Part shown: one piece after another, positions 1 to 64,000 of the stretch
How positions within the stretch are numbered: the first letter of the stretch is position 1
Layout: each line of letters begins with the position of its first letter
NCBI GenBank assembly: GCA_910587245.1
Contig: CAJULX010000010.1
Coordinates: 5,069-69,068 of the forward strand
Length of the DNA stretch: 64,000 bases
DNA from: Candidatus Gastranaerophilales bacterium
GTDB taxonomy: Bacteria; Cyanobacteriota; Vampirovibrionia; Gastranaerophilales; Gastranaerophilaceae
Direction of reading: 5' to 3'
Translations under genes and position numbers: made by a program
Notes under the pieces: generated by a model
The model's input: only the letters and a program-made list of their open reading frames with translations
The model's database searches: none
What the model was told of the DNA's origin: nothing

Positions 1-116
1 CAGGCGTTGCAAATTTCAACGGTGATATTTTCTTCAACGGAACCTGTTTCAATTTCGTTTCCACAAACACACTTGATTGTGGTTTTTTTGTAATCGGGAT
101 GTGTATTATCTTTCAT
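1..116 (-). CDS. rpmE: 50S ribosomal protein L31, N-terminal part (gene continues beyond window start)
   Basis: Reverse-strand ATG at 114-116 is preceded by GAGG. The translation [38 protein letters not shown] fits L31 (HP-Y, CxC...C). It is absent from the ORF track because it is truncated. Confidence 0.8.
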
Positions 117-206
117 TTTAGTACCTCAAAATTAAATTGCTATGCATATCATCTGTTATATCATTATACGGGCTAAATATTTTATTTCAATAGGGTAAAA
201 TTAGTT

Positions 207-569
207 TTATTTAGATTTAAGGATGTCTACACCTTTTTGACCTTGTCTTAATAGTCCGTAATAAAATTCAAGCTCCTGCTCTGTTGCAGAATTAAGTATT
301 TGCACAGATTTAATATAAAACGGATTGTCGTTTACTGCTACATGTTCAAAATTTAAACCGACATCTTCAATATTTATATCCAGAACTTTTAATATTTTGT
401 TTAAAGTGGCAAAATTTGGCAGATAACAACCTATTTCGAGTTTGGATATATGTTTGTCATGAACTCCGGCGAGTTCTGCAAGTTTTGATTGGGTAAGCCC
501 TTTTGATTTTCTTATTTGCTGTAATTTTTTGCCAAAACTGTTGTTTTTATTCATATTGCAACCCCTCAA
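207..569 (-). CDS. XRE-family helix-turn-helix transcriptional regulator
   Basis: 120-aa ORF. KLQQIRKSKGLTQSKLAELAGVHDKHISKLEIG is a classic Cro/XRE HTH. Confidence 0.75.
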   Translation of the reverse strand: MRGCNMNKNNSFGKKLQQIRKSKGLTQSKLAELAGVHDKHISKLEIGCYLPNFATLNKILKVLDINIEDVGLNFEHVAVNDNPFYIKSVQILNSATEQELEFYYGLLRQGQKGVDILKSK

Positions 570-684
570 TTATTTTAGAGGTTATGCCTTTTAGCATAAA
601 CAATGTTTATTGATAAATATTTGCTGTACAAAGTATCATAAATATGATACATATATTGTATAAAATTTATGATAGGATAATGCG

Positions 685-1509
685 ATGTCTGAAAAAATTC
701 CTCTTACCGTAATTACTGTTTGTTATAATGAAAAAGAAGTTGAAAGAACTTGTAAAAGTATCATAAATCAAACGTTTCAAAATTTTGAATGGATAGTGAT
801 TGACGGTGGTTCAAATAAAGAAACTCTTGAAACTTTAAATAAGTACAAAAACAGAATGAATATTTTTGTATCTGAAAAGGATGCAGGAATTTACAACGCC
901 ATGAATAAAGGCATAGCCCTATCTGAAGGCAAATGGTTGAATTTTATGAATGCTGGCGATACATTTTTTGAAGATGAAACTCTTGAAAAAATTTTTGTTA
1001 AAAATATTTTATTCTTAAAAGATACAGATGTTATCTATTGTGACAGTTTTTACCATGGTAATGACGGAAGTATCAAGGCAGGTAATTTTCCTGAGAAATT
1101 AAATTATGCATTTTGGAATATTAACTGTATAAATCATCAAGCTGCTTTTATCAAAAAAGCACTTTTTGAAAAATTTGGGACATACGATGAGCAATATAAA
1201 ATTTGTGCTGATTGTGAAAAATTTTTACAATTTCAAAAGGAGGGGTGCAAATTTAAACATTTAAAAATTACTGCTTCTAATTTTTTTCTTAACGGTTGTT
1301 CAAATGTGCATAAAAGGCTTACTAATTTTGAAAAGGGGCAAATTCTAAATAAATATTTCCCGTTTAAATATGAAACAGTTTATACGTTAGATTTTTTTGA
1401 TAAATTTCCGCTTTTGAGAATTAAAAAAAGAAGAGATAATGAAAAATTTGGTTTAATATTTTTAAAAATGCCGATTTTTACGTGGAATGTTTCAAAACAA
1501 AAGAAGTAA
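685..1509 (+). CDS. family 2 glycosyltransferase
   Basis: 274-aa ORF. VITVCYNE, IVIDGGS, DAGIYNAMNKG and NAGD motifs are typical of GT-A fold GT2 enzymes. Confidence 0.8.
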   Translation: MSEKIPLTVITVCYNEKEVERTCKSIINQTFQNFEWIVIDGGSNKETLETLNKYKNRMNIFVSEKDAGIYNAMNKGIALSEGKWLNFMNAGDTFFEDETLEKIFVKNILFLKDTDVIYCDSFYHGNDGSIKAGNFPEKLNYAFWNINCINHQAAFIKKALFEKFGTYDEQYKICADCEKFLQFQKEGCKFKHLKITASNFFLNGCSNVHKRLTNFEKGQILNKYFPFKYETVYTLDFFDKFPLLRIKKRRDNEKFGLIFLKMPIFTWNVSKQKK

Positions 1510-1584
1510 ATGTGATTAATCCAAATTTACCTTGACATTATTTTTTGTCTTTAATAACATTTATAATTATAATTTAAATCTTAT

Positions 1585-1655
1585 GGCGGCATGGCCAAGT
1601 GGTAAGGCAGAAGCCTGCAAAGCTTTTACCCCCAGTTCGAATCTGGGTGCCGCCT
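1585..1655 (+). tRNA. tRNA-Cys (GCA)
   Basis: 71-nt cloverleaf with acceptor GGCGGCA/TGCCGCC, anticodon loop CTGCAAA and T-loop TTCGAAT. A TTGACA/TATAAT-like promoter lies upstream and a T-run downstream. Confidence 0.9.
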
Positions 1656-1735
1656 TTTTGTTTTTTGCGGCTTAAATTCTTGTATTATTAGAATATTGCG
1701 TCTATAATGCTGTAATAAATATTTGGCGAGGATTT

Positions 1736-3142
1736 ATGAAAAAAATTTTTCTGTTTATTGCAAGCGTTGTTTTTGCAATGTTTTTGCTCAATCAAAATAA
1801 TGCATTTGCAAAAGAAAGCAGATATGAAGATTATTATGAAATATTTGCAACCAGAGATTATTACCATGCTTACAGGGGAGTTAAAAATTCTGATGGAAAA
1901 ATTGTAATTAAACCTCTTTATTTTAGTGTATACAAAGATGAAGAAGATGAAGGCGGTTATTATGCGGAATTATTTCATTCCTATGTTGTATATTCATTGA
2001 ACGGTAAAAAACTTTTAGAAATACCCAATGCTTCAATTGAATATTATAGTAAAGATTTTGTTATTGTAAAAGATGAAAAAGGCTATTATTTGGCAGATAA
2101 CAAAGGAAACAAACTTACAAATTATTATCTCAGTATATTTATTGAACCGATATTTAAAAAACTACCCTTGTTTTTTGAAACAAATGAAGATACAGCTGCT
2201 GGTGTAATGAATAAAACGGGTAAGGTGCTTATTAGACCCGTGAACAATGAAACTCATAAACAAGATTATAAGTATCTGTATTCAACAAAAAACGGCGGTT
2301 TTGTGATAGGCCCTTCTGATGATTTCAACATCCGACAAGATTGTGACGATTATGAAACAGATGAGGATAAAGAAGAAACAAACATATTTTTTATTAATGC
2401 TAATGGTGTGAAAACACCTATTGATAATGAAACTACTTCTGCTTATTTTAAACAATATGAAAATGCAAAAAATAAATATCCTTTTTATATGTCATTTTGG
2501 CAAGAGGATGAAGATACTAACGGCTCAAGAATATATAAATGGGGTGTTAGCCTGGATGGGGACAGAGGTTTAAAGGATATTGATGCAAAGTATGAAGGAA
2601 CATCAATTGCGTCATCTTTATTTTATGGAAGACAAAAGTATTTTGCATATAAAGAACATAATCTTTGGGGTGTAAAAACATTGAATGGTGAAAAAACCGT
2701 TTTAAAACCGCGATTTAAGAATGAAATTGAGGTTGTTGATGATTATATTTTGGTTAGCACCGCTCCAAAAGCAATATACTTTAGGAAAGATTTCAAGAAG
2801 ATTTTTGAACTTTATGATGTTAAAATTAGCAGCAAGTTTAAAGATGGATATGCTGCTGTTAGTAAATATGATGGTTTTAGGCTTGTATACGGTTTTATAA
2901 ATAAAAAAGGTGAACTTGTAATTGATTGCAAATATGATTATGCTGATTATTTTTACGAAGGACTTGCAAGGGTTAAAAATGAAAAAGGATTAGAGGGATA
3001 TATAGATACAACCGGCAAGCTTGTAATTGATTTTCAATACAGTTATGCAGGTGGTTTTAAAAACGGTGTTGCACATGTTAAAACCCCGGATGGTCGCAGA
3101 TTTAAGATAAATAAAACAGGCAAGGAAATTAGTGAAAAATAA
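1736..3142 (+). CDS. secreted WG/KWG-repeat protein
   Basis: 468-aa ORF with an N-terminal hydrophobic signal-like segment. Repeated units such as YGFINKKGELVI and GYIDTTGKLVI are typical of WG-containing repeats. Confidence 0.6.
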   Translation: MKKIFLFIASVVFAMFLLNQNNAFAKESRYEDYYEIFATRDYYHAYRGVKNSDGKIVIKPLYFSVYKDEEDEGGYYAELFHSYVVYSLNGKKLLEIPNASIEYYSKDFVIVKDEKGYYLADNKGNKLTNYYLSIFIEPIFKKLPLFFETNEDTAAGVMNKTGKVLIRPVNNETHKQDYKYLYSTKNGGFVIGPSDDFNIRQDCDDYETDEDKEETNIFFINANGVKTPIDNETTSAYFKQYENAKNKYPFYMSFWQEDEDTNGSRIYKWGVSLDGDRGLKDIDAKYEGTSIASSLFYGRQKYFAYKEHNLWGVKTLNGEKTVLKPRFKNEIEVVDDYILVSTAPKAIYFRKDFKKIFELYDVKISSKFKDGYAAVSKYDGFRLVYGFINKKGELVIDCKYDYADYFYEGLARVKNEKGLEGYIDTTGKLVIDFQYSYAGGFKNGVAHVKTPDGRRFKINKTGKEISEK

Positions 3143-3148
3143 TTTTAC

Positions 3149-4591
3149 CTATGCGGCGTTATTAATTCCGTAAACAGCATTTGTAATGCGGTCATAATCC
3201 GCTTCTACAATTTTTGCTGGGTATCCTGCGTGGTGAATTTTCGGTATTAAATAATCTGCGGAATATTCAATTAAACCTGCATAGCCGTCATCTGTGTCAT
3301 TGCAGATAAAGTTTATTTTGCCGTTAGCGTCTTTTTTATAATCAACTATTGTTATTTCATGCCCGTTTACAATTTTATTCGGTCTATTATCGGGTGTGTT
3401 TACATAATTAGGGTTTTTAGTGTCACCGCTTGTTTCATTTGTTAAAACATATCCTACAATTACATCTTCGCCTGAATCAAGAGTTTCTGTTATATGTTTT
3501 TGAATTGTATCCAAATCACAGCCCCAGCCTGTTAAATTTTGCTGTTCATCTACTTTATGGTAGACCATTGAGAGTCTTTCATTGTTTTCTACAATGCTTT
3601 CAATGAATATTTTTTCAAATTCTCCAAGACCTTCGGGATTGGAATTGAACTTGCCTTCCCTTTTATCTATAAGTGAATTATAGCTCTGCTCGGAACCCAT
3701 CTGCATAAAAGTGGACTGCATATAAACATCAAGAATTGTGCGCTCGCCCTTATCCCAGAAATTGTTTTGGATTTGAGCTCTTATTTTTGCGTTTTTATCG
3801 GGTTTTAATTTAATTTTAAATTCCTGATTGTTAAAATCTATTTTTTCGGGTTTGATTTCAAACATATTTTGTAAAATATTATATGCTTCAAGGTAGCTTG
3901 AATTTAAAGATGAAGCTTTAATTGTCTGTTCAACAGATTCGTTTTGTGATGTTAAACCTTCAGCCCATCTTGCAAATTCCGCAGGGTGTTTTCTTGCAAG
4001 ATGATATTCAAAGCTTGCCGAAACACATGTGCCTGAAGCAGAAACATCTAAAAGCGCAGGGTTTTGTTTTATGGCATCGTCAAGATTAGGGTCTTTTAAA
4101 ATTTCAGCTTTTATCTGCGGCGGAATATCGCCGAATACCTGTGTTACAATTTCAGGAGCATAAACAGCATCAATGGTCTGCCCTAAAATCTTTGCATTAT
4201 CAAGCCTGTCCGCCCTTTTTGTCACAGCTATTTTATAAAGATTTTCAAGAGTGGTGGTAGAATTATTTGAAGAATTATTCAAAAGCGTACCGTTTTTCAA
4301 CAGGGTGTCGAGCTTTTGCAATCTTGAAATGTTATCCTGAGGGCTGTTTTTTTCTGTTTGTGATGTAGCAAGCAATTGTGATACGGCATTATACATCTCT
4401 ACATCTTTTTGAGATGTTAATTGCGTATTAACGGAAAGTTCTCCCTTTGATACGGGGGATGGAAAATTAATTATGCTTCCTCTAAAAGCAGGCATAGTAA
4501 CGCTTGAAGATTGAACAAGCTGATTATTGTCAACCTTGTTTAGCGAATTCATTCTATGAGCCGGTTGTTTTGCTTTTATATTCTCAATCAT
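3149..4591 (-). CDS. hypothetical protein, possible papain-fold Cys/His peptidase
   Basis: 480-aa ORF. SGTCVSASFEY, then NGHEITIV, then NDTDD have the spacing of a Cys-His-Asp arrangement. The function is a weak inference only. Confidence 0.45.
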   Translation of the reverse strand: MIENIKAKQPAHRMNSLNKVDNNQLVQSSSVTMPAFRGSIINFPSPVSKGELSVNTQLTSQKDVEMYNAVSQLLATSQTEKNSPQDNISRLQKLDTLLKNGTLLNNSSNNSTTTLENLYKIAVTKRADRLDNAKILGQTIDAVYAPEIVTQVFGDIPPQIKAEILKDPNLDDAIKQNPALLDVSASGTCVSASFEYHLARKHPAEFARWAEGLTSQNESVEQTIKASSLNSSYLEAYNILQNMFEIKPEKIDFNNQEFKIKLKPDKNAKIRAQIQNNFWDKGERTILDVYMQSTFMQMGSEQSYNSLIDKREGKFNSNPEGLGEFEKIFIESIVENNERLSMVYHKVDEQQNLTGWGCDLDTIQKHITETLDSGEDVIVGYVLTNETSGDTKNPNYVNTPDNRPNKIVNGHEITIVDYKKDANGKINFICNDTDDGYAGLIEYSADYLIPKIHHAGYPAKIVEADYDRITNAVYGINNAA

Positions 4592-4714
4592 GCCATTTCA
4601 AAAACTTTTGCCTGCTATAATATTAAAACCTCAAACAAAGAAAAAATTGCCTTAAAAATATTGGGGTTTCTTAATAAATTGCAATTTTTATTGATTTTTT
4701 GTAAAGTTTGGTTA

Positions 4715-5707
4715 ATGAAGTATAAAAAAATCCCTAAAAATTATATAAAAATCTGTATAGACAGACTGACAAGATTTAAACCCGTATATGAAAGATATGA
4801 GAGGGTTTTTTACGATATTTTAAATAAATTTCTGCTTTCGGATTCAAGAATAAGTATTAATAAAGAAAAACGGGATATTGAAACCATTTGTAATATGGTA
4901 TCCGAGATTTTTAACGCTTCAATTCCTTTTGAATATGATTCTTTTTTATCGGATATTTTATTTAATGAAGAAAAAAACACATTTAACCTTGATGAACATG
5001 AAATTAAATTTTTAAATACAAAATTAAATATAACAGGTGCCGTAAAATACCTTTCGGATGAGCAGAGACTGCCGTTAAATCTTGAAAGATTGAAATTTTT
5101 ACTTAAAAGGAAAAATGCGGATACGGATTCTTTGAGGAGGGAAAACTCTTTTTTGTATCCTGTGTCTAAGGTTATTTTAACGGAAGGTGCTACAGAAGAA
5201 ATTTTGCTGTCAAAATTTGCAATGAAACTCGGTTATGATTTTAATAAGGAAGGAATATTTGTCCTCGGTGCAGGCGGGAAAAATCAGGTTGCAAGAAAAT
5301 ATTATAAAATGGTAAATGAAATCAAGCTTCCCATTTTTATTTTGCTTGATTACGATGCGGATGAAACAAAGGAATTAATTTTAACAAAGTTAAGACCGCA
5401 GGATAGAATTCATCTTATTAAAGCCGGCGAATTTGAAGATATATTACCGCTTGAATTAATTGTAAATTCTATTAACAATAATTTTTCAAATAATCTTCAC
5501 TGCTCAAAAGAAGATTTTGATTTAAACTGCAAAATGACAAAAAATCTTCACAATCTTTTTAAAAACAAAGGTTTTGGCGAATATAAAAAGGCGGATTTTG
5601 CAAAGATGGTGAAATTTTATCTTGAAAAAATTGGAGGAATGCAGGATACAAATACTTTAATTTCCGATGAAATTAGAGAAATTATTGATGAAATCAAAAA
5701 AATTTAA
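4715..5707 (+). CDS. TOPRIM (OLD-nuclease-like) domain protein
   Basis: The ORF-track start at 4556 overlaps the divergent gene, so the internal ATG at 4715 (MKYKKIP) is preferred. VILTEGATEE ... ILLDYDADE resembles the TOPRIM E...DxD core. No P-loop was seen. Confidence 0.5.
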   Translation: MKYKKIPKNYIKICIDRLTRFKPVYERYERVFYDILNKFLLSDSRISINKEKRDIETICNMVSEIFNASIPFEYDSFLSDILFNEEKNTFNLDEHEIKFLNTKLNITGAVKYLSDEQRLPLNLERLKFLLKRKNADTDSLRRENSFLYPVSKVILTEGATEEILLSKFAMKLGYDFNKEGIFVLGAGGKNQVARKYYKMVNEIKLPIFILLDYDADETKELILTKLRPQDRIHLIKAGEFEDILPLELIVNSINNNFSNNLHCSKEDFDLNCKMTKNLHNLFKNKGFGEYKKADFAKMVKFYLEKIGGMQDTNTLISDEIREIIDEIKKI

Positions 5708-5892
5708 TCAAGAAGGTCTTCTAAAAGTTTTGCATTTAAATTAGCCTGCTTTGGCGCGGCTTGATTACTTCTTTTGATATAATTTCTTAAAGCCTCTCGC
5801 ACAAGTTCACTTCTTGTTCTTTGTTCAGTATCGGCAATTTTATCAATTGATTCCAGAAATTTATCCGGCATTGAGATAAGAATTCTTGCCAT
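5704..5892 (-). CDS. ribbon-helix-helix (CopG/Arc/MetJ-type) DNA-binding protein
   Basis: 62-aa ORF. MARILISMPDKFLESID...RSELVREALRNYI fits the strand-helix-helix pattern. Confidence 0.7.
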   Translation of the reverse strand: MARILISMPDKFLESIDKIADTEQRTRSELVREALRNYIKRSNQAAPKQANLNAKLLEDLLD

Positions 5893-6006
5893 TCTTCCCC
5901 CTTATTTTTTATTAACACCATATTGCGCCCTTTTCATATTTACAATATATGCTAAAGGGATATAATTATTATAACCGAATGTTTTAAAAATTAAAGGGGC
6001 GGTATT

Positions 6007-7203
6007 TTGAATACAACAAAAGGAAACAGACTCCATATAGGTTTTTTCGGGAAAAGAAATGCCGGAAAATCTTCCGTTGTAAATAAAATTATAGGGCAGG
6101 AGCTTTCTATTGTATCAAATACTCCGGGCACCACAACGGATGTTAATCAAAAATCGATGGAGCTCTTGCCTGTAGGACCTGTTGTATTGATGGATACGGC
6201 AGGGATTGATGATACGGATGAAATAGGCAGACTCAGGGTGCAAAAAACATATAAGGCACTGGAGCGCTCTGATGTTGCAGCAATTGTGTTGGATAACAGG
6301 GCACTTTGTGCGGCTGATTTTGAATTTTTGGACAAAGTTAAAGAAAAAAACATCCCCTTGCTTGTGATTTTAAATAAAACAGATGCAGGCATGATAAATG
6401 AAGATGATTTTGAAAAAATAAGCAGCTTTACTGATTGCATAATAAAAGTTTCGGCACTTAATGACGATGACATTGCAGCAAAGTTTACAAATGCATTAAT
6501 TAAAATTCTGCCCGAAGATTTTATTAAAGAAAGGCCGATTTTAGCTGATATTGTAAAGCCTTTAGATACAGTTGTGCTTGTTATCCCTATAGATAAAGAG
6601 GCGCCCAAAGGAAGACTCATTTTGCCGCAGGTAAATGTATTAAGGGAATTGCTTGATATTGGCGTCATATCCGTTGTTTCACGCGAAAAAGAATTAAAGC
6701 AGACACTGGATAAGTTAAAAGAACCGCCAAAGCTTGTAATAACAGATTCTCAAAGTTTTAAGACGGTGTCTGAAATTGTGCCTGATGATATTTCTTTAAC
6801 ATCATTTTCAATTCTTTTTGCAAGATTGAAGGGGGATTTAAAAGTCTTTATAAAAGGTGCCGAAAAGCTTGATACACTGCAAGACGGCGATAAGATTTTA
6901 ATACTTGAAAGCTGTACGCATCATCCTGTTGAAGATGATATAGGAAGGGTAAAGATACCGAATCTTGTAAAAAAATATACAGGTAAACATGTAGAATTTG
7001 AACACTATTCAGGACATGATTTTCCCGATTTAATTGATAAATATTCCTTAATTATTCATTGCGGTGCCTGTATGACAAACAGGCGCGAGATATTAAACAG
7101 GATAAATATTGCATTTAAAAACAATATACCTATAACAAATTATGGTATTACTATTGCAAAATGCCTCGGGATTTTAAACAGGGCGGTAAAACCTTTTGAA
7201 TAA
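6007..7203 (+). CDS. hydF: [FeFe]-hydrogenase maturation GTPase HydF
   Basis: 398 aa, TTG start after a GGGG RBS. GTPase motifs GKRNAGKSS, DTAG and NKTD are present. The C-terminal CTHH...HCGAC Fe-S ligand motif is characteristic of HydF. Confidence 0.8.
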   Translation: MNTTKGNRLHIGFFGKRNAGKSSVVNKIIGQELSIVSNTPGTTTDVNQKSMELLPVGPVVLMDTAGIDDTDEIGRLRVQKTYKALERSDVAAIVLDNRALCAADFEFLDKVKEKNIPLLVILNKTDAGMINEDDFEKISSFTDCIIKVSALNDDDIAAKFTNALIKILPEDFIKERPILADIVKPLDTVVLVIPIDKEAPKGRLILPQVNVLRELLDIGVISVVSREKELKQTLDKLKEPPKLVITDSQSFKTVSEIVPDDISLTSFSILFARLKGDLKVFIKGAEKLDTLQDGDKILILESCTHHPVEDDIGRVKIPNLVKKYTGKHVEFEHYSGHDFPDLIDKYSLIIHCGACMTNRREILNRINIAFKNNIPITNYGITIAKCLGILNRAVKPFE

Positions 7204-7243
7204 AAAAGACGCTTATTTTATCTGCGCCTTTTTTATTAGTTTA

Positions 7244-8803
7244 TTATTTTACCTGAACCTTGCTTAGCATAAATACCTGAATTTCACCGGCTTTTAGATT
7301 AACGGCAAGCTTGCCGTTTTTGGTTTCAGGGGGTTCGCCCATTCTCATCGGCGAAACAAAGCTTGTAACTTTTAGTTTCGGTATATATACATTTGTTGAA
7401 ATATCGTTTTTCGTATCAAGGTTTCCGATTACAACAACCGAATCGGTTCCGTTTGTTCTTGCATAAGAAAATACACTCTGGTTTGATGTTTTAAGCGGAA
7501 CGTATTTGCCGTCTATAAGAATGCTCTTTGCCCAGTATTTAAATTTCAGTGCCGTTAGGTATTTTGTTTTAAGGTTTTCTTTATTGCCGCCGGGTCTTTT
7601 TGATGCGTTAAATATATCCATTTTGCCTCTGTGAACAAAATATTGATCATCATCGGTAAATGTCTTATCCGCTTTTTGATTTTCATATTTATAAATGTAT
7701 GTATCACCCGTTATAAAGCCGTCTAAAAAGTAACTGTTTAAAGGAAGAGTAGCATTTAACCACAAAACCATCTCCCAGTAATTTTCACCGCCCGTAATAA
7801 GAGGGCTTTGCTGATCATGGGTTGCAAATGAACCTATGGTTGTTTTTTGTCCGTCAAATTTGTCGCTCAATTTTTTATCTGCGGCAACTTTTTTGTGAAA
7901 ATCGCTTGCTTTGGTTATTTTTTGGAAATTTGACCAGCTGCCGTAATGACCGTCAAAACCTGCTTTTAATAAATCTTCCGTACTTGTGTATGTTGTATAT
8001 CCTTCTGCAGGGTTGCTCCAGTCGGGTGAAGCTTCTGCAATAAAGAGAAATTGCGGGTCTGATTTTCTGACGTAAGATATAAATTCTTTCCAGAATTCAT
8101 ACGGTTTGATTGCCGCAACATCTGCTCTGATGCCATCCGCACCGAGCGCAAGAGCCATATCGGCAAATTTCTTATAATTATTTAGTACATCTTTATTTAA
8201 AGAGCCGTCCGGGTTTACGGTTTTAAAAAGTCTTACATCCGTCCAATCGGCAGGATAAACAGTGTGCCCATGCTTATCTTTGATAAATAATTCAGGCTTT
8301 TCAAGCGACATATCATAAGAACCACAGCTTGGCATATCAAGAATTACTCTTAAATTTTTCTTATGTGCAGCTTGTATAAAACTTTTTGCTTCGGCAAAAA
8401 CTGATTTTGAATCGTTTTTATCATCCAGCTGAGGATTGATTTCATTAAAACTGTCCATTGCATACAGCGAACCGGATGTGCCCAGAGCTTTTAATTTGCC
8501 GACTTTAGTTACGGGCAAAAGATAAATTGTATTTGCACCTGTTTCAACAATGTCATCCAGTCTTTTTTGAGCATTTATGAATGTTCCCGGCGTATCGCCC
8601 AGCCAGGGTTCGATGATATCATTGTTGTTTTTGTCGACAGCACCGAAAGAACGTATGTTTATAGTGTAGATTATCGCTTTATTGCTTATAAAAAGCGTTC
8701 TTAAGTCATTTATCCAGGGATAAGCAAAAGCTGAATTTGCCCCGAGAACAAATGTTAAAAATGTTAAAAATAAAAACCCGTTAATATTAATCTTTTTCAT
8801 CAT
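7244..8803 (-). CDS. secreted GH13 alpha-amylase-family glycosidase
   Basis: 519 aa with a signal peptide. GADGIRADVA, FIAEA and FATHDQ correspond to GH13 conserved regions II-IV. Confidence 0.8.
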   Translation of the reverse strand: MMKKININGFLFLTFLTFVLGANSAFAYPWINDLRTLFISNKAIIYTINIRSFGAVDKNNNDIIEPWLGDTPGTFINAQKRLDDIVETGANTIYLLPVTKVGKLKALGTSGSLYAMDSFNEINPQLDDKNDSKSVFAEAKSFIQAAHKKNLRVILDMPSCGSYDMSLEKPELFIKDKHGHTVYPADWTDVRLFKTVNPDGSLNKDVLNNYKKFADMALALGADGIRADVAAIKPYEFWKEFISYVRKSDPQFLFIAEASPDWSNPAEGYTTYTSTEDLLKAGFDGHYGSWSNFQKITKASDFHKKVAADKKLSDKFDGQKTTIGSFATHDQQSPLITGGENYWEMVLWLNATLPLNSYFLDGFITGDTYIYKYENQKADKTFTDDDQYFVHRGKMDIFNASKRPGGNKENLKTKYLTALKFKYWAKSILIDGKYVPLKTSNQSVFSYARTNGTDSVVVIGNLDTKNDISTNVYIPKLKVTSFVSPMRMGEPPETKNGKLAVNLKAGEIQVFMLSKVQVK

Positions 8804-8883
8804 ACTTCACAGTATAATACAAACTTATAATCAAGGGCAAAAATTTATTGTATAATAATGTAAAATTATTTAAAGGTAACAAT

Positions 8884-11127
8884 ATGAAAAAATTACATTC
8901 GCTTATTAAAGAGCCCCAAAATGCAGTTTCAGCCAATTTCTTGGCAGGGCTTGCATTTTTGCTGGTTGCTTTAATTATTACCATAATTTTATCTTCAAGA
9001 TATTTTTATTATCAAAACATCGTAGAAAACGGTGTAAGCAATAAACTAATAAAGGCAAAAAAGAGGATAGAAGTTGTTGATACACAAAAAACCGAGGTTA
9101 TAAAAAGGGATATTGCAAGTAAAATCCGTCCTGTTGTTATGCCTGTTGATGAGGGGTATATAAGGGCAAATCTTAATTCTCTCAAAGAAAGCGTATTTAA
9201 AATTAAATTTTCCCCATCCGATGCCATTACAAAAGAAAAAGAGCTCTCTTTGCTTCTTGATATACCTGACGGACAAAAAGAAAAAGCCATTGTAAAATAT
9301 TTTATATCTGCTTCCGCACGCAATGTTGAAAATGTTTTTCTGAATGCAAACGTTGTAATTGATGCATACTTAAAAGCGGGAGTAACCGAAAGTGAAATTG
9401 AATATTATGCAAACGAAACAAGTGTTTTAAATATTCTTGGCAGCGTAACGGGTGCCATGCAGACAAAAGCAATCTCAGGTATTATCGAGCATGTGCTGCT
9501 TCCAAGTTTGATTGTTGATGAATATGCAACCGATATTGCAAGGAAAAATGCCAAAAGCATGGTTAAACCCATTATTGTCACATTCAAAAAAGGCGATGTA
9601 ATTATTAAGCCGGGTGAACCTTTGAGCCAGGTTAAAAAAGATGCGCTTAAAAAATCAGGATATAACCCTCTTGAATTAAATAAAGCAGGGGTTATAGGAA
9701 TATTTCTGTTGACTTGTATATGTATAGGGTGTTTTCTAATCTATGTTAAGAAATTTGAAAAACAGTATTTAACATATCAATATATGTCTATTATTGCTTC
9801 ATTTGCAATAATTCTTGTTTATCTTTGTATGATAATTTCATCGTCAAACGTTTCAAATTATATGATGCCGTTTACGGCGCTAACCATTATTGTTGCAGTA
9901 TTTACAACGCCTGTTATGGCACTTGTTACAACAATACTTTTGCTTGCCTTGATTTCTGCGGTGTTATTTCTCGATTCACAACTTTTCATGTGTTTTGCGG
10001 TTGTTACTGTCGCTGCAGTTTATTTTGTTTCAAATATCTGTTATTCAAAAAGATTTGATTTGATAAAATGCGGATTTCAGGCGGGTGCTGCACTTTTTGT
10101 CTGCATGGTTGTATCTGCCATGCTTGAAAATCAGGTTCAAATTGTTGAAATCGGCTCATATATGCTAATTGCACTGCTAACAAGTGTATTGACGGGTGTA
10201 ATAGCACTCGGGGTTATTCCTTTAATTGAAAAGATGTTTAAAATTGTAACCCCGTACGGGCTTATTGAACTTGCAGACCACAATCAGACTCTTTTATCAA
10301 ACCTTCAATATAAAGCTCCAGGTACATATCATCACTCTTTGATGGTTGCAAATCTCTGCGAGGCTGCAGCGGAAGCAATAGGTGCAAATCCTATTCTTGC
10401 AAGAGTAGGCGCGTTTTATCATGATATCGGTAAATTAAAACGTCCGTTGTTTTTTATTGAAAACCAGTCTTATTTTGGGATTGAAAATCCGCATACAAAG
10501 CTTAATCCAAGGTTATCAAAAATGGTAATAACCTCTCATGTTAAAGACGGTATTGAGCTTGCAAAAGAATACGGCTTGCCGCAGGCTGTTATTAATTTCA
10601 TACAACAGCACCACGGCGAAGCGCTTGCGGGACATTTCTATGCTCAGGCGGTTGCACTTGAAGGCAAAGAAAATGTAAGAGAAGAGCAGTTCAGATACCC
10701 GGGGCCCAAGCCTGCCATAAAAGAAACGGCAATTTTAATGCTGGCTGATGCGGTTGAAAGTGCTGTAAGGTCATTAAAAAATCCCGGTCAGGATGAAATT
10801 GAAAATATGATAAACAGGATTATTACCGAACGTTTAAATGACGGGCAGCTTTCCGACAGTCCTTTAACTTTAAAAGATATTAAAATTATTGCTATGACAT
10901 TTAACCGCATTTTAAGAGGCATGCAGCACGACAGGATTAAATATCAGCAGCTTAACGATTTAGATGAAGTCAAAAACAAGATTAAGCTTGCTCCGAGTGC
11001 TGAAGAAAAGCTTGAAAAACGTATTCAAAAGAAACAACAGCAAAAATCTTCCGAAGTTTCCGAAGTTTTACAGGAAAAAACGGCAGATAAGCCTTTTGGT
11101 GAAGAAAATAATGAAGAAGAAAATTAA
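8884..11127 (+). CDS. pgpH: 7TM-HD membrane phosphohydrolase (PgpH/YqfF type)
   Basis: ATG 8884 (MKKLHS) lies inside ORF 8848..11127. The protein has a multi-TM middle region and a C-terminal HD domain (HHSLMVANL...FYHDIGK). The order pgpH-ybeY-dgkA is a conserved operon. Confidence 0.8.
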   Translation: MKKLHSLIKEPQNAVSANFLAGLAFLLVALIITIILSSRYFYYQNIVENGVSNKLIKAKKRIEVVDTQKTEVIKRDIASKIRPVVMPVDEGYIRANLNSLKESVFKIKFSPSDAITKEKELSLLLDIPDGQKEKAIVKYFISASARNVENVFLNANVVIDAYLKAGVTESEIEYYANETSVLNILGSVTGAMQTKAISGIIEHVLLPSLIVDEYATDIARKNAKSMVKPIIVTFKKGDVIIKPGEPLSQVKKDALKKSGYNPLELNKAGVIGIFLLTCICIGCFLIYVKKFEKQYLTYQYMSIIASFAIILVYLCMIISSSNVSNYMMPFTALTIIVAVFTTPVMALVTTILLLALISAVLFLDSQLFMCFAVVTVAAVYFVSNICYSKRFDLIKCGFQAGAALFVCMVVSAMLENQVQIVEIGSYMLIALLTSVLTGVIALGVIPLIEKMFKIVTPYGLIELADHNQTLLSNLQYKAPGTYHHSLMVANLCEAAAEAIGANPILARVGAFYHDIGKLKRPLFFIENQSYFGIENPHTKLNPRLSKMVITSHVKDGIELAKEYGLPQAVINFIQQHHGEALAGHFYAQAVALEGKENVREEQFRYPGPKPAIKETAILMLADAVESAVRSLKNPGQDEIENMINRIITERLNDGQLSDSPLTLKDIKIIAMTFNRILRGMQHDRIKYQQLNDLDEVKNKIKLAPSAEEKLEKRIQKKQQQKSSEVSEVLQEKTADKPFGEENNEEEN

Positions 11128-11605
11128 ATATCTGTACAGTATTTCAAGCGAATATGAAGGTGAATACGATTTTGAATTAAATGAAATCGAGCCTCTTGTA
11201 TCAAAAATTATTGACAGTTTAATTGCTATTGATGAAATATCCTTGAATGCTTGTTTTGCGCAGTTTGATTTTAAAAGTTTGTCGCTTGATATTTTATTTA
11301 CCGATGACAATAAAATTCAGGAAATAAACAGAGATTACAGAAATAAAAATACACCTACGGATGTTATTACATTTGCACTTTTTGCGGATGATGATTTTAA
11401 AACGGTACCGGATGGTGATATTTATCTGGGTGAAATTTTAATTTCCGTTGATACCGCTAAGGCTCAAGCTAAGGAAGGGGTTCAGAAAGAAATTTTAACT
11501 TTAATTTGCCATGGAATTTTGCATTTATTCGGATTTGACCATCAGACGGATGAAGATTACAATTTTATTGTAAATATTCAAGACAGGGTGATAAACGGTT
11601 TATGA
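11111..11605 (+). CDS. ybeY: rRNA maturation endoribonuclease YbeY
   Basis: ATG 11111 overlaps the pgpH end by 17 nt. HGILHLFGFDH is the zinc-binding motif of YbeY. The upstream part of ORF 10964.. is judged spurious. Confidence 0.85.
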   Translation: MKKKIKYLYSISSEYEGEYDFELNEIEPLVSKIIDSLIAIDEISLNACFAQFDFKSLSLDILFTDDNKIQEINRDYRNKNTPTDVITFALFADDDFKTVPDGDIYLGEILISVDTAKAQAKEGVQKEILTLICHGILHLFGFDHQTDEDYNFIVNIQDRVINGL

Positions 11606-11988
11606 AAAAATTTCAATCCAAGAGTTTTATAAAGAGCGCAAGCCATGCATTTGACGGGTTATATCTTGCTTTCAGGTCGCAAAGAAATTTCAGAAAGCAT
11701 TTGTATATCGCCTGTGTTGTACTTTTTATTGCAATTCTTTTAAAGGTTTCAATTCTTGCGTTTTGTATTTTGCTTTTGTGTAATTCTCTTGTACTTGTGA
11801 TGGAATTAATAAATTCCGTATTTGAATTTGCACTGGATGCTTATTATAAAAATAAATATTCGCGCCTTGTGAAATTTGCAAAAGATATGGGTGCGGCTTC
11901 CGTTTTATTGATGGCTGTTACAAGCATGACTATTGCATTTTTTGTTCTCGGGGATAGGATTTATCAATATTATTTAGGAATGGGATAA
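11602..11988 (+). CDS. dgkA: diacylglycerol/undecaprenol kinase
   Basis: 128 aa with three TM segments. SASHAFDG, ELINSVFE and AKDMGAA are DgkA-family motifs. It overlaps ybeY by 4 nt. Confidence 0.8.
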   Translation: MKKFQSKSFIKSASHAFDGLYLAFRSQRNFRKHLYIACVVLFIAILLKVSILAFCILLLCNSLVLVMELINSVFEFALDAYYKNKYSRLVKFAKDMGAASVLLMAVTSMTIAFFVLGDRIYQYYLGMG

Positions 11989-12103
11989 AAATCTATTTTT
12001 CTATCTTGCAATCGGTCTTTGTTTTTTATAAAATATAAGTACTCACTTTAAACCTCGCAGATAATGTCAATTTAGGTTTAACTTTAGAAAAGGAAAAAGA
12101 AAA

Positions 12104-12373
12104 ATGGCAAATATTAAATCTGCAAAAAAAAGAGTACTTGTTGCTCAAAGAAATAACGAAAGAAACACAGCTTTTAAAACATCAATCAAAACTGCCGTTA
12201 AAAAAGTATTAGCAGCAGTAAATTCTTCAGAAGATGAATTAAAAGCAGCCCTTTCAAATGTTTACAAACTTTGCGACAAGGCTGTATCTAAAGGTATTTT
12301 ACACAAAAACACGGCTGCAAGAAAAAAATCAAGATTAACAATTGCGGTTAACAAGCTTAAAGCTTCAAAATAA
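12104..12373 (+). CDS. rpsT: 30S ribosomal protein S20
   Basis: 89-aa basic protein starting MANIKSAKKRVLVAQRNNERN. Confidence 0.92.
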   Translation: MANIKSAKKRVLVAQRNNERNTAFKTSIKTAVKKVLAAVNSSEDELKAALSNVYKLCDKAVSKGILHKNTAARKKSRLTIAVNKLKASK

Positions 12374-12398
12374 GTGTAAAAACTTTAATAAATTATAA

Positions 12399-12428
12399 AA
12401 AACGGTGCGTCATTAACACCGTTTTTTA
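12399..12428 (+). terminator. intrinsic terminator after rpsT
   Basis: Hairpin AACGGTG-N9-CACCGTT followed by TTTTT. Confidence 0.7.
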
Positions 12429-12504
12429 GTATATATAAAAATAATTGAAAAATTCACTCTTTCCGCTATTGGGACGGTAGAGTTTCTTTTGTTATAATTT
12501 ATAT

Positions 12505-13170
12505 ATGGAAAAAATGTTTGATAAAATTTCGAAACGTTACGATTTTTGGAATGATATTATTTCTGTTTTTTTGCAAAAAAAGGTTAAAAATATTGCAATA
12601 AGTAATCTTAAGCTTTTTGATGGCGCCCGTGTTTTAGATTTAGGTGCAGGCACAGGAGATTTAGGCGGATTAATATTAAAAAAATATCCGAAGTGCAAAA
12701 TAACAGGTGTAGATTTGTCTTCAAAAATGCTTGAAATTGCAAAGAAAAAATATTTCAATATTGAATACTTGAAGCAAAATGCTGAAAAGTTGGCGTTTAA
12801 AAATGCCGAGTTTGATTTTGTGGTTTCAGGGTTTGTTTTAAGAAATATTCAGAATAAAAATGCTGTATTGTCTGAAGTGTATCGTGTCTTAAAAAGCGGA
12901 GGATATTTTTTGCAGCTGGATTTTGGGGATAAGAATTTTTTAAGCAAGGTTTTTTCCTGTTATGTGTTTTTATTGTCATTTTTTATGAAAAACGGATATG
13001 CATACAGGTATTTAATTAAATCAAAAAGTGAATTTTTAACTCCCGATCAGCTTTTGCCTTTATATTTGAAACAAGGCTTTACGACGACTGTGTCTAAAAA
13101 ACTTGCATTTGGAGTGATTTCTTATCAAATAGTGCAAAAACCCGAAAAAATTATTCCGGCAGATTTATAA
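12505..13170 (+). CDS. UbiE/MenG-type SAM-dependent methyltransferase
   Basis: 221 aa. It has the N-terminal MFDKISKRYDFWND and the SAM motif VLDLGAGTGD. Confidence 0.7.
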   Translation: MEKMFDKISKRYDFWNDIISVFLQKKVKNIAISNLKLFDGARVLDLGAGTGDLGGLILKKYPKCKITGVDLSSKMLEIAKKKYFNIEYLKQNAEKLAFKNAEFDFVVSGFVLRNIQNKNAVLSEVYRVLKSGGYFLQLDFGDKNFLSKVFSCYVFLLSFFMKNGYAYRYLIKSKSEFLTPDQLLPLYLKQGFTTTVSKKLAFGVISYQIVQKPEKIIPADL

Positions 13171-14125
13171 TAAAAGCAGCACCTTTATTTTTCTCGCTTT
13201 GAACTTCAATACTGCCATCCATTGCTTTTATAATTTTGTTTGATAAATAAAGCCCAAGACCTGTTGAAGCCTGTTTTAAATTTGAGTTTCCACTGTAAAA
13301 CTTATTAAATATTTTATCAATATCCTCTTTTTCAATTCCTATGCCGTAATCCTTTATCTTTATTGAAAATCCTGTATTTGTGCGCATAAGGAAAATATCT
13401 ATTTTATCAGCATTTGCGCTGTAGCTCAGGGCGTTTAATATTAAATTATTTATAACCCTTTTGGTTAAAAATACATCTATGTCAGCTTTAAAGTTATCAT
13501 CAAGTTCGGTTTTGAAATCAATTTTTTTATTGTGCAGTTCAAATATGCTTGATAGCTGTTCGATGGTTTCTTTGATAAATTTGTTTATCAAAACACGGGA
13601 TTCCTTTTTAACAATAATTCCCCTATGCTCTACCTTGTAGGTTTCAAGAAGCGCTTCCACCAGATATTTTAAATCCATATTTGATATTTTAAGTTTTACA
13701 ACGGCTTCTTTTTGAATATCTGAAAGTGTGCCGAATTTTTCCGTTAAAAGAAGGTCAAAAGTATTATCCTGTGCTATAATCGGAACTTTTAAATCATGCG
13801 TTAAGCTTGCGATAAAATCTTCTTTTAAGCTGGTTTCTTCTTTTTCTTTTTCCACATATTCGTTAATCATTACATCTCTATCTAAAATGCTTTCAAGCAG
13901 GTTGTTTAAATTTCTTGAAAGTTCATCGGTTATTTCGTTGTCATTATTTTCTATCCTTGAATAGAGATTTCCGTATCTTGCAGAACTTACTATATGTGTG
14001 ATTTTTTTAATATAAGAAATCAAGTTTTCATATTTGATTGAAAGTTTGAAGTATTTCAAAATAATAACACAGCATAGTAAGCTGATAATACCCACCAAAA
14101 CCGCGCTTAAAAGCAAAAATTTCAT
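13151..14125 (-). CDS. sensor histidine kinase
   Basis: 324 aa with an N-terminal TM segment, H-box FIASLTHDLKVP and ATPase boxes NALSYS and GLGLYLS. No response regulator is adjacent. Confidence 0.85.
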   Translation of the reverse strand: MKFLLLSAVLVGIISLLCCVIILKYFKLSIKYENLISYIKKITHIVSSARYGNLYSRIENNDNEITDELSRNLNNLLESILDRDVMINEYVEKEKEETSLKEDFIASLTHDLKVPIIAQDNTFDLLLTEKFGTLSDIQKEAVVKLKISNMDLKYLVEALLETYKVEHRGIIVKKESRVLINKFIKETIEQLSSIFELHNKKIDFKTELDDNFKADIDVFLTKRVINNLILNALSYSANADKIDIFLMRTNTGFSIKIKDYGIGIEKEDIDKIFNKFYSGNSNLKQASTGLGLYLSNKIIKAMDGSIEVQSEKNKGAAFIINLPE

Positions 14126-14511
14126 AGTCCGTGCTCTTCTTTAATAAATTCCAGCGAATCAACGCATTTTGCGCATGATGATTCATCTTTTTTTGCAAGA
14201 AAAAGCTTATAGGCATATTCTATATAGTTTTTAGCTTCTTTAATTTTATTAAGATAATAAATAGTTATTCCTAAATTATAATAAGCTTTTGCAAAATAAT
14301 GATCCAATTCTATGCATTTTTCATAATTATTTATAGAGTTGTCAAAATCACTTAAAGCATAGTAGCAAAGACCTTGATAATAATATCCCCTGGCGCAGTC
14401 GGGTGCATATTTAACGAGCTTTCTTGCATTTACGAGCGCTGCATCAAAATCCTGTAAGTCTATTTTTGATTGAATTATCTTGCAATATTCTTCTTCAATG
14501 TTGTATTCCAT
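14122..14511 (-). CDS. tetratricopeptide-repeat protein
   Basis: 129 aa with TPR-like YYQGLCYYAL and AYYNLGITIYYL. It overlaps the kinase gene by 4 nt. Confidence 0.65.
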   Translation of the reverse strand: MEYNIEEEYCKIIQSKIDLQDFDAALVNARKLVKYAPDCARGYYYQGLCYYALSDFDNSINNYEKCIELDHYFAKAYYNLGITIYYLNKIKEAKNYIEYAYKLFLAKKDESSCAKCVDSLEFIKEEHGL

Positions 14512-14642
14512 ATCTTAATTTTATCATAATAATTTGTTTGTTTGAAATATTAATTTTTTGTTTATTTTTTCAGATGTTATTAATTATGGTGATAAATTTA
14601 AGATATTAGAGAAAATAGACATGCTATTTATATAGGAGATAA

Positions 14643-16493
<1,851 letters not shown>

Positions 16494-16517
16494 TAACTTT
16501 TATTATATTTCTTAAAA

Positions 16518-16550
16518 ATCCGGGAAAGATTTATTTCTTCCCGGATTTTC
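16518..16550 (+). terminator. intrinsic terminator after dnaK
   Basis: Hairpin ATCCGGGAA-N11-TTCCCGGAT followed by TTT. Confidence 0.65.
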
Positions 16551-16675
16551 ATATATTTGAGTATTTTTACTCTATGCAAGCGTTGTGGCACATGATAAAA
16601 TATAAGTGCTGTTATATTTTGTTTAAAAAATTGATTTTCCTTATTGTTTTATGCAAAACGAAAGGAAACATTTCT

Positions 16676-17323
16676 ATGTCAAAAACATCAAAAACCAAAA
16701 CCTACAATCCGTCTTCAACAATTACAATTAACGGGCAGGTTAAATCAAGCGCTCAGAGTACAAAAAACGGAGCAACGGCTTCATATAACATGGATCCATA
16801 CGAACAGGCTGCTTATAATTTTGCCCAGCAGTCCTTTTATGAAAATATGCCGAATATTAATGTTTTTTCCGATGATACTGTTAAGAATTTAAACAATCAG
16901 GTGAATGCATATTTAAATCAAGGAATAAATACAATTCAAAATACTTATACGCCGATGATCAGGGAAATGCAAAATGATGTTGCAAGGCGCTTCGGTAATG
17001 TTAACAATTCAATATTTATGGATAATTTAAATGATATTGAATCTCAAAGAGCCGCTGCCGTAAGCAATCTGGCTCAAAATGTTGAAGCTAAAAGGAGCGA
17101 TATTGTAAATAATGAACTGTCAAACAGATATAATTATTTATCGTTCCTGAATAACTATCAAAATCAGGCTTATAATAATATGCTGTCTACTCTGGGTTTG
17201 AGTAATAATTTATTAAATACGAACAACTCTCATTTGAATTCTGCAGCAAACGCCTCAAATAATTCAAATTCTTTTTATAATAATGCGCAGCTTGCAATGC
17301 AGCTTGCTAAACTTTTTGTTTAA
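16676..17323 (+). CDS. Asn/Gln-rich hypothetical protein
   Basis: ATG 16676 follows an AAAGGAAA RBS inside ORF 16574..17323. The sequence is low-complexity and N/Q/S-rich, with no recognisable domain. Confidence 0.45.
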   Translation: MSKTSKTKTYNPSSTITINGQVKSSAQSTKNGATASYNMDPYEQAAYNFAQQSFYENMPNINVFSDDTVKNLNNQVNAYLNQGINTIQNTYTPMIREMQNDVARRFGNVNNSIFMDNLNDIESQRAAAVSNLAQNVEAKRSDIVNNELSNRYNYLSFLNNYQNQAYNNMLSTLGLSNNLLNTNNSHLNSAANASNNSNSFYNNAQLAMQLAKLFV

Positions 17324-17349
17324 TTCTTAGTGATTCAGTTCAAATAATA

Positions 17350-17385
17350 AACGGGCAAAGTTTTTTAAAATTCTGCCCGTTTTTA
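17350..17385 (+). terminator. intrinsic terminator
   Basis: Hairpin ACGGGCA-N16-TGCCCGT followed by TTTT. Confidence 0.65.
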
Positions 17386-17461
17386 GTTATTAATTTTTCT
17401 TAGTTTGAAATTTTATAGTATAATAAACTTGAATATCATGCTAAAAACGAGGAGATAAAAA

Positions 17462-18322
17462 TTGGGTTATAAAATTTTATACAAAAAAGAATTATGCGCT
17501 AATCAATTTGAAATCAGAATTAAAGCACCGTTTATTACAAAAAATGCAAAAGCGGGGCAGTTTATAATTTTAAGAACCGACAAAAATTCTGAAAGAATCC
17601 CTTTAACGATTGCTGACTATAACAGAGAAACGGAAGAATTGACAATTGTTTATATGGCAGTCGGCTATACAACTAAGAAGCTTGCAAGTTTAGAAGTCGG
17701 TGATGAAATTGAAGATATAGTAGGACCTTTAGGTCAGCCTACGCATATTGAAAAATACGGTACGGTTGTTTGTCTTGCAGGCGGATACGGTGCCGCTCCA
17801 TGTTATTTAATTGCAAAAGCATTTAAGGATGCGGGCAATAAAGTTTACATGATTATGGGTGCAAGAAATAAAGACCTTATTTTCTGGCAGGATAAAATGA
17901 AGGATGCTTGCACTGAACTATTTATCACAACAGATGACGGTTCTTTGGGACAAAAAGGTTTTGTAACAGGTGTTATGCAGGAAATTATGGATAAAGAAAC
18001 CGTAAATTATGCAATAGCAGTAGGACCCATGCCTATGATGAAGGCCGTTGCCGATTTAACACGCGGCAAAGGTATTAAAACAGAAGTTTCAATGAACCCT
18101 ATAATGGTTGACGGAACAGGTATGTGCGGTGCTTGCAGAGTAACGGTCGGCAATGAAGTAAAATTTGCCTGTGTAGACGGTCCTGATTTCGATGCTCATC
18201 TTGTTGATTTTGATGAAGTTATAAACAGAACAAAAATTTATAAAGATTACGAAAAAAGATGTGATGAAACTCATTGCAATCTTCAAAAACAGGCACGCGA
18301 ATTAGAAAAAACAATAAAATAA
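17462..18322 (+). CDS. PyrK/NfnA-like FAD/NAD(P)-binding oxidoreductase subunit with 2Fe-2S motif
   Basis: 286 aa, TTG start after a GAGGAG RBS. It has a ferredoxin-reductase fold and the C-terminal motif CGACRV...FACVDGP. Confidence 0.75.
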   Translation: MGYKILYKKELCANQFEIRIKAPFITKNAKAGQFIILRTDKNSERIPLTIADYNRETEELTIVYMAVGYTTKKLASLEVGDEIEDIVGPLGQPTHIEKYGTVVCLAGGYGAAPCYLIAKAFKDAGNKVYMIMGARNKDLIFWQDKMKDACTELFITTDDGSLGQKGFVTGVMQEIMDKETVNYAIAVGPMPMMKAVADLTRGKGIKTEVSMNPIMVDGTGMCGACRVTVGNEVKFACVDGPDFDAHLVDFDEVINRTKIYKDYEKRCDETHCNLQKQARELEKTIK

Positions 18323-18358
18323 GTACTAGGGTAGTTAAAATAGAAATTGAGGTAAATT

Positions 18359-18541
18359 ATGTCAAACAACGGTAGCATTCCTATTTGTCCGTTAATTTCA
18401 TCAGGTAAAGATATCAATGCAGTTTGTGCTCAGGAAAACTGTGCCTGGTACGTTCAAAATCTTAAAACCTGTGCTGTATACGTAATGGCACACAATGCAT
18501 TGCTGGATGTTAAAGCAAAACAAGGTGCAAAACAAGATTAA
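18359..18541 (+). CDS. small four-cysteine hypothetical protein
   Basis: 60-aa ORF after a GAGG RBS. The cysteines are in ICPL, VCAQENCAW and TCAV. No family was recognised. Confidence 0.35.
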   Translation: MSNNGSIPICPLISSGKDINAVCAQENCAWYVQNLKTCAVYVMAHNALLDVKAKQGAKQD

Positions 18542-18575
18542 TCACAATTTAATTCAAAGATAGGGGAATAAAAAT

Positions 18576-19841
18576 ATGTCAAGACCAATGACTATCACGG
18601 AAAAAATATTTGCAGCTCATGCCGGAAAAGATGAAGTAAAGGCGGGGGATTTAATAAGTGCCAAAGTTGATATTACGCTTGCGAATGATATCACGGGTCC
18701 TGTTGCAATTAACGAATTCAGAAAGATTGGTGTAGATAAAGTTTTTGACCCTGAAAGATGTGTTTTTGTTCCTGACCACTTTGTGCCCAATAAGGATATT
18801 AAATCTGCAGAGCAGGTTAATTTAATCAGAAAATTTGCACGTGAAATGAATTTGAAGTTCTTCTTTGAAGTAGGAAGAATGGGAATTGAACATGCGCTTT
18901 TGCCTGATTCAGGTATCGTTACCGCAGGAGATTTGATTATAGGAGCTGATTCGCACACCTGTACATACGGCGCTCTGGGTGCTTTTTCAACCGGTGTAGG
19001 TTCAACGGATTTGGCCTGTGCAATGGCTTCAGGAGAAACCTGGTTTAAAGTACCGAGTGCAATAAAGGTTGAATTTAACGGCAAATTAAATAAATGGGTA
19101 AGCGCCAAAGATTTGGTATTGCATTTAATAGGCGATATCGGTGTTGACGGTGCTTTATACAAAACTCTTGAAATAACGGGAAGTGCGATTTCCGAAATGC
19201 CTATGGACGGCAGATTTACCATATGCAATATGGCAATTGAAGCAGGGGCTAAAAACGGTATAATTCCGCCTGATAAAATTACGGAAGAATATTTAAAAGG
19301 CCGTTCAATAAGGCCGTATAAATTCTATACGTCTGACCCTGATGCTGAATACGAAAGAATTATTAAATATGATGTGGCTGATATTGAACCGACTGTTGCT
19401 TTTCCGCATTTGCCGGAAAATACAAAACCCATAAGTAAAGTGGGTAATGTTGAAATTAATCAGGTGGTAATCGGAAGCTGTACAAACGGAAGACTTTCCG
19501 ATTTGAAAATCGCAGCAGATATCTTAAGAGGTAAAAAGGTTCATAAAAATGTACGTTTAATTGTATTCCCCGGTACTCAGGATATTTATTTAAAAGCAAT
19601 TGAACTCGGGTATGTTCAGACGATAGTTGAAGCAGAAGGTGCTGTATCTACACCTACCTGCGGTCCGTGTCTCGGCGGTCATGCGGGTATTCTTGCCAAG
19701 GGTGAGCGTGCAGTTTCTACTACAAACAGAAACTTTGTAGGGCGTATGGGACATCCCGAATCTGAAGTATATCTTGCTTCTCCTGCCGTTGCAGCTGCAA
19801 GCGCTATTCTGGGAAGAATTGCAAGCCCTGAGGAATTATAA
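18576..19841 (+). CDS. aconitase-family dehydratase large subunit (LeuC/HacA type), copy 1
   Basis: 421 aa. GADSHTC, GSCTNGR and CGPCLG supply the Fe-S ligands. Confidence 0.85.
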
Positions 19842-19846
19842 TTGAA

Positions 19847-20701
19847 ATGAAAAAAAATATTCTGGCAATTCAAATGAGCTCTGTTATTGGAGACTTTAAA
19901 GCCAATTGCGATAAGGTTTCTGCTTTAGTTTCAAATTTTTACAATAATACACTGCCTTCAAAATTGCCAGATATTATTTTTCTGCCTGAGGTTTGGACAC
20001 TTGGCTGGCATACTGATTGCTTCAGAGAAAAAGCTCCGGAAAATTCAGGTGCAGTGGAATTTTTATCAAATATTGCAAAAAAATATGATGTAAATATTGT
20101 CGGTGGTTCTTATATAAGAAAAGAAAACGGTATTTATAAAAATTCCTGTCCCGTAATTAACCGCAAAGGCGAACTGTGTGCCATATATGATAAAATTCAT
20201 CTTTATTCGCCGGATGGCGAGGCGCGCGCCGTAGAATCAGGCAATACACCTTTAATTATTAATATTGAAGGGTTAAAAATCGGGCTTTCAATATGTTATG
20301 ATATAAGATTTCCAGAGCTGTTCAGAAGCTATATTGCAAGTGATAATAAGCCCGATATGCTTGTTAATCTTTCTGCATGGCCAAAGACAAGAAGAGAACA
20401 GTATGAAGCTATGGCAAAATCAAGAGCTGTTGAAAATCAATCGTATTTCCTTGCGCTTTCTCAAACAGGTTTAATAAAAGATGAAGTTTATAATTCAGGT
20501 TTTTCGATGCTTGCGGCGCCATTAGGGGAAACGCTCGCTGTTCTGGGTGAAGAAGAAGGCTTTATATTTGAAGCTATTGATACCGATATTTCCGATAATG
20601 TGTGCAAAACATATCCTAATCTTGAAAACAGAAAAGTGAATAATTTTGGATTTTACCCTGAATATATCGAAATTAAAGAATTAGGGGCGGTATCATGTTA
20701 A
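19847..20701 (+). CDS. carbon-nitrogen hydrolase (nitrilase superfamily)
   Basis: 284 aa. LPEVW (Glu) and ICYDIRFPE (Cys) provide the catalytic-triad context. Confidence 0.8.
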   Translation: MKKNILAIQMSSVIGDFKANCDKVSALVSNFYNNTLPSKLPDIIFLPEVWTLGWHTDCFREKAPENSGAVEFLSNIAKKYDVNIVGGSYIRKENGIYKNSCPVINRKGELCAIYDKIHLYSPDGEARAVESGNTPLIINIEGLKIGLSICYDIRFPELFRSYIASDNKPDMLVNLSAWPKTRREQYEAMAKSRAVENQSYFLALSQTGLIKDEVYNSGFSMLAAPLGETLAVLGEEEGFIFEAIDTDISDNVCKTYPNLENRKVNNFGFYPEYIEIKELGAVSC

Positions 20702-22098
20702 GAAAACTTTTTATTACCTGTTTGGTTTTTTTGAGTCTTTCTCTACAGTCTTTTGCATCTTTAAGTGCATCCATAAATGATGCTATTGATAATACGGGGC
20801 TCGGGCGCAATTCCGTAATTTCTGTTGTTGTTAAAGATTTAAACACAAATGAAACTCTTTATTCAAAACATCCAAATACTTATTTAAACCCCGCATCATC
20901 GTTAAAAGTTTTTACGACGGCTGCGGCTCTTGATACACTTGGAGATAAATACCATTTTGAAACCATAATATATATCGACACGGATAAAAATCTTTATTTA
21001 AAATTAGGTGCCGATCCTTTATTTACATCTGCAAATCTTGATGAACTTATTAAAACTTTAAAAAAAGTTTACACAGGAAAAATTAAGCATTTTTACATAG
21101 ATGATACCGTGATTGATAAGGTTTACTATCCTGATGGCTGGGCTGCAGATGATTTCTGGCCAAATTCTCCGAAGATTTCACCTTATATAATTGATGACAA
21201 TACGGTTACGGTTAATTTTTCCGTCTTAAAAGAAAAAAACGATATTAAAATATCTCAAAAAGATGATTATAAAATTTCTTTTATAAATGAACTTCAAATT
21301 TCAGATAAAACAAATATTACGCCTTCTTTGAATTATGGAGAAAACTCCGGCATAGTATCATTAAGGGGTACAATTTCGGGAGACTTAAATAAAGAATTTC
21401 CCGTGCTTGATACGGCACAGTTTTTTACATATAAATTAAGAAAAGCGCTTGATAATAACGGCATATCTTATTCAAAGCCTTTTTATCAAAAACGTGTGCC
21501 TGAAAATGCTAAAAGAATCGCATCCTACAGACGTCCAATCGGCGCAGTATTATCACATGTATTAAAAACAAGCGATAATTTTGCAGCTGAAGTTATATTT
21601 AAACTTGCAGGCGGTATTTGGGCAAAAAATGAAAACGAATACATAAAAAATGCTTATCAAGCCGATTTAACTTTAAATTCTGCAGGAACTCTTGAAAACG
21701 GCAGAAAAATGTTTTTTGATTACTATAAAAAAGCAGGCTTGATATCAGAAGATGATAAAATTAATCTTTCCGATGCATCAGGTGTTTCCAGATACAATGC
21801 TTTTACAACTTGCTGGATGGCTGATGTGCTTGCTTATCTTGATAAAAATTCAAAAATCAAAGATTATATGATAACGGCAGATGAAGGTACTTTGACAAGA
21901 AGAATGCGGGAATTAAAAGGCTCATTGCGTGCAAAAACCGGCACCATTTTCGGCGTGAGTTCTTTAACAGGATACTTAACTTCAAACAGCGGAAAAAATT
22001 ACGCTTTTTCTATAATAATTCAAAATTTTGGTGTACGTCCGTCTGTGGTTAAAGGGCTGGAAGATGATATAATATATGGAATATATTTTGCCGAATAG
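20695..22098 (+). CDS. dacB: D-alanyl-D-alanine carboxypeptidase/endopeptidase (PBP4, peptidase S13)
   Basis: 467 aa with a signal peptide and the ASSLK (SxxK), SDN and KTG motifs. Confidence 0.8.
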   Translation: MLRKLFITCLVFLSLSLQSFASLSASINDAIDNTGLGRNSVISVVVKDLNTNETLYSKHPNTYLNPASSLKVFTTAAALDTLGDKYHFETIIYIDTDKNLYLKLGADPLFTSANLDELIKTLKKVYTGKIKHFYIDDTVIDKVYYPDGWAADDFWPNSPKISPYIIDDNTVTVNFSVLKEKNDIKISQKDDYKISFINELQISDKTNITPSLNYGENSGIVSLRGTISGDLNKEFPVLDTAQFFTYKLRKALDNNGISYSKPFYQKRVPENAKRIASYRRPIGAVLSHVLKTSDNFAAEVIFKLAGGIWAKNENEYIKNAYQADLTLNSAGTLENGRKMFFDYYKKAGLISEDDKINLSDASGVSRYNAFTTCWMADVLAYLDKNSKIKDYMITADEGTLTRRMRELKGSLRAKTGTIFGVSSLTGYLTSNSGKNYAFSIIIQNFGVRPSVVKGLEDDIIYGIYFAE

Positions 22099-22102
22099 AA
22101 TT

Positions 22103-23311
22103 TTATACCGCGCAGATGCTTTGTTCTTCCTTTAGTTCCAGAACTTTTTTATTTAAAAGCTTGATTAAATCCGTATTGAAATTTGTCGTATATTCTAAAT
22201 CATTTAAATTATAGCCGTTTAAGAACAGAAATTTTGAAATTTTATAATTTTCCTTAAATATATTTTTAAAATCGCAAATTTTATCATAAATCTTAATGTC
22301 GATAAATTTTTTGTTTTCACACAAGAAAGACATCAGCTCCATCAGGATAATATAAGCATTTTTTATTCTGTCGTGTTTGATTTCATTATTTATTTTCATA
22401 AGCATGAGCTGAATTTCATAATATGTATTAAACAGATGTCTTCTTTTTTTAGGGTAAATTCTTTCAAAGTAATCTTTTGTGACACTGTAGCCCGTATGTG
22501 CCATTTCAGCTTTTTTATCGGCAGATATCATAAAGTCCACAACTGAAATATCAGGCAGATTAATTTTTATATAATCAAATTTATCTTTATCTTTATATAA
22601 ATCAATAATATAATCTGTTGCAAAACCCGAAATTGTATTATAAACAGCATTTAGATATCCTGCGGTATTTGATATATTTTTTTCGGTTTCATTATCTTCA
22701 AGACGGAATTCAAGAATCCTGCTTTCAATGCTTCTTATAGTTTCACTTACGCGCCACAAAGGCACGCATTTTACAAGATCACCGTCTACAAGGCAATCAT
22801 TACCGTCCATTACGGGTTTATACAGCCCAGGCATGCTGACGGATGCCCTGACTGCACTTGCAATTTCCGCGTCAGGTGTCTTTTGTCTGGAAAATTCATA
22901 AAAATTTAAATATCTTAAATTTACGGAAAATATCACAATTTCTTTATTTAAGTCTTTAAAAGTTACTGGGGGCATTTTACCTTTTGTATAATCTGAACCG
23001 TAAAATTTACTTTCGATTTTATCTCTCATCCAATCATAAAAATATCCGCCTTTTGAAAGTGCAAAATCACGCCCGAGGTTTAAATTGATATCTTTGAAAA
23101 AATCTATATTTATATCTTTAAAGACTATATCAATTTCATCTGCAGAATATCCGACAGCATAAAGCGAAGCTACAACGGCTCCGATAGATGAACCCGCCCA
23201 GCCTGTTATATTTAGCTTTAATTCTTCAATTGCTTTTAATACTCCCGTATAAGAGCAGCCTCTTATGCCGCCTCCGCCCAATATGCAAAAATATTCCAAA
23301 TTATTTATCAT
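22103..23311 (-). CDS. patatin-like phospholipase
   Basis: 402 aa. GGGGIRG forms the oxyanion loop, GSSIGA is the GxSxG motif and DGD supplies the catalytic Asp. The ~170-aa C-terminal extension is uncharacterised. Confidence 0.85.
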   Translation of the reverse strand: MINNLEYFCILGGGGIRGCSYTGVLKAIEELKLNITGWAGSSIGAVVASLYAVGYSADEIDIVFKDINIDFFKDINLNLGRDFALSKGGYFYDWMRDKIESKFYGSDYTKGKMPPVTFKDLNKEIVIFSVNLRYLNFYEFSRQKTPDAEIASAVRASVSMPGLYKPVMDGNDCLVDGDLVKCVPLWRVSETIRSIESRILEFRLEDNETEKNISNTAGYLNAVYNTISGFATDYIIDLYKDKDKFDYIKINLPDISVVDFMISADKKAEMAHTGYSVTKDYFERIYPKKRRHLFNTYYEIQLMLMKINNEIKHDRIKNAYIILMELMSFLCENKKFIDIKIYDKICDFKNIFKENYKISKFLFLNGYNLNDLEYTTNFNTDLIKLLNKKVLELKEEQSICAV

Positions 23312-23424
23312 TATTCTATTTTATACCAATTTTTAAATTTTGCTACCCGCTGATAAGTTCATAATTTGCAATTTATACGTGTTTTTAAATATAATATAAA
23401 TAACAGTTTATAGAGGAATATAAG

Positions 23425-24666
23425 ATGGCAGGGATGACTTTAGCTCAAAAAATTATATCAGAACATGCAGGACATGATGTAAAACCCGGAGAATTAGTTA
23501 TAGCAAAAGTTGATGTGGCCGCAGTTCAAGACGGCACAGGTCCTTTAACTATTCAGGAATTTAAAAAACTGGGCAAAGAAAAACTTGCTAATCCGAAAAG
23601 AACAATTTTATTTATTGACCATGCTGCTCCGAGCCCGAGAAAGGAGCTTTCAAATTCTCATCTTGTAATAAGAGAATTTGCAAAAGAATACGGTGCTGTG
23701 CTTTCGGATATAGGCGAAGGAGTTTGTCATCAAAGATTAATTGAAAGCTTTGTAAACCCCGGGGAAATCCTTGTGGGGGCAGATTCTCATACTTGCACAT
23801 CGGGCGCACTGGGTGCTTTTGCAACAGGCATGGGGTCCACGGATATTGCTGTTGCTTTTGCTCTCGGTAAAACCTGGCTAAAGGTGCCTGAAACATTTAA
23901 AATTGTTGTTGAAGGCGAATTTTGCCCCAATGTGACAAGTAAAGATTTAATGCTTTATTTAATCGGCATGATTGGAGCTGACGGCGCAACATACAAAGCA
24001 CTTGAATTTACGGGTTCTGCTATTAAAAATATGTCAATGTCTCAAAGATTTACGCTTGCAAATATGGCGGTTGAAGCAGGGGCGAAATGCGGATTGTTCG
24101 AAGCGGATGAAAAAACGCGTGAATTTTTAAAAGAGCATAACAGAGAAGCTGATTTTAGAGAAATTAAAGCAGATTCCGATGCAGAATATGAAAGAATTAT
24201 TGAAATAAAAGCAGAGGATGTGCCTTGTACGGTTTCTTGCCCGCACACCGTTGATAATACAAAACCCGCAAGGGAATTAAATAATGTTAAAGTAAATCAG
24301 GTATTTGTGGGTACTTGTACAAACGGCAGAATTGAAGATTTAAGAGTGGTTGCAAATGTATTAAAGGGCAAGAAAAAACACCCTGATGTGCGCCTTATTA
24401 TAGTTCCCGCTTCTCCTACAGTCTTTAAACAAGCAGCGGATGAGGGTTTGTTGAATATATTTGTAGATGCGGGTGCTTCGTTTTTACCTTCAGGATGCGG
24501 ACCATGCGTCGGGGTGCATGGCGGAATACTCGGGGACGGAGAAGTGTGTCTTGCAACGCAAAACAGGAATTTTCAAGGCAGAATGGGTAATACCAAAGGC
24601 TTTATCTATCTTGCTTCGCCTTATGTTGCGGCAAAATCTGCAATTGCAGGATATATAACGGATTAA
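23425..24666 (+). CDS. aconitase-family dehydratase large subunit (LeuC/HacA type), copy 2
   Basis: 413 aa with GADSHTC, GTCTNGR and CGPCVG. It is a clear paralogue of 18576..19841. Confidence 0.85.
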   Translation: MAGMTLAQKIISEHAGHDVKPGELVIAKVDVAAVQDGTGPLTIQEFKKLGKEKLANPKRTILFIDHAAPSPRKELSNSHLVIREFAKEYGAVLSDIGEGVCHQRLIESFVNPGEILVGADSHTCTSGALGAFATGMGSTDIAVAFALGKTWLKVPETFKIVVEGEFCPNVTSKDLMLYLIGMIGADGATYKALEFTGSAIKNMSMSQRFTLANMAVEAGAKCGLFEADEKTREFLKEHNREADFREIKADSDAEYERIIEIKAEDVPCTVSCPHTVDNTKPARELNNVKVNQVFVGTCTNGRIEDLRVVANVLKGKKKHPDVRLIIVPASPTVFKQAADEGLLNIFVDAGASFLPSGCGPCVGVHGGILGDGEVCLATQNRNFQGRMGNTKGFIYLASPYVAAKSAIAGYITD

Positions 24667-24812
24667 TTATTTAGCTTGATTTTTAAGCTTATTGATGATA
24701 TTTTTATTATATCGTAACGGCCTGCCGGCACCTTGCAGATAGTGAAATCAGTCAAATATCACTTTTGCGGTAAACGAGTGGTTGCAGGCTTGTAAAATTC
24801 AAAAGTCGTCAC

Positions 24813-24884
<72 letters not shown>

Positions 24885-24963
24885 ATTTTCCCTCCTGATT
24901 AAAGGAGGTTTTTAGTACTTAAATTATTAAGGTATTATTTAAGGAAAGATAAAAGAAATCGAA

Positions 24964-26286
24964 ATGGAGAGAGTGAGTATTATGAATGATATAAATAAGT
25001 TTGTATCCAAAATAATACCTTTTAATTTTTTGCATAATATTTTTTCAATAAAAAACTATGACCACAAGCATAAAATTATAACCATATTGGGAGTTAAGCT
25101 GAAAGTAAGACGAAAATATGGAAGAAAGTATATAAAAAAATATTATTCTTATTTATCGAGTGGGGCAAATTTTTCCAAGGAACGTTTTGTTTCAATAACT
25201 GATTCACCTTGCAATAATAGCAGTACCGTAAGGCCCATTGCATTTTATTTGCCTCAATTTCATACAATAGAGCTAAATGATCAAAATTTTGGCAAGGGCT
25301 TTACGGAATGGTGTAATGTTACAAAAGCAATACCCCAATTTGCAGGACATAACCAGCCACATATACCCTATGATATTGGTTTTTATAACTTATCGAATGA
25401 TGATATAATGACAAGACAAATTGAGCTTGCAAAATTATATGGAATATATGGTTTTTGTTTCCACTATTACTGGTTTTCAGGCAAGAGACTGTTAGAAAAA
25501 CCTATATTTAATTACTTAAATAATAAAGATTTAAATTTTCCATTTTGTTTATGTTGGGCTAATGAAAACTGGTCTAAGCTATGGGATGGCGGTAACAAGG
25601 AAATCATCATGAAACAACAGCTTAAAGATGAAGATGATTCCAAGTTTTTTTATGATATATTACCCTTTTTAAAGGACGAAAGATACATCAAAATTGGCAA
25701 TAAACCAATTTTGATAATTTATCGCTTAGGCTTGTTTGAAAAAGAAAGGGTTGATTTATTTATAAAAAATATCAAAGTTTTAGCAAAGAAAGAAGGTTTT
25801 GAAGATCTTTATATTATTGGTGCAAAAACTTTTGATACACATATTGATGCTAACTATTTAGTAGATGCTGCCGTTGAGTTCCCGCCTCATTTCTTAGGAA
25901 ACATAGCTAAGAAAGCAAACGTTGGTTATATAAATCCAAACTTTGTGGGTAATATTGTTGATATAGATACTTATGTTAAATTTGATTGTATAGCAGAAGA
26001 TAATAATAAGCTTTTTAAAACAGTATTTCCTTCTTGGGATAATACTGCAAGAAAAGCAAGAAGTGGCGCTTCGGTTTTTCTGCTTGAGCCTGATTTATAT
26101 AAGATTTGGCTTAAAAATATTATAAAGTGGACTAAGATTAATCATTATAATGAACAAGAAAGATTTATATTTATAAATGCTTGGAATGAATGGGCAGAAG
26201 GAGCACATCTTGAACCCGATCAGCGTTATGGGTATGCATATTTGCAGGCAACAAAAGAAGCTTTAGAAGAAGAAAATGATGTCTAA
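24964..26286 (+). CDS. WbsX / GH99-like polysaccharide biosynthesis protein
   Basis: 440 aa with the motifs PIAFYLPQFH, GKGFTEW, ANENWSK and AWNEWAEG. Confidence 0.75.
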   Translation: MERVSIMNDINKFVSKIIPFNFLHNIFSIKNYDHKHKIITILGVKLKVRRKYGRKYIKKYYSYLSSGANFSKERFVSITDSPCNNSSTVRPIAFYLPQFHTIELNDQNFGKGFTEWCNVTKAIPQFAGHNQPHIPYDIGFYNLSNDDIMTRQIELAKLYGIYGFCFHYYWFSGKRLLEKPIFNYLNNKDLNFPFCLCWANENWSKLWDGGNKEIIMKQQLKDEDDSKFFYDILPFLKDERYIKIGNKPILIIYRLGLFEKERVDLFIKNIKVLAKKEGFEDLYIIGAKTFDTHIDANYLVDAAVEFPPHFLGNIAKKANVGYINPNFVGNIVDIDTYVKFDCIAEDNNKLFKTVFPSWDNTARKARSGASVFLLEPDLYKIWLKNIIKWTKINHYNEQERFIFINAWNEWAEGAHLEPDQRYGYAYLQATKEALEEENDV

Positions 26287-26359
26287 ATAGTGTTGCGATT
26301 TTGAATATCAAATAACAGCAAGGCTGTGAGAATCTTGGTTTTATTATGGTAAATTAGGC

Positions 26360-27520
26360 ATGGCTATCATGATTAAAAAAATAATAAAGAAAATAAAAGA
26401 AAGAATAGTTAAAAAGCATATCTTCAATAGGATAAAAAAGGATGACAAAATCTTATTTGTGACAAGAGTTGATCTTATTGGTGATTATGTTGCAAGTAAG
26501 GATTTCCTGCGAATTTTAAGAAATTCAAATAGGTTTAAAAATTATAAAATTATTTTGTGTGCAAATAAGTCGGTAAAAGATTTTATTTTGGATTTTGATA
26601 AAAAATATATTGATATGTATATAGAGTTTGATACTTGCAGATATATACAACATGTCTATAGAAAATATTTATATAAAGCAATTAATAAATACAAATACGA
26701 GTATGTATTAAATTATATGTCAGTACGCAATGAATGGTCTGAAGAAATTATTAAACACATTAAAACCGGTATTAAGTATGGTATTGTGGGTAAAGATTGG
26801 AACCTTGGGGCTGGAAAAAAGCAAACATATGACAAATGCTATGATAAATTATTTGATACAACTTGTGAATATGATTTATGTGGTCTTGAATTTATAAACT
26901 TGCTTACAAATGCGAATGAAGATGATAAAAAATACATTCATCATTTTGAATTGAACCCGAAAACATTGGAAAAATTTCGGGAAAAATACAGTAAACCTTA
27001 TGCAGTTATTTTTCCTTCTGCAAGTGAAAAAAAGAAGCGAATGCCATTTGATAAATATATTCAATTAATGAAATTCTTATATGATAAATATCGCATAATT
27101 TCATTTATTTTGGGTAGCAAAAAAGATAACGAAATTTTGCAGGATTACAATATAAATGCTTTGCCGTACATTATAAATCTTTGTGGCAAGTACAAATTAT
27201 CTCAGCTTCCTTACTTCTTTAAAAATGCAAAAATGGTATTAACAAATGATACCTGTGCAATGCATATTGCCAGATGTGTTAATACAAACTCTATTGTTTT
27301 TTCCAATGTTCATTTTCCTAATGCTCCTTGTTTAAATGTTATAAAAAACGAAAATGAGGATATCTATTTATGGAATCGCGATAGCTGGTTTATAATTAAT
27401 CCTCAAGATTTCTACTATGATTTAATTAGTAATAAACCAATAAAGCCTGAATACGCTATTGAAAATATAGAATTAAATAATGCTTTTTATGCAATAAAAT
27501 TATTGTTATCAGAGATGTAA
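26360..27520 (+). CDS. probable family 9 glycosyltransferase (heptosyltransferase-like)
   Basis: 386 aa. The C-terminal LTNDTCAMHIA resembles the GT9 donor-site motif. The rest of the protein is weakly diagnostic. Confidence 0.55.
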   Translation: MAIMIKKIIKKIKERIVKKHIFNRIKKDDKILFVTRVDLIGDYVASKDFLRILRNSNRFKNYKIILCANKSVKDFILDFDKKYIDMYIEFDTCRYIQHVYRKYLYKAINKYKYEYVLNYMSVRNEWSEEIIKHIKTGIKYGIVGKDWNLGAGKKQTYDKCYDKLFDTTCEYDLCGLEFINLLTNANEDDKKYIHHFELNPKTLEKFREKYSKPYAVIFPSASEKKKRMPFDKYIQLMKFLYDKYRIISFILGSKKDNEILQDYNINALPYIINLCGKYKLSQLPYFFKNAKMVLTNDTCAMHIARCVNTNSIVFSNVHFPNAPCLNVIKNENEDIYLWNRDSWFIINPQDFYYDLISNKPIKPEYAIENIELNNAFYAIKLLLSEM

Positions 27521-27570
27521 CTATATTTTTAGTGAGTATCTAATTGTATCATATAGTATTATTTTGCATT

Positions 27571-27600
27571 AAAGCCCTTTGAGGATTTTTAAAGGGCTTT
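27571..27600. terminator. bidirectional hairpin between convergent GT9 gene and tRNA-Pro
   Basis: AAAGCCCTTT-N10-AAAGGGCTTT, flanked by A/T runs. Confidence 0.55.
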
Positions 27601-27613
27601 AATAAATAAAAAC

Positions 27614-27687
27614 TCGGGATGACAAGATTCGAACTTGCGACCCCCGCGACCCGAACACGGTGCGCTACCAAGCTGCGCTACATCCCG
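27614..27687 (-). tRNA. tRNA-Pro (CGG)
   Basis: 74-nt cloverleaf on the reverse strand with acceptor CGGGATG/CATCCCG, anticodon loop TTCGGGT and T-loop TTCGAAT. ORF 27619..27804 is its antisense artefact. Confidence 0.9.
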
Positions 27688-27753
27688 ATAAAATCTTTGG
27701 TTTATAGCGCACTCGGTGCTTTATTCCTTTTGACAAGCTGGACGCTTATCAAG

Positions 27754-27772
27754 GCTGCGCTACATCCCGATA
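27754..27772 (-). repeat. 19-nt exact upstream copy of the tRNA-Pro 5' end
   Basis: GCTGCGCTACATCCCGATA occurs at 27672-27690 (inside and just before the tRNA) and again at 27754-27772. Confidence 0.85.
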
Positions 27773-27877
27773 TTAATTTAAGTTATTTGATTGTAATAAA
27801 TTAGTGTGCAATTTTAACAACTGCACACTAATTTTACCATTATAAAATTTTGCTTGCAAGCAATTTTAAGCAAAATA

Positions 27878-28240
27878 CTATTTTAATAGATTGTCATCAT
27901 CTACTTTTGGAAGATTGTAATTTGTTGAAACCAAATTAATCATTTTGAATGTATCTGTTTCATCTTCTTTATTTGAGTTTATTTCTTTTTTTGTATCATT
28001 TGCAGCTGTGAGCATTTTTTCGGGTTCATCGGCTTCAGGCAGGCTGTAACCTGTTTTTATCAAATCTACCATTCCGCTTTTAGGTGTATATGTATTTTTT
28101 AATTCCGCATCCTTTGATAAAGCGTGTCCTGTCGTGTTTTTTGAGATGAGCTCCATCTCTTTTAAAATATACGGCGCCTTATATTGCGCTATTAAAAAAT
28201 TAATATCAAAGATACTTTTTTCATTTCTTCCTGATTTCAT
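27878..28240 (-). CDS. hypothetical acidic protein with duplicated Y-x-LP-x-x-D motif
   Basis: 120-aa ORF downstream of the radical SAM gene. It contains GYSLPEADEPE and NYNLPKVDDDN. Confidence 0.45.
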   Translation of the reverse strand: MKSGRNEKSIFDINFLIAQYKAPYILKEMELISKNTTGHALSKDAELKNTYTPKSGMVDLIKTGYSLPEADEPEKMLTAANDTKKEINSNKEDETDTFKMINLVSTNYNLPKVDDDNLLK

Positions 28241-28318
28241 TTTTACCCCTTCGGTTGTTTATATAATAAATTACGGCACAAAAGGCAAAAATATTTAGTA
28301 AATGTTAAGAAATGAAAA

Positions 28319-29287
28319 CTATTTTTTTAAAAACCGTCCCTGTTCAAGCTTTGCTTTTAAAATATCAAAATTTTTTAAAATAAGATATGGAAGAAAAACA
28401 GTATTTTTGATAAAGAAAAGAAACGCCAAAGGCAGATTTGAGTGTTTTAAATCAAGCATGTTGAAGCTTATTGGTTTCGGGCATGTACATTTTGAATTCA
28501 TACACGGCATAGCACTATCAAACATTTTGAAATTTTTATCCTTAATATTTCCAAGGCAGTGTGCTTTATTGAATCTTGAACTGTAGCATCTGTAAGCATC
28601 ACCGTTTTCATATATCAGTAAAAATTTAAAGCCCGCATTGCACATTTTGGAAAACGTATTTAGCACCCGTCCCGGTTCAATTGCTGCATTTTCCGCCAAA
28701 AATTTCGCCGCTTCTTCTTTATATTCAACATAAGAATTTTTAATGCGCATATGCTGCAGGCAAAAATTAACTCCTGCTTCTTTTAAAAATTCTACCATAT
28801 CCTTCAGCACATTGCAGTTTTCATCCGAAAGCACCGCACCTGTTGAAAATTTTGTATTTGCAGGCTTGTAATTTTTAAATTCAATAATTTTATTTTTAAA
28901 TTCATCAATATTTTTCACCTGGCTGAAATGAAATGAAACGAAAAGCTCGTTCAGGTTTTCACCCATAATATCAACAATTTTTTTGTATTCGTTTATGGGG
29001 TATGAAAAATTTGAAATAACGGAAAGTTTTAAGTTTTGTTTTTTGATTTCCTGAATTACCTCGAAAAATCTTGGGTGGCAAAGCGGTTCTCCGCCTGAAA
29101 TTGTTATTTCAAAATCTTTATCAAGAGTCTTAATAAATTTTAAAAATGCTTCAATTGTTTCATCGCTTGAATGGAGTGTATTTTTATAGAATTTTTTAGA
29201 TTGTGAACAGTATTCGCATCTGTAGTTGCATTTTTGAGTTATTAAAAAATCAACACAGGGGCGTATTTTTCCTTTATTATTCTCCAT
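28319..29287 (-). CDS. radical SAM protein with Cys-rich C-terminal (SPASM-like) region
   Basis: 322 aa with the CNYRCEYC (CxxxCxxC) cluster. C-terminal cysteines are in CNAGF, YRCY, HCLG and CMNSKCTCP. Confidence 0.8.
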   Translation of the reverse strand: MENNKGKIRPCVDFLITQKCNYRCEYCSQSKKFYKNTLHSSDETIEAFLKFIKTLDKDFEITISGGEPLCHPRFFEVIQEIKKQNLKLSVISNFSYPINEYKKIVDIMGENLNELFVSFHFSQVKNIDEFKNKIIEFKNYKPANTKFSTGAVLSDENCNVLKDMVEFLKEAGVNFCLQHMRIKNSYVEYKEEAAKFLAENAAIEPGRVLNTFSKMCNAGFKFLLIYENGDAYRCYSSRFNKAHCLGNIKDKNFKMFDSAMPCMNSKCTCPKPISFNMLDLKHSNLPLAFLFFIKNTVFLPYLILKNFDILKAKLEQGRFLKK

Positions 29288-29385
29288 TAAAACCCCGAAA
29301 AAACTATTCTCTTTAAAAGAATTATATTACAAAAGACAAAATTTTGTATTTACGTATTTTATTTTACTACACAGTGAGATAAGAT

Positions 29386-30429
29386 ATGAAGATTAATTTC
29401 GCAAATTTTAATAAATTTGGCAGTATGGCATTGTGCCCCATAAAAAACGATTTACCTTCTTCTTGCGGATTGGAAAGAGTACCGTATGAAGATACTTTTG
29501 TATCAAAACCAAGCAAGATGACAACTTTTTATAACGGCAAAAGAAAAATGCAGGGAGAAGTTGTAAAAAATTTTCAATTGGAAGATGAAAAAGGCGGCAA
29601 AAGATGTGTAAGTATAATTCAATACGGGGATGATTCCAATTTTTATGCACTTTGTTTGAATAATAAAGAGAAAAAGAATGCAATTTGCACTATGGAAGCC
29701 CATGATGCAGGAGATTGTTATTATATTGATTCTATAACAAGATTTGGCAGACATCCTGAAATCAGGGGAGCGGGCACAGAATTATTGAAATTTGCGGCAG
29801 AATTAAGCATAGATAAGGGATACGGCGGAGCAGTAAAACTCTTTGCCATTTCTTCTTTTCCTTTCTATTTTAAAAATAATTTCAGGGTTGCAAAAAACTT
29901 TTTATCATCCGAGCGGGATGCATACTACAGTTATATAACAAGAAATCCGACCAATCTTCATAAGGGGCTGCCTTCTATTTGGTGTGATATGGATTTTGAA
30001 CTCAGTGAAGATAATGCTGCGGCACTTTTAAATGACGAAAGACTTTATGAAAATGATTTTTTTGAAACCGAATATAATAAAACATTGCACTATAACAACG
30101 ATTCCGGCAGTCACAGTATAAAATTTGACGCCGATATTTGCGAAACTACAAATTCCGACTTTTTGCAGGATGGAGATAAGGAATACGTTATTCAGCTTAT
30201 TCAAAAAAATCCTGAACAAATATTTCCGATTGGTGCTCTAAAGATGAAATTGTGCGAAGATGGAGAAGGTAAAAAGTATTTAAATGTCAGCAATATCAGT
30301 ATTAATGATACTGCACCGGCACCTAACGGCGGTAATGCCTGCGAAGTAATTAAAAAGGAATTATTTAAAATTGCAGACGAGAAGATGAAAGAACTGGGTG
30401 CTGAATATTTGAAGTATTGTGTTTATTAA
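29386..30429 (+). CDS. hypothetical protein, possible GNAT-like acetyltransferase core
   Basis: 347 aa. IRGAGTELLKFAAELS resembles GNAT motif A (R-x-x-G-x-G). This is weak evidence. Confidence 0.4.
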   Translation: MKINFANFNKFGSMALCPIKNDLPSSCGLERVPYEDTFVSKPSKMTTFYNGKRKMQGEVVKNFQLEDEKGGKRCVSIIQYGDDSNFYALCLNNKEKKNAICTMEAHDAGDCYYIDSITRFGRHPEIRGAGTELLKFAAELSIDKGYGGAVKLFAISSFPFYFKNNFRVAKNFLSSERDAYYSYITRNPTNLHKGLPSIWCDMDFELSEDNAAALLNDERLYENDFFETEYNKTLHYNNDSGSHSIKFDADICETTNSDFLQDGDKEYVIQLIQKNPEQIFPIGALKMKLCEDGEGKKYLNVSNISINDTAPAPNGGNACEVIKKELFKIADEKMKELGAEYLKYCVY

Positions 30430-30440
30430 AATTTGCGGCA

Positions 30441-30484
30441 AAAAACCCGATTTTGTGCTTTTTTGGCTTAAAATCGGGTTTTTG
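30441..30484. terminator. bidirectional intrinsic terminator (end of rpsG and of 29386..30429)
   Basis: AAAAACCCGATTTT-N16-AAAATCGGGTTTTT. Confidence 0.65.
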
Positions 30485-30505
30485 ATATTAATTTGTTTAA
30501 TTTTA

Positions 30506-30976
30506 TTAATATTTATAATGTGCAAAAGCTTTGTTTGCTTCAGCCATTTTGTGGGTGTCTTCGCGTTTTTTAACGGAAGCGCCTGCACCGTTTGAAGCAT
30601 CGAGAATTTCAGAGGTTAATTTATCAACCATTGATTTTCCGCTTCTTTTTCTTGCAGATTCAATTAACCAGCAAGAACCAAGGGCTTGACCTCTATCAGG
30701 TTTTACTTCAACAGGAACCTGATAAGTAGAACCGCCGATTCTTCTTGCCTTTACTTCGATTAAAGGCGTAACGTTTGTTAACGCTTTTTTGAAAACTTCA
30801 ACCGGAGCTTCTTTTGTTTTTTCTTGAATTTTATCCATTGAAGAGTAGAAAATCTTTTGTGCAATTGATTTTTTACCCCTCTTCATTAATCTGTTTATGA
30901 ATTTTGCAATATCTACACTGTTATACATTGGATCCGGCGCCGGAATTCTTTTTGCCGGTTTTGAACGTCTTGACAT
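30506..30976 (-). CDS. rpsG: 30S ribosomal protein S7
   Basis: 156 aa starting MSRRSKPAKRIPAPDPMYNS. Confidence 0.97.
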   Translation of the reverse strand: MSRRSKPAKRIPAPDPMYNSVDIAKFINRLMKRGKKSIAQKIFYSSMDKIQEKTKEAPVEVFKKALTNVTPLIEVKARRIGGSTYQVPVEVKPDRGQALGSCWLIESARKRSGKSMVDKLTSEILDASNGAGASVKKREDTHKMAEANKAFAHYKY

Positions 30977-31055
30977 GTTATTTGTTTACCTTTCTCATTT
31001 TTGTATTGTTAAAGGCAGTGCTTCCCAGCACGGCGCACCGCACTAGCTTGCAACT

Positions 31056-31439
31056 CTACTTTTTGCCGGCTTTTGCTTTTTTAGCGCCGTATTTAGATCT
31101 GCTTTGTGTTCTGTTTGCAACACCCGCAGTATCAAGAGTACCTCTGATAATGTGGTATCTAACACCCGGTAAATCTTTAACCCTTCCGCCTCTAATCATA
31201 ACAACAGAGTGCTCTTGAAGGTTATGTCCGATACCCGGTATGTATGATGTTACTTCAAAACCATTGGTAAGTCTTACCCTTGCAACTTTTCTTAATGCAG
31301 AATTAGGTTTTTTAGGTGTAGTTGTATAAACTCTGGTGCAAACGCCTCTTCTTTGCGGGCAGTTTGTAAGCGCCGGAGATTTAGTTTTATCAACGATTTT
31401 CTTTCTTTCATTTTTAACTAATTGGCTAATTGTTGGCAT
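31056..31439 (-). CDS. rpsL: 30S ribosomal protein S12
   Basis: 127 aa starting [14 protein letters not shown] and containing [10 protein letters not shown]. Confidence 0.97.
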
Positions 31440-31578
31440 AATATTCCCTTTGTTAATTATTACTGTGTATTGTTATTTGACAATAAACAAAGCTGAATGT
31501 CAAATGATATTTGAAAAAATTAATATTTTTAAAGAAAAAAGTTTGACTAAAACATCTAAGGGGAATATTATAATTGGT

Positions 31579-31935
31579 ATGAAAAGTAAAGATATAGTGA
31601 GAGCTGAAAACTCGCTCCGTGAATACATTTTGGAAGAATACAGCGATGACGCTTTTGAACGTTCCAGAATTAACCTTTATAAATACAAGGGTTTAACCAT
31701 TACTATTTCCTGGAAACCGAATGTTGAACCGAATTTTAATGTGCAAATAATGGCTTTTGAAGCCAGTTTCAGAATAGAAACGGGGCAAAAAATTGAAGGC
31801 GGCTTGCAGGATAACGATGTCAGTATGATTACAAAGTGGGCAAAGCAAAGCCAGAACAGAACTTTGATGATGCGTATCTGGGTAACCGAAGCACGTGAGA
31901 AAAAAGAAATTCGTCTTAAACCTTTTGATATGTAA
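31579..31935 (+). CDS. hypothetical protein (start uncertain)
   Basis: The ORF-track start at 31336 overlaps rpsL on the other strand, so the internal ATG at 31579 after AGGGGA is preferred. The C-terminal part has a vaguely DUF4160-like pattern. Confidence 0.4.
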   Translation: MKSKDIVRAENSLREYILEEYSDDAFERSRINLYKYKGLTITISWKPNVEPNFNVQIMAFEASFRIETGQKIEGGLQDNDVSMITKWAKQSQNRTLMMRIWVTEAREKKEIRLKPFDM

Positions 31936-32034
31936 TAATTTTGTTACAAAAATTTACACTTTGTAACCGATGTTTTCGGACATGAAATTATGTTGATTTT
32001 TTATGAATGCCTATTTTAAAAAATATAAGTTTTT

Positions 32035-33189
<1,155 letters not shown>

Positions 33190-33642
33190 CTATGCCCCCA
33201 TAACGATTTCAAGCATTGTTTTATAGTTATCGCAAATTTCATTATCCGAAAACCACAGCCTCATCTCTCTTTTTGCTGAATCGGGGCAATCTGAGGCATG
33301 GACTGCATTATATTCTTTTACAGTGCAAAAATCAGCCCTGATTGAGCCTACATCCGCTTCATCGGGATTTGTTTTACCTACAATGTGGCGTACACCGAGA
33401 ATTGCGTTTTCACCTTCTAAAATCATGGCAAGCACTGGGCCTGAAGTTATATATTCAATTAAAGAATCATAGAAAGGTTTGCCAAAGTGCTCAGCATAAT
33501 GCTTTGCGGCTAATTCCTTTGAAACATTTGTCATTTTGAGGGCGATAATTTTGTATCCTTTATCTTCAAATCTGGTAAGGATTTTTCCCATTAAACCGCG
33601 CTTTACGGAATCCGGTTTTAAGGCTACAAATGTTCTTTCCAT
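33190..33642 (-). CDS. ndk: nucleoside-diphosphate kinase
   Basis: 150 aa with MERTFVALKPD and the NAVHASD active-site His. Confidence 0.95.
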   Translation of the reverse strand: MERTFVALKPDSVKRGLMGKILTRFEDKGYKIIALKMTNVSKELAAKHYAEHFGKPFYDSLIEYITSGPVLAMILEGENAILGVRHIVGKTNPDEADVGSIRADFCTVKEYNAVHASDCPDSAKREMRLWFSDNEICDNYKTMLEIVMGA

Positions 33643-33823
33643 AATACTTTTCCTTTTTTAGAATCTAATTCCTAAAGCTATTATACTACAAAAGAAAAAG
33701 GGGCTGTTTAAAATTAAGTAAATTTTTTGTGTCATTTTCTTAATGTTTTATTTATTTTTTAATTAATTTTTCATATCATAAAATAAAGAACTTTTATGAA
33801 CTTGGGGAAGTTTAGAATTTACA

Positions 33824-34279
33824 ATGTATTCTCTTGATAACAGACAAAGATTATACGGAAAAAATTTTTCAAACGGAGCTGACGGGTTTGAAAACATAAG
33901 CTTGCAGAGTCTTTTTAGAAAAAGCAGGGTGTCTGCAAGGCAAAAAGAAGTTGCAAATAATTATATGGTGATTAAGAAAATTTTCGGATTTTCTGCCGTT
34001 AATTCAAGAATAACAAATTCAGAAACCTCGCTTTTGAGGCAATATGGCATGAAACTTCTTGAGGAAACAACATCACGTGCCATGTTTAATGAACTTGAAA
34101 GTCTTATTGAATGGTCAAAAACGGGTGATGTTGTAAAGAGAATGCATTCCGATACGATTTTTGAAATCAGGGTAAAAGAGTTAAAATTTTTACAGGCAAA
34201 TAATTCGCTTATAAGGCTGGGTGAACTTTATGACGGCTATAATGTTCTGGAAAAATATATAGAATATATTGCGGGATAA
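33824..34279 (+). CDS. hypothetical protein
   Basis: 151-aa ORF with no recognisable motif. Confidence 0.4.
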   Translation: MYSLDNRQRLYGKNFSNGADGFENISLQSLFRKSRVSARQKEVANNYMVIKKIFGFSAVNSRITNSETSLLRQYGMKLLEETTSRAMFNELESLIEWSKTGDVVKRMHSDTIFEIRVKELKFLQANNSLIRLGELYDGYNVLEKYIEYIAG

Positions 34280-34289
34280 TTTTTAACAA

Positions 34290-34318
34290 AAAAGCAGTCA
34301 TTAATATGACTGCAAATT
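34290..34318. terminator. bidirectional hairpin between convergent genes
   Basis: GCAGTCAT-TAAT-ATGACTGC with flanking A/T runs. Confidence 0.5.
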
Positions 34319-34336
34319 TGTATTAAAATTTTAAAT

Positions 34337-34723
34337 TTATTTTGAAGTTTTTTGAATTTTTTTATAGGTATATTCTTTTCCTGATTGGTTTTTGAGGGTC
34401 AGCTCATCGTTTTTAAGAGTGTATTCCATCTCGCCGCCAAAGTTTTTAAAATATTCATCTTCAGCCTGCATATCTTCAGGTGAGCCTGCCATTTTGGTAG
34501 ATGCTATATAAGAGAATGTCACGGTTTTATCCGTTGATTTATATGTGCCAAAATATCTGTTTAGTGCCTGTCCGTAGTATCCGCCCTTATTATTGAAACC
34601 AAGAGTAATATTTAACGGGCTTTTCGGGCTAATCAGCTGATATTCGTTTCCTGCAGCCTGGTTTATAAAATTGCAGGATGCAAGGGATAGAAATGCAAAA
34701 ATTCCGCAAAAAAATGTATTCAT
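34337..34723 (-). CDS. META/HslJ-like domain lipoprotein
   Basis: 128 aa with a lipobox-like LASC. NRYFGTY...ASTKMAG...DELTL matches the META domain pattern. Confidence 0.6.
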   Translation of the reverse strand: MNTFFCGIFAFLSLASCNFINQAAGNEYQLISPKSPLNITLGFNNKGGYYGQALNRYFGTYKSTDKTVTFSYIASTKMAGSPEDMQAEDEYFKNFGGEMEYTLKNDELTLKNQSGKEYTYKKIQKTSK

Positions 34724-34739
34724 AAAAAATCCTCCTTTA

Positions 34740-35837
34740 TTAATTATTAAATCTAAAAAGCATTATATCGCCGTCTTGAACAATATATTCTTTTCCTTCA
34801 AGTCTTGCCGTACCTTTTTCGCGCGCTCCGGCCCAGCTTCCTGCGGCAATAAAATCACTATATGATACAACTTCCGCTTTAATGAAACCTTTTTCAAAAT
34901 CCGTATGGATAACACCCGCTGCCTGAGGTGCTTTTGTACCTTTTGTAATGGTCCATGCTCTTACTTCTTTTTCACCCGCTGTAATATAGGTTTGAAGGTT
35001 TAAGATATCGTATGCGGATTTTATCATTTTTTCGATACCTGAATTTTCAACGCCGAGTTCTTTCAGGTAATTTTCCGCTTCCTCTTTTCCTAAAGAGACA
35101 AGCTCTGCCTCAATTTGAGCACAAATCATAACAACATCCGCACCGCTTTTATTTGCATATTCTTTTACGCGCTCAACGTATTCATTGCCTGTCGCAAGCT
35201 CGTTTTCGGAAACATTGGCACAATATATAACGGGTTTTGTCATCAAGAGATGAAAATGATGAAGCATTTTTAATTCTTCTTCATTGAAAATTTCTTTAAT
35301 ATTTATAAAATTTCCCTGCTCGAGATAGGGCATAAGTCTTTCTATTATTGAATTTTCAAGAACTGCTTCTTTGTCGCCCGCTTTTACCTGCTTTGCAATG
35401 CGTTTTAAGCGGTTTTCAAGGCTTGTGATATCTGCAAGAGCAAGCTCTGTATTAATTGTCTCAATATCATCAATCGGGTCGATTTTGCCGTTTACATGGA
35501 TTGTATTCGGGTCGTCAAAACATCTTACCACCTGAATTATAGCGTCAACCTCTCTTATATTGTGCAAAAATTGATTTCCTAAGCCTTCGCCTTTGCTTGC
35601 ACCTTTTACAAGGCCTGCAATATCTACAAATTCAATAGCGGTAGGGATTACCGTATCTGTTTTTACTAAATCTTTCAGAGTGTAAAGCCTTTCGTCGGGT
35701 ACGGTTACTACCCCTACATTGGGTTCTATTGTGCAGAACGGGTAATTTGCACTCTGTGCATTAGCTGAAAGCGTTAATGCATTAAAAAGTGTTGATTTAC
35801 CTACGTTTGGAAGTCCTACTATTCCACATTTAAGCAT
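34740..35837 (-). CDS. ychF: redox-regulated ATPase YchF
   Basis: 365 aa with GIVGLPNVGKST, DIAGLVKGAS and a C-terminal TGS-like domain. Confidence 0.95.
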   Translation of the reverse strand: MLKCGIVGLPNVGKSTLFNALTLSANAQSANYPFCTIEPNVGVVTVPDERLYTLKDLVKTDTVIPTAIEFVDIAGLVKGASKGEGLGNQFLHNIREVDAIIQVVRCFDDPNTIHVNGKIDPIDDIETINTELALADITSLENRLKRIAKQVKAGDKEAVLENSIIERLMPYLEQGNFINIKEIFNEEELKMLHHFHLLMTKPVIYCANVSENELATGNEYVERVKEYANKSGADVVMICAQIEAELVSLGKEEAENYLKELGVENSGIEKMIKSAYDILNLQTYITAGEKEVRAWTITKGTKAPQAAGVIHTDFEKGFIKAEVVSYSDFIAAGSWAGAREKGTARLEGKEYIVQDGDIMLFRFNN

Positions 35838-35858
35838 TTTATTATCCTTTTTTAATTT

Positions 35859-36338
35859 TTATAAATCCGTTGTGCAATACGGGCACTTTGTTGCATTGAT
35901 ATTTATTGAAGAACAGCATTTGGGGCAGGTTTTGGTATCTGCAACCACTTCTGCCTGTTCTTTCTTTTCAACCGCCGCTCTTAATTTATTTATAAACTTT
36001 ATAAGTAAAAATACGGCAAATGCTACAAAAATAAAACTTATAAGCGTATTTATAAACAGCCCGTAATTAATTGTAACGGCACCCGCTGATTGTGCGGCTT
36101 CTAATGACGGATATTTAACAATTTTGCCGTCATAATCGGGGAGTGTCAGATAGAGGTTCGTAAAATCGACTCTGCCCATAATCCAGCCCATAGGCGGCAT
36201 TATGATATCTTTTACCATTGAATCCACAATCTTACCGAAGGCGGCACCTATAATAATACCTACTGCCATATCGATAACATTGCCTTTGATTGCAAAGGTT
36301 TTAAATTCGTCTGTCCACTTTTTAACTTTATTTAACAT
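35859..36338 (-). CDS. mscL: large-conductance mechanosensitive channel with C-terminal zinc-ribbon tail
   Basis: 159 aa. It has the MscL core FKTFAIKGNVIDMAVGIIIGAAFGKIV and an extra CPKCC...CPYC tail. Confidence 0.85.
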   Translation of the reverse strand: MLNKVKKWTDEFKTFAIKGNVIDMAVGIIIGAAFGKIVDSMVKDIIMPPMGWIMGRVDFTNLYLTLPDYDGKIVKYPSLEAAQSAGAVTINYGLFINTLISFIFVAFAVFLLIKFINKLRAAVEKKEQAEVVADTKTCPKCCSSININATKCPYCTTDL

Positions 36339-36453
36339 AAAATCTCCGGTTTTTTAAACGGTACGCAGATAATTCTATCATAAAAACGGCAAATTTTTTT
36401 CTTCACGGTTTTTGTGATATACAGCTTTAAATTATAGCGTATCGGAAAATATT

Positions 36454-37347
36454 ATGAATATTGCAAATATAACCGCTTTTGGTTTAAACGGAATATGGCG
36501 GAATTTAAAAACAAATAATGAGATTACGGCTTTCAAAGGAATTGGAGGCACAAAGGAAGATGAATTTTCGTACAGCAATAAAAGAGATGTGCAAAATCTT
36601 ATAACGGGTGACAGGGCAAGAGTTTATCAGGCGGATAGTAAAGTTATAGATTCTTATAAAGAACTTTGCCGTTTGGATGATATGGATAATGTTATTATAA
36701 CTCTCGGGCAAAATAAAGCGTTTTGTCTTGGTGACCAGCCTGCCGCACGCGCTCTTCGAGGCAGAACCCCTGCAGATTTAATCATGAGCAATACTTATAG
36801 GGATGCTGATGTAATATTGCCTCCCGGACCTGAAACCTTTCTAAGATTTTCAAATTCAGGCGGCAAAATTTCGGTTAAAAATTTCATGCCTGATGCCGAA
36901 ACCGTGGGGCTTGCATATAAGGTGCATCTAAATCCTGACGAACACCTGGATGATACTGAAATTATATTTACACCTTTAGATAGAACGCGGAAATATTTTT
37001 CAAATATTGATGCTATGCCACAAAACAAGAGAATTTGTCTGGGGCATGCCAATAAGCTTTTTCTTTCACCAAAGATTATAATCTTGCCTTCTGAAGACGG
37101 GTGCAGCTCTTTTTTGGTTCATGAGCAAAAAAGAATAAAAAATCTTAATGAAGGAGAAAAAATTGTTATCGGGCGAAAGACCCGCGATGATGTAAAAACT
37201 TTAAGACAGGATAAATTATTTACCGACCTTCGCAACAGCAAACTTATTTCAAGAGAACATCTGCTTGTTGAAAATCTTGGCGGTAAGATTTATGTGACAA
37301 ATAAGGGCAAATTTGAAACTTATATCGCAGATACTACGTTTGCTTAA
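36454..37347 (+). CDS. hypothetical protein with FHA-like C-terminus
   Basis: 297 aa. IVIGRK...ISREHLLV...IYVTN resembles the FHA G-R...S-x-x-H...N core. Confidence 0.45.
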   Translation: MNIANITAFGLNGIWRNLKTNNEITAFKGIGGTKEDEFSYSNKRDVQNLITGDRARVYQADSKVIDSYKELCRLDDMDNVIITLGQNKAFCLGDQPAARALRGRTPADLIMSNTYRDADVILPPGPETFLRFSNSGGKISVKNFMPDAETVGLAYKVHLNPDEHLDDTEIIFTPLDRTRKYFSNIDAMPQNKRICLGHANKLFLSPKIIILPSEDGCSSFLVHEQKRIKNLNEGEKIVIGRKTRDDVKTLRQDKLFTDLRNSKLISREHLLVENLGGKIYVTNKGKFETYIADTTFA

Positions 37348-37389
37348 ATGATTTTTTATAATAATACACGAATGAATTAAGAGGAAAAT

Positions 37390-37890
37390 ATGAATACAGG
37401 GAAAATCTCATACATACCTTTTAAAGGTGCTTATATGGTATCAGGAAGAGGCGGCGAGGTTAAAAAAGCTGAGGAAAAAATAAGAACCGAAGCGGGTTGC
37501 ATGGCAAATGTAGACATACTGGGAAACGGATACAGCGCCGTTGATATGCCGGCATGTTTTCTTGTTACAACGGGAAATGATGCTTTAGCTTATAATAAAT
37601 TTGTACTTAAACAGCAAAAATATTATGATTTAACGGCATCAAAAATGCCCGAAGAACGTACAATTGATGATTTTAAAAGCAAAAGAGAATTTCTTGCATA
37701 CAAAATTGAGCGCGAAATGGATACCTGGATTAAGACGGTGAGAGAGAAATGCAATTTTAATCAGGTGCCGGATGTGCTTGATGCGGAACTTGTTTTGGAA
37801 GCGATTGATTCGGGCTGTTTTGATTATACTGACGGTAAATTTGTTGTGCAGGAAGCAAAAAATAATAATCAAAGATTCTTTCTAATATAA
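37390..37890 (+). CDS. hypothetical protein
   Basis: 166-aa ORF after a GAGGAA RBS. No domain was recognised. Confidence 0.4.
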   Translation: MNTGKISYIPFKGAYMVSGRGGEVKKAEEKIRTEAGCMANVDILGNGYSAVDMPACFLVTTGNDALAYNKFVLKQQKYYDLTASKMPEERTIDDFKSKREFLAYKIEREMDTWIKTVREKCNFNQVPDVLDAELVLEAIDSGCFDYTDGKFVVQEAKNNNQRFFLI

Positions 37891-37925
37891 AAAGACCCCC
37901 TGAATAAACAGGAGGTCTTTTAAAT
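37891..37925. terminator. bidirectional intrinsic terminator
   Basis: AAGACCCCCTG-N6-CAGGAGGTCTT followed by TTT. It lies between convergent genes. Confidence 0.55.
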
Positions 37926-37939
37926 TTTTGTATAACTTT

Positions 37940-39622
37940 TTATACGTTAACGGGTTTTTTAGATTCCAGCTGGAGTGTTACGGTTGTGATATCGCAAACT
38001 TCCGCAGGACCGAAGTATTGAATAGCGCCCGGGAATACATAGCAATCAGTTTTTGCCCATTTTTCGCGGTTTGCTTCAAATTCTTTAAATACAGGGCCGT
38101 TAAGCTCTACAAGGGCTTTTTGAATAACAGGCTTCATTTTACCGTGGCGTTTTTCCATATTCATCATCATGGTTAGCGGTACACCGCCTGCAAGCCATTC
38201 TGCGGCGGGTTTTGTTAAGTTTTTAACGCTTGACAGATAGCCTGTTAATCCTGCTGAAATTAAGGCAAAAGCGTTATAGCCTAATGAATAGCAGTAATCT
38301 GCATCAAAATTAGAAGGCATAGCACATCTTCCTTCGTAGCCGAAGAAATGAGCTTGATCTGAGAATTTGCCTGTATATTTGCCGTTAGCTTTCATTTGAG
38401 CTAATTTTACCCTTACCATTTCAATTAAAAGCTTTTCGGTTTCGATTTTTGAAACCTGAACGTTGCCGTGGGGGTCTCTATCCATTAATAACTGAGCTTT
38501 AATCATATCGGGAAGGCTCTGGAATACTTTAGCATTATCTGAGCTTAATTTTGATGCGATAATTTGATATTTATCAACATTTGCAGCATTTGCAAAGGTT
38601 TCATCTTTTTCTAAAACCGCAAGAAGGTCATTTAAATTTGCAATCATGGTTTTCATTTCGGGGATGAATTCAATCAAGCCTTCGGGGATTAAAGCAACGC
38701 CGAAATTTTTACCTGCATTGCCGCGCTCTGCCACAATATTTGCAATGTAATCAACAATGCTTTCCAATGATTGTTTTTTAGCTTCAACTTCTTCTGATAT
38801 TAAACAGATATTAGGCTGAGTTTGAAGAGCAACTTCCAAGCCTACATGAGTTGCTGAGCGACCCATTAATTTTACAAAGTGCCAGTATTTTTTAGCGGAA
38901 TTAGCGTCTCTTTGAATGTTTCCGATTAATTCCGCATATGTTTTTGTAGCTGTATCAAAGCCGAATGAAATTTCAATCTGGTCGTTTTTAAGGTCGCCGT
39001 CAATTGTTTTGGGGCAGCCTATAACTTGAATGCCTGTGTTTTTAGCTTTCAGCCATTCAGCGAGCATGCAGGCATTTGTATTTGAATCATCTCCGCCGAT
39101 TATAACAATAGCATTGATATTCAAGGCTTTGCAGTTTGCTAAAGTTTTTTCGAACTGTTCTTCTGTTTCAAGTTTTGTCCTGCCTGAACCTATGATATCA
39201 AAACCGCCTGTATTTCTGTATTTATTAATGAATTCATCATCAAATTTAACATATTGTGCGTCAACTATGCCTGAAGGACCTCCAAGGAAACCGTAAAGTT
39301 CATTTTTGGGGTTTGCGGCTTTAAGAGCATCATAAAGCCCTGCTATAACATTGTGTCCGCCGGGAGCCTGCCCGCCTGATAAGATAACGCCGACATTTTT
39401 AACATCAAGATTTAAAGGAGAACCGTTTGATGTATCAAATGTAACAATTGGTTCACCATAAACATGTGAAAATAAATTTTGAATATCGGCAGCATCTTTA
39501 ACTGCGCTTGTTGCAGCACCTTTGGATATTTTAATGTTCTGTATCCCTGATTTTAAGGCTCCTGCCAATTTCGGTTTATAACCGAGTCTTTCCTTGTGCA
39601 GCGGTGATAAATCTCTCATCAA
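37940..39622 (-). CDS. pfp: diphosphate--fructose-6-phosphate 1-phosphotransferase (PPi-PFK, long form)
   Basis: 560 aa with the PFK-family motifs [25 protein letters not shown] and MGR. Confidence 0.9.
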
Positions 39623-39725
39623 TAAATCTCCTTTAAATATTTCATGACAATATTTTAATACAAAAATTTCTTGCTTGACAGATTTTTTTGAACAGATATT
39701 ATAATTAATGTGAAATGAATATTTC

Positions 39726-39800
39726 GCGGGAGTAATTCAGTGGTAGAATGCTTCCTTGCCAAGGAAGATGTCGCGAGTTCGAGCCTCGTCTCCCGCTCCA
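39726..39800 (+). tRNA. tRNA-Gly (GCC), CCA encoded
   Basis: Acceptor GCGGGAG/CTCCCGC, anticodon loop TTGCCAA, T-loop TTCGAGC and a terminal TCCA. A TTGACA/TATAAT promoter lies upstream. Confidence 0.92.
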
Positions 39801-39854
39801 TTTAAAAAGATTTTAAAACCTCTTAAATGAGGTTTTTCTGCTATTAAGGGGTTT

Positions 39855-40991
39855 ATGAATATCAGATATTTTTTAGGGCAGATTAAAAAACAGGTAATAA
39901 AGTTATGGTTAAATGTACTTTATTCAGTTAAATTTTTTTTCAATAAGCCAAAAAATAGTACCGTTCTTTTGATTGAAGCAAATAACAGCCATACGGAGCT
40001 TTTGCCTTCTTATGTTAAATATTTAAAAGATTTAAACTTTAATGTTGAAATAATTGCAAATTTCAGGCAGAAAGGAATTTTGCCTCCGCTTGGCGCTGAT
40101 AAAATTTATTATTTTAATATCCCCGCCATGGGGAATATTTTGAAGCTTAAAAAGATACAAAAATATACATTTTTACTTTTTGCATCTTACAGATTGTATT
40201 ACCCGAAACCCGACAGGAGTGAACTTCAATCAACAATTTTTGAGCATTTTAATATTAAATATCCGCCAAAATATAAAGAAAAAACGGGAATACTGTATAC
40301 GCTTCACCATACGGAAGATTATGATAATAAAAACAAAAACGGTGCCATCGTTTTAGCGAAAAATTTAAAAACCAAAGATGATTTATATATGTTAAATCCT
40401 TGCTATTTTAAGGATAATAAGCCGAAAAATAAAAATCCAAAAATAATATTTGCCGTAACGGGAAGACTTGATAATTTAAGGAAAAATTCAAATCTTCTTT
40501 TTGATGCTGTAAATGGTCTTTTAACAGACGGGGTTGAAAATTTTGAAATAAAAATAATCGGGGATAATAAATCCGATTGTGTTCCCGAAAATTTAAGGGA
40601 ATTTATAAAGATTAAGGGCAGGTTGAGTTTTGAAGATTTATATAAAGAGCTTGAAACTTCCGATTTTTATCTTCCGCTGCTTGATCCTGATTTAGAGGAG
40701 CACAGAAGATATATAACAACGGGCACATCGGGTTCTTTTCAGCTGATAAGAGGCTTTTTACTTCCGCCCGTAATTAATGAGATTTTTGCAAATGCGCATA
40801 TGTTTGATAAAAATAATTCAATAATTTATAAAGCAAATAAAGATTTTTCGCTTGCATTGAAAACCGCACTGAATACAGACGATGAAAATTATCTTAAAAT
40901 GCAGGAAAATCTTTTATTTCAAAGAAACAAAATAATGCTTGAATCTTTAAATGATTTGAAAAAAGCTTTAGATAATCTTATCGGGGTTTAG
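39855..40991 (+). CDS. hypothetical protein, possible GT-B glycosyltransferase
   Basis: 378 aa. The evidence is its location in a glycan cluster and the C-terminal IKGRLSFEDLYKELETSDFYLPLL, which resembles a GT1/GT4 pattern. Weak. Confidence 0.4.
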   Translation: MNIRYFLGQIKKQVIKLWLNVLYSVKFFFNKPKNSTVLLIEANNSHTELLPSYVKYLKDLNFNVEIIANFRQKGILPPLGADKIYYFNIPAMGNILKLKKIQKYTFLLFASYRLYYPKPDRSELQSTIFEHFNIKYPPKYKEKTGILYTLHHTEDYDNKNKNGAIVLAKNLKTKDDLYMLNPCYFKDNKPKNKNPKIIFAVTGRLDNLRKNSNLLFDAVNGLLTDGVENFEIKIIGDNKSDCVPENLREFIKIKGRLSFEDLYKELETSDFYLPLLDPDLEEHRRYITTGTSGSFQLIRGFLLPPVINEIFANAHMFDKNNSIIYKANKDFSLALKTALNTDDENYLKMQENLLFQRNKIMLESLNDLKKALDNLIGV

Positions 40992-41951
40992 GATATTAAA
41001 AAATCTTCTTTCAAAATCATCAATAAATAAGCTGTTGTTTATAATATCTTCATCCAATGCCGAGATTATTTTTTCTGCACGAAGCTGAATTTCGTAAGGC
41101 ATGTTTTTTATATCAAGGGAATTTTCGCTATCAAGCGCTTCAAATACTATACTTGTTATCTTTAATATTCTTTTGTACACATTTGCAATAATATTTTTAT
41201 CTTTAATTTTTTGTTTTATTAAAATTTGCAGCACTTCTTCAATTCTATCAAACGGGAAAATGTATTCTTTAGGGTCTTGAAATTCAAGCCGAACACTTTT
41301 GTGATAGTAGTACGGAATATCAGTGTAGACGATTTTCCCTGCCGTTAACATTGTTTCAATATAAAACGGCATATCAATAAAAGAATCTACACGGGAATTA
41401 TATCCTCTTGTTTCAACAAACCTTATGCTGTTATTATTCAGGAATGATTTTTTATATAATGAGGCAAAAACCCCGGGGTGAAAACTTAAAAATGAAGGAC
41501 ATTCGTTTATTCTGAAAAACCAGTTTGGAATTTTGCAGTATTTGCTCCATTCTGTTCTGCTTTGATTTTTTTTGTCACTATTGTTTGAAAATTTATAATA
41601 AGGTGATTTTATAATATCTGCCTCGGATTTTTTTGCAAGTTTATAAAGATTTTCAAACATTTTTTTGTTCATAAAATCGCAAGGCTCAATGATTGATATA
41701 TATTCGCCTTCCGCTGCGTTTATTCCCGTATTGCAGGCATGTCCTTTGCCTTCGTTTATTTTATTTATAATCCTTATCCTTGAATCTTTTTTTGAAAACT
41801 TTTCTAAAATTTCAAGAGAGTTATCCGATGATGCACTATCGGTACAGATTAATTCAAAATCTTTAAAAGTTTGTTCATTTATGCTTTTTAAACATTCATT
41901 CAAGTTTTTGCCCGCATTATATACAGGCAGGATTATGCTGATTTTTTTCAT
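40968..41951 (-). CDS. family 2 glycosyltransferase
   Basis: 327 aa with ISIILPVYNA, CTDSASSDNS and IEPCD (DxD-like). Confidence 0.85.
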   Translation of the reverse strand: MKKISIILPVYNAGKNLNECLKSINEQTFKDFELICTDSASSDNSLEILEKFSKKDSRIRIINKINEGKGHACNTGINAAEGEYISIIEPCDFMNKKMFENLYKLAKKSEADIIKSPYYKFSNNSDKKNQSRTEWSKYCKIPNWFFRINECPSFLSFHPGVFASLYKKSFLNNNSIRFVETRGYNSRVDSFIDMPFYIETMLTAGKIVYTDIPYYYHKSVRLEFQDPKEYIFPFDRIEEVLQILIKQKIKDKNIIANVYKRILKITSIVFEALDSENSLDIKNMPYEIQLRAEKIISALDEDIINNSLFIDDFERRFFNILNPDKII

Positions 41952-41961
41952 TTTTTTCCTT

Positions 41962-43137
41962 TTATTTTGTAATTAATTGTTCTGCTTCGGATGTTAAATT
42001 TTCATCCAGTATGCTTTTAAACCTTATTGTTTCAAAAACTTCAAGAGCTCTTTTTATGGCTTTATCTATTGAATAATTTTTAAAATCCCCGAGACGGCCC
42101 AGAAAATAAACGTCTTTAAATTTTTTAGCTTCAATTTTATATCTGTTGAATATTTCAAGATTTTTTCCGTTTAAAACAGGGTAAAACCTATCAGTGCCTG
42201 TATTTGGCTTAAAATCTTCTATATATTCTTTTGCAATTACGGTTTTATCGCATTTAATGTTTGAGTAATGTTTAAATTCATGAATCTTTAAAAAATCATG
42301 GTTGTAAGGGTATTTTACAATCCCCGTATTCTGGTAAAACTCTTTGTTTATTTCCGATATTTCAAATTTTGCGCTTTTATATTGCAATATTCCGAACTTA
42401 TAATTAAAAAATTCATCAATTGAACCTGTGTAAAATATTCTGTCAAAGCCGTTTGCATCAATATTTTTAAAATCAATATCAAAAAGTACTTTTATATTTT
42501 TATGGTTTAAAATGTTTTCTATTAATTTTGTATAGCCTGTTTCAGGAATGCCCTGATATTTATCTTTGAATACCCTGTTGTCTTTATCCGTTTGTATGTA
42601 TGCATTTGACAGGTCATATCCTGCGTTGCCCCATTTTTTATCCGCATAGCAGGAAAAGAGTTTTTTATAAAAATAACTTGCAAGAAAATCCAAATCTCTA
42701 TCCCAAAAGAATGGTTTTGTTTTTATATCAAAAATTGAAACCTTTTCCCCGTAACCGTATTTTTTTATAAGTTTGTTTTCAAATTTTGAGGCAAGCTTTT
42801 TTGGGAAAATATCATATATTGAATTTAAATTAAACGGAATATTTGCTTTATTTCCGTCTATTATTACATTTTCTTTATGAAGATACGGAATAAAGGATGC
42901 AAATTTAGATAAATATTTCCATATGTATTCGTAATTTGTATGAAAAATATGCGAGCCGAATTTATGAATATTTATGTTGTTTTTATCTTTATAGTCAAAG
43001 GATAATCCTCCGGGTGCGGAATTTTTATCAATAATTAAAACATCCTCATTCAAAATATTTGCAAGTCTTTCGGCTAAAACAGCTCCTGAAAATCCGCATC
43101 CTGCTATCAGGTTTTTCTTCTTTTTTGAATTAAACAT
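41962..43137 (-). CDS. glf: UDP-galactopyranose mutase
   Basis: 391 aa with an N-terminal GCGFSGAV FAD fold. The length and the YTGSIDEFF and FLGRLGDFKNY motifs are typical of Glf. Confidence 0.85.
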   Translation of the reverse strand: MFNSKKKKNLIAGCGFSGAVLAERLANILNEDVLIIDKNSAPGGLSFDYKDKNNINIHKFGSHIFHTNYEYIWKYLSKFASFIPYLHKENVIIDGNKANIPFNLNSIYDIFPKKLASKFENKLIKKYGYGEKVSIFDIKTKPFFWDRDLDFLASYFYKKLFSCYADKKWGNAGYDLSNAYIQTDKDNRVFKDKYQGIPETGYTKLIENILNHKNIKVLFDIDFKNIDANGFDRIFYTGSIDEFFNYKFGILQYKSAKFEISEINKEFYQNTGIVKYPYNHDFLKIHEFKHYSNIKCDKTVIAKEYIEDFKPNTGTDRFYPVLNGKNLEIFNRYKIEAKKFKDVYFLGRLGDFKNYSIDKAIKRALEVFETIRFKSILDENLTSEAEQLITK

Positions 43138-43270
43138 TATTTGGTATTTACCCTTCTTGACCGTCTTTAAAGATATGTTAAGACGGGGGTTTGTAAATAA
43201 AAATTAGTGACCCGGGCTATATGCTGGATTAAATTTTATATGTGTGATAAAATTAAGTAATCTTAATTTT

Positions 43271-43281
43271 GGGGCGTTAGC
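43271..43281 (+). repeat. upstream partial copy of the tRNA-Ala 5' end
   Basis: TTTGGGGCGTTAGC occurs at 43268-43281 and again at 43352-43365 (start of tRNA-Ala). Confidence 0.75.
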
Positions 43282-43354
43282 CTTGATGAGCATTAAGCCT
43301 GTCAACAAGAAAAACGACTGCGCTCTAAACAAAAACTTTAAAGCTTAATAATTT

Positions 43355-43427
43355 GGGGCGTTAGCGCAGTTGGTAGCGCACGACACTGGCAGTGTCGGGG
43401 TCAGGGGTTCGAATCCCCTACGCTCCA
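43355..43427 (+). tRNA. tRNA-Ala (GGC)
   Basis: 73-nt cloverleaf with acceptor GGGGCGT/ACGCTCC carrying the G3-U70 identity pair. The anticodon loop is CTGGCAG and the T-loop TTCGAAT. Confidence 0.92.
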
Positions 43428-43579
43428 AATTTCTCTTTATCTGAACCCCTAAGCCCCTATCCTTAATAGATTTATAATATAAAGGTCGGAAGATTAAAAC
43501 TAATGTCGGTTGATGAAATATTAAAAAAAATTCTTTAATATTCTATATTTATTTTAATTTTATTGCCAAACTTCATTGA

Positions 43580-43738
43580 CTACTCTGCGGGGTAAATCTT
43601 AAAATCCCCAATAGAGGTTGTTTGATTGCAGGAATTTACCAGTGTTTCAGGTACCGGCTCTTTTTTCTCCATTAATACCATCAGAAAAATAGTTGCCATT
43701 TTCGAGCAGCCTTCATAAAAATTGTTTGTTGTTGTCAT
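43580..43738 (-). CDS. possible small ORF (52 aa)
   Basis: ATG at 43736-43738 (reverse strand) is preceded by AAGGCGGGTGAA. The translation is MTTTNNFYEGCSKMATIFLMVLMEKKEPVPE.... It is below the ORF-track length cut-off and has no homology cue. Confidence 0.25.
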   Translation of the reverse strand: MTTTNNFYEGCSKMATIFLMVLMEKKEPVPETLVNSCNQTTSIGDFKIYPAE

Positions 43739-43967
43739 TTCACCCGCCTTTCTTGGACCTTAAAGAAATTAACATTTGTACTATTTGAATGCAGGTGAAG
43801 AAAATGTATTCTTGACCTGCAGTTTGTATGAAAATATCACCCTTGTAATCTTTTGTTAATAGTCAATTTTTGCGTATTAAAATCGTTGAAAGAAAAACTT
43901 TGCTATTAAATAATAAAAATTGTAATAAAACGTTACAAGAATATCTTAATTGTGCTAAACTTTGATT

Positions 43968-44423
43968 ATGGAAAAAGATTACGGGAAGCTTGCGGAAGAT
44001 AATTTTAAAAAGGGGTACAACTGTGCCCAATCAGTGTGTCTTGCATTTGTAAAAGAAACGGGTTTGAGTGAGGATGTTATTTTAAAACTGTCTTCTTCTT
44101 TTGGCGGCGGAATGGGCAGAATGCGCGAAGTGTGCGGAGCAGTGAGTGCTATGTTTATAATTGCGGGAATTTTAAAGGGGTATAATGCACCAAATGATGA
44201 TGAAGCTAAAACAGCTCATTATAAGCTTATTCAAACCCTTGCGGAAGAATTTAAGGCACGTCATAATTCAATAATCTGCAGGGAACTTTTAGGTCTTGAG
44301 AAAGCGGATGGTGAAGATTTTTCCTTTGTGCCGTCCAAAAGAACGGAAAAATATTATTCAGAGCGCCCCTGTGAAAATTTTGTACGCACCGCTGCAGAAA
44401 TTATCAGCAAAGAACTTATGTAA
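43968..44423 (+). CDS. C_GCAxxG_C_C family redox-active protein
   Basis: ATG 43968 starts the protein. YNCAQSVCLAF, CGAVSA and CREL provide the family-defining cysteines. Confidence 0.8.
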   Translation: MEKDYGKLAEDNFKKGYNCAQSVCLAFVKETGLSEDVILKLSSSFGGGMGRMREVCGAVSAMFIIAGILKGYNAPNDDEAKTAHYKLIQTLAEEFKARHNSIICRELLGLEKADGEDFSFVPSKRTEKYYSERPCENFVRTAAEIISKELM

Positions 44424-44497
44424 ATATAAAAGGAATTGCCCGCAAAAATTTAATTGCAGGCAAGTTCCCTTGTGATGTTCTTAAGATAATGCTTATT

Positions 44498-44848
44498 TTA
44501 TTCTTCTTTTCCTATTTTGTTTATCGGTATGCTTAAGGCAGATAGGATTAATGAGCCTAAAAGCGCGCTCCAAAAGCCTTCAACACTGAAACCGGGAGTT
44601 AAATAGCTTATCAGCATAAATAAAAGTGCGTTGATGACAAGACTAAAAAGCCCCAGGGTAAGCAGATTGATAGGAAGTGTAATCAAATACACAAGCGGCT
44701 TTAAAACGGCATTGATTAATCCCATAATTACTATTGCAATCAATGCGGATTGAATGCCGGATACTTCAATACCCGGAATAAGCCATGCGATAAACAGAAT
44801 AATAAGCGAATATAAGAACCATCTTAAAAGTGTGTATAGCATATTCAC
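44498..44848 (-). CDS. phage holin family IV / DUF360 membrane protein
   Basis: 116 aa with four TM segments. AWLIPGIEV...LLTLGLFSLVINAL...LTPGF is the typical pattern. Confidence 0.75.
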   Translation of the reverse strand: MNMLYTLLRWFLYSLIILFIAWLIPGIEVSGIQSALIAIVIMGLINAVLKPLVYLITLPINLLTLGLFSLVINALLFMLISYLTPGFSVEGFWSALLGSLILSALSIPINKIGKEE

Positions 44849-45030
44849 CCCTTTATCCTTTCTTCATGATTATTTTTTCAGATTTTTTTGATTGTTAAAT
44901 TGCCTAAAAGTGTAATATTTTGCGTATTATAACCTGAAATATCATTTGGCTTTAAATAATGACGGAAATTAACAGGATTTTTAAATATTCAAAATCTATG
45001 GTAAAATTTCTTTATTGATAGGATTTTTTT

Positions 45031-45621
45031 ATGACGATATTAAAGATATTAAGCTACGGAAACCCGATTTTAAGACAAAAATCAAAAGAAGTAAGCAAGA
45101 TTTCAAAAAAGATAAGAACCTTGATAGAAAACATGCTGGATACCATGTATTCCGCAAACGGTGTCGGGCTTGCAGCTCCTCAGGTAGGGGAAAATTTAAG
45201 AATATTTGTAATTGATGTTTCAAAAGAAAATGAACCTTATAATCCGCTTGTTTTTGTAAATCCCAAGATTATTAAAAAAAGCGGAGCAATTTGTGTTAAA
45301 GAAGGCTGTTTGAGTTTTCCCGAGGCATATGTAAATGTCAGACGCTATTCCGATGTTATGGTAAAGGCTCTTGATATCAACGGAAGACCGTTTGTTATGG
45401 AGGCAAAAAACGGCGAGCTTCTCGCTTATGCCATTCAGCATGAAAACGACCATCTTGACGGAATTTTATTTGTTGACCATTCAAGAAATATTTTTGAAGC
45501 TACAGAAGCTTTAAGCAAGCATAACCTGCCTCAGCTTGAAGAAGACAGGCTGATTGATGAGCCCGAGCTTGAAGAACAGATTCTGGCATCTGAAAATGCA
45601 GATAAGACAAAGGAGCAATAA
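45031..45621 (+). CDS. def: peptide deformylase (with acidic C-terminal extension)
   Basis: 196 aa with GVGLAAPQVG, EGCLSFP and HENDHLDG. Confidence 0.93.
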   Translation: MTILKILSYGNPILRQKSKEVSKISKKIRTLIENMLDTMYSANGVGLAAPQVGENLRIFVIDVSKENEPYNPLVFVNPKIIKKSGAICVKEGCLSFPEAYVNVRRYSDVMVKALDINGRPFVMEAKNGELLAYAIQHENDHLDGILFVDHSRNIFEATEALSKHNLPQLEEDRLIDEPELEEQILASENADKTKEQ

Positions 45622-46605
45622 TTGAAGGACGGCTCAAAAATAAAAGTTGTATTTTTCGGCAGTCCTGATATTGCCGTTCCTTCATTTGAAAAACTCATTA
45701 ATTCTGATGAATTTGAAGTGATGGCGCTTGTAACCCAGCCTCCGAAACCCTCAAAAAGAGGCAAAAAAATAACGGATTCCAATATCAAAAAAACTGCACT
45801 TGAAAAAGGAATTGATATTCTTGAACCGGTTAAGCTTTCAAAAGAACCCGAAATGATTGAAAAATTAAAATCTTATGAGGCGGATTTTTTTGTTACATTT
45901 GCTTTCGGACAAATTTTATCACAGGAAGTGCTTGATATACCAAAATTTCACACGGTTAATCTCCATGCAAGCCTGCTTCCAAAATACAGGGGTGCAAATC
46001 CTATCTGTGCGGCACTGCTTTCGGGAGACACCGAAACGGGTATTACAACAATGATAACAGTTTTAGAGCTTGATGCTGGTGATATTTGCCTTACGGAAAA
46101 AATTGCACTTGATTGCGATACGGATTTTATTAAATTATCGGATGAAATTTCAAAAAAATCTCCGAATTTAATCATAAAAACTTTAAAAGGCTTGTATGAC
46201 AACAGCATAAAGCCTGTTCCTCAGGATTCTGCCGCTGCTACTTTTACAAAAAAGCTTAAAAAAGAAGATAAAGAACTTTGTTTTGGATATCTTACCGAAC
46301 ATGTGCATAACAAAGTAAGAGCATTTTGCGGAGTAAATACCTGTCATTTTGTTTACAATGATAAAATCGTTAAGGTTTTAAAAACCGGAAGATGTTACGG
46401 CGACAGCGATTATGCTAAATTTGATTTTGGCGAGGTTATTTCCGTTTCAAAAGAGGGTATATGTGTCAGATGCATTGACGGTGCCGTAATGATTAAAACC
46501 GTTAAGCCTGAAGGAAAGGGCGAAATGCCTGCGTATGCGTGGTCTTTGGGTTCAAAGATAAAAACGGGTGATTTTATCGGAATTAAAGATGAGGATATAA
46601 AATAA
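45622..46605 (+). CDS. fmt: methionyl-tRNA formyltransferase
   Basis: 327 aa, TTG start directly after the def stop. It has VVFFGSPD and NLHASLLPKYRGANPI. Confidence 0.93.
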   Translation: MKDGSKIKVVFFGSPDIAVPSFEKLINSDEFEVMALVTQPPKPSKRGKKITDSNIKKTALEKGIDILEPVKLSKEPEMIEKLKSYEADFFVTFAFGQILSQEVLDIPKFHTVNLHASLLPKYRGANPICAALLSGDTETGITTMITVLELDAGDICLTEKIALDCDTDFIKLSDEISKKSPNLIIKTLKGLYDNSIKPVPQDSAAATFTKKLKKEDKELCFGYLTEHVHNKVRAFCGVNTCHFVYNDKIVKVLKTGRCYGDSDYAKFDFGEVISVSKEGICVRCIDGAVMIKTVKPEGKGEMPAYAWSLGSKIKTGDFIGIKDEDIK

Positions 46606-46985
46606 TGAATGCTGCAACGAGGGGAGTAAGAGGGGCAACGGTTGTTCTTTCAAATACGGCGGAAGATATCGAAAAAGCAACGGTTGAACTTGTGAGTGAA
46701 ATTTTAAAAAGAAACAATGTCAAAATTTCCGATATTGCTTTTGCGGTTTTTACGCTTACAAAAGATTTAAATGCAGCTTTTCCCGCTAAATTTGCAAGGC
46801 TTGACTGCGGTTTTGATTTGGTGCCAATGATGTGTTATCAGGAGCTTGATGTACCAAATTCAATTGAAAAATGCCTCAGGGTGCTAATTGTTGTAAATAC
46901 TGATTTAGGGCAAAATGAAATAAATCATGTGTATCTAAAGGGTGCAAAGGCTCTAAGGGTTGATTTGGAACGGGATACACATTAA
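46605..46985 (+). CDS. aroH: chorismate mutase, AroH class
   Basis: 126 aa. RGVRGATVV, LNAAFPAKFAR and the HVYL pattern match monofunctional AroH. Confidence 0.85.
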   Translation: MNAATRGVRGATVVLSNTAEDIEKATVELVSEILKRNNVKISDIAFAVFTLTKDLNAAFPAKFARLDCGFDLVPMMCYQELDVPNSIEKCLRVLIVVNTDLGQNEINHVYLKGAKALRVDLERDTH

Positions 46986-47012
46986 AAATATTAAATAACG
47001 GGGTTAAATAAA

Positions 47013-48347
47013 ATGGCAAAAATTGTTGAAAAAAAATTGGTTGAATATCCTTATCTGCCTGAACCTTTAAGGATTATAACTTTTGATAACGGTCACAAAC
47101 TTGTGCTTGCAAAAAAAGAAAGCCCGATGGTGAATATCAGCACATGGGTAAAAACCGGCTCAATTAATGAAAATGAAGATAATAACGGTGTTTCGCATTT
47201 TCTTGAACATCTTATGTTTAAAGGCACTCATAAATATAAAGCGGGTGAATTTGACTGTACGCTGGAGCGCAAGGGCGGAATAATAAATGCTGCCACCTGG
47301 AAAGATTATACATTTTATTATGTTACAATCCCAAAAAAACATCTGGAACTTGCATTACATATGCATGCCGATATGATGGTTGACCCTGTTCTGCCTGATT
47401 ATGAGATAGGACAGGCTTTTGACCCGAGCGGTGCAATCCCCAAAGACGGCCGCGAAAGATGTGTTGTTATTGAAGAAATAAGAATGGGGCAGGATAGAAG
47501 CTGGCGCAAGGTGTATGATAAATTAAACGACAAAATGTATGAAAAACACCCTTATAAAAGAAATGTTATCGGTACAAAAGAAATCATAGCAAGGATTTCA
47601 AGAGATGACATTATGGCTTATTATCAAAATTTTTATACGCCTAAAAATATGACAACAATTGTGGTAGGGCAGTTTGATGATGAAAATATCATAAATAAAA
47701 TAACGGAAGAGTTTAAATTCCAAAATAATATCCCGAAAAAACTTTTATCACCCGATGAAAGAGAAATTGAAACCTCTATTAAAAATCCGGTTATTTTAAA
47801 TGAAGAAGCTGAAATTCAAACGGGTTATATTATGTTCGGTTTTTTAGCAGACAGAGCAAGAAATTTAAAGGAAACAATTTCGCTTGATTTAATTTCGGTT
47901 ATTTTGGGTGAAGGAAAAAGTTCCAGATTTAATCATAAGTTTATTGAAACTCCCGAAAAACCCCACTTTTATCAGATTGATACCTGCCATTATCAATTTA
48001 AAGACGGGGATAACTTCTTTGTTGAAGCAAATTTTGACCCTTCATTTAAAGATGAAGTTATAAAAGAAATTCAGGATGAACTTGACTGTCTTAAGAAAAT
48101 TAAAGATGATGAACTTGAAAAGGCTAAAAAGCGCTTAAAGGTTAACTTTGCGGAAAGTGCAGAGACGGTTTCAGAAATTGCGGATACAATCGGGCATTAT
48201 ATGACCGTAATGGAGGATGTAGCGCTTGCAAATGAATATTTAAAAGTGCTTAATGAGATTGATACGGAATATTTGGAAGAAATTGTTGAAAAATATTTAA
48301 CAAAAGACAAATGTTCAATAAGTGTTTTAATGCCAAAAAAGGCGTAA
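47013..48347 (+). CDS. M16 (pitrilysin) family zinc peptidase
   Basis: 444 aa with the inverted zinc motif HFLEH and a downstream Glu. Confidence 0.88.
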   Translation: MAKIVEKKLVEYPYLPEPLRIITFDNGHKLVLAKKESPMVNISTWVKTGSINENEDNNGVSHFLEHLMFKGTHKYKAGEFDCTLERKGGIINAATWKDYTFYYVTIPKKHLELALHMHADMMVDPVLPDYEIGQAFDPSGAIPKDGRERCVVIEEIRMGQDRSWRKVYDKLNDKMYEKHPYKRNVIGTKEIIARISRDDIMAYYQNFYTPKNMTTIVVGQFDDENIINKITEEFKFQNNIPKKLLSPDEREIETSIKNPVILNEEAEIQTGYIMFGFLADRARNLKETISLDLISVILGEGKSSRFNHKFIETPEKPHFYQIDTCHYQFKDGDNFFVEANFDPSFKDEVIKEIQDELDCLKKIKDDELEKAKKRLKVNFAESAETVSEIADTIGHYMTVMEDVALANEYLKVLNEIDTEYLEEIVEKYLTKDKCSISVLMPKKA

Positions 48348-48358
48348 ATTGAGGAGAT

Positions 48359-49600
48359 TTGGCGATGAAATTAATTCAGAAAGATAATATTGATATAATT
48401 TTACAAAATACAAAAAATACCCCCAGAATGGCAGTGTGCACTTATTTTTCACTGGATATTCCCGAAAAATATGCAGGGGTTTACACGCTTTTTTCAAAAC
48501 TTCTTTTAAAAGGCACTAAGACCCGTTCTGCTGAGGATTTGGCAAACATTATAGAATCAAACGGTATTGAAACATCTGTTAAATGTAAACAGGATTATAT
48601 AAAGGTTTCAACTCTATTCTTAAATGAAGATTTTGACCTTGCGCTCGATGTTTTGTCTGACATTTTGCAAAATTCAACGTTTGAAAATTTTGAAAAAGAG
48701 GTGTTTAAATTAAAAGGAGAAATTGTATCCGATCTTGATTCTCCGCAGGTTAAAGCCTCGGATGCTCTTATAGAAAAAATTTACGAAAATCATTATTACG
48801 GAAATTCTTTATCCAAAACTTTAAATGATGTTGATAAAATTCAAAAGCAGGACGTGGTTGATGTTTTATCCCAAATTATGAATTCTAAAAAAGTTATATC
48901 AATTGCGGGTGATTTTAATGACGAAGAAAAGCTTGTTGATTATATAGTTAAAAAATTTAATTTTATGAAATCAAGCGAAAGTGTATCGAAAATATCCGAT
49001 ATACCGGCTTTAAATCTTCCTAACAGAGATGAAATTATAAAAATTGTTAAAAATGATGCAAAGCAGGCGCAGATATTTAAGGGAATGATTGTGGATACAC
49101 AATTTAGCGAGGATTATCCTAAAATTGTCGTTATGAATAATATTCTGGGTTCTTCCGGTCTTTCTTCGAGACTTTTTGTCGAACTTCGCGACAAACAGGG
49201 ACTCGCATATACCGTAAGAAGTGCGCTTGAACCATTGCGTCATTCTTCGCTATTTTATTTTTATATCGGAACGGAGCCTAAAAATATAGAAAAATCTCTT
49301 GAAGGTTTTAAAATTGAAGCTGGTAAAATGGCAAAAGATTATGTATCCGATATTGAATTATCAGGTGCAAAAGAAAATATTCTGGGGCGTCTTGAATATT
49401 TTTCACAGACTAATATGCAGCTTGCTTCCATCGCAGGGTATGATTATATTATGGGGCTCGGGCTCAACTATGAAGAAAAATATAAAGAAATGCTCAACAA
49501 AGTAACAAAAGAGGATGTTTTAAACATTGCTCAAAAATACCTTTTGAATCCTGCGGTAATTTCCGTTCTTGCTCCCGAAGAGTATTTGAAAAATATTTAG
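48359..49600 (+). CDS. M16 family peptidase partner subunit (no HxxEH)
   Basis: 413 aa with the M16 fold pattern but lacking the zinc motif. It is adjacent to the catalytic paralogue. The start may be ATG 48365. Confidence 0.8.
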   Translation: MAMKLIQKDNIDIILQNTKNTPRMAVCTYFSLDIPEKYAGVYTLFSKLLLKGTKTRSAEDLANIIESNGIETSVKCKQDYIKVSTLFLNEDFDLALDVLSDILQNSTFENFEKEVFKLKGEIVSDLDSPQVKASDALIEKIYENHYYGNSLSKTLNDVDKIQKQDVVDVLSQIMNSKKVISIAGDFNDEEKLVDYIVKKFNFMKSSESVSKISDIPALNLPNRDEIIKIVKNDAKQAQIFKGMIVDTQFSEDYPKIVVMNNILGSSGLSSRLFVELRDKQGLAYTVRSALEPLRHSSLFYFYIGTEPKNIEKSLEGFKIEAGKMAKDYVSDIELSGAKENILGRLEYFSQTNMQLASIAGYDYIMGLGLNYEEKYKEMLNKVTKEDVLNIAQKYLLNPAVISVLAPEEYLKNI

Positions 49601-49696
49601 CGGATATTTGAATTTTTAAGAAAGTGTTAAAAATTTGCATGTTTTTTCACCCTAAATTAGAATTATAATAACCGGATTTTATACAGGTAAAATGTT

Positions 49697-51292
49697 TTGA
49701 GCAGTGATATTAAAAATATAAACAGAGAAATTGATAAACTGAAAAGAAACGGCGAAATTCAAAAGGCTATTGAATATTGCCAGACTATTCTTATAAAAGA
49801 GCCAAACAGGTATGATTTGCATGTGCGCCTTGGTGATCTTTATATGGATTGGCATCTTGATGTTTATCAGGCAAAGCAATATATTGATGAGGCTATAACT
49901 CAGTATCAAAGGGCATCAGAAGCTTTAATTGATAACGGTGAAATTTATTATAAAATAGGGTTTGCTTTCTTTCACAAAGGTGAATTAGATCGTGCAATAA
50001 ATTATTTTAATCTTGCAATAAAAAACGGTGCAAACAGGGCACAGTGCCATTATATGATGGCACAGGCACTGAAAAAGAAAGACAGGTATACCGATGCTCT
50101 TGAAGAAGCAAACAACGCTTTAAGGTTTACGTTTTTTAAATCTTCAAGAATTCACTATTTAAAGCACAGGCTGCTAAAAGTTTTGTTTTTTTCTTCGTTT
50201 AAAACGAAATTTCAAAGCAATATCGAGCTGCTTTTATCGTACATTTTTCTGCCTTTTGATAAAGAGGCAAAGAAAGAGTTTTTCCAGAAATTAAAAATTA
50301 TTGTAATATTTCCTGATTTAGTAAGGGCTTTTTATCTTTGCAAGCTTAAAGATTTTGATAAAGCTATTGAATATTACATAAAAATGATTGATAAAATTCC
50401 CGGGTTTACTCCTTTATACTGTCTTCTCGGGGATATTTACAGAGCAATAGGAAAACACGAAGAAGCCATTATTGAATACAAAATGGCACGCTGGATTGAT
50501 TCACTATGCTTTAGTGCCTATTCGGGGCTTGTTCAGGCATATGAAGAAATGGGTGATTATGATAACGCTATATCAACTTATTTGAAATTTATTTCAATTC
50601 ACCCGAATAATGCTATTTTACACAGTAATATCGCAAATCTATATTTTATGAAGGGTGAATACGAACAGGCTGTATCTCATTATCAAAGTGCAATTACCCT
50701 AAATCCAAAACAGGATTGGACAAGTATTGTGGCACAGACTCTAGGGTATGTTCAGCAGAATGTTATTAAAAATACGGATGCTGCCATTGAAGCTTTTCAG
50801 TCCGCTTATCTTTTAACGCCCAAGGAACTGGATGTTTATATAAGTTTAGGGTCTGCTTTTTATGATAAAGAAGACTATAAAAATGCTCTTATAATCTATA
50901 GAAGGGCGCTTGAATTAGAACCGAACAATGCCAAAATTCATTGTAATTTGGGATATTTATACTGGGGTATGGGTGAATTGACCGAGGCTGTTAAGGAATA
51001 TGAGCTTTCAATTAAAAATGACCCGGGATATGCAATTGCCCACAACAATTTAGGTGTAATTTATCTTGATGACTTAGCACATATTCAAAAAGCTGCGGAT
51101 TGTTTCAGAGCTGCTATTGCTGCTAATCCTAATTATGCACTTGCGTATTATAACCTTGCAAGGTCTTTATCCATCAAGGGTGAAAAAGTTGAAGCCGCTA
51201 AATTCTTCCAGATTGCACATGATGTGAACAGCATTACAAACGAGATTGACCCGATGGAAATTCAGGACAGGCTTAATAATTTGTTTGAATAG
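49697..51292 (+). CDS. tetratricopeptide-repeat protein
   Basis: 531 aa with many A-x-x-x-Y-x-x-A-I-x-L-x-P-N units. Confidence 0.8.
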   Translation: MSSDIKNINREIDKLKRNGEIQKAIEYCQTILIKEPNRYDLHVRLGDLYMDWHLDVYQAKQYIDEAITQYQRASEALIDNGEIYYKIGFAFFHKGELDRAINYFNLAIKNGANRAQCHYMMAQALKKKDRYTDALEEANNALRFTFFKSSRIHYLKHRLLKVLFFSSFKTKFQSNIELLLSYIFLPFDKEAKKEFFQKLKIIVIFPDLVRAFYLCKLKDFDKAIEYYIKMIDKIPGFTPLYCLLGDIYRAIGKHEEAIIEYKMARWIDSLCFSAYSGLVQAYEEMGDYDNAISTYLKFISIHPNNAILHSNIANLYFMKGEYEQAVSHYQSAITLNPKQDWTSIVAQTLGYVQQNVIKNTDAAIEAFQSAYLLTPKELDVYISLGSAFYDKEDYKNALIIYRRALELEPNNAKIHCNLGYLYWGMGELTEAVKEYELSIKNDPGYAIAHNNLGVIYLDDLAHIQKAADCFRAAIAANPNYALAYYNLARSLSIKGEKVEAAKFFQIAHDVNSITNEIDPMEIQDRLNNLFE

Positions 51293-51347
51293 GATTAAGT
51301 CCGAGGATTAATTTAAAATCGGGCTGTATAATTGTAAAGTTTCTATT

Positions 51348-52316
51348 ATGTCGATATGGGTTTTTATTTTAAAAAGAATAATACAAAGCTTGCCTATAAT
51401 TGTGATAGTTTCAATTATAAGCTTCTTTTTGATACGTCTTTCGCCTGTTGACCCGCTTGCGGAGCTAAAATTAAATCCTTCAATTTCGAAAGAAACTCTT
51501 GAACATGAAAAACAGAGATTGGGTCTTGATAAGCCTGTATATGTTCAATATGTATACTGGGCAAAGAATTTTATAAAAGGCGATATGGGAACAAGCGTTA
51601 CAGGTGAGCTTGTTTCATCAAAAATTAAAGAAAGAGTTCTAAACACCCTGATTTTATCTTTTAGTGTATTATTCTGGACATGGGCAATAGGAATTCCTAT
51701 AGGGGTTATTGCCGCATTGAACTACAGAAGTGCATATGACAGGCTTTTAACCATTTTTTCATCAATAGGTATGGCAATTCCGTCATTTTTCTTTGCAATT
51801 TTATTGTTGATTTTTGCGCAGAAAACAGGCTGGTTCCCAATCGGCGGTTTAACAAGCGCCAATTTTTACAATATGAATATTCTTGAAAAAACATTGGATG
51901 TAATGCATCATCTTTTTCTGCCCACGCTTGTTTTAACAACCATTTCTCTTGCGGGGCTTTCCCGCCAGATGAGAGCAAATCTTCTGGATGTTTTGGACAG
52001 TGATTATGTAAAATTTGCGCGCGCAAAAGGACTTCCCAATTATAAAGTTATAATTAAACATGCCTTAAGAAATGCCATAAACCCGCTTGTCACAATGCTT
52101 GGATTTGAATTTGCGGGATTGTTATCAGGTGCCGCTTTAACGGAATATGTTTTTCAATATCCCGGGCTCGGGCGTCTTATTCTTGAAGCGGTTTTAAAAT
52201 CAGATATTAATCTTGTTATGGCAAGCCTTATGATAGGGTCTTTTATGCTTATTTTAGGGAATATTCTGGCGGATATTCTGCTGAAATTAACTGACCCGAG
52301 GGTAAAGGTAGGGTAA
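51348..52316 (+). CDS. ABC transporter permease (OppB/DppB type)
   Basis: 322 aa with six TM segments and the EAA-loop region DYVKFARAKGL. Confidence 0.9.
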   Translation: MSIWVFILKRIIQSLPIIVIVSIISFFLIRLSPVDPLAELKLNPSISKETLEHEKQRLGLDKPVYVQYVYWAKNFIKGDMGTSVTGELVSSKIKERVLNTLILSFSVLFWTWAIGIPIGVIAALNYRSAYDRLLTIFSSIGMAIPSFFFAILLLIFAQKTGWFPIGGLTSANFYNMNILEKTLDVMHHLFLPTLVLTTISLAGLSRQMRANLLDVLDSDYVKFARAKGLPNYKVIIKHALRNAINPLVTMLGFEFAGLLSGAALTEYVFQYPGLGRLILEAVLKSDINLVMASLMIGSFMLILGNILADILLKLTDPRVKVG

Positions 52317-52319
52317 ACT

Positions 52320-53402
52320 ATGGCAATTGAAATTAAAAATCCTGAATTAAAAAGATTTTTAAAAGATAAAATAAGTGTTCTTGCGCTTATAGTGCTTGTT
52401 ATTCTTTATATTGCAATATTTTTTGCGGATTTCTTTGCTGTATATGATAAAAATTATTCCAAAAGAAATTTATCATATTCTCCCCCTTCAAATGTTTATT
52501 TTATTGATGAACTCGGGGATTTTACAAGACCGTATACTTATAATTGGAAGCGTGTCTTTAATAAAGATACGTTAAGTATCGAATATAAGCAGGATAGAGA
52601 ACATAAGCGCTATTTAAAATTTTTCTCAAAAGGGTTTGAGTACAAATTTTTAGGGCTTTTTAAATGTTCGCGTCATTTTGTTGGTATTGAAGACGGCGGG
52701 GAATTATATTTGCTCGGGCTTGATATTAACGGGCGTGATAATTTTTCAAGGATTTTATATGGCGGCAGAATTTCTTTAACCATAGGATTTCTGGCGCTTT
52801 TTATATCTTTTCCCATTGGTCTTTTATACGGCGGAATTTCAGGGTATGCAGGCGGTCTGCTTGATAATATTATGATGAGGGTGGCGGAGGCCATAATGTC
52901 TGTTCCCAGTTTTTATTTGTTGATAATTCTTGCGGCGATTTTACCATCCGGCATGACAAGCTCACAAAGATTTGCTTTGATTACGGTTATTCTTGCATTT
53001 ATCGGCTGGGCAGGATTTGCAAGGGTTGTTCGCGGAATGGTTTTATCCATAAAAACACAGGATTATGTTAAATCTGCAGTGGCTGTCGGTTGTTCGAAAT
53101 CAAGAATAATCTTGAAACATATTTTGCCGCAGACATCAAGCTATGTAATTATTGCAATGGCATTATCCGTTCCAAGCTTTATACTGGCTGAATCAGGTTT
53201 GAGTTTTTTGGGGCTCGGTATTCAGCAGCCCGATGCAAGCTGGGGCAATATGTTAAAAGAAGCGCAGGAATTTGCAAATATTATATACCGCCCCTGGCTT
53301 TTAACTCCCGGTTTTTTAATTTTTGTTGCTGTTTTGTCATACAACTTAATAGGCGATACAATAAGGGATATACTTGATCCTAAAAGTAAAATAAAAACTT
53401 AG
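52320..53402 (+). CDS. ABC transporter permease (OppC/DppC type)
   Basis: 360 aa. The EAA-like YVKSAVAVG and the TM layout fit this type. No ATPase or binding-protein gene is adjacent. Confidence 0.9.
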   Translation: MAIEIKNPELKRFLKDKISVLALIVLVILYIAIFFADFFAVYDKNYSKRNLSYSPPSNVYFIDELGDFTRPYTYNWKRVFNKDTLSIEYKQDREHKRYLKFFSKGFEYKFLGLFKCSRHFVGIEDGGELYLLGLDINGRDNFSRILYGGRISLTIGFLALFISFPIGLLYGGISGYAGGLLDNIMMRVAEAIMSVPSFYLLIILAAILPSGMTSSQRFALITVILAFIGWAGFARVVRGMVLSIKTQDYVKSAVAVGCSKSRIILKHILPQTSSYVIIAMALSVPSFILAESGLSFLGLGIQQPDASWGNMLKEAQEFANIIYRPWLLTPGFLIFVAVLSYNLIGDTIRDILDPKSKIKT

Positions 53403-53431
53403 TTTAAATTTGTAATGGAGTTAAAGGTATT

Positions 53432-54157
53432 GTGGATTTTATTCATTTAAATATTAATGATATGTTTGATTTCGAGCTTGCTTTGCTTTTTAGAATAGGT
53501 GCTTCAATTCTTTTTGCGTTTCTTCTTGGTTTGGAACGTGAAATTACCGGAAAATTTGCAGGTCTCAGAACACATATTCTTGTAAGTGCAGGGGCTTGCG
53601 TATTTACGCTTTTATCGATTTATGCATTTAAAATGCAGGTGATAGCGGGCTTTGCAGGTGTGAATGACCCTGCAAGAATTGCTGCTCAAATAATTACAGG
53701 TATAGGTTTTATCGGTGCAGGAACGGTTATGCGCCATGGAAACAATATTTACGGAATTACAACGGCTGCAACTCTTTGGATGTGTGCTGCAATCGGTATG
53801 GCATGCGGTACGGGAATGTTTGATATAGCAGCTGTTGCTACGGTTTTTTCTTTAATTGTACTTGTTCTTGTCAGAAAGTTTGAGAGAAATTTTTTATCAA
53901 GCAAATCTTACGAATCAAAATTAATGGAAATAAAATTAACCGCGCCCATTGTTCATCTTGAAGCAATGAATAGCCTTTTGGATAAAAACTTTAATAAAAT
54001 TCAAAAAATTGAAAGAAAGATAGTTAATGATGAAAAAGGCAGCTATATTGTAATAAAAATGCGTATTCTGGCGGGCTGTCCTTTAAGTGAAGTGAATGAT
54101 ACTTTCCGCGATAAAGAATTTATTGAAAAGCTTGAAATTCAAGAAATTGATGAGTAA
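53432..54157 (+). CDS. mgtC: MgtC/SapB family membrane protein
   Basis: 241 aa, GTG start. It has GLEREITGKFAGLRTHILV and ITGIGFIGAG. Confidence 0.85.
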   Translation: MDFIHLNINDMFDFELALLFRIGASILFAFLLGLEREITGKFAGLRTHILVSAGACVFTLLSIYAFKMQVIAGFAGVNDPARIAAQIITGIGFIGAGTVMRHGNNIYGITTAATLWMCAAIGMACGTGMFDIAAVATVFSLIVLVLVRKFERNFLSSKSYESKLMEIKLTAPIVHLEAMNSLLDKNFNKIQKIERKIVNDEKGSYIVIKMRILAGCPLSEVNDTFRDKEFIEKLEIQEIDE

Positions 54158-54241
54158 AAATTTTATTTCAATTTGTAAATACTGTACTTAAAATTTTGCT
54201 TGTGTTATTGTTTAATTGTAAAGATATATAATGGAAGCAAA

Positions 54242-56770
54242 ATGAGAGTTCACGAACTTGCTAAAGAACTGAATGTCAGCGCTAAAGAATTAATGGAAAC
54301 AGCCAAAGAGAAACTCGGGATTGTTTTTAAATCTCATAGTGTAGCTGTTTCACAGGGTAATATTGATAATATACGTGCTTTATATGTTAAGCCCGAAGAA
54401 AAGAAGGCTAAGCCTAAGGCTTTTATTGTGAAAAAAGCAAAGGTTGAAAAAACCGAAGAAGCTCCTAAAGCCGAGGAGGTACAAGATACTCCGAAGATTA
54501 CCGTTACGAAAGTTGTAAAAACCAGCACCGAAAAACCAAAACCTCCAGTGGTTGAACCCTCTGTTAAAGAAAGACCAAAACTTGAAATTGTACGTCCTGC
54601 GCCAAAGCAGCAGGATGGTTCTGCTCCACAGGCTTCTGTCCGTCCTGCGCACAGGGAGCCTGCAAACAGAATTCCCGATATTGCTTCTCTGACACGTAAA
54701 AATTTTGGTAAACCTGCAGCAAAGGATGAAAAAACTTCTAAGGATGGTGCTAAATCAAAAGATAAAGCACAGACTAAACCAAATGCAGATAATCAGGCTC
54801 AAAAAACTCCTATAAAAAGACATATTATTTCGCCTGATATGTATGCTAATCAAGATTTCAGAAACAAAAAGAAGAAAAAAGAAAAAAATTATAAAAACAA
54901 GGAAGAAGAACAGGAAAGAATAAGTCTTGAAAAGGCTGTGCAATCTAAGCATAAAAAACATGTTCAGGAAGTCGAGTCCCTTGAAGAAGTAAAACAGGTT
55001 GTAATAAACAGACCCATGACCGTTGGGGAACTTGCAGATAAAATTAGAAAATCTCCGGCGGAAATTATTAAATTCTTAATGATGGAAAAAATCATGGTGA
55101 CTGTAAATTCACCTATAGATATTGACACAGCCAAAAGAGCGGCTATAAATTTTGAAATTGAACCTTTGGATGAGGATATTGAGGCATTTATTCAGGAAGA
55201 AACAGAAAAAGAAGAAAAGAACAAAATCCTTCTTGAAGCTGATGAAAAATCTATTATTAAAAGGGCGCCTGTTGTTACTATTATGGGGCATGTTGACCAT
55301 GGTAAAACAACCCTTCTGGATAGCATCCGTGCTTCAAAGCACAAAATTGTTTCAACGGAAGTCGGCGGAATTACCCAGAGTATCGGTGCTTATACTGTTT
55401 GGCAGGGTGATAAAAAGATTGTATTTATTGACACACCCGGTCACGAAGCATTTACTCAAATGCGTGCAAGAGGTGCAAAGTCTACCGATATTGCTATTCT
55501 TGTAGTTGCGGCAGATGACGGTGTTATGCCGCAGACGATTGAAGCTATTAATCACGCAAAATCAGCAAATGTACCGATTATTGTGGCTGTGAATAAGATG
55601 GATAAGCCCGATGCAGACCCTGATAAAGTATTGCAGCAAATGACGGAATACGGTCTTGTGCCGGAAGCTTGGGGTGGAGATACAATCTGTGTTAAAGTTT
55701 CAGCTATTCAGGGCAAAGGTATTGATGAACTTTTAGAATATATTTTGCTTGTTGCTGAAATGCAGGAATTAAAGGCCGTTAAGGATTGTCCCGGAATGGG
55801 TGTTATAATTGAAGCCAATCTTGATAAAGGTAAAGGGCCTGTGGCTACGATGCTTGTTCAAAACGGTATTTTAAATGTCGGTGATTCAATTGTTGTGGGT
55901 ACCGTAGGCGGTAAAGTCCGCGCTTTGCTTGATGATTCAGGGCAAAGAGTGAAATCCGCAGGACCGTCAACTCCTGTTGAAATTTTAGGATTAAATGAAG
56001 TTCCTCAGGCTGGTGATGCTTTTGAAGTTGTGCAAAATGAGCGCGTTATGAAGCAGATTGTAAATGAAAGAAAGCAACGCGAAAGAGTTAGCAGACTTGA
56101 AGCTATGGCTGTTTCTCATGTTAAAAAGGAAACGCTTGCAAATGATGAAATTAAAAATCTTAATTTAATCATCAAAGCCAATACAAACGGTTCTGCTGAA
56201 GCAGTTTCACAGGCTATTCAGAATGTTAAATCAACCGAGGTTATCCCGAAAATTATGCACGTTGGTGTCGGGGATATCTCAGAAGCCGATGTAATGCTTG
56301 CTTCCGCAAGTGATGCAATAATTCTCGGTTTTAGCGTTAAAGAAGATGCAAATGCTCTTGCTGCAGCTGAAAGAGAACTTGTTCAAATCAAAAAATACGA
56401 CATTATTTATCAAGTTCTGGAAGATGTTGAAAAAACCATGCTTTCTCTATTGGAGCCCGAAATTCAGGAAGTAGAACTCGGTACGGCGGAAGTAAGGCAG
56501 ATTTTTACATTCGGAAAAACCGGCAAAATTGCAGGTTGTTATGTAACTGAAGGTAAAATTGTGCGTTCCAAAACAGCTGTGGTTAAAAGAGGCGGAGTTG
56601 AAATTTACAAAGGCGAGATTAATCAGCTGAAACGCTTTAAAGACGATGTTAAAGAAGTTGCGCAGGGTTTTGAATGCGGTATTTCATTTGCAAAATTCAA
56701 CGACCTTCAAGAAGGCGATATAATTGAGGTTTCAACAACAAAAGAAATTGAAAGAAGTTCGCTCGTTTAA
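54242..56770 (+). CDS. infB: translation initiation factor IF-2
   Basis: ATG 54242 ([10 protein letters not shown]) starts the protein. It has a Lys/Pro-rich linker and the GTPase motifs [14 protein letters not shown] and NKMD. Confidence 0.95.
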
Positions 56771-56786
56771 TGTAAGGAAGATTATC

Positions 56787-57140
56787 ATGACACTTAGAAA
56801 TGAAAAAGTTAGAAAAGCTCTCATGAGAGAAATTTCTGATATTTTATTCCGTGAAGTTAAAAATCCCCATATCACAGGAATTGTTTCTATCACTGATGTT
56901 GAAGTATCTCATGATAATTCTTATGCTAAAGTTTTTTATAGCGTAATGGCGGATGATGAGGATAAAAAGAAAGAAACCGTTGAAGCGCTCAAAACCGTGA
57001 CTCCAAAAATCCGATATGAAGTTGGAAAACGTATCAGGCTTAGAAAAACGCCTGAGTTGAATTTTATTCTGGATGAATCTTTGGAAAGAGGTTTTAGAAT
57101 CACTAAATTAATTGACCAAATTTCTAAAGGTGAGATTTAG
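56787..57140 (+). CDS. rbfA: ribosome-binding factor A
   Basis: ATG 56787 follows an AAGGAAG RBS. RKALMREISDIL...ITDVEVSHD is present. Confidence 0.9.
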   Translation: MTLRNEKVRKALMREISDILFREVKNPHITGIVSITDVEVSHDNSYAKVFYSVMADDEDKKKETVEALKTVTPKIRYEVGKRIRLRKTPELNFILDESLERGFRITKLIDQISKGEI

Positions 57141-57164
57141 AATTGTTAAAAGGTTAATATTTGT

Positions 57165-58112
57165 ATGCCTGAACGAGATTTTTCCGATAACAAAAAAGAA
57201 TTCACCGATAATAGTGATGTTTTTTGTTTTTTAAATATATATAAACCCCGTGGAATTACCTCATTTGATGTTATTTATAAACTCAGGAAGCATCTTAAAA
57301 TTAAAAAAATCGGACATTCGGGTACGCTTGACCCTGAGGCGGAAGGTGTTATGCAGGTTGGAGTTGGCAAAGCTACCAGGCTTTTAGATTATCTGTGCTC
57401 GGATAAAAGGTATATCGCAAAAATCAGGTTTGGATATTTTTCTTCAACCGGTGATGCGGAAGGCGAAGTAACACCATTTAATACTCCGAAATTCACAGAG
57501 GATGAACTTTTGGTTGCAATGAATTCTATGATAGGAAAGATAGAACAAATTCCTCCTGCGTATAGTGCCATAAAAGTGGGCGGCAAAAAGCTTTGTGACC
57601 TTGCAAGAAAAAATAAACTTGAAGGTGTTGAAATTCCAAAAAGAGTGATTGAGATTTATGATGCAAAATTATTAACTTTTGTAACAGACTCACATCCCGA
57701 TATTCCTATGAAGCAAATTCCTTATGAGGCTGAAATTGAAATCTTCTGTTCAAAAGGTACTTATATTCGCTCTTTTGCTGTAGATTTGGCGGAAAAACTA
57801 GGTACATGTGCTTATTTGACTTCTCTTATTCGTACTGCTGCCGGAAAATTTAATATCAAAGATTCAATTCAAACGGATGCAGTTTTGCTTGATAAGCATG
57901 GCGTGGAACCTTCTAAAGCATTGAATTTGCCTGAATATATACTAAATGAATCAGAGTATCTTAAAGTTCTTAACGGTGTATCATTTCTTTCAAGGTATAC
58001 TATATCTGAAAATACGACATTAATGCTTATTTATAAAAATCATCTTGTATCAATTGCAGTTTTATCGGATAATATGATTGTATGCAAAAAGGTTTTTAAA
58101 CAGCACGTTTAA
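57165..58112 (+). CDS. truB: tRNA pseudouridine(55) synthase
   Basis: 315 aa with GHSGTLDPEAEGV (catalytic Asp) and PPAYSAIKVGG. Confidence 0.9.
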   Translation: MPERDFSDNKKEFTDNSDVFCFLNIYKPRGITSFDVIYKLRKHLKIKKIGHSGTLDPEAEGVMQVGVGKATRLLDYLCSDKRYIAKIRFGYFSSTGDAEGEVTPFNTPKFTEDELLVAMNSMIGKIEQIPPAYSAIKVGGKKLCDLARKNKLEGVEIPKRVIEIYDAKLLTFVTDSHPDIPMKQIPYEAEIEIFCSKGTYIRSFAVDLAEKLGTCAYLTSLIRTAAGKFNIKDSIQTDAVLLDKHGVEPSKALNLPEYILNESEYLKVLNGVSFLSRYTISENTTLMLIYKNHLVSIAVLSDNMIVCKKVFKQHV

Positions 58113-58141
58113 GATTTAAAAAGCGTTATACAGAGGGAAAT

Positions 58142-58711
58142 ATGGGTATTTTTATAAGAACTTTAATTGTAACCGTTATTTTTTGTTTAGGGTATTTTGC
58201 GTGGGTTTATTTTTCAAAAGAGGCTTTCAGCCCTGAACTGCAAATAACGGGTGAAGCTAAAAATGTTGTGGTTCAAGATAAGACACCTGAAGAAACCTCT
58301 GAAACCGAAAATAAAATGAAAGATATAAAAATTGCTTTTTTAACAGGTGAGAATACCGTTGAATATGTTTCAAGAAAAGCAAAAAATAAAACCTTATACA
58401 GTGCCTTGGGCTTGCTTTTAAAAGGACCAAGCGAAGAAGAAAAAGCTCATGGAATTTTTACTGAAATTCCCTCAAATGCGCGTCTTATCTCTGTTAAGAA
58501 AGATGAAGCCGATAATTCCATAATTATTAATTTGACTCAAGAATTTGGTGAGGGCGGCGGTACACAGTCAATTCAGGCCAGACTGGATCAAATTGTTAAG
58601 ACTGTAAATGCTAATGCAGGACACATTCCCGTTTACCTTTATTTGGATGGTAAAAAGGCGCAATATCTCGGAGGAGAAGGGATTTATATTGAGCAGCCTA
58701 TAAACAGATAA
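58142..58711 (+). CDS. GerMN-domain protein
   Basis: 189 aa with an N-terminal TM segment. LLLKGPSEEEKAHGIFTEIP...INLTQEF is the GerMN pattern. Confidence 0.65.
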   Translation: MGIFIRTLIVTVIFCLGYFAWVYFSKEAFSPELQITGEAKNVVVQDKTPEETSETENKMKDIKIAFLTGENTVEYVSRKAKNKTLYSALGLLLKGPSEEEKAHGIFTEIPSNARLISVKKDEADNSIIINLTQEFGEGGGTQSIQARLDQIVKTVNANAGHIPVYLYLDGKKAQYLGGEGIYIEQPINR

Positions 58712-58826
58712 TTCTAAATATCAAATCCGGGTTCAAATTTGATATTTATATTTAAATGTGATATTATTTTAATGTTTTAAGTTGTTTATATCATTATATA
58801 GTTGTTTTATCGTAAAAAGGTTACCA

Positions 58827-58928
58827 ATGAAAAAAAACTTGCGGTGTTCTATGCAAAGATTTCCGTTTTTTAACGCAGTTAAAAAAAGCCTGCCCAACCG
58901 GGTAATATCAAGTTGCGCTGTTTTATGA
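58827..58928 (+). pseudogene. possible decayed 5' fragment of a second pilin-like expression site
   Basis: It is preceded by AGTTGTTTTATCGTAAA (58800-58816), identical to 62881-62897 upstream of the intact gene. It has the same AAGGTTAC...ATGAAAAAA start context, a 33-codon ORF and a hydrophobic NLIVGAILI stretch in another frame. Confidence 0.3.
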
Positions 58929-58984
58929 TGAACTTAATCGTAGGCGCAATTTTGATTGAGCAGATTTAAGATAAACAATTTCTC

Positions 58985-59017
58985 GAGGTGATTTTTATTA
59001 AAAGCACCTCTTTTTTT
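58985..59017 (+). terminator. intrinsic terminator
   Basis: GAGGTG-N14-CACCTC followed by TTTTTTT. Confidence 0.6.
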
Positions 59018-59155
59018 AAATAAAATTTATAACTATTATATTTTACAATACTTTTTTATTTGCGCACAGTACATTTTAAGTATAAAACTTGAAATTTACA
59101 CTGCATAATTTTTTATTGAGCACTTAATATGAAGGGTATATTTTGCTTATTTTTT

Positions 59156-59422
59156 CTAAAGCCAAAACATATTGCGAACTGAACCAAAGTGCGTGTTTGT
59201 GTTGCTGCCGTCTGTCCACGTGGTAGCGCAGAACCTGCTCCAATACCATCCGCCTCCATTCAAGTAGTAAGCTGTATATGCCTTACCACCGTCTGTGCAG
59301 TTAGTGGTGTCGGTATAGGCCGTAGAAGACCATACGTGGTACGGGTTCCAAGCCTGCTTACTTGCGCTGATACCCTGGTTCGGACAGTGCGGCGTACCGC
59401 TCACGCTGGAGTTGTTACACAA
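59156..59422 (-). other. silent C-terminal cassette C1 (lectin-fold variable module)
   Basis: Encodes CNNSSVSGTPHCPNQGISASKQAWNPYHVWSST...FGSVR. There is no ATG (only a TTG), and no RBS or N-terminal pilin part. A 1-nt insertion before the 3' box changes CCFGF to NMFWL. Confidence 0.85.
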
Positions 59423-59478
59423 GTAATTGAGAGATTTCTTGTCTTTTATAATAAATTTTTCATTAAAAAGAAAACTTA

Positions 59479-59564
59479 AGCAATTTTTTGCTATCTCCCG
59501 ACGGGTTAGAAAAGTGCCTTAAATCTGTCTGTGCTCGTAAGCGCAAACACTCTTTTAAAGGCAC
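59479..59564 (-). repeat. inter-cassette structured element E1 (unclassified; candidate RNA or ssDNA fold)
   Basis: Minus-sense structure: P1 GUGCCUU/AAGGCAC, P2 GUUUGCGC-UUACGA-GCACAGAC, the 18-mer AACCCGUCGGGAGAUAGC, and P3 AGCAA/UUGCU. Confidence 0.6.
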
Positions 59565-59617
59565 TTTTAAAAAAGCAAAATATACTATAAAAATATAACA
59601 TAAAAAGAAACTTATTT

Positions 59618-59878
59618 TTATTCAAAGCCAAAACGACAACGAACTGAACCAAAGTGTGTCCAGCCATCAGTTTTCGTGGTAGCGCAGAACCAATTGACCG
59701 CCCAGGTGGTACCATCCAGATAGTGAGTCCTGTAAGCCGCCCCGCTGTCCGCGCAGTTACTGTGTGTATAGGGCGTAGAAGACCATACGTGGTACGGGTG
59801 GTGATTCTGCTTACTTGCGCTGATATACTGGTACGGACAGTGTGGTGTCGAGACATTTGTATTTTTGCCTCTAAAATT
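59618..59878 (-). other. silent C-terminal cassette C2
   Basis: The open frame has no Met: NVSTPHCPYQYISASKQNHHPYHVWSSTPYTHSNCADSG...THFGSVRCRFGFE. The ORF track only shows an out-of-frame ORF here. Confidence 0.85.
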
Positions 59879-59933
59879 TTAAGAAGAATTTTTTATTTTT
59901 CGTTAAATTTTTTAACAAAAAACCTTTATTTTA

Positions 59934-60019
59934 AGCAATCTTAATAAAAATTGCTATCTTCTGACGGGTTGAATCCCTTATCTGTCTGTATCCTTAAATA
60001 CAGACACTCTATTAGGGAT
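59934..60019 (-). repeat. inter-cassette structured element E2
   Basis: P1 AUCCCU/AGGGAU, P2 GUCUGUAU-UUAAGG-AUACAGAC, AACCCGUCAGAAGAUAGC, and P3 AGCAAU/AUUGCU. Confidence 0.6.
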
Positions 60020-60051
60020 AAAGTTTCTTTTTTTAAGATATAAACCTTTTT

Positions 60052-60285
60052 AAAGCCAAAACAACAACGAACTGACCCAAAGTGCGTGTAGCCATTGCTT
60101 GCCCACGTGGTAGCGCAGAACCCATTGATAGCCCAGCTCGTACCATCTAAGTACCAAGCGTAGTAAGCCTTACCGCTGTCCGTACAGTTACTGCTTGTAA
60201 AGGCCGTAGAAGACCATATATGGTTCGGGTGCTGATTCTGCTTACTTGCGCTGATACCCTGAGCCGGACAGTAAGATGTTGCATT
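60052..60285 (-). other. silent C-terminal cassette C3
   Basis: An in-frame TAA at 60286-60288 is followed by NATSYCPAQGISASKQNQHPNHIWSST...THFGSVRCCFGF. There is no Met. The frame stays open through the downstream element to 59941. Confidence 0.85.
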
Positions 60286-60344
60286 TTAAAAGAAGAATTC
60301 TTTTTTGGCAGGTAAAATTATTCACCTGTCAAACTATAATATTA

Positions 60345-60452
60345 AGCTGTAAAATCTCTTATAATTTTAATTTTACTGCTATCTTCCGACGGGTTAAAAA
60401 GCTCATAAATCTGCTGTTATCCTTAAATAACAGCACTCTTTTAAAATGAGCT
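60345..60452 (-). repeat. inter-cassette structured element E3
   Basis: P1 AGCUCAU/AUGAGCU, P2 GCUGUUAU-UUAAGG-AUAACAGC, AACCCGUCGGAAGAUAGC, and P3 AGCAGUAAAAU/AUUUUACAGCU. Confidence 0.6.
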
Positions 60453-60508
60453 TATAGGTTTATTTTGTATTAATTGCTTTTTACAATAAGTTATTTAGTT
60501 TTCAATTT

Positions 60509-60814
60509 TCATATTTTGTGAAACATATTTTCTTCAAAGCCAAAACTACAACGAACTGATCCAAAGTTTGTGTAGCCATTTGTATGCGTGGTAGCGCAGA
60601 ATCCGCCCAAACTCCAGCTCGTACCATTTAAGTTCCAAGCGTAGTAAGCCTTACCGCTGTCCGTACAGTTAGAAGTAGACCAACTATTTGTATAGGCCGT
60701 AGAAGTCCATATGTAGTTCGGATACTGGGCCTGCTTACTTGCGCTGATAAGCTGATGCGGACTGCTTTTACAGATTATAAAAGCTACACGGAAGAATTTT
60801 TCATTATTCTGCAA
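60509..60814 (-). other. silent C-terminal cassette C4 (homology 60536-60772)
   Basis: Encodes CKSSPHQLISASKQAQYPNYIWTST...NFGSVRCSFGF. It lacks about 8 codons (SVSGTPHC) of the 5' box. It shares 33 identical nt with the expressed gene. Confidence 0.85.
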
Positions 60815-60855
60815 ATTCTTTGCAAATTAATGTTCCTGAATTTTTAAGAATATTA

Positions 60856-60931
60856 AGCAATTTTTGCTATCCTCCGACGGGTTGAAGTTCCTTTACCTGC
60901 CTGTACCCGTAAGTACAAAACACTCAAAAGG
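60856..60931 (-). repeat. inter-cassette structured element E4
   Basis: P1 CCUUU/AAAGG, P2 UUUGUAC-UUACGG-GUACAGG (two G-U pairs in minus sense only), AACCCGUCGGAGGAUAGC, and P3 AGCAA/UUGCU. Confidence 0.6.
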
Positions 60932-60950
60932 CATGCTTCACATTTTGAAA

Positions 60951-61256
60951 TTAAGGCGACCTTATAAAGCCAAAACAACAACGAACTGACCCAAAGTGCG
61001 TGTAGCCGGGTTCCGTAGGGTGTGTGCTCACGATTGTGGTAGCGCAGAACCCGCCCAGAACCATGCTTGTACCATTCAAGCCGTAAGTGCGGTATGTTGT
61101 ACCGCCTGTGCAATTGGCAGTGTCAGTATAGGTCGTAGAAGTCCATATGTGGCTCGGCCACTGACTCTGCTTACTTGCGCTTATGTTCTGTGCCGGACAG
61201 TATGGTACACCGCTCACGATAGTGTGGCTACACCCACTTTGCGGAAGAATTTTTTT
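60951..61256 (-). other. silent C-terminal cassette C5
   Basis: Encodes GCSHTIVSGVPYCPAQNISASKQSQWPSHIWTSTTYTDTANCTGGTTYRT...HFGSVRCCFGF. It is the closest match to the variable part of the expressed gene. Confidence 0.85.
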
Positions 61257-61298
61257 TCATGACGGAAAATTTTTCCCGACCCAATTTTGCAATTATTA

Positions 61299-61385
61299 AG
61301 CAAATCTTTTTTGCTATCTTCCGACGGGTTATAAGGCGCTTGAATCTGTTTGTATCCTTAAATACAAACACTCCTTCATTTTGCC
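61299..61385 (-). repeat. inter-cassette structured element E5
   Basis: Split P1 (GGC..GAA / UUC..GCC), P2 GUUUGUAU-UUAAGG-AUACAAAC, AACCCGUCGGAAGAUAGC, and P3 AGCAAA/UUUGCU. Confidence 0.55.
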
Positions 61386-61395
61386 CTTTTATTCT

Positions 61396-61665
61396 AAAGC
61401 CAAAACGAAAACGAACTGAACCAAAGGTCGTGTAGCCTGGTGCTGTTGCGTTCGTGCTCGCATATGTGGTATCGCAGAACCAACCAAGCTTCATACTTGA
61501 GCCGTCCAGATACCAGATATGGTACGTAAGACCGCCACCACTACACTTGCTCGTGTCAATATAAGTCGTAGAAGACCATAAGTGGTTCGGGTACTGACGC
61601 TGCTTACTTGCGCTGATACCCTGTGACGGACAGTACGGTACATTGCCTGCACTAAGCTGTCGCAC
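61396..61665 (-). other. silent C-terminal cassette C6 (5'-truncated, abuts C7)
   Basis: Encodes NVPYCPSQGISASKQRQYPNHLWSST...TFGSVRFRFGF. It starts 15 nt after the C7 stop and has no leader element. The track ORF runs on through element E5. Confidence 0.8.
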
Positions 61666-61680
61666 TTTATACCGCCTTTG

Positions 61681-62028
61681 CTACTTTTTTATTCTAAAGC
61701 CAAAACAACAACGAACTGATCCAAAGTGCGTGTTGCCATTTGTGTTCGTGGTAGCGCAGAACCCATTGAGTGCCCAGCTCGTACCGTCTAAGCGCCAAGC
61801 GTAGTAAGCCTTACCGCTGTCCGTACAATTACTTGATGTATAGGCCGTAGAAGACCATATGTGGTTCGGGTACTGATTCTGCTTACTTGCGCTCGGCCAC
61901 TGTGCCGGACAGTACGGTATACCGCTCACGCTAGAGTAGCTACACCAGCTCATTTTAGAAGAATTTTCCTTCAAACCGATGAAATTTTCATCAGCTGAAG
62001 TTCCTGAATTTTCAAGAATATTAAGCAT
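61681..62028 (-). other. silent C-terminal cassette C7 (homology 61681-61947)
   Basis: Encodes WCSYSSVSGIPYCPAQWPSASKQNQYPNHIWSST...HFGSVRCCFGFRIKK. The core site is altered (GCTCGGCCAC instead of GCTGATACCC). Confidence 0.85.
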
Positions 62029-62121
62029 TTTTATGATTTACAAAAACTGCTATCTTCTGACGGGTTAGAATATACCTGAATGTCTGCCTGCGCCCTTGAG
62101 CACAGGCACTCTTTTTTCAGG
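62024..62121 (-). repeat. inter-cassette structured element E6
   Basis: P1 CCUGAA/UUCAGG, P2 GCCUGUGC-UCAAGG-GCGCAGGC (G-U in minus sense only), AACCCGUCAGAAGAUAGC, and P3 AGCAGUUUUU/AAAAAUGCU. Confidence 0.6.
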
Positions 62122-62270
62122 CTGATTTTTTTTAATTTTTTAGAAAAGTTTGGAAAAAAGTTAAGTTTTTATCGCTTTTTTATCTCCTCCTTTTTGTTAC
62201 AAAACTACATACAAGTCTGAATTTTTAGTTTTAACTCAACATGGCAAGAACTTTTTGTCTTTATAAAACT

Positions 62271-62492
62271 TTATCTTCCAAAGCCAAAACTACAACGAAC
62301 TGACCCATACTGCGTGTAGCCGGGTGCAGGTGTATACGTGCTCGCAAGCGTGGTAGCGCAGAACCCGCCTGCACCCCAGCTGGTACCATTCAAGCCGTAA
62401 GCGCGGTAAGCCGCGCTGCCTGTACAAACCTCCGTACTATAGGTCGTAGAAGTCCATACGTGGGCCAGGTGCTGTTTTTGTTTTTCCTCCAA
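62271..62492 (-). other. silent C-terminal cassette C8 (5' box degenerate)
   Basis: Encodes EEKQKQHLAHVWTSTTYSTEVCTGSAAYRAYGLNG...QYGSVRCSFGFGR. The ISASKQ core has been replaced. Confidence 0.8.
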
Positions 62493-62630
62493 AGTAAAAA
62501 TTGCTGAATTATTTTATTTTTACCATATAAAAGCCAAAGAATTAGAAACCAAATCAATAAACGTATCTTTATATCATTATTGAAAGGTTGCTCAAAATCC
62601 CATTTTTCTTTAATGAAATTTTGTGCCCTA

Positions 62631-62706
62631 AGCCCCACAGGGAGCTATCTTTGGACGGGTTGAAAAATCTTCTCTGTTAACACCCTTAAGCATTAACACT
62701 CCAAGA
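62631..62706 (-). repeat. inter-cassette structured element E7
   Basis: P1 is short (UCUU/AAGA). P2 is GUUAAUGC-UUAAGG-GUGUUAAC with two G-U pairs. The 18-mer is AACCCGUCCAAAGAUAGC. P3 is AGCUCC/GGGGCU. Confidence 0.55.
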
Positions 62707-62923
62707 AATAAAGTTTTACATTTTAGTACTTTAGCCCTTTTAACGCGTTTAGTCAATATTCTTCACAAAATGTTACATTATTGAAAATAGATTTCAATAT
62801 GGTATACTTCATAAAAGAAAAGTTGGAAAACATTTTTGATGTTTCTCGCTTATGTGCGCGGGAAATATTTAAAAAAGTTAAGTTGTTTTATCGTAAATAG
62901 TTTACACAAGGTTACATGTAAGT

Positions 62924-64000
62924 ATGAAAAAAGTTATTTTTTCGCATGCCAAAAATATTGCATGCAAAAATTGCGGCTCAAAACGTCGCAAAGCATTTTC
63001 ACTTGTTGAAATGCTGATGGCTCTTCTGGTAGCTTCGTTATTGCTTGCGGCTCTTGCCCCTGTAATGACAAGAAAAATGACAGAGGATAAAGTCAATGTT
63101 TCGGGTAGTTTAACTGACAGTATCTACCATGAGTACAAGGTTTTTACAAACCTCACAACAGGAGATGGCAATAGTGCTAATAAAGAGTACGAATTCGAAT
63201 TTCCACCAAACACCGATGAAACGGATGCTACGAGATTCGGTGCGATTATAGTTGCAGGGGGTGGCGGAGGTGCCGGCGCAGCTGCTTCTGATGTCAGAGG
63301 GCCAAAAACCCTTTCTTTTAATCAGGGCAATGCGGGAGGCTCTACCTCTTCTACAACAAGCGCTGTGTCATTGCCTTCGTATACCGATTACAGATTTAAC
63401 AGGTATACGGATTCAATAAAGCTGACTATTGTTAGCGGCGCAGGCGGCGGCGGCGGCGGAAACGGCGTGACTAAGACGGAAACACCGGAACTTAGTCAAT
63501 CCGTTTGCGCGGGCTATGGTATGGGAAAAACAGATACCACGGGGCATGTTGGTACTGTTAATTCTCCGCTTATCGTCTACGATTCAGCTAATAATATGTG
63601 CGTCTCAGCGTATAATCAGATTTCTTCAGGTACAAGGACTTCTCCAAGTCCGAGCCAGCCATATTGTACAACCTATTCATACAGTGGTTTTTCTACGCCG
63701 ATTTGTATGAAAGATGGTGCGTTTAATGCGTGCAACGCATTTAAGACGGCCATGGGCGGAAATATGAATTGGAGATTGCCTACGCAGACTGAGCAGTCAA
63801 AATGGACAGCGACGTTTGTTGGAAGAACAATTGCGGCAGGCGGTCTAGGTGGGTGTAACCACTCCAGCGTGAGCGGTACACCGCACTGTCCGCATCAGCT
63901 TATCAGCGCAAGTAAGCAGGTTCACGATCCGTACCACATATGGTCTTCTACGACCTATACTGACACTGCCTTTTGCACAGGCGGTACGACATACCGCACT
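62924..64000 (+). CDS. type IV prepilin-like surface protein with Gly-rich middle region and DUF1566/FISUMP-like lectin-fold C-terminus (3' end beyond window)
   Basis: An ATG at 62924 opens a frame with no stop for 359 codons to the window end. It is missing from the ORF track because no stop is reached. The N-terminus KAFSLVEMLMALLVASLLLAALAP is a prepilin cleavage/methylation-type segment. AGGGGGAGA and SGAGGGGGGNG are glycine tracts. NWRLPTQTEQSKW is the DUF1566/FISUMP hallmark. From 63851 onward the gene is homologous to cassettes C1-C8. Confidence 0.85.
   Translation, partial: MKKVIFSHAKNIACKNCGSKRRKAFSLVEMLMALLVASLLLAALAPVMTRKMTEDKVNVSGSLTDSIYHEYKVFTNLTTGDGNSANKEYEFEFPPNTDETDATRFGAIIVAGGGGGAGAAASDVRGPKTLSFNQGNAGGSTSSTTSAVSLPSYTDYRFNRYTDSIKLTIVSGAGGGGGGNGVTKTETPELSQSVCAGYGMGKTDTTGHVGTVNSPLIVYDSANNMCVSAYNQISSGTRTSPSPSQPYCTTYSYSGFSTPICMKDGAFNACNAFKTAMGGNMNWRLPTQTEQSKWTATFVGRTIAAGGLGGCNHSSVSGTPHCPHQLISASKQVHDPYHIWSSTTYTDTAFCTGGTTYRT
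63443..63457 (+). repeat. (GGC)5 trinucleotide repeat inside the pilin-like gene
   Basis: GGCGGCGGCGGCGGC encodes part of the SGAGGGGGGNG tract. Confidence 0.9.

Follow-up and report, generated by a model that had tools for sequence, protein, structure and literature searches.

Start-less copies of a coding module, lying inverted beside an intact prepilin-type gene, raise the question of whether and how they supply that gene with new sequence. Such copies occur in the window, a stretch of 64,000 nucleotides from the chromosome of a mouse-gut Gastranaerophilales bacterium (Melainabacteria).

A prepilin-type gene with 29 inverted cassettes

Eight minus-strand cassettes without a proper start (59156-62490) are homologous to part of the gene beginning at 62924 (Table 1). 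They had been noticed when the sequence was first read without database searches (the sequence-only reading), and all eight AAAGCCAAA anchors lie where that reading placed them (59158, 59624, 60052, 60536, 60966, 61396, 61696 and 62280); one further occurrence of the anchor, at 62530, is unrelated. Translation of each cassette in the anchor frame gives the module CP-x-Q-x-SASKQ ... WSST ... FCATT ... FGSVRC-FGF. A repeat search of the window revealed direct repeat families of six to eight copies across the cassettes and inverted repeats of 73 to 152 nt (81 to 89% complementary) between the cassettes and 63849-64000. As originally described, C2 and C3 lack a start in the homologous frame, where they have no ORF of ≥ 40 aa, and TTG or GTG are the sole starts available to C1 and C6; the same holds for C4. 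The 145-aa 'gene' at C6 in annotations of metagenome-assembled genomes (MAGs) is cassette C6 plus spacer.

The eight cassettes are real but are only the window's share. Extension of the contig past 64000, proposed as a check, was decisive: it gave the end of the gene, 21 more cassettes downstream of it (29 in all, every one on the minus strand) and, about 7 kb past the gene end in L004 and L005 and just beyond the window, genes for a reverse transcriptase (RT, 447 aa) and bAvd (125 aa). The minus-strand order is avd, RT, C29 to C09, the target gene (on the opposite strand) and C08 to C01, the last eight being those in the window. The same architecture was found in two related species (L012/L014; L015), and the cassette boxes are conserved across species. 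In the second species used to test the copying pattern, only eight of the cassettes are on the contig.

The target protein has the prepilin-type N-terminus (Pfam N_methyl, E 1.5e-5) and Gly-rich stretches already recognized, together with a weak Lcl_C/DUF1566-like domain. The variable module had been taken for its C-terminus; it is in fact internal (about residues 312-393 of 853) and is followed by 460 more residues. No residue of 1-311 or 394-853 differs among 15 cluster members (protein variants), and the stretch 312-389 is hypervariable and contains indels, so that protein length varies from 848 to 858 aa through the variable region (VR). Members of the target protein family match Lcl_C/DUF1566, which is among the target proteins of diversity-generating retroelements (DGRs) in a DGR survey (PMC6642488), making it doubtful that this is, as had been suggested, a different fold for which no such system is described. 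A C-type-lectin fold was looked for in the VR domain and not confirmed.

Table 1. Features of the locus within the window
Feature	Position	Strand	Remarks
Target gene	62924..64000	+	first 359 of 853 codons; end at would-be window position 65485 (extended contig)
VR, codons 312 onward	63857..64000	+	reaches about window position 64105 in extended contig
Candidate divergent promoters	62728..62808	both	consensus matches only
Candidate promoter, would drive target gene	62781-62808	+	consensus match only
Candidate promoters, would drive upstream cassette array	62797-62770 and 62756-62728	-	consensus matches only
Cassette C1, 'long' type including CxxSSVSG part; last unit of upstream array	59156..59422	-	identical in L001, L002, L004
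Cassette C2, no in-frame start codon	59622..59845	-	gives 24-41-nt segments to VRs of L001 and L002
Cassette C3, no in-frame start codon	60050..60275	-	donor with A-mismatches
Cassette C4, most A-mismatches of any donor	60534..60770	-	120-143-nt segments in four VRs
Cassette C5, 'long' type	60964..61234	-	donor of 3' part of window's own VR
Cassette C6, fused directly behind C7 in one group	61394..61640	-	
Cassette C7, 'long' type	61694..61946	-	donor with 5 A-mismatches
Cassette C8, 5' end truncated, lacks CP-x-Q/SASKQ box	62278..62490	-	
Structured spacer element	59465..59575	-	motif AACCCGTCGGGAGATAGC at 59490-59507
Structured spacer element	59925..60020	-	motif 59953-59970
Structured spacer element	60335..60460	-	motif 60378-60395
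Structured spacer element	60845..60945	-	motif 60866-60883
Structured spacer element	61290..61385	-	motif 61313-61330
Structured spacer element, copy with weak Rfam RT-7 match	62015..62125	-	motif 62049-62066
Structured spacer element, first of upstream array	62625..62725	-	motif 62644-62661

Expressed modules are mosaics with adenine-specific mismatches

Outside the VR, the window differs from its near-clonal relatives L001, L002 and L003 by 0 to 1 SNP over 12.9 to 15.9 kb; the remaining differences all begin at 63858. The cassettes of these near-clonal genomes are 100% identical and the expressed module is different in each one. Arrays of L004, L005 and L001 are identical save for N-run gaps, and cassette order and orientation are unchanged in all genomes. 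Since the donor arrays stay unchanged while the VR differs, transfer is non-reciprocal, and the original picture of one expressed gene with many silent donors is upheld.

Nine expressed VRs (2132 nt) were fitted by a copying model to the 29 cassettes, which resolved them into 41 donor segments with 77 mismatches. Each VR is a mosaic of about four cassette segments (range approximately three to six). Many different cassettes contribute, the longest exact match being 54 nt and the longest inferred segment 143 nt. The apparent mosaicism is possibly inflated because the VRs come from MAGs, in which a consensus may combine several alleles present together. Mismatches lay at a donor A in 59 of 77 cases (77 to 78%), compared with 25.5% A in the donor path (P = 9e-21). 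Their spectrum was A>G 39, A>T 15 and A>C 5, with only five mismatches in the reverse direction (N>A). The A-mismatches involve at least 12 donors, drawn from both arrays (for example, C04, C05, C07, C10 and C27). Cassettes carry A throughout, beyond AAY codons; 62 of 547 donor A sites were changed (~11%), half of them in AAT/AAC codons and 13 synonymously. This proportion, well below that of BPP-1, would reflect either strong selection or a more faithful RT. The 18 mismatches not at A may be short unresolved donor segments.

When cassettes were treated as pseudo-VRs, 25% of mismatches were at A (P = 0.25) and about 11 segments were required for each; differences between cassettes were likewise without A bias. 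No single cassette accounts for the other cassettes or for the VRs by A-only differences, and C28 and C29 were never the source of the 3' part in any of the nine VRs.

A DGR-type RT and repeated structured RNAs

Against RVT_1 the RT reaches 60 bits, and it has the motifs IGNLTSQ and YVDD. Its closest solved structure is 8ub7_A (E 2.7e-33), the runner-up being a group II intron RT (1e-7). Avd is above the PF22296 cut-off and matches NCBIfam DivGenRetAVD (2.4e-12).

The spacers between cassette groups are not featureless: each contains an 18-nt motif that is conserved, together with hairpins that covary. The element runs P1, AGAGUG, P2 hairpin, CAGA, motif, P3 hairpin and GCUUAA, and occurs 13 to 14 times in the locus. 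The motif itself is present in 14 copies (0 expected), one of which overlaps the last codons of the RT gene, the other 13 lying between cassette groups. P2 has compensatory changes in nine of ten pairs, and many G-U pairs are possible in the RT sense only. The mean P1 duplex energy is -7.6 kcal/mol for an element's own arms and -3.4 for cross-paired arms (P = 9e-9). These RNAs are conserved across species. The copy at window positions 62014-62115 (L004 9091-9192) shows a weak match to Rfam RT-7 (25.5 bits, E 0.003; gathering score 116.8). In common with the RT-7/RT-10 RNA motifs (Weinberg et al. 2017), the element adjoins an RT gene, and it shares with RT-7 the AGAGU, the loop-UCAAGG hairpin, AGA and AUUC..UAACCC; however, the RT-7 model has two long central parts that the element lacks, and 13 to 14 repeats per locus are unlike RT-7.

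Homology stops sharply where the VR ends on its 3' side, in a shared box ending in TTCGTTGTGTTTTGG, after which the target gene continues with GGGCCGAACC and the cassettes with CTTTAGAAT.

A probable multi-template DGR and its alternatives

The locus is probably (at about 0.78) a DGR in which 29 template cassettes take the place of one template repeat (TR) and cassette choice is combined with adenine hypermutation. From sequence patterns we infer that the cassettes are transcribed in the RT sense, in groups parted by the three-helix RNA, and used by the RT. RT-Avd would reverse-transcribe them, misreading template adenines, as the A-to-N bias suggests, and the cDNA would replace the homologous internal stretch of the target gene (codons 312-389, ~235-265 nt), which is consistent with unchanging donors and a single expression site. 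Partial-length cDNAs, or switching of the RT between cassettes, may produce the observed mosaics. Many of the cassettes that serve as 3'-most donors (C10, C17, C20 and C24) belong to fused groups and are not followed immediately by a spacer RNA, so that a role of this RNA in priming is no more than possible. The differing sequences after the shared 3' box resemble an IMH/IMH* arrangement, which could be why cassettes are never overwritten.

Several features are those of DGRs (Bordetella phage BPP-1 type; chromosomal in Legionella, Treponema and Bacteroides): an RT of the DGR clade (IGxxxSQ, YVDD) with Avd, directional A-specific mismatches from an unchanging template, a VR within a surface protein's Lcl_C/DUF1566-like ligand-binding domain, the sharp 3' end of homology and structured RNA adjoining the templates. 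Typically ≥ 75% of DGR mismatches are at A (Roux et al., PMC8144416). The locus departs from known DGRs in its many divergent templates (all substitution types and indels), where one is usual and two was the maximum found in the literature, and in its mosaic VRs of variable length. Templates and RT lie on the strand opposite the target, with templates on both sides of it; template A occurs beyond AAY codons and is altered at only ~11% of its sites; and the VR domain is internal.

Alternatively, two systems may act at one site, RecA-type segmental gene conversion being joined by a single-template DGR (with C29 or C28 as TR) that adds the A mutations. This is unlikely. In its favour, Neisseria pilE/pilS, Borrelia vlsE/vls and Treponema pallidum tprK similarly combine one expression site with many silent start-less donors, inverted and partly fused head-to-tail, and form mosaics by non-reciprocal segmental transfer, and C29 and C28 are just after the RT, where a canonical TR would be. 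To our knowledge, recombination in those systems is at the DNA level, involves no reverse transcriptase and leaves no adenine-specific errors, whereas here the array begins with avd and the RT gene and A-to-N errors mark the copies. Plain gene conversion, of the kind to which the locus was likened at first, cannot yield A-specific mismatches against so many donors. Furthermore, a one-TR DGR overwrites the VR from its 3' end inward, yet C28 and C29 never give that part, and 13 additional copies of the RT-associated motif have kept their RNA helices between cassette groups.

That an ordinary single-template DGR is at work, the other cassettes being leftovers without a current function (TRs from old duplications, or former copies of the VR), is highly improbable. 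DGR surveys do contain loci with many VR-like repeats and at most two TRs (PMC6642488), and the cassettes are start-less, C8 being truncated. However, such a system explains neither the varying VR lengths nor the segments from many cassettes, A-only differences from one cassette fail for VRs and cassettes alike, and boxes and spacer RNAs are kept across species.

There is slightly less reason still to regard the variable stretch as an artefact, mis-assembled from 29 similar repeats in short-read MAGs. Contigs L002, L015 and L019 end at or in the VR and N-gaps interrupt the array of two assemblies, but breaks in the VR are expected from its heterogeneity within a sample. In-frame, full-length VRs with identical unique flanks occur in at least 17 independent assemblies, and directional A-to-N substitutions cannot come from mis-assembly.

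Finally, site-specific or homologous inversion between inverted boxes, swapping cassette cores as in the R64 shufflon and other invertible C-terminal segments (Rci, Cin/Gin, Min), the first of which had been offered as an analogy for this locus, would fit alternative segments stored inverted beside a pilin-type or fibre gene and sharing its 5' and 3' boxes, but is the least credible reading of all: nothing is inverted in any genome, the genes called in L004 up to 10 kb from the target gene in both directions include no recombinase, the module is copied rather than swapped and, being internal, could not be exchanged by one inversion, and the A-bias would be left unexplained.

The multi-template DGR does look undescribed, no such design having been found in the literature. 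Its outcome would be length variants and changes of scaffold through cassette choice, beyond the reach of a classical one-template DGR, in addition to point hypermutation.

Locus layout

A single expression site supplied by silent donor cassettes, as proposed in the sequence-only reading, is borne out at this locus: transfer is mosaic and non-reciprocal, with the cassettes unchanged and the variable region (VR) of the target gene different in each genome. The eight AAAGCCAAA anchors lie exactly where that reading had placed them, and translation of the minus strand in the anchor frame gave eight copies of (C-x-x-SSVSG)-x-P-x-CP-x-Q-x-x-SASKQ ... WSST ... C ... FCATT ... FGSVRC-FGF, with the 5' box missing from C8. 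A repeat search returned direct repeat families of six to eight copies among the window cassettes, together with inverted repeats (73 to 152 nt, 81 to 89% complementary) between cassettes and the plus-strand target gene. The description of the cassettes as start-less also stood (no in-frame start in C2 and C3, TTG/GTG in C1 and C6), with C4 likewise beginning at TTG/GTG. Public MAG annotations call a 145-aa 'gene' in this array, which is C6 plus spacer read from a GTG, has no Pfam match and is probably an annotation artefact. Downstream of the target, L004 has four further 'genes' (183, 184, 165 and 178 aa) that likewise consist of cassettes fused in a row.

The locus was extended using a 189-aa protein that is present on many public contigs. 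L001 and the window agree at every base (window = L001 + 48141), and the whole locus is found on L004, a 682-kb contig, and on L005. Extension of the contig, which had been proposed as a route to further cassettes and a recombinase or reverse transcriptase (RT), revealed 21 more cassettes downstream of the target gene, also on the minus strand (29 in total), as well as an RT and bAvd. Many of the downstream cassettes are fused head-to-tail with continuous reading frames. Chromosomal housekeeping genes (infB, rbfA, truB; ompH, an acyltransferase) flank the locus, and the source lineage, Candidatus Gastranaerophilales (Melainabacteria), is represented by mouse-gut MAGs.

Coordinates of features at the locus and in related contigs
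Feature	Sequence	Position	Strand
189-aa protein	window	58142-58711	
TTAAGATAAACAATTTCTCGA element with hairpin	window	58960-59010	
AAAGCCAAA anchors of C1-C8	window	59158, 59624, 60052, 60536, 60966, 61396, 61696, 62280	minus
Annotated 145-aa 'gene'	window	61228-61665	minus
Consensus promoter matches	window	62728-62808	
Start of target gene	window	62924	plus
Target segment in inverted repeats with cassettes	window	63849-64000	plus
Start of differences from L001, L002 and L003	window	63858	
End of contig L002	window	~64125	
GC hairpin 3' of VR	L004	11224-11246 (would be window ~64147-64169, outside window)	
Cassette C13 (outside window)	L004	14049-14300	
tRNA gene (outside window)	L004	21403-21490	minus
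RT and Avd	L019	2865-4547	minus
TTAAGATAAACAATTTCTCGA copies	L019	1820-1840, 2723-2743	

The prepilin N-terminus claimed for the target gene was recovered as PF07963 (E 1.5e-5), a type IV pilin-like motif scoring 23.5 to 24.8 bits (cut-off 21.2), and TIGR02532 matched at 18.3 bits (cut-off 16.3). The claim that the variable module is the C-terminus did not survive. The full gene encodes 853 aa. The module occupies residues ~312-393, and a further 460 residues, Gly-rich in sequence, lie beyond it, which makes it internal.

Consensus matches lying back to back, one facing the target gene and two facing the upstream array, hint weakly at promoters. C13 is the sole cassette sharing the 5' flank of the target, GGTCTAGGTGGGTGTAGC (20-nt exact match, '..GLGGCS'), and may have arisen from part of the target gene itself by retro-copying or duplication. 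The short sequence TTAAGATAAACAATTTCTCGA, which leads into a GAGGTG...CACCTC hairpin in the window, has two further copies in L019, a related genome, and may represent a common terminator or REP-like element.

Fixed donors and a variable expression site

Comparison of the window with L001, L002 and L003 showed 0 to 1 SNP in 12.9 to 15.9 kb, all remaining differences falling within the expressed module. The upstream and downstream arrays are identical among L004, L005 and L001 except for a pair of scaffold gaps; an apparent array polymorphism between L004 and L005/L001 was dismissed as these N-runs. Cassettes are identical in the window and in L001 to L005, and the VR differs in every genome, which is the unidirectional transfer expected of a diversity-generating retroelement (DGR). 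Near-clonal genomes thus differ at one stretch of ~250 nt, and no cassette is ever altered. At 90% identity the protein belongs to a cluster of 30 members, and in the 15 that were aligned (848 to 858 aa) residues 1-311 and 394-853 are invariant and residues 312-389 are hypervariable with indels.

At the 5' edge of the VR, variation begins right after GGTCTAGGTGGGTGT. Homology at the 3' edge runs through TTCGTTGTGTTTTGG, after which the VR has GGGCCGAACC and the cassettes CTTTAGAAT, an arrangement that looks similar to IMH and IMH* of DGRs. A 7-bp GC hairpin (CGGCTCC-GGA-GGAGCCG) ~35 nt 3' of the VR is reminiscent of DGR target-site hairpins, although it lies in Gly codons and its fold is no better than that of shuffled sequences (z -0.19).

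Reverse transcriptase and Avd

Directly upstream of the 21 downstream cassettes, the minus strand encodes a 447-aa RT and a 125-aa bAvd, with avd 17 nt upstream of the RT gene. The RT matches RVT_1 at 60.3 bits (cut-off 29.6) and carries YVDD and IGNLTSQ, the latter fitting the DGR signature [I/L/V]GxxxSQ of motif 4. Its nearest solved structure is 8ub7_A (E 2.7e-33), followed by a group II intron RT (1e-7); the 8ub7 entry, which in the structure table reads only 'Reverse transcriptase' (328 aa), we take to be the BPP-1 bRT. Avd matches PF22296 (bAvd) at 45.7 bits (cut-off 40) and NCBIfam DivGenRetAVD with E 2.4e-12, though with a score below the curated cut-off of the latter model. Both the RT clade and the adjacent Avd are those of a DGR. 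Just upstream of avd, and on its strand, is a tRNA gene (Rfam tRNA, 48 bits).

Probable copying of cassettes with adenine-specific errors

Exact-match tiling resolved each VR into exact runs of 10 to 54 nt from several cassettes of both arrays. A copying (jumping-alignment) model, in which nine VR DNA sequences were compared with the 29 cassettes, accounted for 2132 nt with 77 mismatches and 41 segments, a degree of mosaicism that may be overstated as all VRs are MAG consensus sequences. Donor segments reach 143 nt. Mismatches are concentrated at donor adenines (59/77, 77%), against an adenine content of 25.5% in the donor path (binomial p 9e-21); the count ranged from 59/77 to 62/79 (78%), and the result was stable for jump costs of 2 to 3. 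The spectrum was A>G 39, A>T 15 and A>C 5, with only five changes in the reverse direction (N>A). Changed sites comprised 62 of 547 donor adenines, half of them in AAT/AAC codons and 13 synonymous. This density, ~11% of donor adenines, is lower than that in BPP-1.

Adenine mismatches were spread over at least 12 donors (C01, C03, C04, C05, C07, C10, C12, C20, C21, C24, C27 and C29). Directional A-to-N change relative to so many cassettes implies that those cassettes are themselves reverse-transcribed. When each cassette was instead taken as a pseudo-VR and compared with the remaining 28, 613 mismatches were obtained in ~11 segments per cassette, of which 25% were at donor A (p 0.25), and comparison of all cassettes with candidate master templates gave differences without A bias. 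Genuine DGRs have been recognized by 75% or more of mismatches at template adenine (PMC8144416), a level that the 77 to 78% seen here reaches only if several cassettes are allowed as templates.

By its RT, Avd, adenine bias and unidirectionality, all read from sequence, the locus is classed as a DGR that behaves like a silent-cassette system. It departs from the usual single template repeat (TR) per RT in having 29 cassettes, at least 12 with A-specific mismatches, no single one of which explains the VRs. A multi-template DGR is the best explanation, with a probability of roughly 0.78. Its main rival, RecA gene conversion accompanied by a separate ordinary DGR, is improbable: the locus does have the silent donors, one expression site and non-reciprocal mosaic transfer of pilE/pilS, vlsE/vls and tprK systems, but RecA-type transfer is faithful DNA-to-DNA copying with neither RT nor base-specific error, and here donor A accounts for 77% of mismatches, in a locus that has an RT and Avd. 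A DGR with one template was rejected because the VRs carry the sequences and lengths of other cassettes. C28 and C29, the candidate TRs nearest the RT, are not the source of the 3' part in any of the nine VRs, and with C28, C29, C07 or C01 as single master TR the differences of the other cassettes from each were not A-biased. An A bias is not expected from plain gene conversion. Inversion of the shufflon type would change the order of the array, which is identical in order and sequence in all genomes, and no recombinase was found among the genes called in L004 up to 10 kb to either side of the target.

A structured RNA element in the spacers

L004 holds 14 copies of an 18-nt motif (minus sense AACCCGTCRGRAGATAGC) against 0 expected, one of them overlapping the last codons of the RT gene. 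One copy stands ahead of each of the 14 cassette groups, and within a group the first cassette is a long form and subsequent ones are fused short forms. Upstream of the motif, 13 of the 14 copies have a variable outer helix (P1), a conserved AGAGUG, a hairpin (P2, loop UUAAGG) and a conserved CAGA; downstream are a hairpin (P3) and GCUUAA. Compensatory changes were seen in nine of ten P2 pairs (24 copies, three species), and many P2 pairs are G-U, existing solely in the RT/cassette sense. P1 arms pair better with their own partners (-7.6 kcal/mol) than when cross-paired (-3.4 kcal/mol, p 9e-9).

One copy matches Rfam RF03028 (RT-7) at 25.5 bits (E 0.0027), below the gathering threshold of 116.8 bits. 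The elements in common with the RT-7 consensus are AGAGU, a UCAAGG-loop hairpin, AGA and AUUC..UAACCC. The likeness to RT-7 is a resemblance only. Covariation supports the structure of the element itself. We infer that the element would be the cis RNA of this DGR. Several 3'-most donors sit inside fused groups with no spacer element directly behind them. A scan of metagenome contigs for AACCCGTCRGRAGRTAGC gave 70 matches, which were rejected as chance matches, all being single-copy and none having RT, Avd or cassette homology.

A more specific form of the multi-template DGR is tentative, its chance being put a little short of even. One DGR RT would serve 29 silent cassettes, each group acting as a template unit in its own right and bringing its own RT-7-like RNA, and copy-choice between cassettes would build mosaic cDNAs that also undergo adenine hypermutation. 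If this is true, one retroelement carries out both the combinatorial shuffling of vls/pilS and the point hypermutation of DGRs.

The target protein and related loci

The target protein has N_methyl and Gly_rich_2 domains and a weak Lcl_C/DUF1566 match (E 1.4e-3 to 2.7e-3); Lcl_C was significant in 6 of 40 homologues (best 7e-6). The AF2 model has a pLDDT of 85 to 94 over the VR domain, and a single-domain model built with no alignment has a pLDDT of 33. Foldseek searches of PDB and BFVD with the full-length model matched only Gly-rich domains, with no match to the C-type-lectin fold that, like the Ig-like fold, is expected of a DGR's ligand-binding VR domain, and a search of PDB with the VR domain sequence gave no match.

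Comparison with related genomes, also proposed in the sequence-only reading, showed cassettes upstream of the target in two other species. In the species represented by L012 and L014 the target is 75% identical, synteny is the same, the motif is present and there are six upstream and at least two downstream cassettes, eight of them on the 11-kb L012 contig. The L015 species has 12 upstream cassettes. In a different species (L019), RT (72% identical) and Avd (90% identical) lie next to the 3' portion of a target of the same family; no cassette or TR was detectable within that contig. Breaks at or immediately beyond the VR are found in three independent assemblies (the ends of L002 and L015 and the start of L019), as would be expected if a sample held several VR alleles at once.

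The family of pilin-like paralogues is very large, and the cassette array was seen at this member only. A nearly identical prepilin N-terminus, AFSLVEMLMALLVASLLLAALAPVMT, occurs at many loci in each of a few Gastranaerophilales/Vampirovibrio MAGs (L013-L086). One paralogue (P0003), 71% identical, lies in an unrelated context with no cassette array.

Implications

Classical DGRs change only the adenine-templated positions of one fixed-length template. To such point hypermutation, 29 divergent templates would add length variants, framework changes and recombinant scaffolds, making the reachable sequence space much larger. Silent-cassette conversion and retroelement hypermutation, so far treated as separate mechanisms, would be joined here. 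Reported DGRs include some that have many VRs and one that has two TRs (PMC6642488); in the limited body of literature searched, none was found in which divergent templates form an array or cassettes give rise to mosaics. Programs that search for DGRs assume one TR near the RT, and such loci would probably be labelled "one TR, many VRs" or rejected. The repeated, covarying RT-7-like RNA offers a natural variant series for the RNA requirements of a DGR RT, and directed-evolution tools based on DGRs could adopt multi-template designs. For the bacterium itself, variation at one surface protein in the assemblies compared, with the flanking ~10 to 16 kb nearly invariant, is a sign of strong diversifying pressure, whether its source is immunity, phage or ligand tracking.

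Follow-up and report, generated by a model that had tools for sequence, protein, structure and literature searches.

In the diversity-generating retroelement (DGR) of Bordetella phage BPP-1, the RNA is ordered avd 3' end, template repeat (TR) and spacer (Sp), and is represented in Rfam by RT-10. Cryo-EM of the phage ribonucleoprotein showed a template:primer duplex, formed by TR117-129 and Sp47-56 with A56 as the priming nucleotide, which adjoins the avd:Sp stop duplex, with the TR looped out between the two (10.1101/2023.10.23.563531). The canonical Avd-binding stem-loop has 9-11 bp and a tetraloop and is located just downstream of the TR; an Avd-type stem-loop was downstream of the TR in 207 of 278 surveyed DGRs and in the phage, whereas it is upstream at the locus described here. 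DGRs with at least two TRs amounted to 53 cases in a genome survey (PMC11661182), in which they were merely counted or removed from analysis. Another RNA motif associated with reverse transcriptases (RTs), RT-7 (Rfam RF03028), has an unknown role (Weinberg et al. 2017, PMC5737381).

In this study, a repeated structured element and the cassettes accompanying it were analysed in a 64,000-nt stretch of Candidatus Gastranaerophilales DNA (the window). The locus is a DGR, the cassettes are its TRs, and the element is not an orphan. On the minus strand the order is avd, RT, seven units consisting of a leader and one or more TRs, the inverted target gene, and seven further units of this kind; the window covers the target gene's first third together with the last seven leader-TR units. 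The avd and RT genes of sister assemblies are located approximately 8.5 kb past the window end, and in L093 they directly follow the right-hand array. The RT (L093 19543-20886, minus strand; window-equivalent 72466-73809) has 447 aa and an RVT_1 match at 2.9e-16, and the motifs IGNLTSQ and YVDD are located at its residues 251 and 283, respectively; from the profile match and these motifs, which fit the DGR signature [I/L]GxxxSQ plus YxDD, it is predicted to be of the DGR type. Avd matched PF22296 (bAvd) with 45.7 bits (cutoff 40) and NF033474 (DivGenRetAVD) with 47.1 bits, the latter under its cutoff of 80. The initial annotation had excluded a DGR; this was wrong, as Avd and RT are encoded just outside the window and the substitutions are adenine-specific.

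Searching for the 18-mer AACCCGTCNRARGATAGC with up to 2 mismatches gave 7 matches, all on the minus strand (59490-62661), against a chance expectation of 0.01. A covariance model built from 19 copies also gave exactly 7 matches in the whole window (69-96 bits, minus strand, 59468-62720), with no further copy of the leader element in the 64 kb. The seven copies counted initially were therefore recovered by both searches. Elements and cassettes are linked one-to-one as had been proposed, but there is not one element for every cassette: blastn detected 8 cassettes in the window, not 7, with lengths of 180-265 nt, and C3 has no element of its own (Table 1). Each leader belongs with the TR downstream of it, as E1, L055 and L101 are leaders without any upstream TR. 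A promoter-like site upstream of E1 could drive the left array, judging from its consensus match, the number of such sites overall being not clearly above chance.

Table 1. Features of the DGR locus in the window
Feature	Position	Strand	Remarks
Leader element E1 (P1, P2, 18-mer variant AACCCGUCCAAAGAUAGC, P3)	62620..62720	-	Covariance model 77.7 bits; first unit of left array
Leader element E2	62013..62130	-	Covariance model 84 bits
Leader element E3	61288..61392	-	Covariance model 96.4 bits
Leader element E4	60845..60942	-	Covariance model 69.5 bits
Leader element E5	60334..60457	-	Covariance model 88.7 bits
Leader element E6	59923..60028	-	Covariance model 86.7 bits
Leader element E7	59468..59571	-	Covariance model 87.4 bits
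TR C1 (5'-truncated)	62284..62463	-	blastn; 3' flank P0b 62274-62281 pairs with E1
TR C2 (T8796 in L093)	61700..61945	-	P0b 61690-61697 (UUAGAAUA) pairs with E2 UAUUCUAA
TR C3 (T8496)	61400..61633	-	Directly after C2; second cassette of unit E2; leaderless
TR C4 (T8066)	60970..61233	-	P0b 60960-60967 (UUAUAAGG) pairs with E3 CCUUAUAA
TR C5 (T7636)	60540..60789	-	P0b 60530-60537 (UUGAAG)
TR C6 (T7152)	60056..60271	-	P0b 60046-60053 (UUAAAAAG)
TR C7 (T6724)	59628..59840	-	P0b 59618-59625 (UUGAAU)
TR C8 (T6259)	59162..59420	-	P0b 59152-59159 (UUAGAAAA); aberrant 3' end GTTCGCAATATG
P5b (AAUUCUUC box), unit E2	61958..61965	-	3' strand of helix with 18-mer positions 9-14
Other P5b boxes	62536-62543, 61244-61251, 60791-60798, 60292-60299, 59883-59890, 59429-59436	-	Unit coordinates
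Promoter-like site TTGACT-17-TAAAGT	62728..62756	-	Consensus match only; ~25 nt upstream of E1
DGR target gene, 5' part	62924..64000	+	Runs off window; 853-854 aa in sister assemblies
Variable region (VR), start	63858..64000	+	Inverted relative to TRs; only stretch differing between samples

Local hairpins were evaluated on the aligned copies. When placed by fixed offsets, without folding, P2 (a 10-bp stem with the tetraloop UAAG, UACG or CAAG) was 97.4% paired, with both sides changed in 8 of its 10 pairs. P1, P2 and P3 together were 95.3% paired as compared to 67.3% in shuffles, a percentage that is circular for P1 because its registers came from each copy's own minimum free energy (MFE) fold; the covariation score was 0.636 versus 0.188 (0 of 500 shuffles). 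In an independent test, the longest P1 stack measured 8.05 bp versus 5.13 bp in shuffles; four P1 stems quoted initially were each significant individually, and those of E1 (62661), E3 (61330) and E4 (60883) were not above chance in this test. P2, P3 and the majority of P1 stems covary strongly, bearing out the initial claim of real compensatory changes in a folded minus-sense nucleic acid. P2 contained 29 G-U versus 3 A-C cells, or 12 versus 3 without the conserved closing U-G, and this excess indicates that the minus strand is the folded one, as had been read before. Unconstrained MFE folds of three complete units recovered P1, P2, P3, P0 and also P4, a hairpin described initially. The RT-proximal unit is devoid of P1-P2; its TR is nevertheless used, and P1-P2 are therefore not strictly required.

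Two long-range helices connect each leader with its downstream TR. In 5' to 3' direction, a unit comprises P1 enclosing P2, P0a, the linker CCCGUC, P5a, P3, P4, P5b, the TR, GGCU and P0b, where P0a extends up to and including the AA of the 18-mer, whose RGARGA part is P5a. In P0, the bases immediately 5' of AACCC pair with the sequence immediately 3' of the downstream TR. Cognate P0 helices had a mean of 7.07 bp versus 4.42 ± 0.33 bp for permuted leader/flank pairs (0 of 5000). With placement by position only, two pairs switch (CG/UA/AU and UA/CG) and there were 0 unpaired cells in 30 units; partners approximately 300 nt apart thus change yet keep their complementarity, and the inner seven pairs have 8 G-U versus 1 A-C cell. 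P5 is formed by the 18-mer's purine half and the AAUUCUUC box, the latter immediately 5' of the downstream TR. Compensatory sets included AGAAGA/UCUUCU, GGAAGA/UCUUCC, CCAAAGA/UCUUUGG (both strands unique to E1), CCGAAAA/UUUUCGG, AGGAGG/CCUCCU, AGAAGG/CCUUCU, AGGAAG/CUUCCU and GGGAGAU/AUCUCUC (E7). With the boxes placed blind to pairing, the P5 covariation score was 0.286 versus 0.180 (0 of 500), with fewer independent changes than in P0 because most units share one P5 sequence. A box 20-40 nt before the cassette had been noted initially, and AAUUCUUC-type boxes are indeed present at 62543, 61965, 61251, 60798, 60299, 59890 and 59436; however, the 18-mer and the box are not single-stranded conserved boxes but strands of two long-range helices bracketing the cassette. 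The 18-mer region is the organiser strand shared by the two neighbouring duplexes P0 and P5, and the TR loops out from between these.

Based on these results, each element probably serves a DGR template RNA as its 5' leader, and the third guess of the initial annotation, an RNA templating or guiding the transfer of cassettes, was essentially correct. It is very unlikely that the element is a Bordetella-phage-type spacer serving the upstream TR, 3' of the template as in canonical DGR RNA: the 18-mer region pairs through P0 and P5 with downstream-TR flanks, non-cognate combinations pair worse, three leaders have no TR upstream, no element follows the last TR, and upstream of the RT-proximal TR there are the 18-mer, P3 and box. 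In favour of such a spacer, P2 resembles the canonical Avd-binding stem-loop found just downstream of the TR and is located 25-110 nt after the preceding TR, and the 3'-most VR segment came from an element-followed TR in 12 of 17 alleles. Of all donor segments, 44 of 58 came from TRs directly after a leader, such TRs being 14 of 29, a comparison confounded because complete 5' ends are found only in leader-proximal TRs.

The target protein has a prepilin-type N-terminus and a Gly-rich C-terminus. Its Lcl_C/DUF1566-like match is weak (PF07603, 18.4 bits versus a cutoff of 34.9), several of its homologues carry PF07603, and no match was found among PDB sequences. The VR is internal in the protein, not C-terminal. 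Across the window, L001 and L093, a stretch of 10,918 nt on the left side of the VR, in which all TRs and leaders of the window are located, was identical, whereas the VR differed. The target-protein cluster had 30 members, and the 14 fetched were identical outside the VR; with the translated L001 and L002 sequences and the representative of the cluster added, there were 17 distinct VR alleles in otherwise identical proteins.

The VRs were assigned to 29 TRs by a mosaic (Viterbi) model. Results showed that they are mosaics of 2-6 cassette segments, several TRs serving one VR. C2 was a frequent donor, and C4 had contributed to the VRs of the window, L001 and L093; the unique end of C1 (YTQYGSVRC) was present in allele P0125, and the unique 18-nt insertion of C5, encoding NSWSTS, in 5 alleles. 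C3 and C8 were absent as donors among the 17 alleles. The VR has an IMH-type 3' boundary (...GTTCGTTGTGTTTTGGGGGCCGAACC in the VR versus ...GTTCGTTGTNGTTTTGGCTTTAGAA in TRs), TR-specific variants past CGTTGT were never found in VRs, and GC-rich palindromes follow the VR as read from the sequence. After mosaic assignment, a multi-TR model which the adenine test requires, 24 of 31 residual DNA substitutions fell on a donor A (expected fraction 0.254, p = 2e-9). Among 121 residual amino-acid changes in the 17 alleles, 78 were explainable by changes of A only, as compared to 6 for C, 13 for G and 11 for T, and the donor residue was Asn in 52. Untemplated A-biased changes, such as GCGCAAG to GCGCGAG, occurred where all 29 compared TRs carry A. 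Some of the VR mosaicism could reflect chimeric consensus sequences produced by metagenome assembly, and homologous recombination could contribute to segment exchange.

Mosaic VRs and inverted, promoterless partial donors are also what a pilE/pilS-like system would display, with silent donors, RecA-dependent gene conversion and the element acting as a recombination-promoting DNA or RNA structure, the first suggestion made initially. Such a system is very unlikely here and the suggestion found no support, since the untemplated changes concentrate on template adenines and Asn codons, the locus includes Avd and a DGR-type RT, and the covarying long-range helices, which tolerate G-U pairs, are indicative of a folded RNA enclosing the cassette. 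Transfer is moreover strictly one-way because the arrays are invariant. Gene conversion with all changes templated by a silent copy was rejected on the untemplated A-biased changes.

Hairpins between repeated units might also be expected of a transcriptional insulator, terminator or RNA-processing signal merely separating cassettes. This is highly improbable, and the insulator guessed initially gained no support: a terminator scan of the region gave two sites versus 3.6 expected, one on the plus strand within E5 and the sole minus-strand one inside cassette C7, not at any element; the supposed single-stranded boxes are helix strands pairing across the cassette; and a terminator would not be expected to keep an 18-mer nearly invariant in five genomes. 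Although the units are clearly products of duplication, a neutral duplicated spacer with structure inherited from one ancestral unit has a very low probability, since 22 of 27 local pairs differ on both sides among paralogous copies with complementarity kept, as do pairs some 300 nt apart, and only 40-50% of P1/P2/P3 cells pair in slid-partner controls.

The locus is very probably a multi-template DGR with 30 TRs, 14 leaders and a 5' leader scaffold RNA. By analogy to the phage case, RT-Avd would dock on the leader hairpins, with P2 as the Avd-type stem-loop and P3/P4 as RT contacts. P0 would be the template:primer duplex, the invariant A at its end the priming nucleotide, and P5 the stop duplex ending cDNA synthesis at the TR 5' end; the A-mutagenised cDNA would then replace the whole VR or its 3' part. 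Variation would be the product of choice among about 30 templates and adenine mutagenesis. We consider the chances about even that the locus is a cassette-library DGR in full, in which one RT-Avd serves about 30 TRs in two arrays, 14 templates head circularly permuted scaffold RNAs, the primer/organiser strand is upstream of the template, and a leader may have a choice of TR 3' ends in its unit on which to close. If so, diversity of the pilin-like protein arises jointly from template choice, from adenine mutagenesis and from retrohoming that is partial or mosaic, and two classical routes to surface variation are merged.

Comparison with RT-7 revealed the same consensus order in the leaders: AGAGU, a hairpin with a uCAaGg loop, AGA, AAUUC, and GuAACC opening a long-range helix. 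In the Rfam search, one copy (E2) matched RT-7 (E = 0.0035, 25.5 bits versus a gathering score of 116.8); it was the only one of more than 20 leader copies to give any match, none was found in a wider search, and two internal RT-7 domains are missing from the leaders. Membership was thus rejected, and the similarity may be taken as a lead. RT-10 showed no match to leader elements even at E ≤ 10, and no sequence similarity. The leader does not fit a BPP-1-type RNA, which has its protein-binding and priming part downstream of the TR, as its pairing partners flank the TR that follows it.

In topology, judged by description, the leader appears to match the BPP-1 RNA. In both, the DGR has Avd and an RT, and its TR is flanked by structured RNA; one organiser strand takes part in two neighbouring duplexes, in the order primer-type strand, short linker, stop-type strand; one duplex involves the template 3' end and ends in adenosine, and the other a sequence located upstream of this template; the TR loops out from between the two, and the core is flanked by a stem of approximately 10 bp with a tetraloop and by further stem-loops. 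Unlike in BPP-1, the organiser strand and all hairpins are 5' of the TR, making the arrangement permuted, the locus has 14 copies of the module, one for each template unit, and the leader P0 would be the primer site by analogy.

The locus shares with the multi-TR DGRs of PMC11661182 the presence of more than one TR per DGR. A literature search gave no report in which some 30 arrayed TRs supply a single VR, TRs have leader RNAs of their own, or VRs are mosaic. A pilin-like surface protein of a gut cyanobacterial relative very probably varies both through the template chosen and through adenine mutagenesis. Like Neisseria pilE/pilS, Borrelia vlsE and Treponema tprK, the locus has one expression site with an array of silent partial cassettes, mosaic expressed alleles and a pilin-like surface target; it is different from these in its adenine-specific untemplated changes, the RT and Avd it encodes, and donors with RNA leaders.

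Seven repeated hairpin leaders (E1 to E7) lie alongside eight cassettes (C1 to C8) on the minus strand. The initial annotation had proposed seven folded copies carrying compensatory changes, and this was borne out. Folded separately, each copy gave the same shape, with the local helices P1/P2 and P3. In an alignment of 19 distinct copies from five genomes, P1/P2/P3 pairing was 95.3%, compared with 67.3% in shuffles, 22 of the 27 pairs of the named structure were altered on both sides, and the covariation score was 0.636 against 0.188 (0/500 shuffles); in a partner-slid control, pairing fell to 40–50% of cells. The position of P2 was set by fixed offsets, so the result for this helix (97.4% of cells paired, covariation in 8 of 10 pairs) is not circular. 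The register of P1 was taken from the own fold of each copy; an independent test supported P1 when all copies were taken together (8.05 vs 5.13 bp) and left it unsupported singly in E1, E3, and E4. Cells of P2 contained 29 G-U and 3 A-C; therefore, the minus strand is the folded strand, as had been proposed. A near-invariant 18-mer occurred seven times in the window, solely at the cassette region and on the minus strand only (chance expectation, 0.01), and a covariance-model search of the 64 kb gave precisely seven matches, the seven copies.

Coordinates of features in the window and, where named, in other loci
Feature	Position	Strand	Remark
480-aa ORF	3149-4591	minus	No Pfam match
OLD-like TOPRIM protein	4556-5707	plus	PF20469; overlaps 5′ end of the 480-aa ORF
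Cassettes, with seven elements	59.1-62.7 kb	minus	Eight cassettes
C8	59162-59420	minus	
C3	61400-61633	minus	
Target gene	from 62924	plus	Prepilin-type N-terminus
Landmark, upstream side of VR	63780-63850		
Inverted cassette homologue	from 63853 onward		Inside target gene
VR compared for substitutions	63858-64000		
Landmark, downstream side of VR			GGGGGCCGAACC
L093 tRNA, long variable arm	21406-21493 (L093); window-equivalent ~74.3 kb	minus	Directly precedes avd; sits in the ompH–DGR interval
L100 and L101 locus	9585-13200		Related species, syntenic site
L055 leader and cassette	950-1255 (L055)	minus	Vampirovibrio MAG
L001 N run	~19100-19400 (L001)		Right-hand array

Translation of each cassette gives a motif of ~88 aa (…SVSG.PYCP.Q.ISASKQ…HIWSST…GFCATT…FGSVRC.FGF), and an inverted homologue forms the variable region (VR) of the pilin-like target gene. 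Three sister assemblies of the same species, each from another sample (L001, L002, and L093), matched the window base for base along 10.9 kb including the arrays, with differences confined to the VR; the target-protein cluster had 30 members, and the 14 fetched showed no differences outside the VR. Beyond the window, L093 carries a second array, bringing the cassette total to 30, followed directly on the cassette strand by a 447-aa reverse transcriptase (RT), with motifs IGNLTSQ and YVDD, and a bAvd protein. No RT was found in the window by Pfam on 17 ORFs or in the context tables.

A single-donor origin of the VR was ruled out, because non-A mismatches were left with every single cassette. 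Since no allele was explained by one cassette, a mosaic model was applied, which placed a donor adenine under 24 of 31 residual DNA substitutions (p = 2e-9) in the VRs of the window, L001, L002, and L093, skewed toward A>G (15/24) over A>T (8) and A>C (1). Among 17 protein alleles, A-only changes suffice for 78 of 121 residual changes; 52 begin at Asn codons. Cassette signatures, such as the NSWSTS insertion (C5) and the YTQY end (C1), recur across alleles differing in their 5′ part. On the basis of the adenine bias, the recurring signatures, and the RT/bAvd locus, the cassettes are assigned as template repeats (TRs) of a diversity-generating retroelement (DGR), several of which serve one VR. 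The mosaic alleles may in part be chimeric consensus from metagenome assembly. The VR domain gave no match to PDB sequences.

Some TRs of the right-hand array of L093 (T17014 and T14882) contain in-frame stops, e.g., AAY*AYGL; therefore, TRs need not be open, and a stop copied from a TR would need removal via A-mutagenesis or selection. An N run in the same array of L001 is a scaffolding gap within repeats, and many MAGs are likely to contain such arrays in truncated or mis-assembled form.

Some leaders (E1, the solitary Vampirovibrio MAG unit, and the L101 unit) have no cassette upstream; this, together with the reduced first unit after RT, prompted a search for pairing with the downstream cassette. 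Two long-range helices were found. In P0, 6–9 nt ending in the AA of AACCC, at the start of the 18-mer, complement the sequence immediately after the GGCU with which the next TR closes on its 3′ side. Cognate P0 averaged 7.07 bp, as compared with 4.42 ± 0.33 when permuted (0/5000 permutations). Placed by sequence landmarks alone in 30 units, P0 had two switching pairs (CG/UA/AU and UA/CG), both free of unpaired cells; its inner seven pairs contained 8 G-U vs 1 A-C. In multi-cassette units, the 3′ flank of every cassette is able to pair with the single leader, which suggests alternative closures of one leader on several cassettes of its unit.

In P5, positions 9–14 of the 18-mer pair with the AAUUCUUC box, and wherever the 18-mer departs from the consensus, the box is altered to match. 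The initial annotation had listed the 18-mer as near-invariant and the box as a separate feature; the matched deviant pairs mark positions 9–14 and the box as strands of one helix. When the partner of the 18-mer was sought without constraints, U-tracts swamped the signal (7.1 vs 6.76 bp); for this reason, the box was located pairing-blind by consensus similarity, which misplaced four or five boxes, and despite these the P5 covariation score was 0.286 vs 0.180 (0/500). Unconstrained folds of three whole units (428–456 nt) recovered P1, P2, P3, P4, and P0. One MFE fold contained a GUCRGAA/UUUUGGC pairing; both strands are invariant, making it a candidate pairing without covariation signal.

Pairing strands of the long-range helices P0 and P5
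Helix	Unit or set	First strand	Second strand
P0	E1	UUUUUCAA	UUGGAAGA
P0	E2	UAUUCUAA	UUAGAAUA
P0	E3	CCUUAUAA	UUAUAAGG
P0	E4	CUUCAA	UUGAAG
P0	E5	CUUUUUAA	UUAAAAAG
P0	E6	AUUCAA	UUGAAU
P0	E7	UUUUCUAA	UUAGAAAA
P5	Compensatory	CCAAAGA	UCUUUGG
P5	Compensatory	CCGAAAA	UUUUCGG
P5	Compensatory	AGGAGG	CCUCCU
P5	Compensatory	AGAAGG	CCUUCU
P5	Compensatory	AGGAAG	CUUCCU
P5	Compensatory	GGGAGAU	AUCUCUC

The element is most likely a leader RNA scaffold 5′ of the DGR template, one per unit. A terminator reading was rejected after a terminator scan, and the insulator option of the initial annotation gained no support. The organiser has the strand order P0a, CCCGUC, P5a, with P0b and P5b pairing with its adjacent stretches, and the TR is predicted to be looped out between P5b and P0b. 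By analogy, RT-Avd would dock on P2, P3, and P4; P0 would present the TR 3′ end, and priming would start from an invariant A, predicted in E2 to be the A that ends P0a (window 62065-62066); P5 would halt RT at the TR 5′ end; and the A-mutagenised cDNA would replace the VR from a fixed 3′ boundary inward. Leader-proximal TRs, 14 of 29, supplied 44 of 58 donor segments, which fits this mechanism, the count being confounded in that only leader-proximal TRs have complete 5′ ends. C8, whose 3′ end is degenerate (GTTCGCAATATG), and C3, which has no leader of its own, showed zero donor use in the 17 VR alleles. The first unit after RT has the 18-mer, P3, and box only, and overlaps the RT stop codon; at least one TR that served as donor does not need P1-P2.

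An exact scan for the 18-mer in 185,579 genomes returned 87 stretches, among which only four Gastranaerophilales/Vampirovibrio MAGs (L012, L041, L055, and L076) were genuine; under the covariance model the others stayed at <20 bits, and by our own estimate some 500 matches would arise by chance with a pattern of this information content. JGI metagenomes gave 6 matches, all chance, and IMG/VR none. As judged from sequence, the range of the element is limited to mouse-gut Gastranaerophilales and Vampirovibrio MAGs. A simpler single-TR relative was sought beside RT homologues (75%, 67%, and 55% identity): L100, L102, and L103 had no leader after RT, and in L101 a single leader, divergent in sequence (39.5 bits), was located on the other strand from RT.

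L100 and L101, with RT 75% identical, represent a structural polymorphism of the locus: the target gene has 969 aa in L100 and is split in L101, where same-orientation tandem cassettes run straight into it. L055 has a solitary leader, preceded by a promoter-like TTGACA-17-TAAAGT (by eye), and one short TR-like cassette ending YSVRCVVAL; inspection of the 8 kb fetched revealed no RT-like ORF. The tRNA upstream of avd in L093 could mark an old integration site. Elsewhere in the window, the TOPRIM protein and the 480-aa ORF (3149-5707) may form a small defence module.

At gathering thresholds, Rfam detected only tRNAs in the window and no family for the element, in line with the initial annotation, which had matched it to no riboswitch or ribozyme. 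At E ≤ 10, one element copy gave a single weak match to RT-7, an RT-associated motif of unassigned role (PMC5737381), and 50 kb of related loci gave none. The feature order of RT-7 is the same as that of the element, which is a lead and not membership (PMC5737381). In the literature searched, neither mosaic VRs nor TR arrays in which templates have their own leaders were found described.

This locus presents a second, covariation-supported DGR RNA architecture, with the core topology kept and the order permuted, and suggests that two adjacent duplexes bracketing the template are the essential features. DGRs are usually described and engineered with one template and one or few targets, and to our knowledge their cis RNA is structurally understood for a single phage only. 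Scaffold and template appear multipliable as a module, which is of direct use where programmable DGR mutagenesis is to draw on several templates; in gut Gastranaerophilales, surface variation would combine hypermutation with a repertoire of cassettes. Loci of this type would probably be overlooked or wrongly scored by survey tools that expect one TR near RT, or RNA elements on the downstream side of the TR.

In the Bordetella phage RNP, the template:primer duplex (TR 3′ end with Sp47-56, priming A56) and the avd:Sp stop duplex are separated by two nucleotides, the TR forms a loop between these duplexes, and flanking stem-loops grip Avd and RT (10.1101/2023.10.23.563531). The window units are likewise predicted, on comparative evidence, to loop out the TR between two adjacent duplexes; they differ from the phage RNP in that the entire scaffold precedes the template on its 5′ side, with one copy per unit.

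Follow-up and report, generated by a model that had tools for sequence, protein, structure and literature searches.

DGRs are usually viewed as acting from one template on one or a few targets, with diversity generated only by adenine randomization, and cassette systems are viewed as DNA-recombination devices. With DGRs of the CLec2/DUF1566 class (Legionella pneumophila LdtA; prototype, Bordetella phage BPP-1), the locus described here shares Avd and a reverse transcriptase (RT) with the IGxxxSQ motif, one-way transfer from an invariant template to a variable region (VR), adenine-specific substitutions, a VR that ends in ...VRCV and would form the C-terminal part of a DUF1566/Lcl_C-type domain, a structured RNA beside the template and a surface-displayed target. 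It departs from them in several respects. About 29 templates stand in two arrays instead of one template repeat (TR) adjoining the RT; these flank the target on either side in the opposite orientation to it, with a leader 5′ of template groups. The VR is a mosaic of four to eight templates, indels included, and is internal to an 853-aa protein instead of C-terminal, and the rate of A substitution is low and A>G-skewed.

With the vlsE/vls system of Borrelia burgdorferi, the locus has in common one expression site whose variable cassette region is central, an uninterrupted silent array that adjoins that site in inverted orientation, and random segmental one-way conversion in short tracts that leaves the archive unchanged. 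The vls locus, however, is without RT or Avd. Switching of vlsE requires RuvAB and the MutL nuclease (PMC2779866, PMC9159922). Neither untemplated changes specific to adenines nor leader RNAs have been described for vls. The pilE/pilS system of Neisseria and tprK of Treponema pallidum likewise combine a pilin-like or surface protein with mosaic copying from promoterless partial copies; pilin variation in Neisseria requires RecA and a G-quadruplex, involves no retroelement and draws on dispersed silent loci. Unlike in these systems, the variable part of our locus is one internal block of 82 codons with sharply conserved borders.

Here, we analyzed the locus in a 64,000-nt stretch of Candidatus Gastranaerophilales DNA (the window), together with assemblies of the same and related species. 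The most probable reading (roughly 0.6) is that the locus is a DGR of unusual build, in which an archive of about 29 templates takes the place of the single TR. Searches of the openly accessible literature returned no description of a DGR whose templates form arrays or whose VR is a mosaic, nor of the combination of a mosaic VR, adenine-specific changes and an adjacent DGR-type RT.

Results

Silent cassettes flank a single expression site

The mouse-gut locus comprises about 29 non-identical silent cassettes and one full-length target gene. The target gene is the only expression site, and the cassettes are partial copies that probably lack a promoter. Eight of them precede the target gene within the window (Table 1). 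The remaining 21 lie downstream, outside the window, and are followed by the genes for bAvd and the RT, which stand at the end of this array in all complete loci. All cassettes have the orientation of the avd and RT genes, opposite to that of the target gene. The 29 cassettes form 14 groups, and a structured leader is located 5′ of each group. Spacers between cassettes are AT-rich. In some MAGs, the downstream array is collapsed or interrupted by N-gaps.

Table 1. Features of the locus within the window; C1, C4 and C5 are cassette names used in the first-pass annotation.
Feature	Position	Strand	Remarks
Target gene, 5′ part (aa 1–359)	62924..64000	+	ORF and translation; continues beyond the window
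VR, first 149 of ~255 nt	63852..64000	+	End equivalent to window position 64106; first variable base 63858–63860
Leader A, 5′ of S22	62533..62723	-	Degenerate motif AACCCGTCCAAAGATAGCT at 62643–62661; box TCTTTGG compensates the motif change
Silent cassette S22	62291..62537	-	5′-truncated; VR homology from about 62475; donor of 49 nt (copying model)
Leader B, 5′ of S23	61955..62128	-	Motif 62048–62066; source of the weak Rfam RT-7 hit
Silent cassette S23	61707..61946	-	Leader-adjacent; donor of 224 nt over 13 VRs (copying model)
Silent cassette S24	61407..61666	-	Second of its group; within a 145-aa gene in MAG annotations
Leader C, 5′ of S25	61240..61392	-	Motif 61312–61330
Silent cassette S25 (C5)	60977..61234	-	Donor of the last 56 nt of the window VR
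Leader D, 5′ of S26	60788..60945	-	Motif 60865–60883
Silent cassette S26 (C4)	60547..60789	-	Donor of the 33-nt tract
Leader E, 5′ of S27	60289..60457	-	Motif 60377–60395
Silent cassette S27	60063..60305	-	
Leader F, 5′ of S28	59880..60032	-	Motif 59952–59970
Silent cassette S28	59635..59874	-	
Leader G, 5′ of S29	59427..59569	-	Motif 59489–59507; GGGAGAT pairs with box ATCTCTC
Silent cassette S29 (C1)	59170..59421	-	Last of the upstream array

The RT is a 447-aa RVT_1 protein (19540–20883 on the minus strand of locus L004). With IGNLTSQ and YVDD, it contains both the DGR-type RT motif 4, [LIV]GxxxSQ, and the catalytic YxDD. NCBIfam gave only sub-threshold matches for this protein, to models of group II intron, retron and Drt RTs. 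The 125-aa ORF directly upstream of the RT has a precomputed Pfam hit to PF22296 (bAvd), and NCBIfam DivGenRetAVD matched it with E = 2.4e-12 and 47 bits, below the 80-bit cut-off.

The variable region is internal to a pilin-like protein

The complete target gene (L004, 10001–12562) encodes a protein with a prepilin-type N-terminus (KAF/SLVEMLMALLV), glycine-rich domains and an Lcl_C/DUF1566-like domain. Pfam N_methyl matched over its cut-off (23.5 bits), Gly_rich_2 fell marginally below its own (24.2 versus 24.3 bits), and NCBIfam IV_pilin_GFxxxE also matched. The Pfam match to Lcl_C (formerly DUF1566) at aa 260–347 is weak (E = 0.003, under the curated cut-off). Weak matches to this domain define the CLec2 class, 'category d', among DGR targets (PMC5758913).

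The VR corresponds to aa 312–393 of the 853, and constant sequence restarts at ...FGSVRCV/LGAEPTQ; the variable stretch, which the first-pass annotation had placed at the C-terminus, is therefore internal. Its end, ...FGSVRCV, is like that of CLec2 VRs (PMC5758913) but stands in mid-protein. Divergence at the DNA level sets in at position 15717 of L001, equivalent to window position 63858. In an IMH/IMH* comparison, the VR and the cassettes are common up to ...TTTGGNTCAGTTCGTTGTG and diverge beyond it. A 7-bp GC hairpin is located about 57 nt 3′ of the VR, with a fold no better than that of shuffled sequence (z = −0.17). When an AlphaFold (AF2) model of the VR domain (pLDDT 73) was compared with the PDB by Foldseek, no match was significant and none was below E = 0.04; a sequence search of the PDB gave no match. 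The VR would lie inside the Lcl_C/DUF1566-like domain and is probably a ligand-binding or antigenic surface.

Variation among assemblies is confined to the variable region

Thirteen assemblies of the same species, all of them short-read MAG consensus sequences, were compared. Outside the VR, and with all 29 cassettes included, they differ by 0–2 SNPs over 22.5 kb, apart from two array-length differences; inside the VR of about 255 nt, 80–99 alignment columns differ between assemblies. Relative to L004, for example, L006 and L007 have one or two differing sites outside the VR and 80–89 alignment columns inside it over the 22.5 kb. Collinear arrays were found in all 10 loci that are complete or almost so. 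At the protein level, 16 variants are 100% identical outside aa 312–393. The VR variants carry indels, which are matched by different cassettes. Transfer is supported as one-way, with the cassettes invariant and the expression site changing. Hypervariability as a trait of the whole protein family was ruled out by the P0014 cluster, a 30% identical homologue, in which the 10 members examined have seven scattered variable sites and no VR.

The VR could also be a chimera, assembled as the consensus of several coexisting variants or of silent-cassette reads, a reading that draws on the short-read origin of all the data and on the collapsed and N-gapped downstream arrays of some MAGs. We regard such an assembly artefact as very improbable: 30 distinct full-length variants each have an intact reading frame, the constant flanks were assembled perfectly, and a chimera of true variants would itself imply real mosaics. 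The tracts described below, at 6–60 nt, do not reach the usual length of assembly k-mers, so the reads themselves must contain k-mers that span the junctions, and the A>N changes match no cassette and are therefore not derived from mis-joined cassette reads.

The expressed region is a mosaic of silent cassettes

The first-pass annotation had described the expressed copy as a patchwork of exact matches to different cassettes, and these matches were reproduced. Positions 63861–63879 (19 nt), 63888–63920 (33 nt) and 63945–63970 (26 nt) are the reverse complements of 59394–59412, 60730–60762 and 61116–61141, respectively, and two further blocks, TGCACAGGCGGTAC (14 nt) and ACATACCGCACT (12 nt), are identical to 61099–61112 and 61086–61097. 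The donor of the first tract has to be reassigned from S29 to S09 of the downstream array, which matches exactly over 26 nt instead of 19 nt; S29 was never picked as a donor by the copying model across 13 VRs. Positions 63921–63936 (VHDPYH) have no exact copy within the window, as had been noted, and correspond to S09 with three changes, every one at a donor adenine. An alternative parse of this stretch takes 6 nt of S11 followed by S09.

The copying model resolved each of the 13 VRs into 4–8 tracts from different cassettes of both arrays, with 5–10 mismatches left. In these VRs, no single cassette accounts for any one VR, and the variants are about 97% explainable as cassette segments, as the first-pass annotation expected of population variants; about 3% of VR positions are without a cassette template. 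S26 is the donor used most overall (776 nt), the RT-proximal S01 is one among 21 donors, and S18, whose group has no trailing leader, is a clear donor. In a leave-one-out control, silent cassettes required medians of 16 tracts and 24 mismatches; because they need more of both, mosaicism is a property of the expression site. An alignment-free measure gave the same picture: in 8 expressed VRs, 78% of positions lie in exact matches of at least 25 nt to a silent cassette, compared to a mean of 16% and a maximum of 50% for silent cassettes against one another. Silent cassettes are thus not mosaics of each other, and generic concerted evolution among repeats, against which the first-pass annotation had set donation to the expression site, is ruled out by the two controls. 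A classical single-TR DGR was also rejected, as no cassette, S01 included, explains a VR and the variants have indels.

Mosaic tracts this short are beyond the reach of a single crossover, as originally argued, and inversion is likewise excluded. A site-specific inversion shufflon of the R64 pilV or Moraxella piv type would suit cassettes inverted relative to a pilin-like gene; its probability is negligible, given tracts that are internal and far below cassette length, arrays that stay collinear and base-identical (bar the two length differences) while the VR varies, and no recombinase domain among the called genes of the 22.5-kb locus. The comparison with gene conversion in pilE, vlsE and tprK holds for the pattern. 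As a mechanism, gene conversion as in pilE or vlsE is probably wrong, given the adjacent bAvd and DGR-type RT and the adenine-specific residue described next.

Residual changes are adenine specific

Mismatches that remained after copying were concentrated at donor adenines (70 of 101 in the 13 VRs, with 31 at other bases). The rates were 9.2% of A sites and 1.3% of non-A sites (Fisher p = 4e-22, a value that overstates independence because the sequences are MAG consensus sequences and some VRs, L005/L018 and L019/L020, are related). The spectrum at donor A comprises 48 A>G, 17 A>T and 5 A>C. Silent cassettes analyzed as a control displayed no adenine bias, with 24% of mismatches at A, and a check independent of the copying model gave 21 A, 7 T, 0 G and 0 C. 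The single base that distinguishes L005 from L018 is located at a donor A. Adenine-specific changes of this kind are a signature of DGR reverse transcription rather than of homologous recombination.

The two features of the VR could also have separate origins. Homologous-recombination gene conversion would then make the mosaic from cassette DNA, and Avd–RT would add adenine mutations by another route, for instance by reverse transcription of the target's own mRNA or of one privileged cassette. A mosaic, one-way, archive-preserving pattern is the output of known gene-conversion systems, and an inverted array beside the expression site resembles that of Borrelia vls. The adenine bias alone cannot tell cassette RNA from target mRNA as the template because both have the same sense, and the per-site rate of A mutation, about 9%, is low. 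Well-studied DGRs have higher per-site adenine rates and a flatter spectrum than the A>G-skewed one found here. Against separate origins, A changes occur in tracts of 10 different donors from both arrays (first 8 VRs), and both the changes and the tracts end where cassette homology ends. At tract junctions, neighboring donors are identical over a median of just 6 nt, and RecA-type exchange usually needs more. To our knowledge, every DGR that mutates a VR does so by template-directed replacement of it, which also counts against this alternative. We consider it unlikely overall, also in view of the leaders.

Each cassette group has a structured, covarying leader

The leader motif is present in 7 copies in the window, compared to 0.02 expected, and in 14 copies in the locus, the first of which is embedded in the 3′ end of the RT gene. 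Compensatory changes were found at 13 of the 18 pairs of the leader hairpin. In addition, the motif pairs with a box immediately 5′ of the first cassette of the group to form a long-range helix; own motif–box pairs scored 284, and permutation of the pairs gave 251.8 ± 7 (P about 5e-5). That every cassette group has such a covarying, RT-associated leader, conserved across species, argues against separate origins of mosaic and adenine changes, as do the invariable orientation of the cassettes with the RT and the 84% of copied nucleotides that come from the 14 leader-adjacent cassettes (copying model, 13 VRs).

The leader matched the Rfam family RT-7 (RF03028) with 25.5 bits and E = 0.005–0.013, short of the gathering threshold of 116.8; the alignment is confined to the model's 5′ half and 3′ end, and about 110 nt of the model are missing. 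In common with the 5′ half of RT-7 it has AGAGU-hairpin(CAAGG loop)-AGA...AUUC..UAACCC. RT-7 and RT-10 are, like the leader, structured RNAs beside bacterial RT genes, although the leader is repeated 14 times per locus instead of occurring once. RT-10 is the spacer of the BPP-1 DGR. Further RT motifs have been speculated to function in DGRs (PMC5737381). A scan of metagenome contigs for the leader motif returned only eight chance hits in unrelated coding contexts, and viral contigs gave none. The leader may serve in RT–Avd recruitment, in priming or in setting the template boundary. In the characterized Bordetella-phage DGR, priming takes place from the spacer 3′ of the template, whereas the leader here is 5′ of the cassettes.

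The arrangement recurs in related species

Two loci with an RT 92% identical to that of the main locus (L009 and L010) have arrays like it. A third (L011) has Avd, RT and at least eight cassettes of a different sequence family, and another (L017) combines Avd and RT with a pilin-like target in inverted orientation and at least 26 cassettes, with a leader match of E about 4e-7 and two leaders only for its 27 cassettes. The adenine test was tried on L017, in which the VR could not be tiled from the strongly diverged cassettes and the array runs past the end of the locus. In the P0003 species, the only two variable residues are both within the VR.

These loci bear on a purely recombinational form of antigenic variation, in which the RT and Avd would be unrelated neighbors and the adenine bias would have some other cause. 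Cassette architecture and mosaic tracts are what such a system would leave. Synteny of Avd, RT, array and target nevertheless recurs with RTs that are 64–92% identical and with different cassette families, a copy of the leader motif lies inside the 3′ end of the RT gene, and the bias (p = 4e-22) is A specific, strand specific and absent from the silent-cassette control. We therefore assign this explanation little probability.

Discussion

Within the reading of the locus as a multi-template DGR, we slightly favor RT-driven segmental 'gene conversion', in which an Avd–RT complex copies leader-tagged cassette RNA and writes mosaic, adenine-mutagenized cDNA into one site. The cassette RNA would be the template and the RT the maker of the mosaic. 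Cassette RNA would be converted to cDNA by the complex, with occasional misincorporation opposite template adenines, and cDNA tracts of several cassettes would replace portions of the 255-nt VR. Several cassettes may be combined because the RT switches between templates or because partial homing events follow one another. The outcome would be a near-unlimited set of mosaic, point-mutated variants, with the archive left unchanged.

If this is correct, cassette shuffling and mutagenic retrohoming have been merged in a gut lineage of Melainabacteria. The sequence space open to a retroelement would be widened beyond adenine-encoded codons to indels and whole sub-loops, and template switching by the RT or partial cDNA integration would be a normal part of homing. 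Such a locus would also offer a natural multi-template design for DGR-based directed-evolution tools. Because standard DGR finders are tuned to a single TR/VR pair that differs at adenines only, they probably miss loci of this kind, and cassette-type antigenic variation loci of other uncultured bacteria may be retroelement driven.

For the Gastranaerophilales, the analysis identifies a rapidly varying, pilus-associated surface protein. Among near-clonal mouse-gut genomes, the divergence of its VR is more than 1,000 times that of the remaining locus, which points to a strong diversifying pressure, be it host IgA, phage or changing ligands.

Variation is confined to an internal region of a pilin-like gene

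Public assemblies of the same organism, all Candidatus Gastranaerophilales (Melainabacteria) mouse-gut MAGs, were found by way of a neighbouring gene and of target-protein variants. The target gene has a prepilin-type N-terminus, continues past the window end and encodes 853 amino acids. With the full gene from other assemblies, the 150 nt that the first-pass annotation had placed at the C-terminus proved to be the first part of an internal variable region (VR, amino acids 312–393). Among 16 protein variants, every residue outside amino acids 312–393 was identical, and heavy differences, indels included, lay inside. Relative to the reference locus L004, assemblies L006 and L007 carried 1 and 2 SNPs, respectively, across ~22,300 bp outside the VR, versus 89 and 80 differences in ~265 alignment columns of the VR, a more than thousandfold difference in divergence. 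All 29 silent cassettes (S01–S29) were invariant across assemblies, the eight in the window being base-identical to the L004 copies, and the locus was otherwise near-identical. With change confined to the VR, inversion shuffling is therefore ruled out, and transfer is one-way into a single expression site.

Apart from this, the assemblies differed only in array length (L008) and in one stretch that assembled poorly. L008 lacks 1283 bp (about four cassettes) of the downstream array, with one SNP in the rest of the locus; the cause is either genuine length polymorphism between repeat units or collapse during assembly. The S14–S16 region is hard to assemble from short reads: it contains Ns in L001, is shorter or divergent in L005, and gene positions in L018–L022 are shifted in the same manner as in L005. 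The cassette count of 29 therefore rests on L004, L006 and L007. A 145-amino-acid gene in the MAG annotations is S24 with its frame continued into the next spacer and leader, hence a miscall and not a real protein gene.

At ~850 amino acids the target protein far exceeds structural pilin size, which points to a pilin-like adhesin that is minor or located at the tip. In its predicted prepilin cleavage site, position −1 is Ala (RRKA/FSLVEM, cut after A), where Gly is usual. A GC-rich hairpin ~57 nt downstream of the VR recalls the target-recognition hairpin of other diversity-generating retroelements (DGRs) (PMC3240598) and is statistically no different from shuffled sequence. Between the target gene 3′ end and S21, the last downstream cassette, lies a perfect 15-bp palindromic hairpin that surfaced solely as spurious mir-3926 matches on both strands and is probably a bidirectional terminator separating convergent units.

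Features of the locus and its relatives (window or window-equivalent numbering unless a locus is named)
Feature	Position	Strand	Remarks
Eight partial copies of a ~80-codon module	59170–62537	minus	window, upstream of target gene
145-aa gene call	61228–61665; e.g. L001 13087–13524	minus	
Target gene start	62924	plus	
Predicted prepilin cleavage site	62924–63000	plus	
GC-rich hairpin GGCTCC-GGA-GGAGCC	64148–64168; L004 11225–11245		inside target gene
15-bp palindromic hairpin	65583–65619; L004 12660–12696		
21 further cassettes	downstream of target gene, past window	all minus	public assemblies
S14–S16 stretch	L004 ~14645–14890; L001 ~19430–19530		
Segment absent from L008	70476–71758; L004 17553–18835		
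Reverse transcriptase (RT), 447 aa	after downstream cassettes	minus, as cassettes	IGNLTSQ (DGR hallmark) and YVDD
bAvd, 125 aa	after downstream array, with RT	minus	Avd model match below its cut-off
Orphan leader copy	L011 5561–5664	plus	78.7 bits, E = 3e-17
Split target gene	L017 12521–12716	minus	

The VR is a mosaic of silent cassettes

The three exact matches reported earlier (to S29, S26 and S25) and two further short blocks were all in place, every one to minus-strand copies. A copying model on a MAFFT alignment (mismatch cost 3, switch cost 4) resolved each of 13 VRs into 4–8 tracts drawn from both arrays, with 5–10 leftover mismatches. Silent cassettes modelled from the other 28 required 16 tracts and left 24 mismatches (medians), and exact matches of at least 25 nt spanned 78% of VR positions versus 16% in silent cassettes. 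Silent copies are thus far less mosaic than the VR, contrary to what generic exchange among all copies would give. The window VR follows S09 (36 nt), S26 (33), S11 (6), S09 (18) and S25 (56); the VHDPYH stretch, which has no exact donor in the window, equals S09 with three changes, each at a donor adenine.

Tract junctions share a median of 6 nt of identity (range 0–22), which fits RT template switching or patchy heteroduplex repair better than RecA-type exchange but is not decisive. It weighs to that extent against the main rival explanation, which we consider unlikely, that homologous recombination builds the mosaic and the RT has a separate mutagenic role.

Residual changes fall mostly at donor adenines

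Leftover mismatches in the 13 VRs lay at a donor A on the cassette sense strand in 70 of 101 cases (48 A>G, 17 A>T, 5 A>C; G>A, the opposite change, was seen 4 times), a rate of 9.2% at A sites versus 1.3% at others (Fisher p = 4e-22). The silent-cassette control was flat (24% at A). Counting, without the copying model, single-base interruptions lying between exact matches of at least 15 nt to a single cassette gave 21 at A, 7 at T and none at G or C. Among the 8 VRs analysed first, A changes fell in tracts of 10 donors from both arrays; the L005, L008 and L018 VRs had A-site mismatches only, and those of L005 and L018 differ at a single base, a donor A. Strand- and adenine-specific change against an invariant template is the defining mark of DGR reverse transcription (PMC3240598, PMC7826257). 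Cassette RNA has the same sense as target mRNA, so the bias by itself is also compatible with separate roles for recombination and RT and cannot alone decide against them.

A conserved leader precedes every cassette group

A ~150-nt minus-strand leader lies 5′ of every cassette group (7 copies in the window versus 0.02 expected; 14 in the locus, the first a half-copy forming the final codons of the RT gene). It comprises AGAGUG, a hairpin with a UUAAGG loop, AUUCU-AACCCGUCAGAAGAUAGCAG, a second hairpin and GCUUAA; of the 18 pairs predicted in the first hairpin, 13 show compensatory changes. A motif core, RGRAGR, is predicted to pair with a box, YCUYCY, which sits at nearly the same place each time, 0–25 nt 5′ of the group's first cassette. 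The two covary (AGAAGA/UCUUCU, GGAAGA/UCUUCC, AGGAGG/CCUCC, AGAAGG/CCUUCU, CCAAAGA/UCUUUGG and GGGAGAU/AUCUCUC), and own pairs scored 284 versus 251.8 ± 7.0 for permuted pairs (reached in 0 of 20,000 permutations). Leader-adjacent cassettes number 14 of 29, yet supply 84% of copied nucleotides. The leader aligns weakly (25.5 bits) with the 5′ half of Rfam RT-7, an RT-associated motif; the motif authors speculated that some such motifs act in DGRs (PMC5737381).

Relatives L009 and L010 (RT 92% identical) have the same arrays. L017 encodes Avd, RT and an inverted pilin-like target with WRLPT...VR and carries at least 26 cassettes, and the leader covariance model matched 5′ of its arrays (E about 4e-7), although the RT is only 64% identical. 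In L011, Avd and RT are directly followed by at least eight cassettes from another sequence family, rich in Cys, and the model matched there too. L011 also carries a strong orphan leader copy 4.4 kb upstream of avd-RT, off the cassette array. The L017 target is split at the VR end into overlapping ORFs of 407 and 480 amino acids; either a frameshift has inactivated the expression site, or this hypervariable sequence was misassembled.

A 71%-identical homologue from another species occurs as three variants (P0003, P0129 and P0130) differing at two residues, 394 (I/V) and 398 (Y/H), both within the VR-equivalent region; that system may be much less active, or sampling thin. A 30%-identical homologue (263 contigs in public data) showed no hypervariability among the 10 members of the P0014 cluster examined.

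A probable retroelement with many templates

Given the observed VR-confined variation, the mosaic with its control, the adenine signature, the leader and its conservation, we put the probability that the locus is a retroelement of the DGR family drawing on a library of templates at roughly 0.6. Cassette RNAs, probably one transcript per leader, would be reverse-transcribed by Avd–RT with occasional misincorporation at adenines, and cDNA of several cassettes would replace parts of the VR within limits set by the conserved blocks GGTGGGTGTA and TTTGGNTCAGTTCGTTGTG. The template-library reading leaves unaccounted for the leader's position 5′ of the cassettes, the use of S18 as a donor although no leader trails it, the low rate and A>G skew of mutation, and 31 leftover mismatches off adenine.

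The locus resembles vlsE and pilE in pattern, and the proposed conversion of that type holds for the mosaic; its mechanism is probably different, given the adjacent Avd–RT and the adenine bias. With DGRs it shares the enzymes, transfer direction and adenine signature, and a weak, below-cut-off domain match suggests a DUF1566/CLec2-type target as well (PMC5758913), but it departs from the canonical layout with a single template repeat. Neither template arrays nor mosaic VRs were described for DGRs in the literature searched, including a 2018 survey of 372 DGRs, although papers beyond the searchable set are possible. There is a substantial chance that the locus represents a distinct mode of diversification.

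Follow-up and report, generated by a model that had tools for sequence, protein, structure and literature searches.

The canonical diversity-generating retroelement (DGR), that of Bordetella phage BPP-1 (mtd VR, avd, TR, spacer RNA, brt), has Avd and a DGR-type RT, an invariant template, and a variable region (VR) that lies in a CLec-type fold and receives adenine-specific substitutions. The 3′ end of the template is similar to yet distinct from that of the VR, and an upstream:downstream RNA duplex brackets the template. The Bordetella phage DGR is known to have such a duplex around its template repeat (TR), and one has been predicted in 207 DGRs. These features, the CLec-type fold as a prediction, are shared by the locus described here, from a gut bacterium of the Gastranaerophilales, which was analysed in a 64,000-nt stretch of DNA (the window) and followed beyond its end. 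The locus differs from the phage element in that some 29 templates stand in two arrays, one on either side of the target, where BPP-1 has one TR between avd and the RT. Its VR changes also by template choice, mosaicism and length, and is internal in the protein; the density of A substitutions is low (about 10%), and the template A's extend beyond AAY codons. To our knowledge, DGRs act only by substituting the adenines of a single template, which leaves the scaffold and length of the VR fixed.

Silent-cassette systems are the other close parallel. Neisseria pilE/pilS, Borrelia vlsE/vls and Treponema tprK share with the locus one expression site, arrays of incomplete copies that lack a promoter (some of them joined in frame, as in vls), unidirectional segmental transfer that produces mosaics, and a surface or pilus protein as target. 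The locus departs from them in that transfer appears coupled to RT and Avd and to adenine-specific mutation, and in that its cassettes carry structured RNA flanks. Automated surveys have recorded DGRs with more than one template-like repeat per RT, as here; these were listed, and partly removed, as calling complications, with no array, alternative template use or mosaic VRs reported, whereas the present locus offers 29 templates and population evidence that many are in use. According to the abstract of a preprint, Bacteroides DGRs diversify Type V pilus adhesins (bioRxiv 10.1101/2024.11.15.621889). These elements resemble the locus in that a DGR of a gut bacterium diversifies an adhesive, pilus-associated protein; they differ in that the target here has a prepilin-type N-terminus, and more than one template per element goes unmentioned in that abstract. 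A literature search for multi-template DGRs, template-repeat arrays and Melainabacteria DGRs found no description of such an array; having so many templates makes the locus unusual among DGRs.

The locus is very probably a DGR with about 29 invariant template cassettes rather than a single template repeat. It contains an RT of the DGR clade with an adjoining Avd, invariant templates and a VR that differs from them at template A's, and structured RNA flanks that form a duplex. Where a DGR would be expected to have a single template repeat there are 29 cassettes, and VR segments derive from at least six of them, from both arrays. Read along the cassette sense (window minus) strand, the order is tRNA-Ser, avd, RT, 21 cassettes, the target gene in opposite orientation, and the window's eight cassettes. 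The bAvd and RT genes lie about 8.5 kb past the window end, beyond the 21 further cassettes. The Avd protein (125 aa) matches PF22296 (bAvd) at 45.7 bits (cut-off 40) and ends 16 nt ahead of the RT start. The RT, outside the window on the minus strand (positions 4414-5757 of same-strain assembly L016, equivalent to window ~72460-73803), matches RVT_1 at 60.3 bits and has IGNLTSQ and YVDD motifs. Its best PDB match, far better than any RT of a group II intron or a retron, is 8ub7_A, a 328-aa RT (E 2.7e-33), which we take to be the Bordetella phage DGR RT. A search of the window itself for YxDD and GxxxSQ motifs found no RT, and no recombinase was found in the locus. Gene order and orientation are collinear in all assemblies. 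Another locus, L002, was considered as a cassette-less orthologue and rejected; it is a paralogue, and the same assembly carries a syntenic cassette locus on another contig.

The target gene and its associated features are the following.

62728-62808, no single strand: divergent promoter-like sites, 62781-62808 (plus) toward the target gene, 62797-62770 and 62756-62728 (minus) toward the cassettes
62924-64000, plus strand: 5′ part of the DGR target gene (1077 nt, 359 codons, from translation), cut by the window end
62981-63055, plus strand: prepilin-type N-terminal cleavage/methylation motif (..KAFSLVEMLMALLVASLLLAALAP..), residues 20-44 (Pfam PF07963, TIGR02532)
63503-64000, plus strand: divergent DUF1566/Lcl_C-like (putatively C-type-lectin-like) domain, with about 30 codons missing beyond the window end
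63858-64000, plus strand: first 143 nt of the VR, which extends to about 64090; the sole site of difference among seven same-strain assemblies

Full-length copies from the same strain (L003, L015 and L016) encode a protein of 852-853 aa that is prepilin-type and rich in glycine and has the lectin-like domain; in it Pfam recognizes N_methyl, Gly_rich_2 and a sub-threshold Lcl_C. The prepilin motif scores 25 bits against PF07963 (cut-off 21.2) and 19.6 bits against TIGR02532 (cut-off 16.3). As in type IV pilins, the cleavage/methylation motif is accompanied by Glu at +5 and a hydrophobic helix (sequence KA, then FSLVEMLMALLVASLL). Judged by these signatures, the target protein is pilin-like (prepilin-type) and a putative surface adhesin. 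The promoter-like sites are consensus matches only, 16 sites being found against 10.4 ± 3.0 in shuffles, which is weak evidence.

An earlier note, made from the letters of the window, had assigned the varied segment to the C-terminal end of a DUF1566/FISUMP protein with a C-type-lectin-like fold. The motifs that it quoted are present in the gene at 63737-64000 (plus strand): AFKTAMGGNMNWRLPTQTEQSKW is encoded at 63737-63805, and the stretch ...SASKQVHDPYHIWSSTTYTDTAFCTGGTTYRT reaches 64000, the window end. The ending FGSVRC.FGF, which the note had placed in the gene within 63700-64000, is absent there and occurs only in the eight minus-strand cassettes (59151-62474). Nor does the segment lie at the C-terminus of the protein. 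In the full-length copies it ends FGSVRCVLGAEPT... and is followed by a glycine-rich domain of about 450 aa; thus it comprises the C-terminal ~80 residues of an internal domain. The DUF1566 half of the family assignment stands in a weakened form and the FISUMP half does not. Pfam PF07603 (Lcl_C) matches the window chimera and the L003 and L002 proteins at 18-22 bits, below the gathering cut-off of 34.9, and does not match the L001 protein; TIGR02145 (NCBIfam, Fibrobacter succinogenes major paralogous domain) gives no match at E <= 10. In an exhaustive phmmer search with the window domain as query, the matches include P0046 (2.6e-14), P0048 (8e-12), P0057 and P0064, and the matched stretches of these four proteins are Lcl_C domains at 99, 101, 89 and 36.5 bits, respectively. 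The domain thus appears to be a divergent DUF1566/Lcl_C relative, an assignment that holds only indirectly, by transitive homology to proteins with above-threshold Lcl_C. It shares with the Lcl C-terminal domain the motifs WRLPT..E...W, WSS(T) and terminal S(V/A)RC(V). It differs in falling under the Pfam cut-off, in an N-terminal extension and long Cys-containing insertions, and in being part of a pilin-like protein rich in glycine. Among DGR targets, DUF1566 is known as a CLec-fold domain that bears VRs (PMC11661182).

An AlphaFold (AF2) model of the domain of orthologue P0042, which is 76% identical and stands in for the window domain, is confident (pLDDT 86.3, pTM 0.85). The PDB entries that rank highest against it are the C-terminal domain of Bd2740 and, from snakes, the C-type-lectin-like proteins 1c3a, 1v7p and 1ukm, all non-significant matches (E 0.2-2, target-normalised TM 0.47-0.54). 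Searching PDB sequences with a profile of the domain brought no match, and Foldseek with the domain model against BFVD gave nothing informative; a model of the truncated window domain from a shallow alignment (pLDDT 41) was discarded. The two most variable stretches, which also vary in length, map to loops predicted by the model, where pLDDT is lower.

Across 16-18 kb, all cassettes included, seven public assemblies of this strain agree throughout except in the VR. All of their differences fall in one 233-nt cluster (L016 14127-14359, window 63858 to about 64090), a clustering far beyond chance; this is the part of the gene that is represented in the cassettes. The versions differ in length, all are in frame, and the flanks are identical; compared with the window, L003 and L004 show 0-1 SNP over 15.7 kb, and divergence starts at 63858. 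Many contigs break at the cassette/VR locus.

The 29 cassettes (eight in the window and 21 beyond its end) are all in frame, vary in length, and are co-oriented with avd and the RT. They differ from one another by 15-25%, terminate in stop codons, and are invariant across the seven assemblies. Those of the window are listed here in the order in which they are read.

62273-62474, minus strand: cassette w8, 5′-truncated
61689-61946, minus strand: template cassette w7
61389-61640, minus strand: cassette w6, which public gene calls join to the following RNA element as a 145-aa ORF
60959-61237, minus strand: cassette w5, source of 137 nt at the 3′ end of the L003 VR and of window VR 63946-64000, all differences being at A
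60529-60762, minus strand: cassette w4, source of 124-143 nt in the VRs of L004 and L015 (10/10 differences at A) and, as an exact copy, of window VR 63889-63921
60045-60273, minus strand: template cassette w3
59617-59846, minus strand: cassette w2, source of the final 36 nt of the L007 VR
59151-59420, minus strand: cassette w1, last of the array, ending ..FGSVRNMFWL

All 29 cassettes end ..CGTTGT(..)TTTGG/GG(C/T/A)TTTAGAAT, distinct from the GC-rich 3′ end of the VR (..CGTTGTGTTTTGGGGGCCGAACC). By analogy with known DGRs, these two ends are consistent with IMH* and IMH.

Each VR version is a mosaic of four to six cassette segments with added point changes; the VRs are MAG consensus sequences, so that some mosaic breakpoints could be assembler chimeras of coexisting variants. 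The segments, up to 143 nt long and including length variants, trace to at least six cassettes from both arrays. Donors were assigned by jumping alignment against the complete donor set. Compared one by one with single cassettes, the VRs are 75-89% identical and show no clean adenine signature; the signal emerges only with the full set and jumping alignment. Origin from any one cassette by A changes alone fails as an explanation, since against every single cassette there remain length differences and differences at bases other than A, the latter amounting to 15-25%.

At the mismatches between VR and donor, 38/59 have A in the donor, against 24% expected (p 9e-11), and donor A exceeds VR A by 38 to 8 (p 5e-6). 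The other 21 are not at A. The bias is stable across penalty settings. Substitution rates are 9.8% at A, 1.1% at C, 1.8% at G and 2.5% at T, with A's at third positions also hit; the density is low, about 10% of template A's, and the A's of the cassettes occur more widely than in a few AAY codons, unlike those of classical template repeats. A leave-one-out control, in which each cassette was aligned against the other cassettes, required 12.6 segments and showed no bias (donor A 28%, query A 29%); it differs from the VRs by Fisher's test at 7e-8. Since DGR homing overwrites the VR with template-derived sequence, adenine changes relative to a given cassette would mean that this cassette itself had been reverse-transcribed.

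The cassettes are accompanied by RNA elements, seven of them in the window.

62628-62714, minus strand: element before w8, with a covarying hairpin, invariant AACCCGTC..GATAGC and a small hairpin
62021-62124, minus strand: element before w7 and w6, the one copy in which Rfam RT-7 matches, weakly
61296-61386, minus strand: element before w5
60853-60938, minus strand: element before w4
60361-60451, minus strand: element before w3
59931-60022, minus strand: element before w2
59476-59565, minus strand: element before w1

The hairpin of these elements shows compensatory changes in 8/10 pairs. A long-range duplex that covaries joins the preceding element to the cassette tail and so encloses each cassette or group of cassettes, with 27 double-change cells against 9.4 ± 2.3 in shuffles (0/500); slid controls pair just 20-55%. 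The best duplex partner is the preceding element for 7/8 window cassettes, and the terminal cassette of each array has no following hairpin element. The RT-7 match (25.5 bits against a cut-off of 116.8, in one copy only) was not used as evidence of membership. A scan of viral_contigs for the AACCCGTC..GATAGCA motif gave six chance matches, all without the hairpin, and a scan of metagenome_contigs (JGI) with domain patterns found no relative.

The anatomy of the locus invites comparison with antigenic variation from silent cassettes, as in Neisseria pilE/pilS or Borrelia vlsE, in which RecA-type segmental gene conversion would move the segments and avd-RT would play no part or a minor one. Promoterless, in-frame arrays of partial copies do flank an expression site, transfer is one-way, the products are mosaic, and the donors are unchanged. 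Gene conversion, however, is faithful, non-mutagenic and RT-independent, and would not yield the adenine-specific substitutions that are seen against several different donors; moreover avd and the RT are contiguous and co-oriented with all cassettes, which carry DGR-like covarying RNA flanks. This alternative is improbable. Still less likely is an ordinary single-template DGR whose other cassettes are decayed VRs of former target copies, that is, pseudogene debris. Several VRs or targets are common in DGRs, and automated surveys report multiple repeats around RTs; here, however, the cassettes stay invariant across assemblies while the VR changes, long VR segments come from both arrays, and no adenine bias exists among the cassettes, all of which keep an open frame, a conserved 3′ tail not of the VR type, and bracketing duplexes.

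We give equally little credence to the possibility that the variation reflects metagenome misassembly, with cassette reads placed in the expressed gene. Contig breaks at the locus and repeats that are 75-89% identical make the concern a reasonable one. Against it, seven independent assemblies have in-frame VRs that differ in the same 233 nt between identical flanks, and misassembly would leave exact cassette sequence rather than adenine-specific differences. Shufflon-type site-specific inversion, which would swap protein ends, has a negligible chance of being correct: the cassettes are inverted relative to the target gene, with inverted repeats of 73-152 nt, yet their order and orientation are the same in all assemblies, with neither a recombinase nor an alternative orientation found. 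Only an internal segment changes, and cassettes that end in stop codons could not serve a protein that must run some 450 aa past the VR. The anatomy thus rules out inversion models.

With avd-RT at the array end and adenine-specific changes in the expressed copies, the multi-template DGR is the reading to be preferred, and the earlier proposal of a convergent and mechanistically distinct route to variation was wrong. Two other parts of that proposal were borne out: the varied segment corresponds to the region that DGRs mutagenise, being literally a DGR variable region, and a library of pre-made cassettes with length variation exists and is used, as the 8 + 21 cassettes and the VR mosaics attest.

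A possible reaction cycle of this multi-template DGR can be outlined. The cassette units would be transcribed, and RT-Avd would copy one unit into an adenine-mutagenised cDNA, which would replace the VR from a fixed 3′ end to a variable 5′ crossover. Mosaics could arise through successive events with different cassettes, or through template switching. Homologous recombination may be the step that integrates the cDNA, or may move some of the cassette segments. The outcome would be a pilin-like adhesin whose lectin-like domain is diversified, on its putative binding face, both combinatorially and by mutation. It seems likely that the locus is a natural “combinatorial DGR,” in which one RT-Avd pair serves about 29 self-contained template-RNA units and diversity comes from cassette choice and mosaic joining, length changes in two loops, and adenine mutagenesis. 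The bracketing duplex would let the RT recognize many templates, and the whole would be a bacterial counterpart of the cassette gene conversion and hypermutation of vertebrate antibody genes.

The locus suggests that the limit of one template can be lifted: a library of templates per RT would open a larger sequence space and permit changes in loop length. It also blurs the distinction between gene conversion from silent cassettes and mutagenic retrohoming, two classes of programmed variation that have been treated as separate. Software that looks for DGRs on the assumption of one TR/VR pair probably describes loci of this kind wrongly. The 29 templates, each with its own covarying flanking duplex, amount to a natural experiment on RNA recognition by DGRs, which bears on efforts to reprogram these elements for directed evolution. 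For the organism itself, the locus suggests that a pilin-like adhesin of an uncultured gut lineage of Gastranaerophilales is under selection that is both strong and fluctuating.

By its enzyme content and mutational signature, the system that varies this lectin-domain protein is a diversity-generating retroelement (DGR). The locus joins a bona fide avd-RT pair to 29 invariant templates, which have DGR-like RNA flanks, and to a single recipient (positions beyond 64000 are window equivalents):

59151-62474, minus strand: the eight window cassettes, spaced ~430-470 nt
62924-64000, plus strand: 5' part of the target gene, translating to the first 359 residues of the protein
~72460-73803, minus strand: reverse transcriptase (RT), outside the window
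~74242-74410 (3807-3894 and 3901-3975 in the same-strain copy L016): tRNA-Ser(tga) gene and tRNA-avd stretch, the tRNA directly upstream of avd

Each window cassette is an open, in-frame copy (..CP.Q.ISASKQ..P.H.WSST.YT..C..G.AY....L.G.S....FCATT...FGSVRC.FGF*), with lengths differing in two places. A second, larger array of 21 cassettes, many abutting in frame, lies 3' of the target gene and shares the strand of the window's eight. No RT was found within the window. Searching proteins with the domain brought up cassette ORFs, and their contigs extend to the far end of the 21-cassette array, where tRNA-Ser(tga), bAvd (PF22296, 45.7 bits) and the RT are co-oriented with all 29 cassettes. The RT (447 aa; RVT_1 60.3 bits) carries the DGR-typical motifs IGNLTSQ and YVDD; its best PDB match is 8ub7 (E 3e-33), a 328-aa enzyme that we take to be the Bordetella phage DGR RT, with group II intron and retron RTs far behind. 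The 3' end of the RT ORF (..KKSDPSEDSS*, L016 5735-5775) overlaps a half-copy of the inter-cassette element, GACCCATCGGAAGATAGCAG..TTGCTTAA, so that the first template unit lies directly at the RT stop codon. In one assembly (L017) the 75-nt stretch that separates the tRNA from avd has differences at 23 positions, all else except the variable region (VR) being identical; it may be the scar of an integration or a further variable spot.

Ordinary housekeeping genes (MgtC-like, infB, rbfA, truB and a GerM-domain protein) occupy window 53432-58711 and keep synteny in all related loci, which places the DGR locus on the chromosome; no phage genes were seen near it. Public gene calls place a 145-aa "protein" at 61228-61665 (minus strand) and, in the other array, "proteins" of 165-184 aa. 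None of them is a genuine gene: they result from reading through template cassettes and RNA elements, and ORFs of this origin account for about half of the matches to the family in protein databases.

Public assemblies were located with two queries, the 145-aa cassette ORF and the GerM-like protein encoded nearby. Over 15.7 kb their contigs match the window with 0-1 SNP and without any difference in the eight cassettes, but from 63858 on they diverge. With further loci added, seven versions of the VR occur in one strain background, and a single 233-nt cluster (L016 14127-14359, equal to window 63858-~64090) holds every difference across 16-18 kb. The versions are unequal in length, for example ..FCATTFVSTHPTEPGYTHFGSVRC versus ..FCATTRTDGYTNFGSVRC. 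The cassette library with length variation described in the earlier note is real, and numbers 29. Many contigs stop at the DGR locus, as expected of a heterogeneous region; MAG contigs L004, L005, L007 and L008 end within the cassette array or VR (window ~61090-64400), consistent with within-sample heterogeneity breaking assemblies. Syntenic arrays with differing VRs also occur in L001 and in one further lineage (L020-L023), and the architecture is therefore conserved in this clade.

The VRs are multi-template mosaics with length variation and adenine-specific substitutions. When each was compared with all 29 cassettes by jumping alignment, 4-6 segments of up to 143 nt explained it, drawn from both arrays (863 and 723 nt, respectively). 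Template adenine accounts for 38 of the 59 mismatches between VR and donor (A>G 24, A>T 11, A>C 3; expected 24%, binomial p 9e-11), against 8 at VR adenine (p 5e-6), and the bias is stable across alignment penalty settings. Mismatch rates per donor base are 9.8% for A, 1.1% for C, 1.8% for G and 2.5% for T. In three long single-donor segments every difference falls at A: 6/6 over 124 nt from cassette w4 in the L004 VR, 4/4 over 143 nt from w4 in L015, and 4/4 over 127 nt in L007. Third-position, mostly synonymous adenines are changed at least as often (11/66), which argues for a mutational rather than a selective origin. As a control, each cassette was aligned with the remaining cassettes; this took 12.6 segments and left 6.7 mismatches per 100 nt, which were unbiased (28% at donor A, 29% at query A); comparison with the VRs gave 7e-8 by Fisher's test. 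DGR homing overwrites the VR with template-derived sequence. Since adenine-specific differences are seen relative to several cassettes, those cassettes must themselves have been reverse-transcribed. The density of adenine substitution is low, and 21 of the 59 mismatches lie away from A. Because the VRs are MAG consensus sequences, some mosaic breakpoints may be assembler chimeras.

The template units have a consistent RNA anatomy. All 29 cassettes end in ..TTTGGTTCAGTTCGTTGT(..)GG(C/T/A)TTTAGAAT and the VR in ..CGTTGTGTTTTGGGGGCCGAACC, a difference that, by analogy, resembles that of IMH* and IMH. About 35 nt 3' of the GC-rich VR end is a short inverted repeat, CTCCGG-CGGCT-CCGGAG (L016; window-equivalent ~64130-64150), recalling the hairpin that follows the VR in the Bordetella phage DGR; it sits in Gly-codon-rich coding sequence and may be due to chance. 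Between cassettes or cassette groups lies an element of ~90-100 nt, made up of an outer stem, an internal loop of sequence AGAGUG, a hairpin showing compensatory changes in 8/10 pairs, the invariant stretch AACCCGUC.G..GAUAGC and a small hairpin, after which comes UUAA. Within the element, the 6-9 nt directly 5' of AACCC pair with the tail of the following cassette(s): 87% of cells are paired (20-55% in slid controls), and 27 are changed on both sides, versus 9.4 +/- 2.3 in shuffles (0/500). Among seven elements the preceding one is the best partner for 7/8 window cassettes, and the following one pairs poorly. This covarying pairing implies that each template is closed by an upstream:downstream duplex. 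This matches the Bordetella phage DGR, whose template repeat is enclosed by the avd:Sp "cPRT Stop" duplex, a structure also predicted in 207 other DGRs (bioRxiv 10.1101/2023.10.23.563531). A weak Rfam RT-7 (RT-associated motif) match in one element copy (25.5 bits; cut-off 116.8) carries no conclusion.

The target protein begins with a prepilin-type N-terminus (KAFSLVEMLMALLVASLL; PF07963 and TIGR02532 both above cut-off), followed by glycine-rich stretches and, from about residue 194, a Cys-rich segment. Of the motifs that the earlier note read in this gene, AFKTAMGGNMNWRLPTQTEQSKW (63737-63805) and ...SASKQVHDPYHIWSSTTYTDTAFCTGGTTYRT at the window end are present in that segment, but FGSVRC.FGF occurs within the window only in the eight minus-strand cassettes. 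Nor is the varied segment the end of the protein, as had been supposed. Full-length proteins (related loci L001 and L002; same-strain copies L003, L015 and L016) have 852-885 aa, and after FGSVRC they continue with VLGAEPT... and ~450 aa containing a Gly_rich_2 domain. Exchange is therefore possible for an internal segment only, and an inversion swapping C-terminal ends is impossible. Many Gastranaerophilales proteins share a near-identical prepilin-type N-terminus, FSLVEMLMALLVASLLLAALAPVMT (window 62924-63060; matches P0001-P0036), followed by glycine-rich domains (PF21722); together they resemble one large family of paralogous, pilin-like surface proteins. An 885-aa target paralogue with a VR-like segment (L002 9380-12037; same assembly as L021, GCA_910587055.1) has no cassettes within 16 kb and adjoins an XRE-like regulator.

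Pfam Lcl_C (PF07603, formerly DUF1566) scores 18-22 bits against the window/cassette chimera and the L003 and L002 proteins (cut-off 34.9); TIGR02145, the proposed Fibrobacter paralogous domain, has no match in the target protein by profile search. An exhaustive HMMER search of 1.84 billion representatives with the window's 167-residue domain fragment matched only 26 proteins, ~14 of them cassette-derived ORFs from other genomes. Because the matched stretches of P0046, P0048, P0057 and P0064 carry Lcl_C (99, 101, 89 and 36.5 bits, respectively), the window domain is a divergent Lcl_C relative (alignment A6). The DUF1566 call was essentially right despite the sub-threshold scores, and the lectin-like fold is probable; the equation of the varied region with that of DGR targets was essentially right as well, and a MAG survey lists DUF1566 as a VR-bearing DGR target domain of CLec fold (PMC11661182). 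The AlphaFold2 model of orthologue P0042 (76% identical; pLDDT 86.3, pTM 0.85) gave no significant Foldseek match for its domain in PDB or BFVD; the best PDB matches (E 0.2-2, not significant) were the Bd2740 C-terminal domain and snake-venom C-type-lectin-like proteins. In this model the cassettes cover the last three predicted strands and two loops, and the two most variable, length-variable stretches fall in lower-pLDDT loops.

In layout and outcome the locus is like the pilE/pilS or vls systems, but its chemistry is different; with 29 templates it departs from the single template of DGRs, and searches of the literature turned up no account of template arrays. Cassette units would be transcribed, possibly from weakly supported divergent promoter-like sites at 62728-62808, and RT-Avd would copy one unit into mutagenised cDNA, which would replace the VR between its fixed 3' end and a 5' point that varies. 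The mosaic could then arise by repeated events or by template switching, and homologous recombination may have a role in integration. The avd-RT pair at the array end and the adenine-specific substitutions relative to the cassettes contradict the idea of a convergent, mechanistically distinct route to variation. The actual mechanism is arguably more interesting than the one it replaces.
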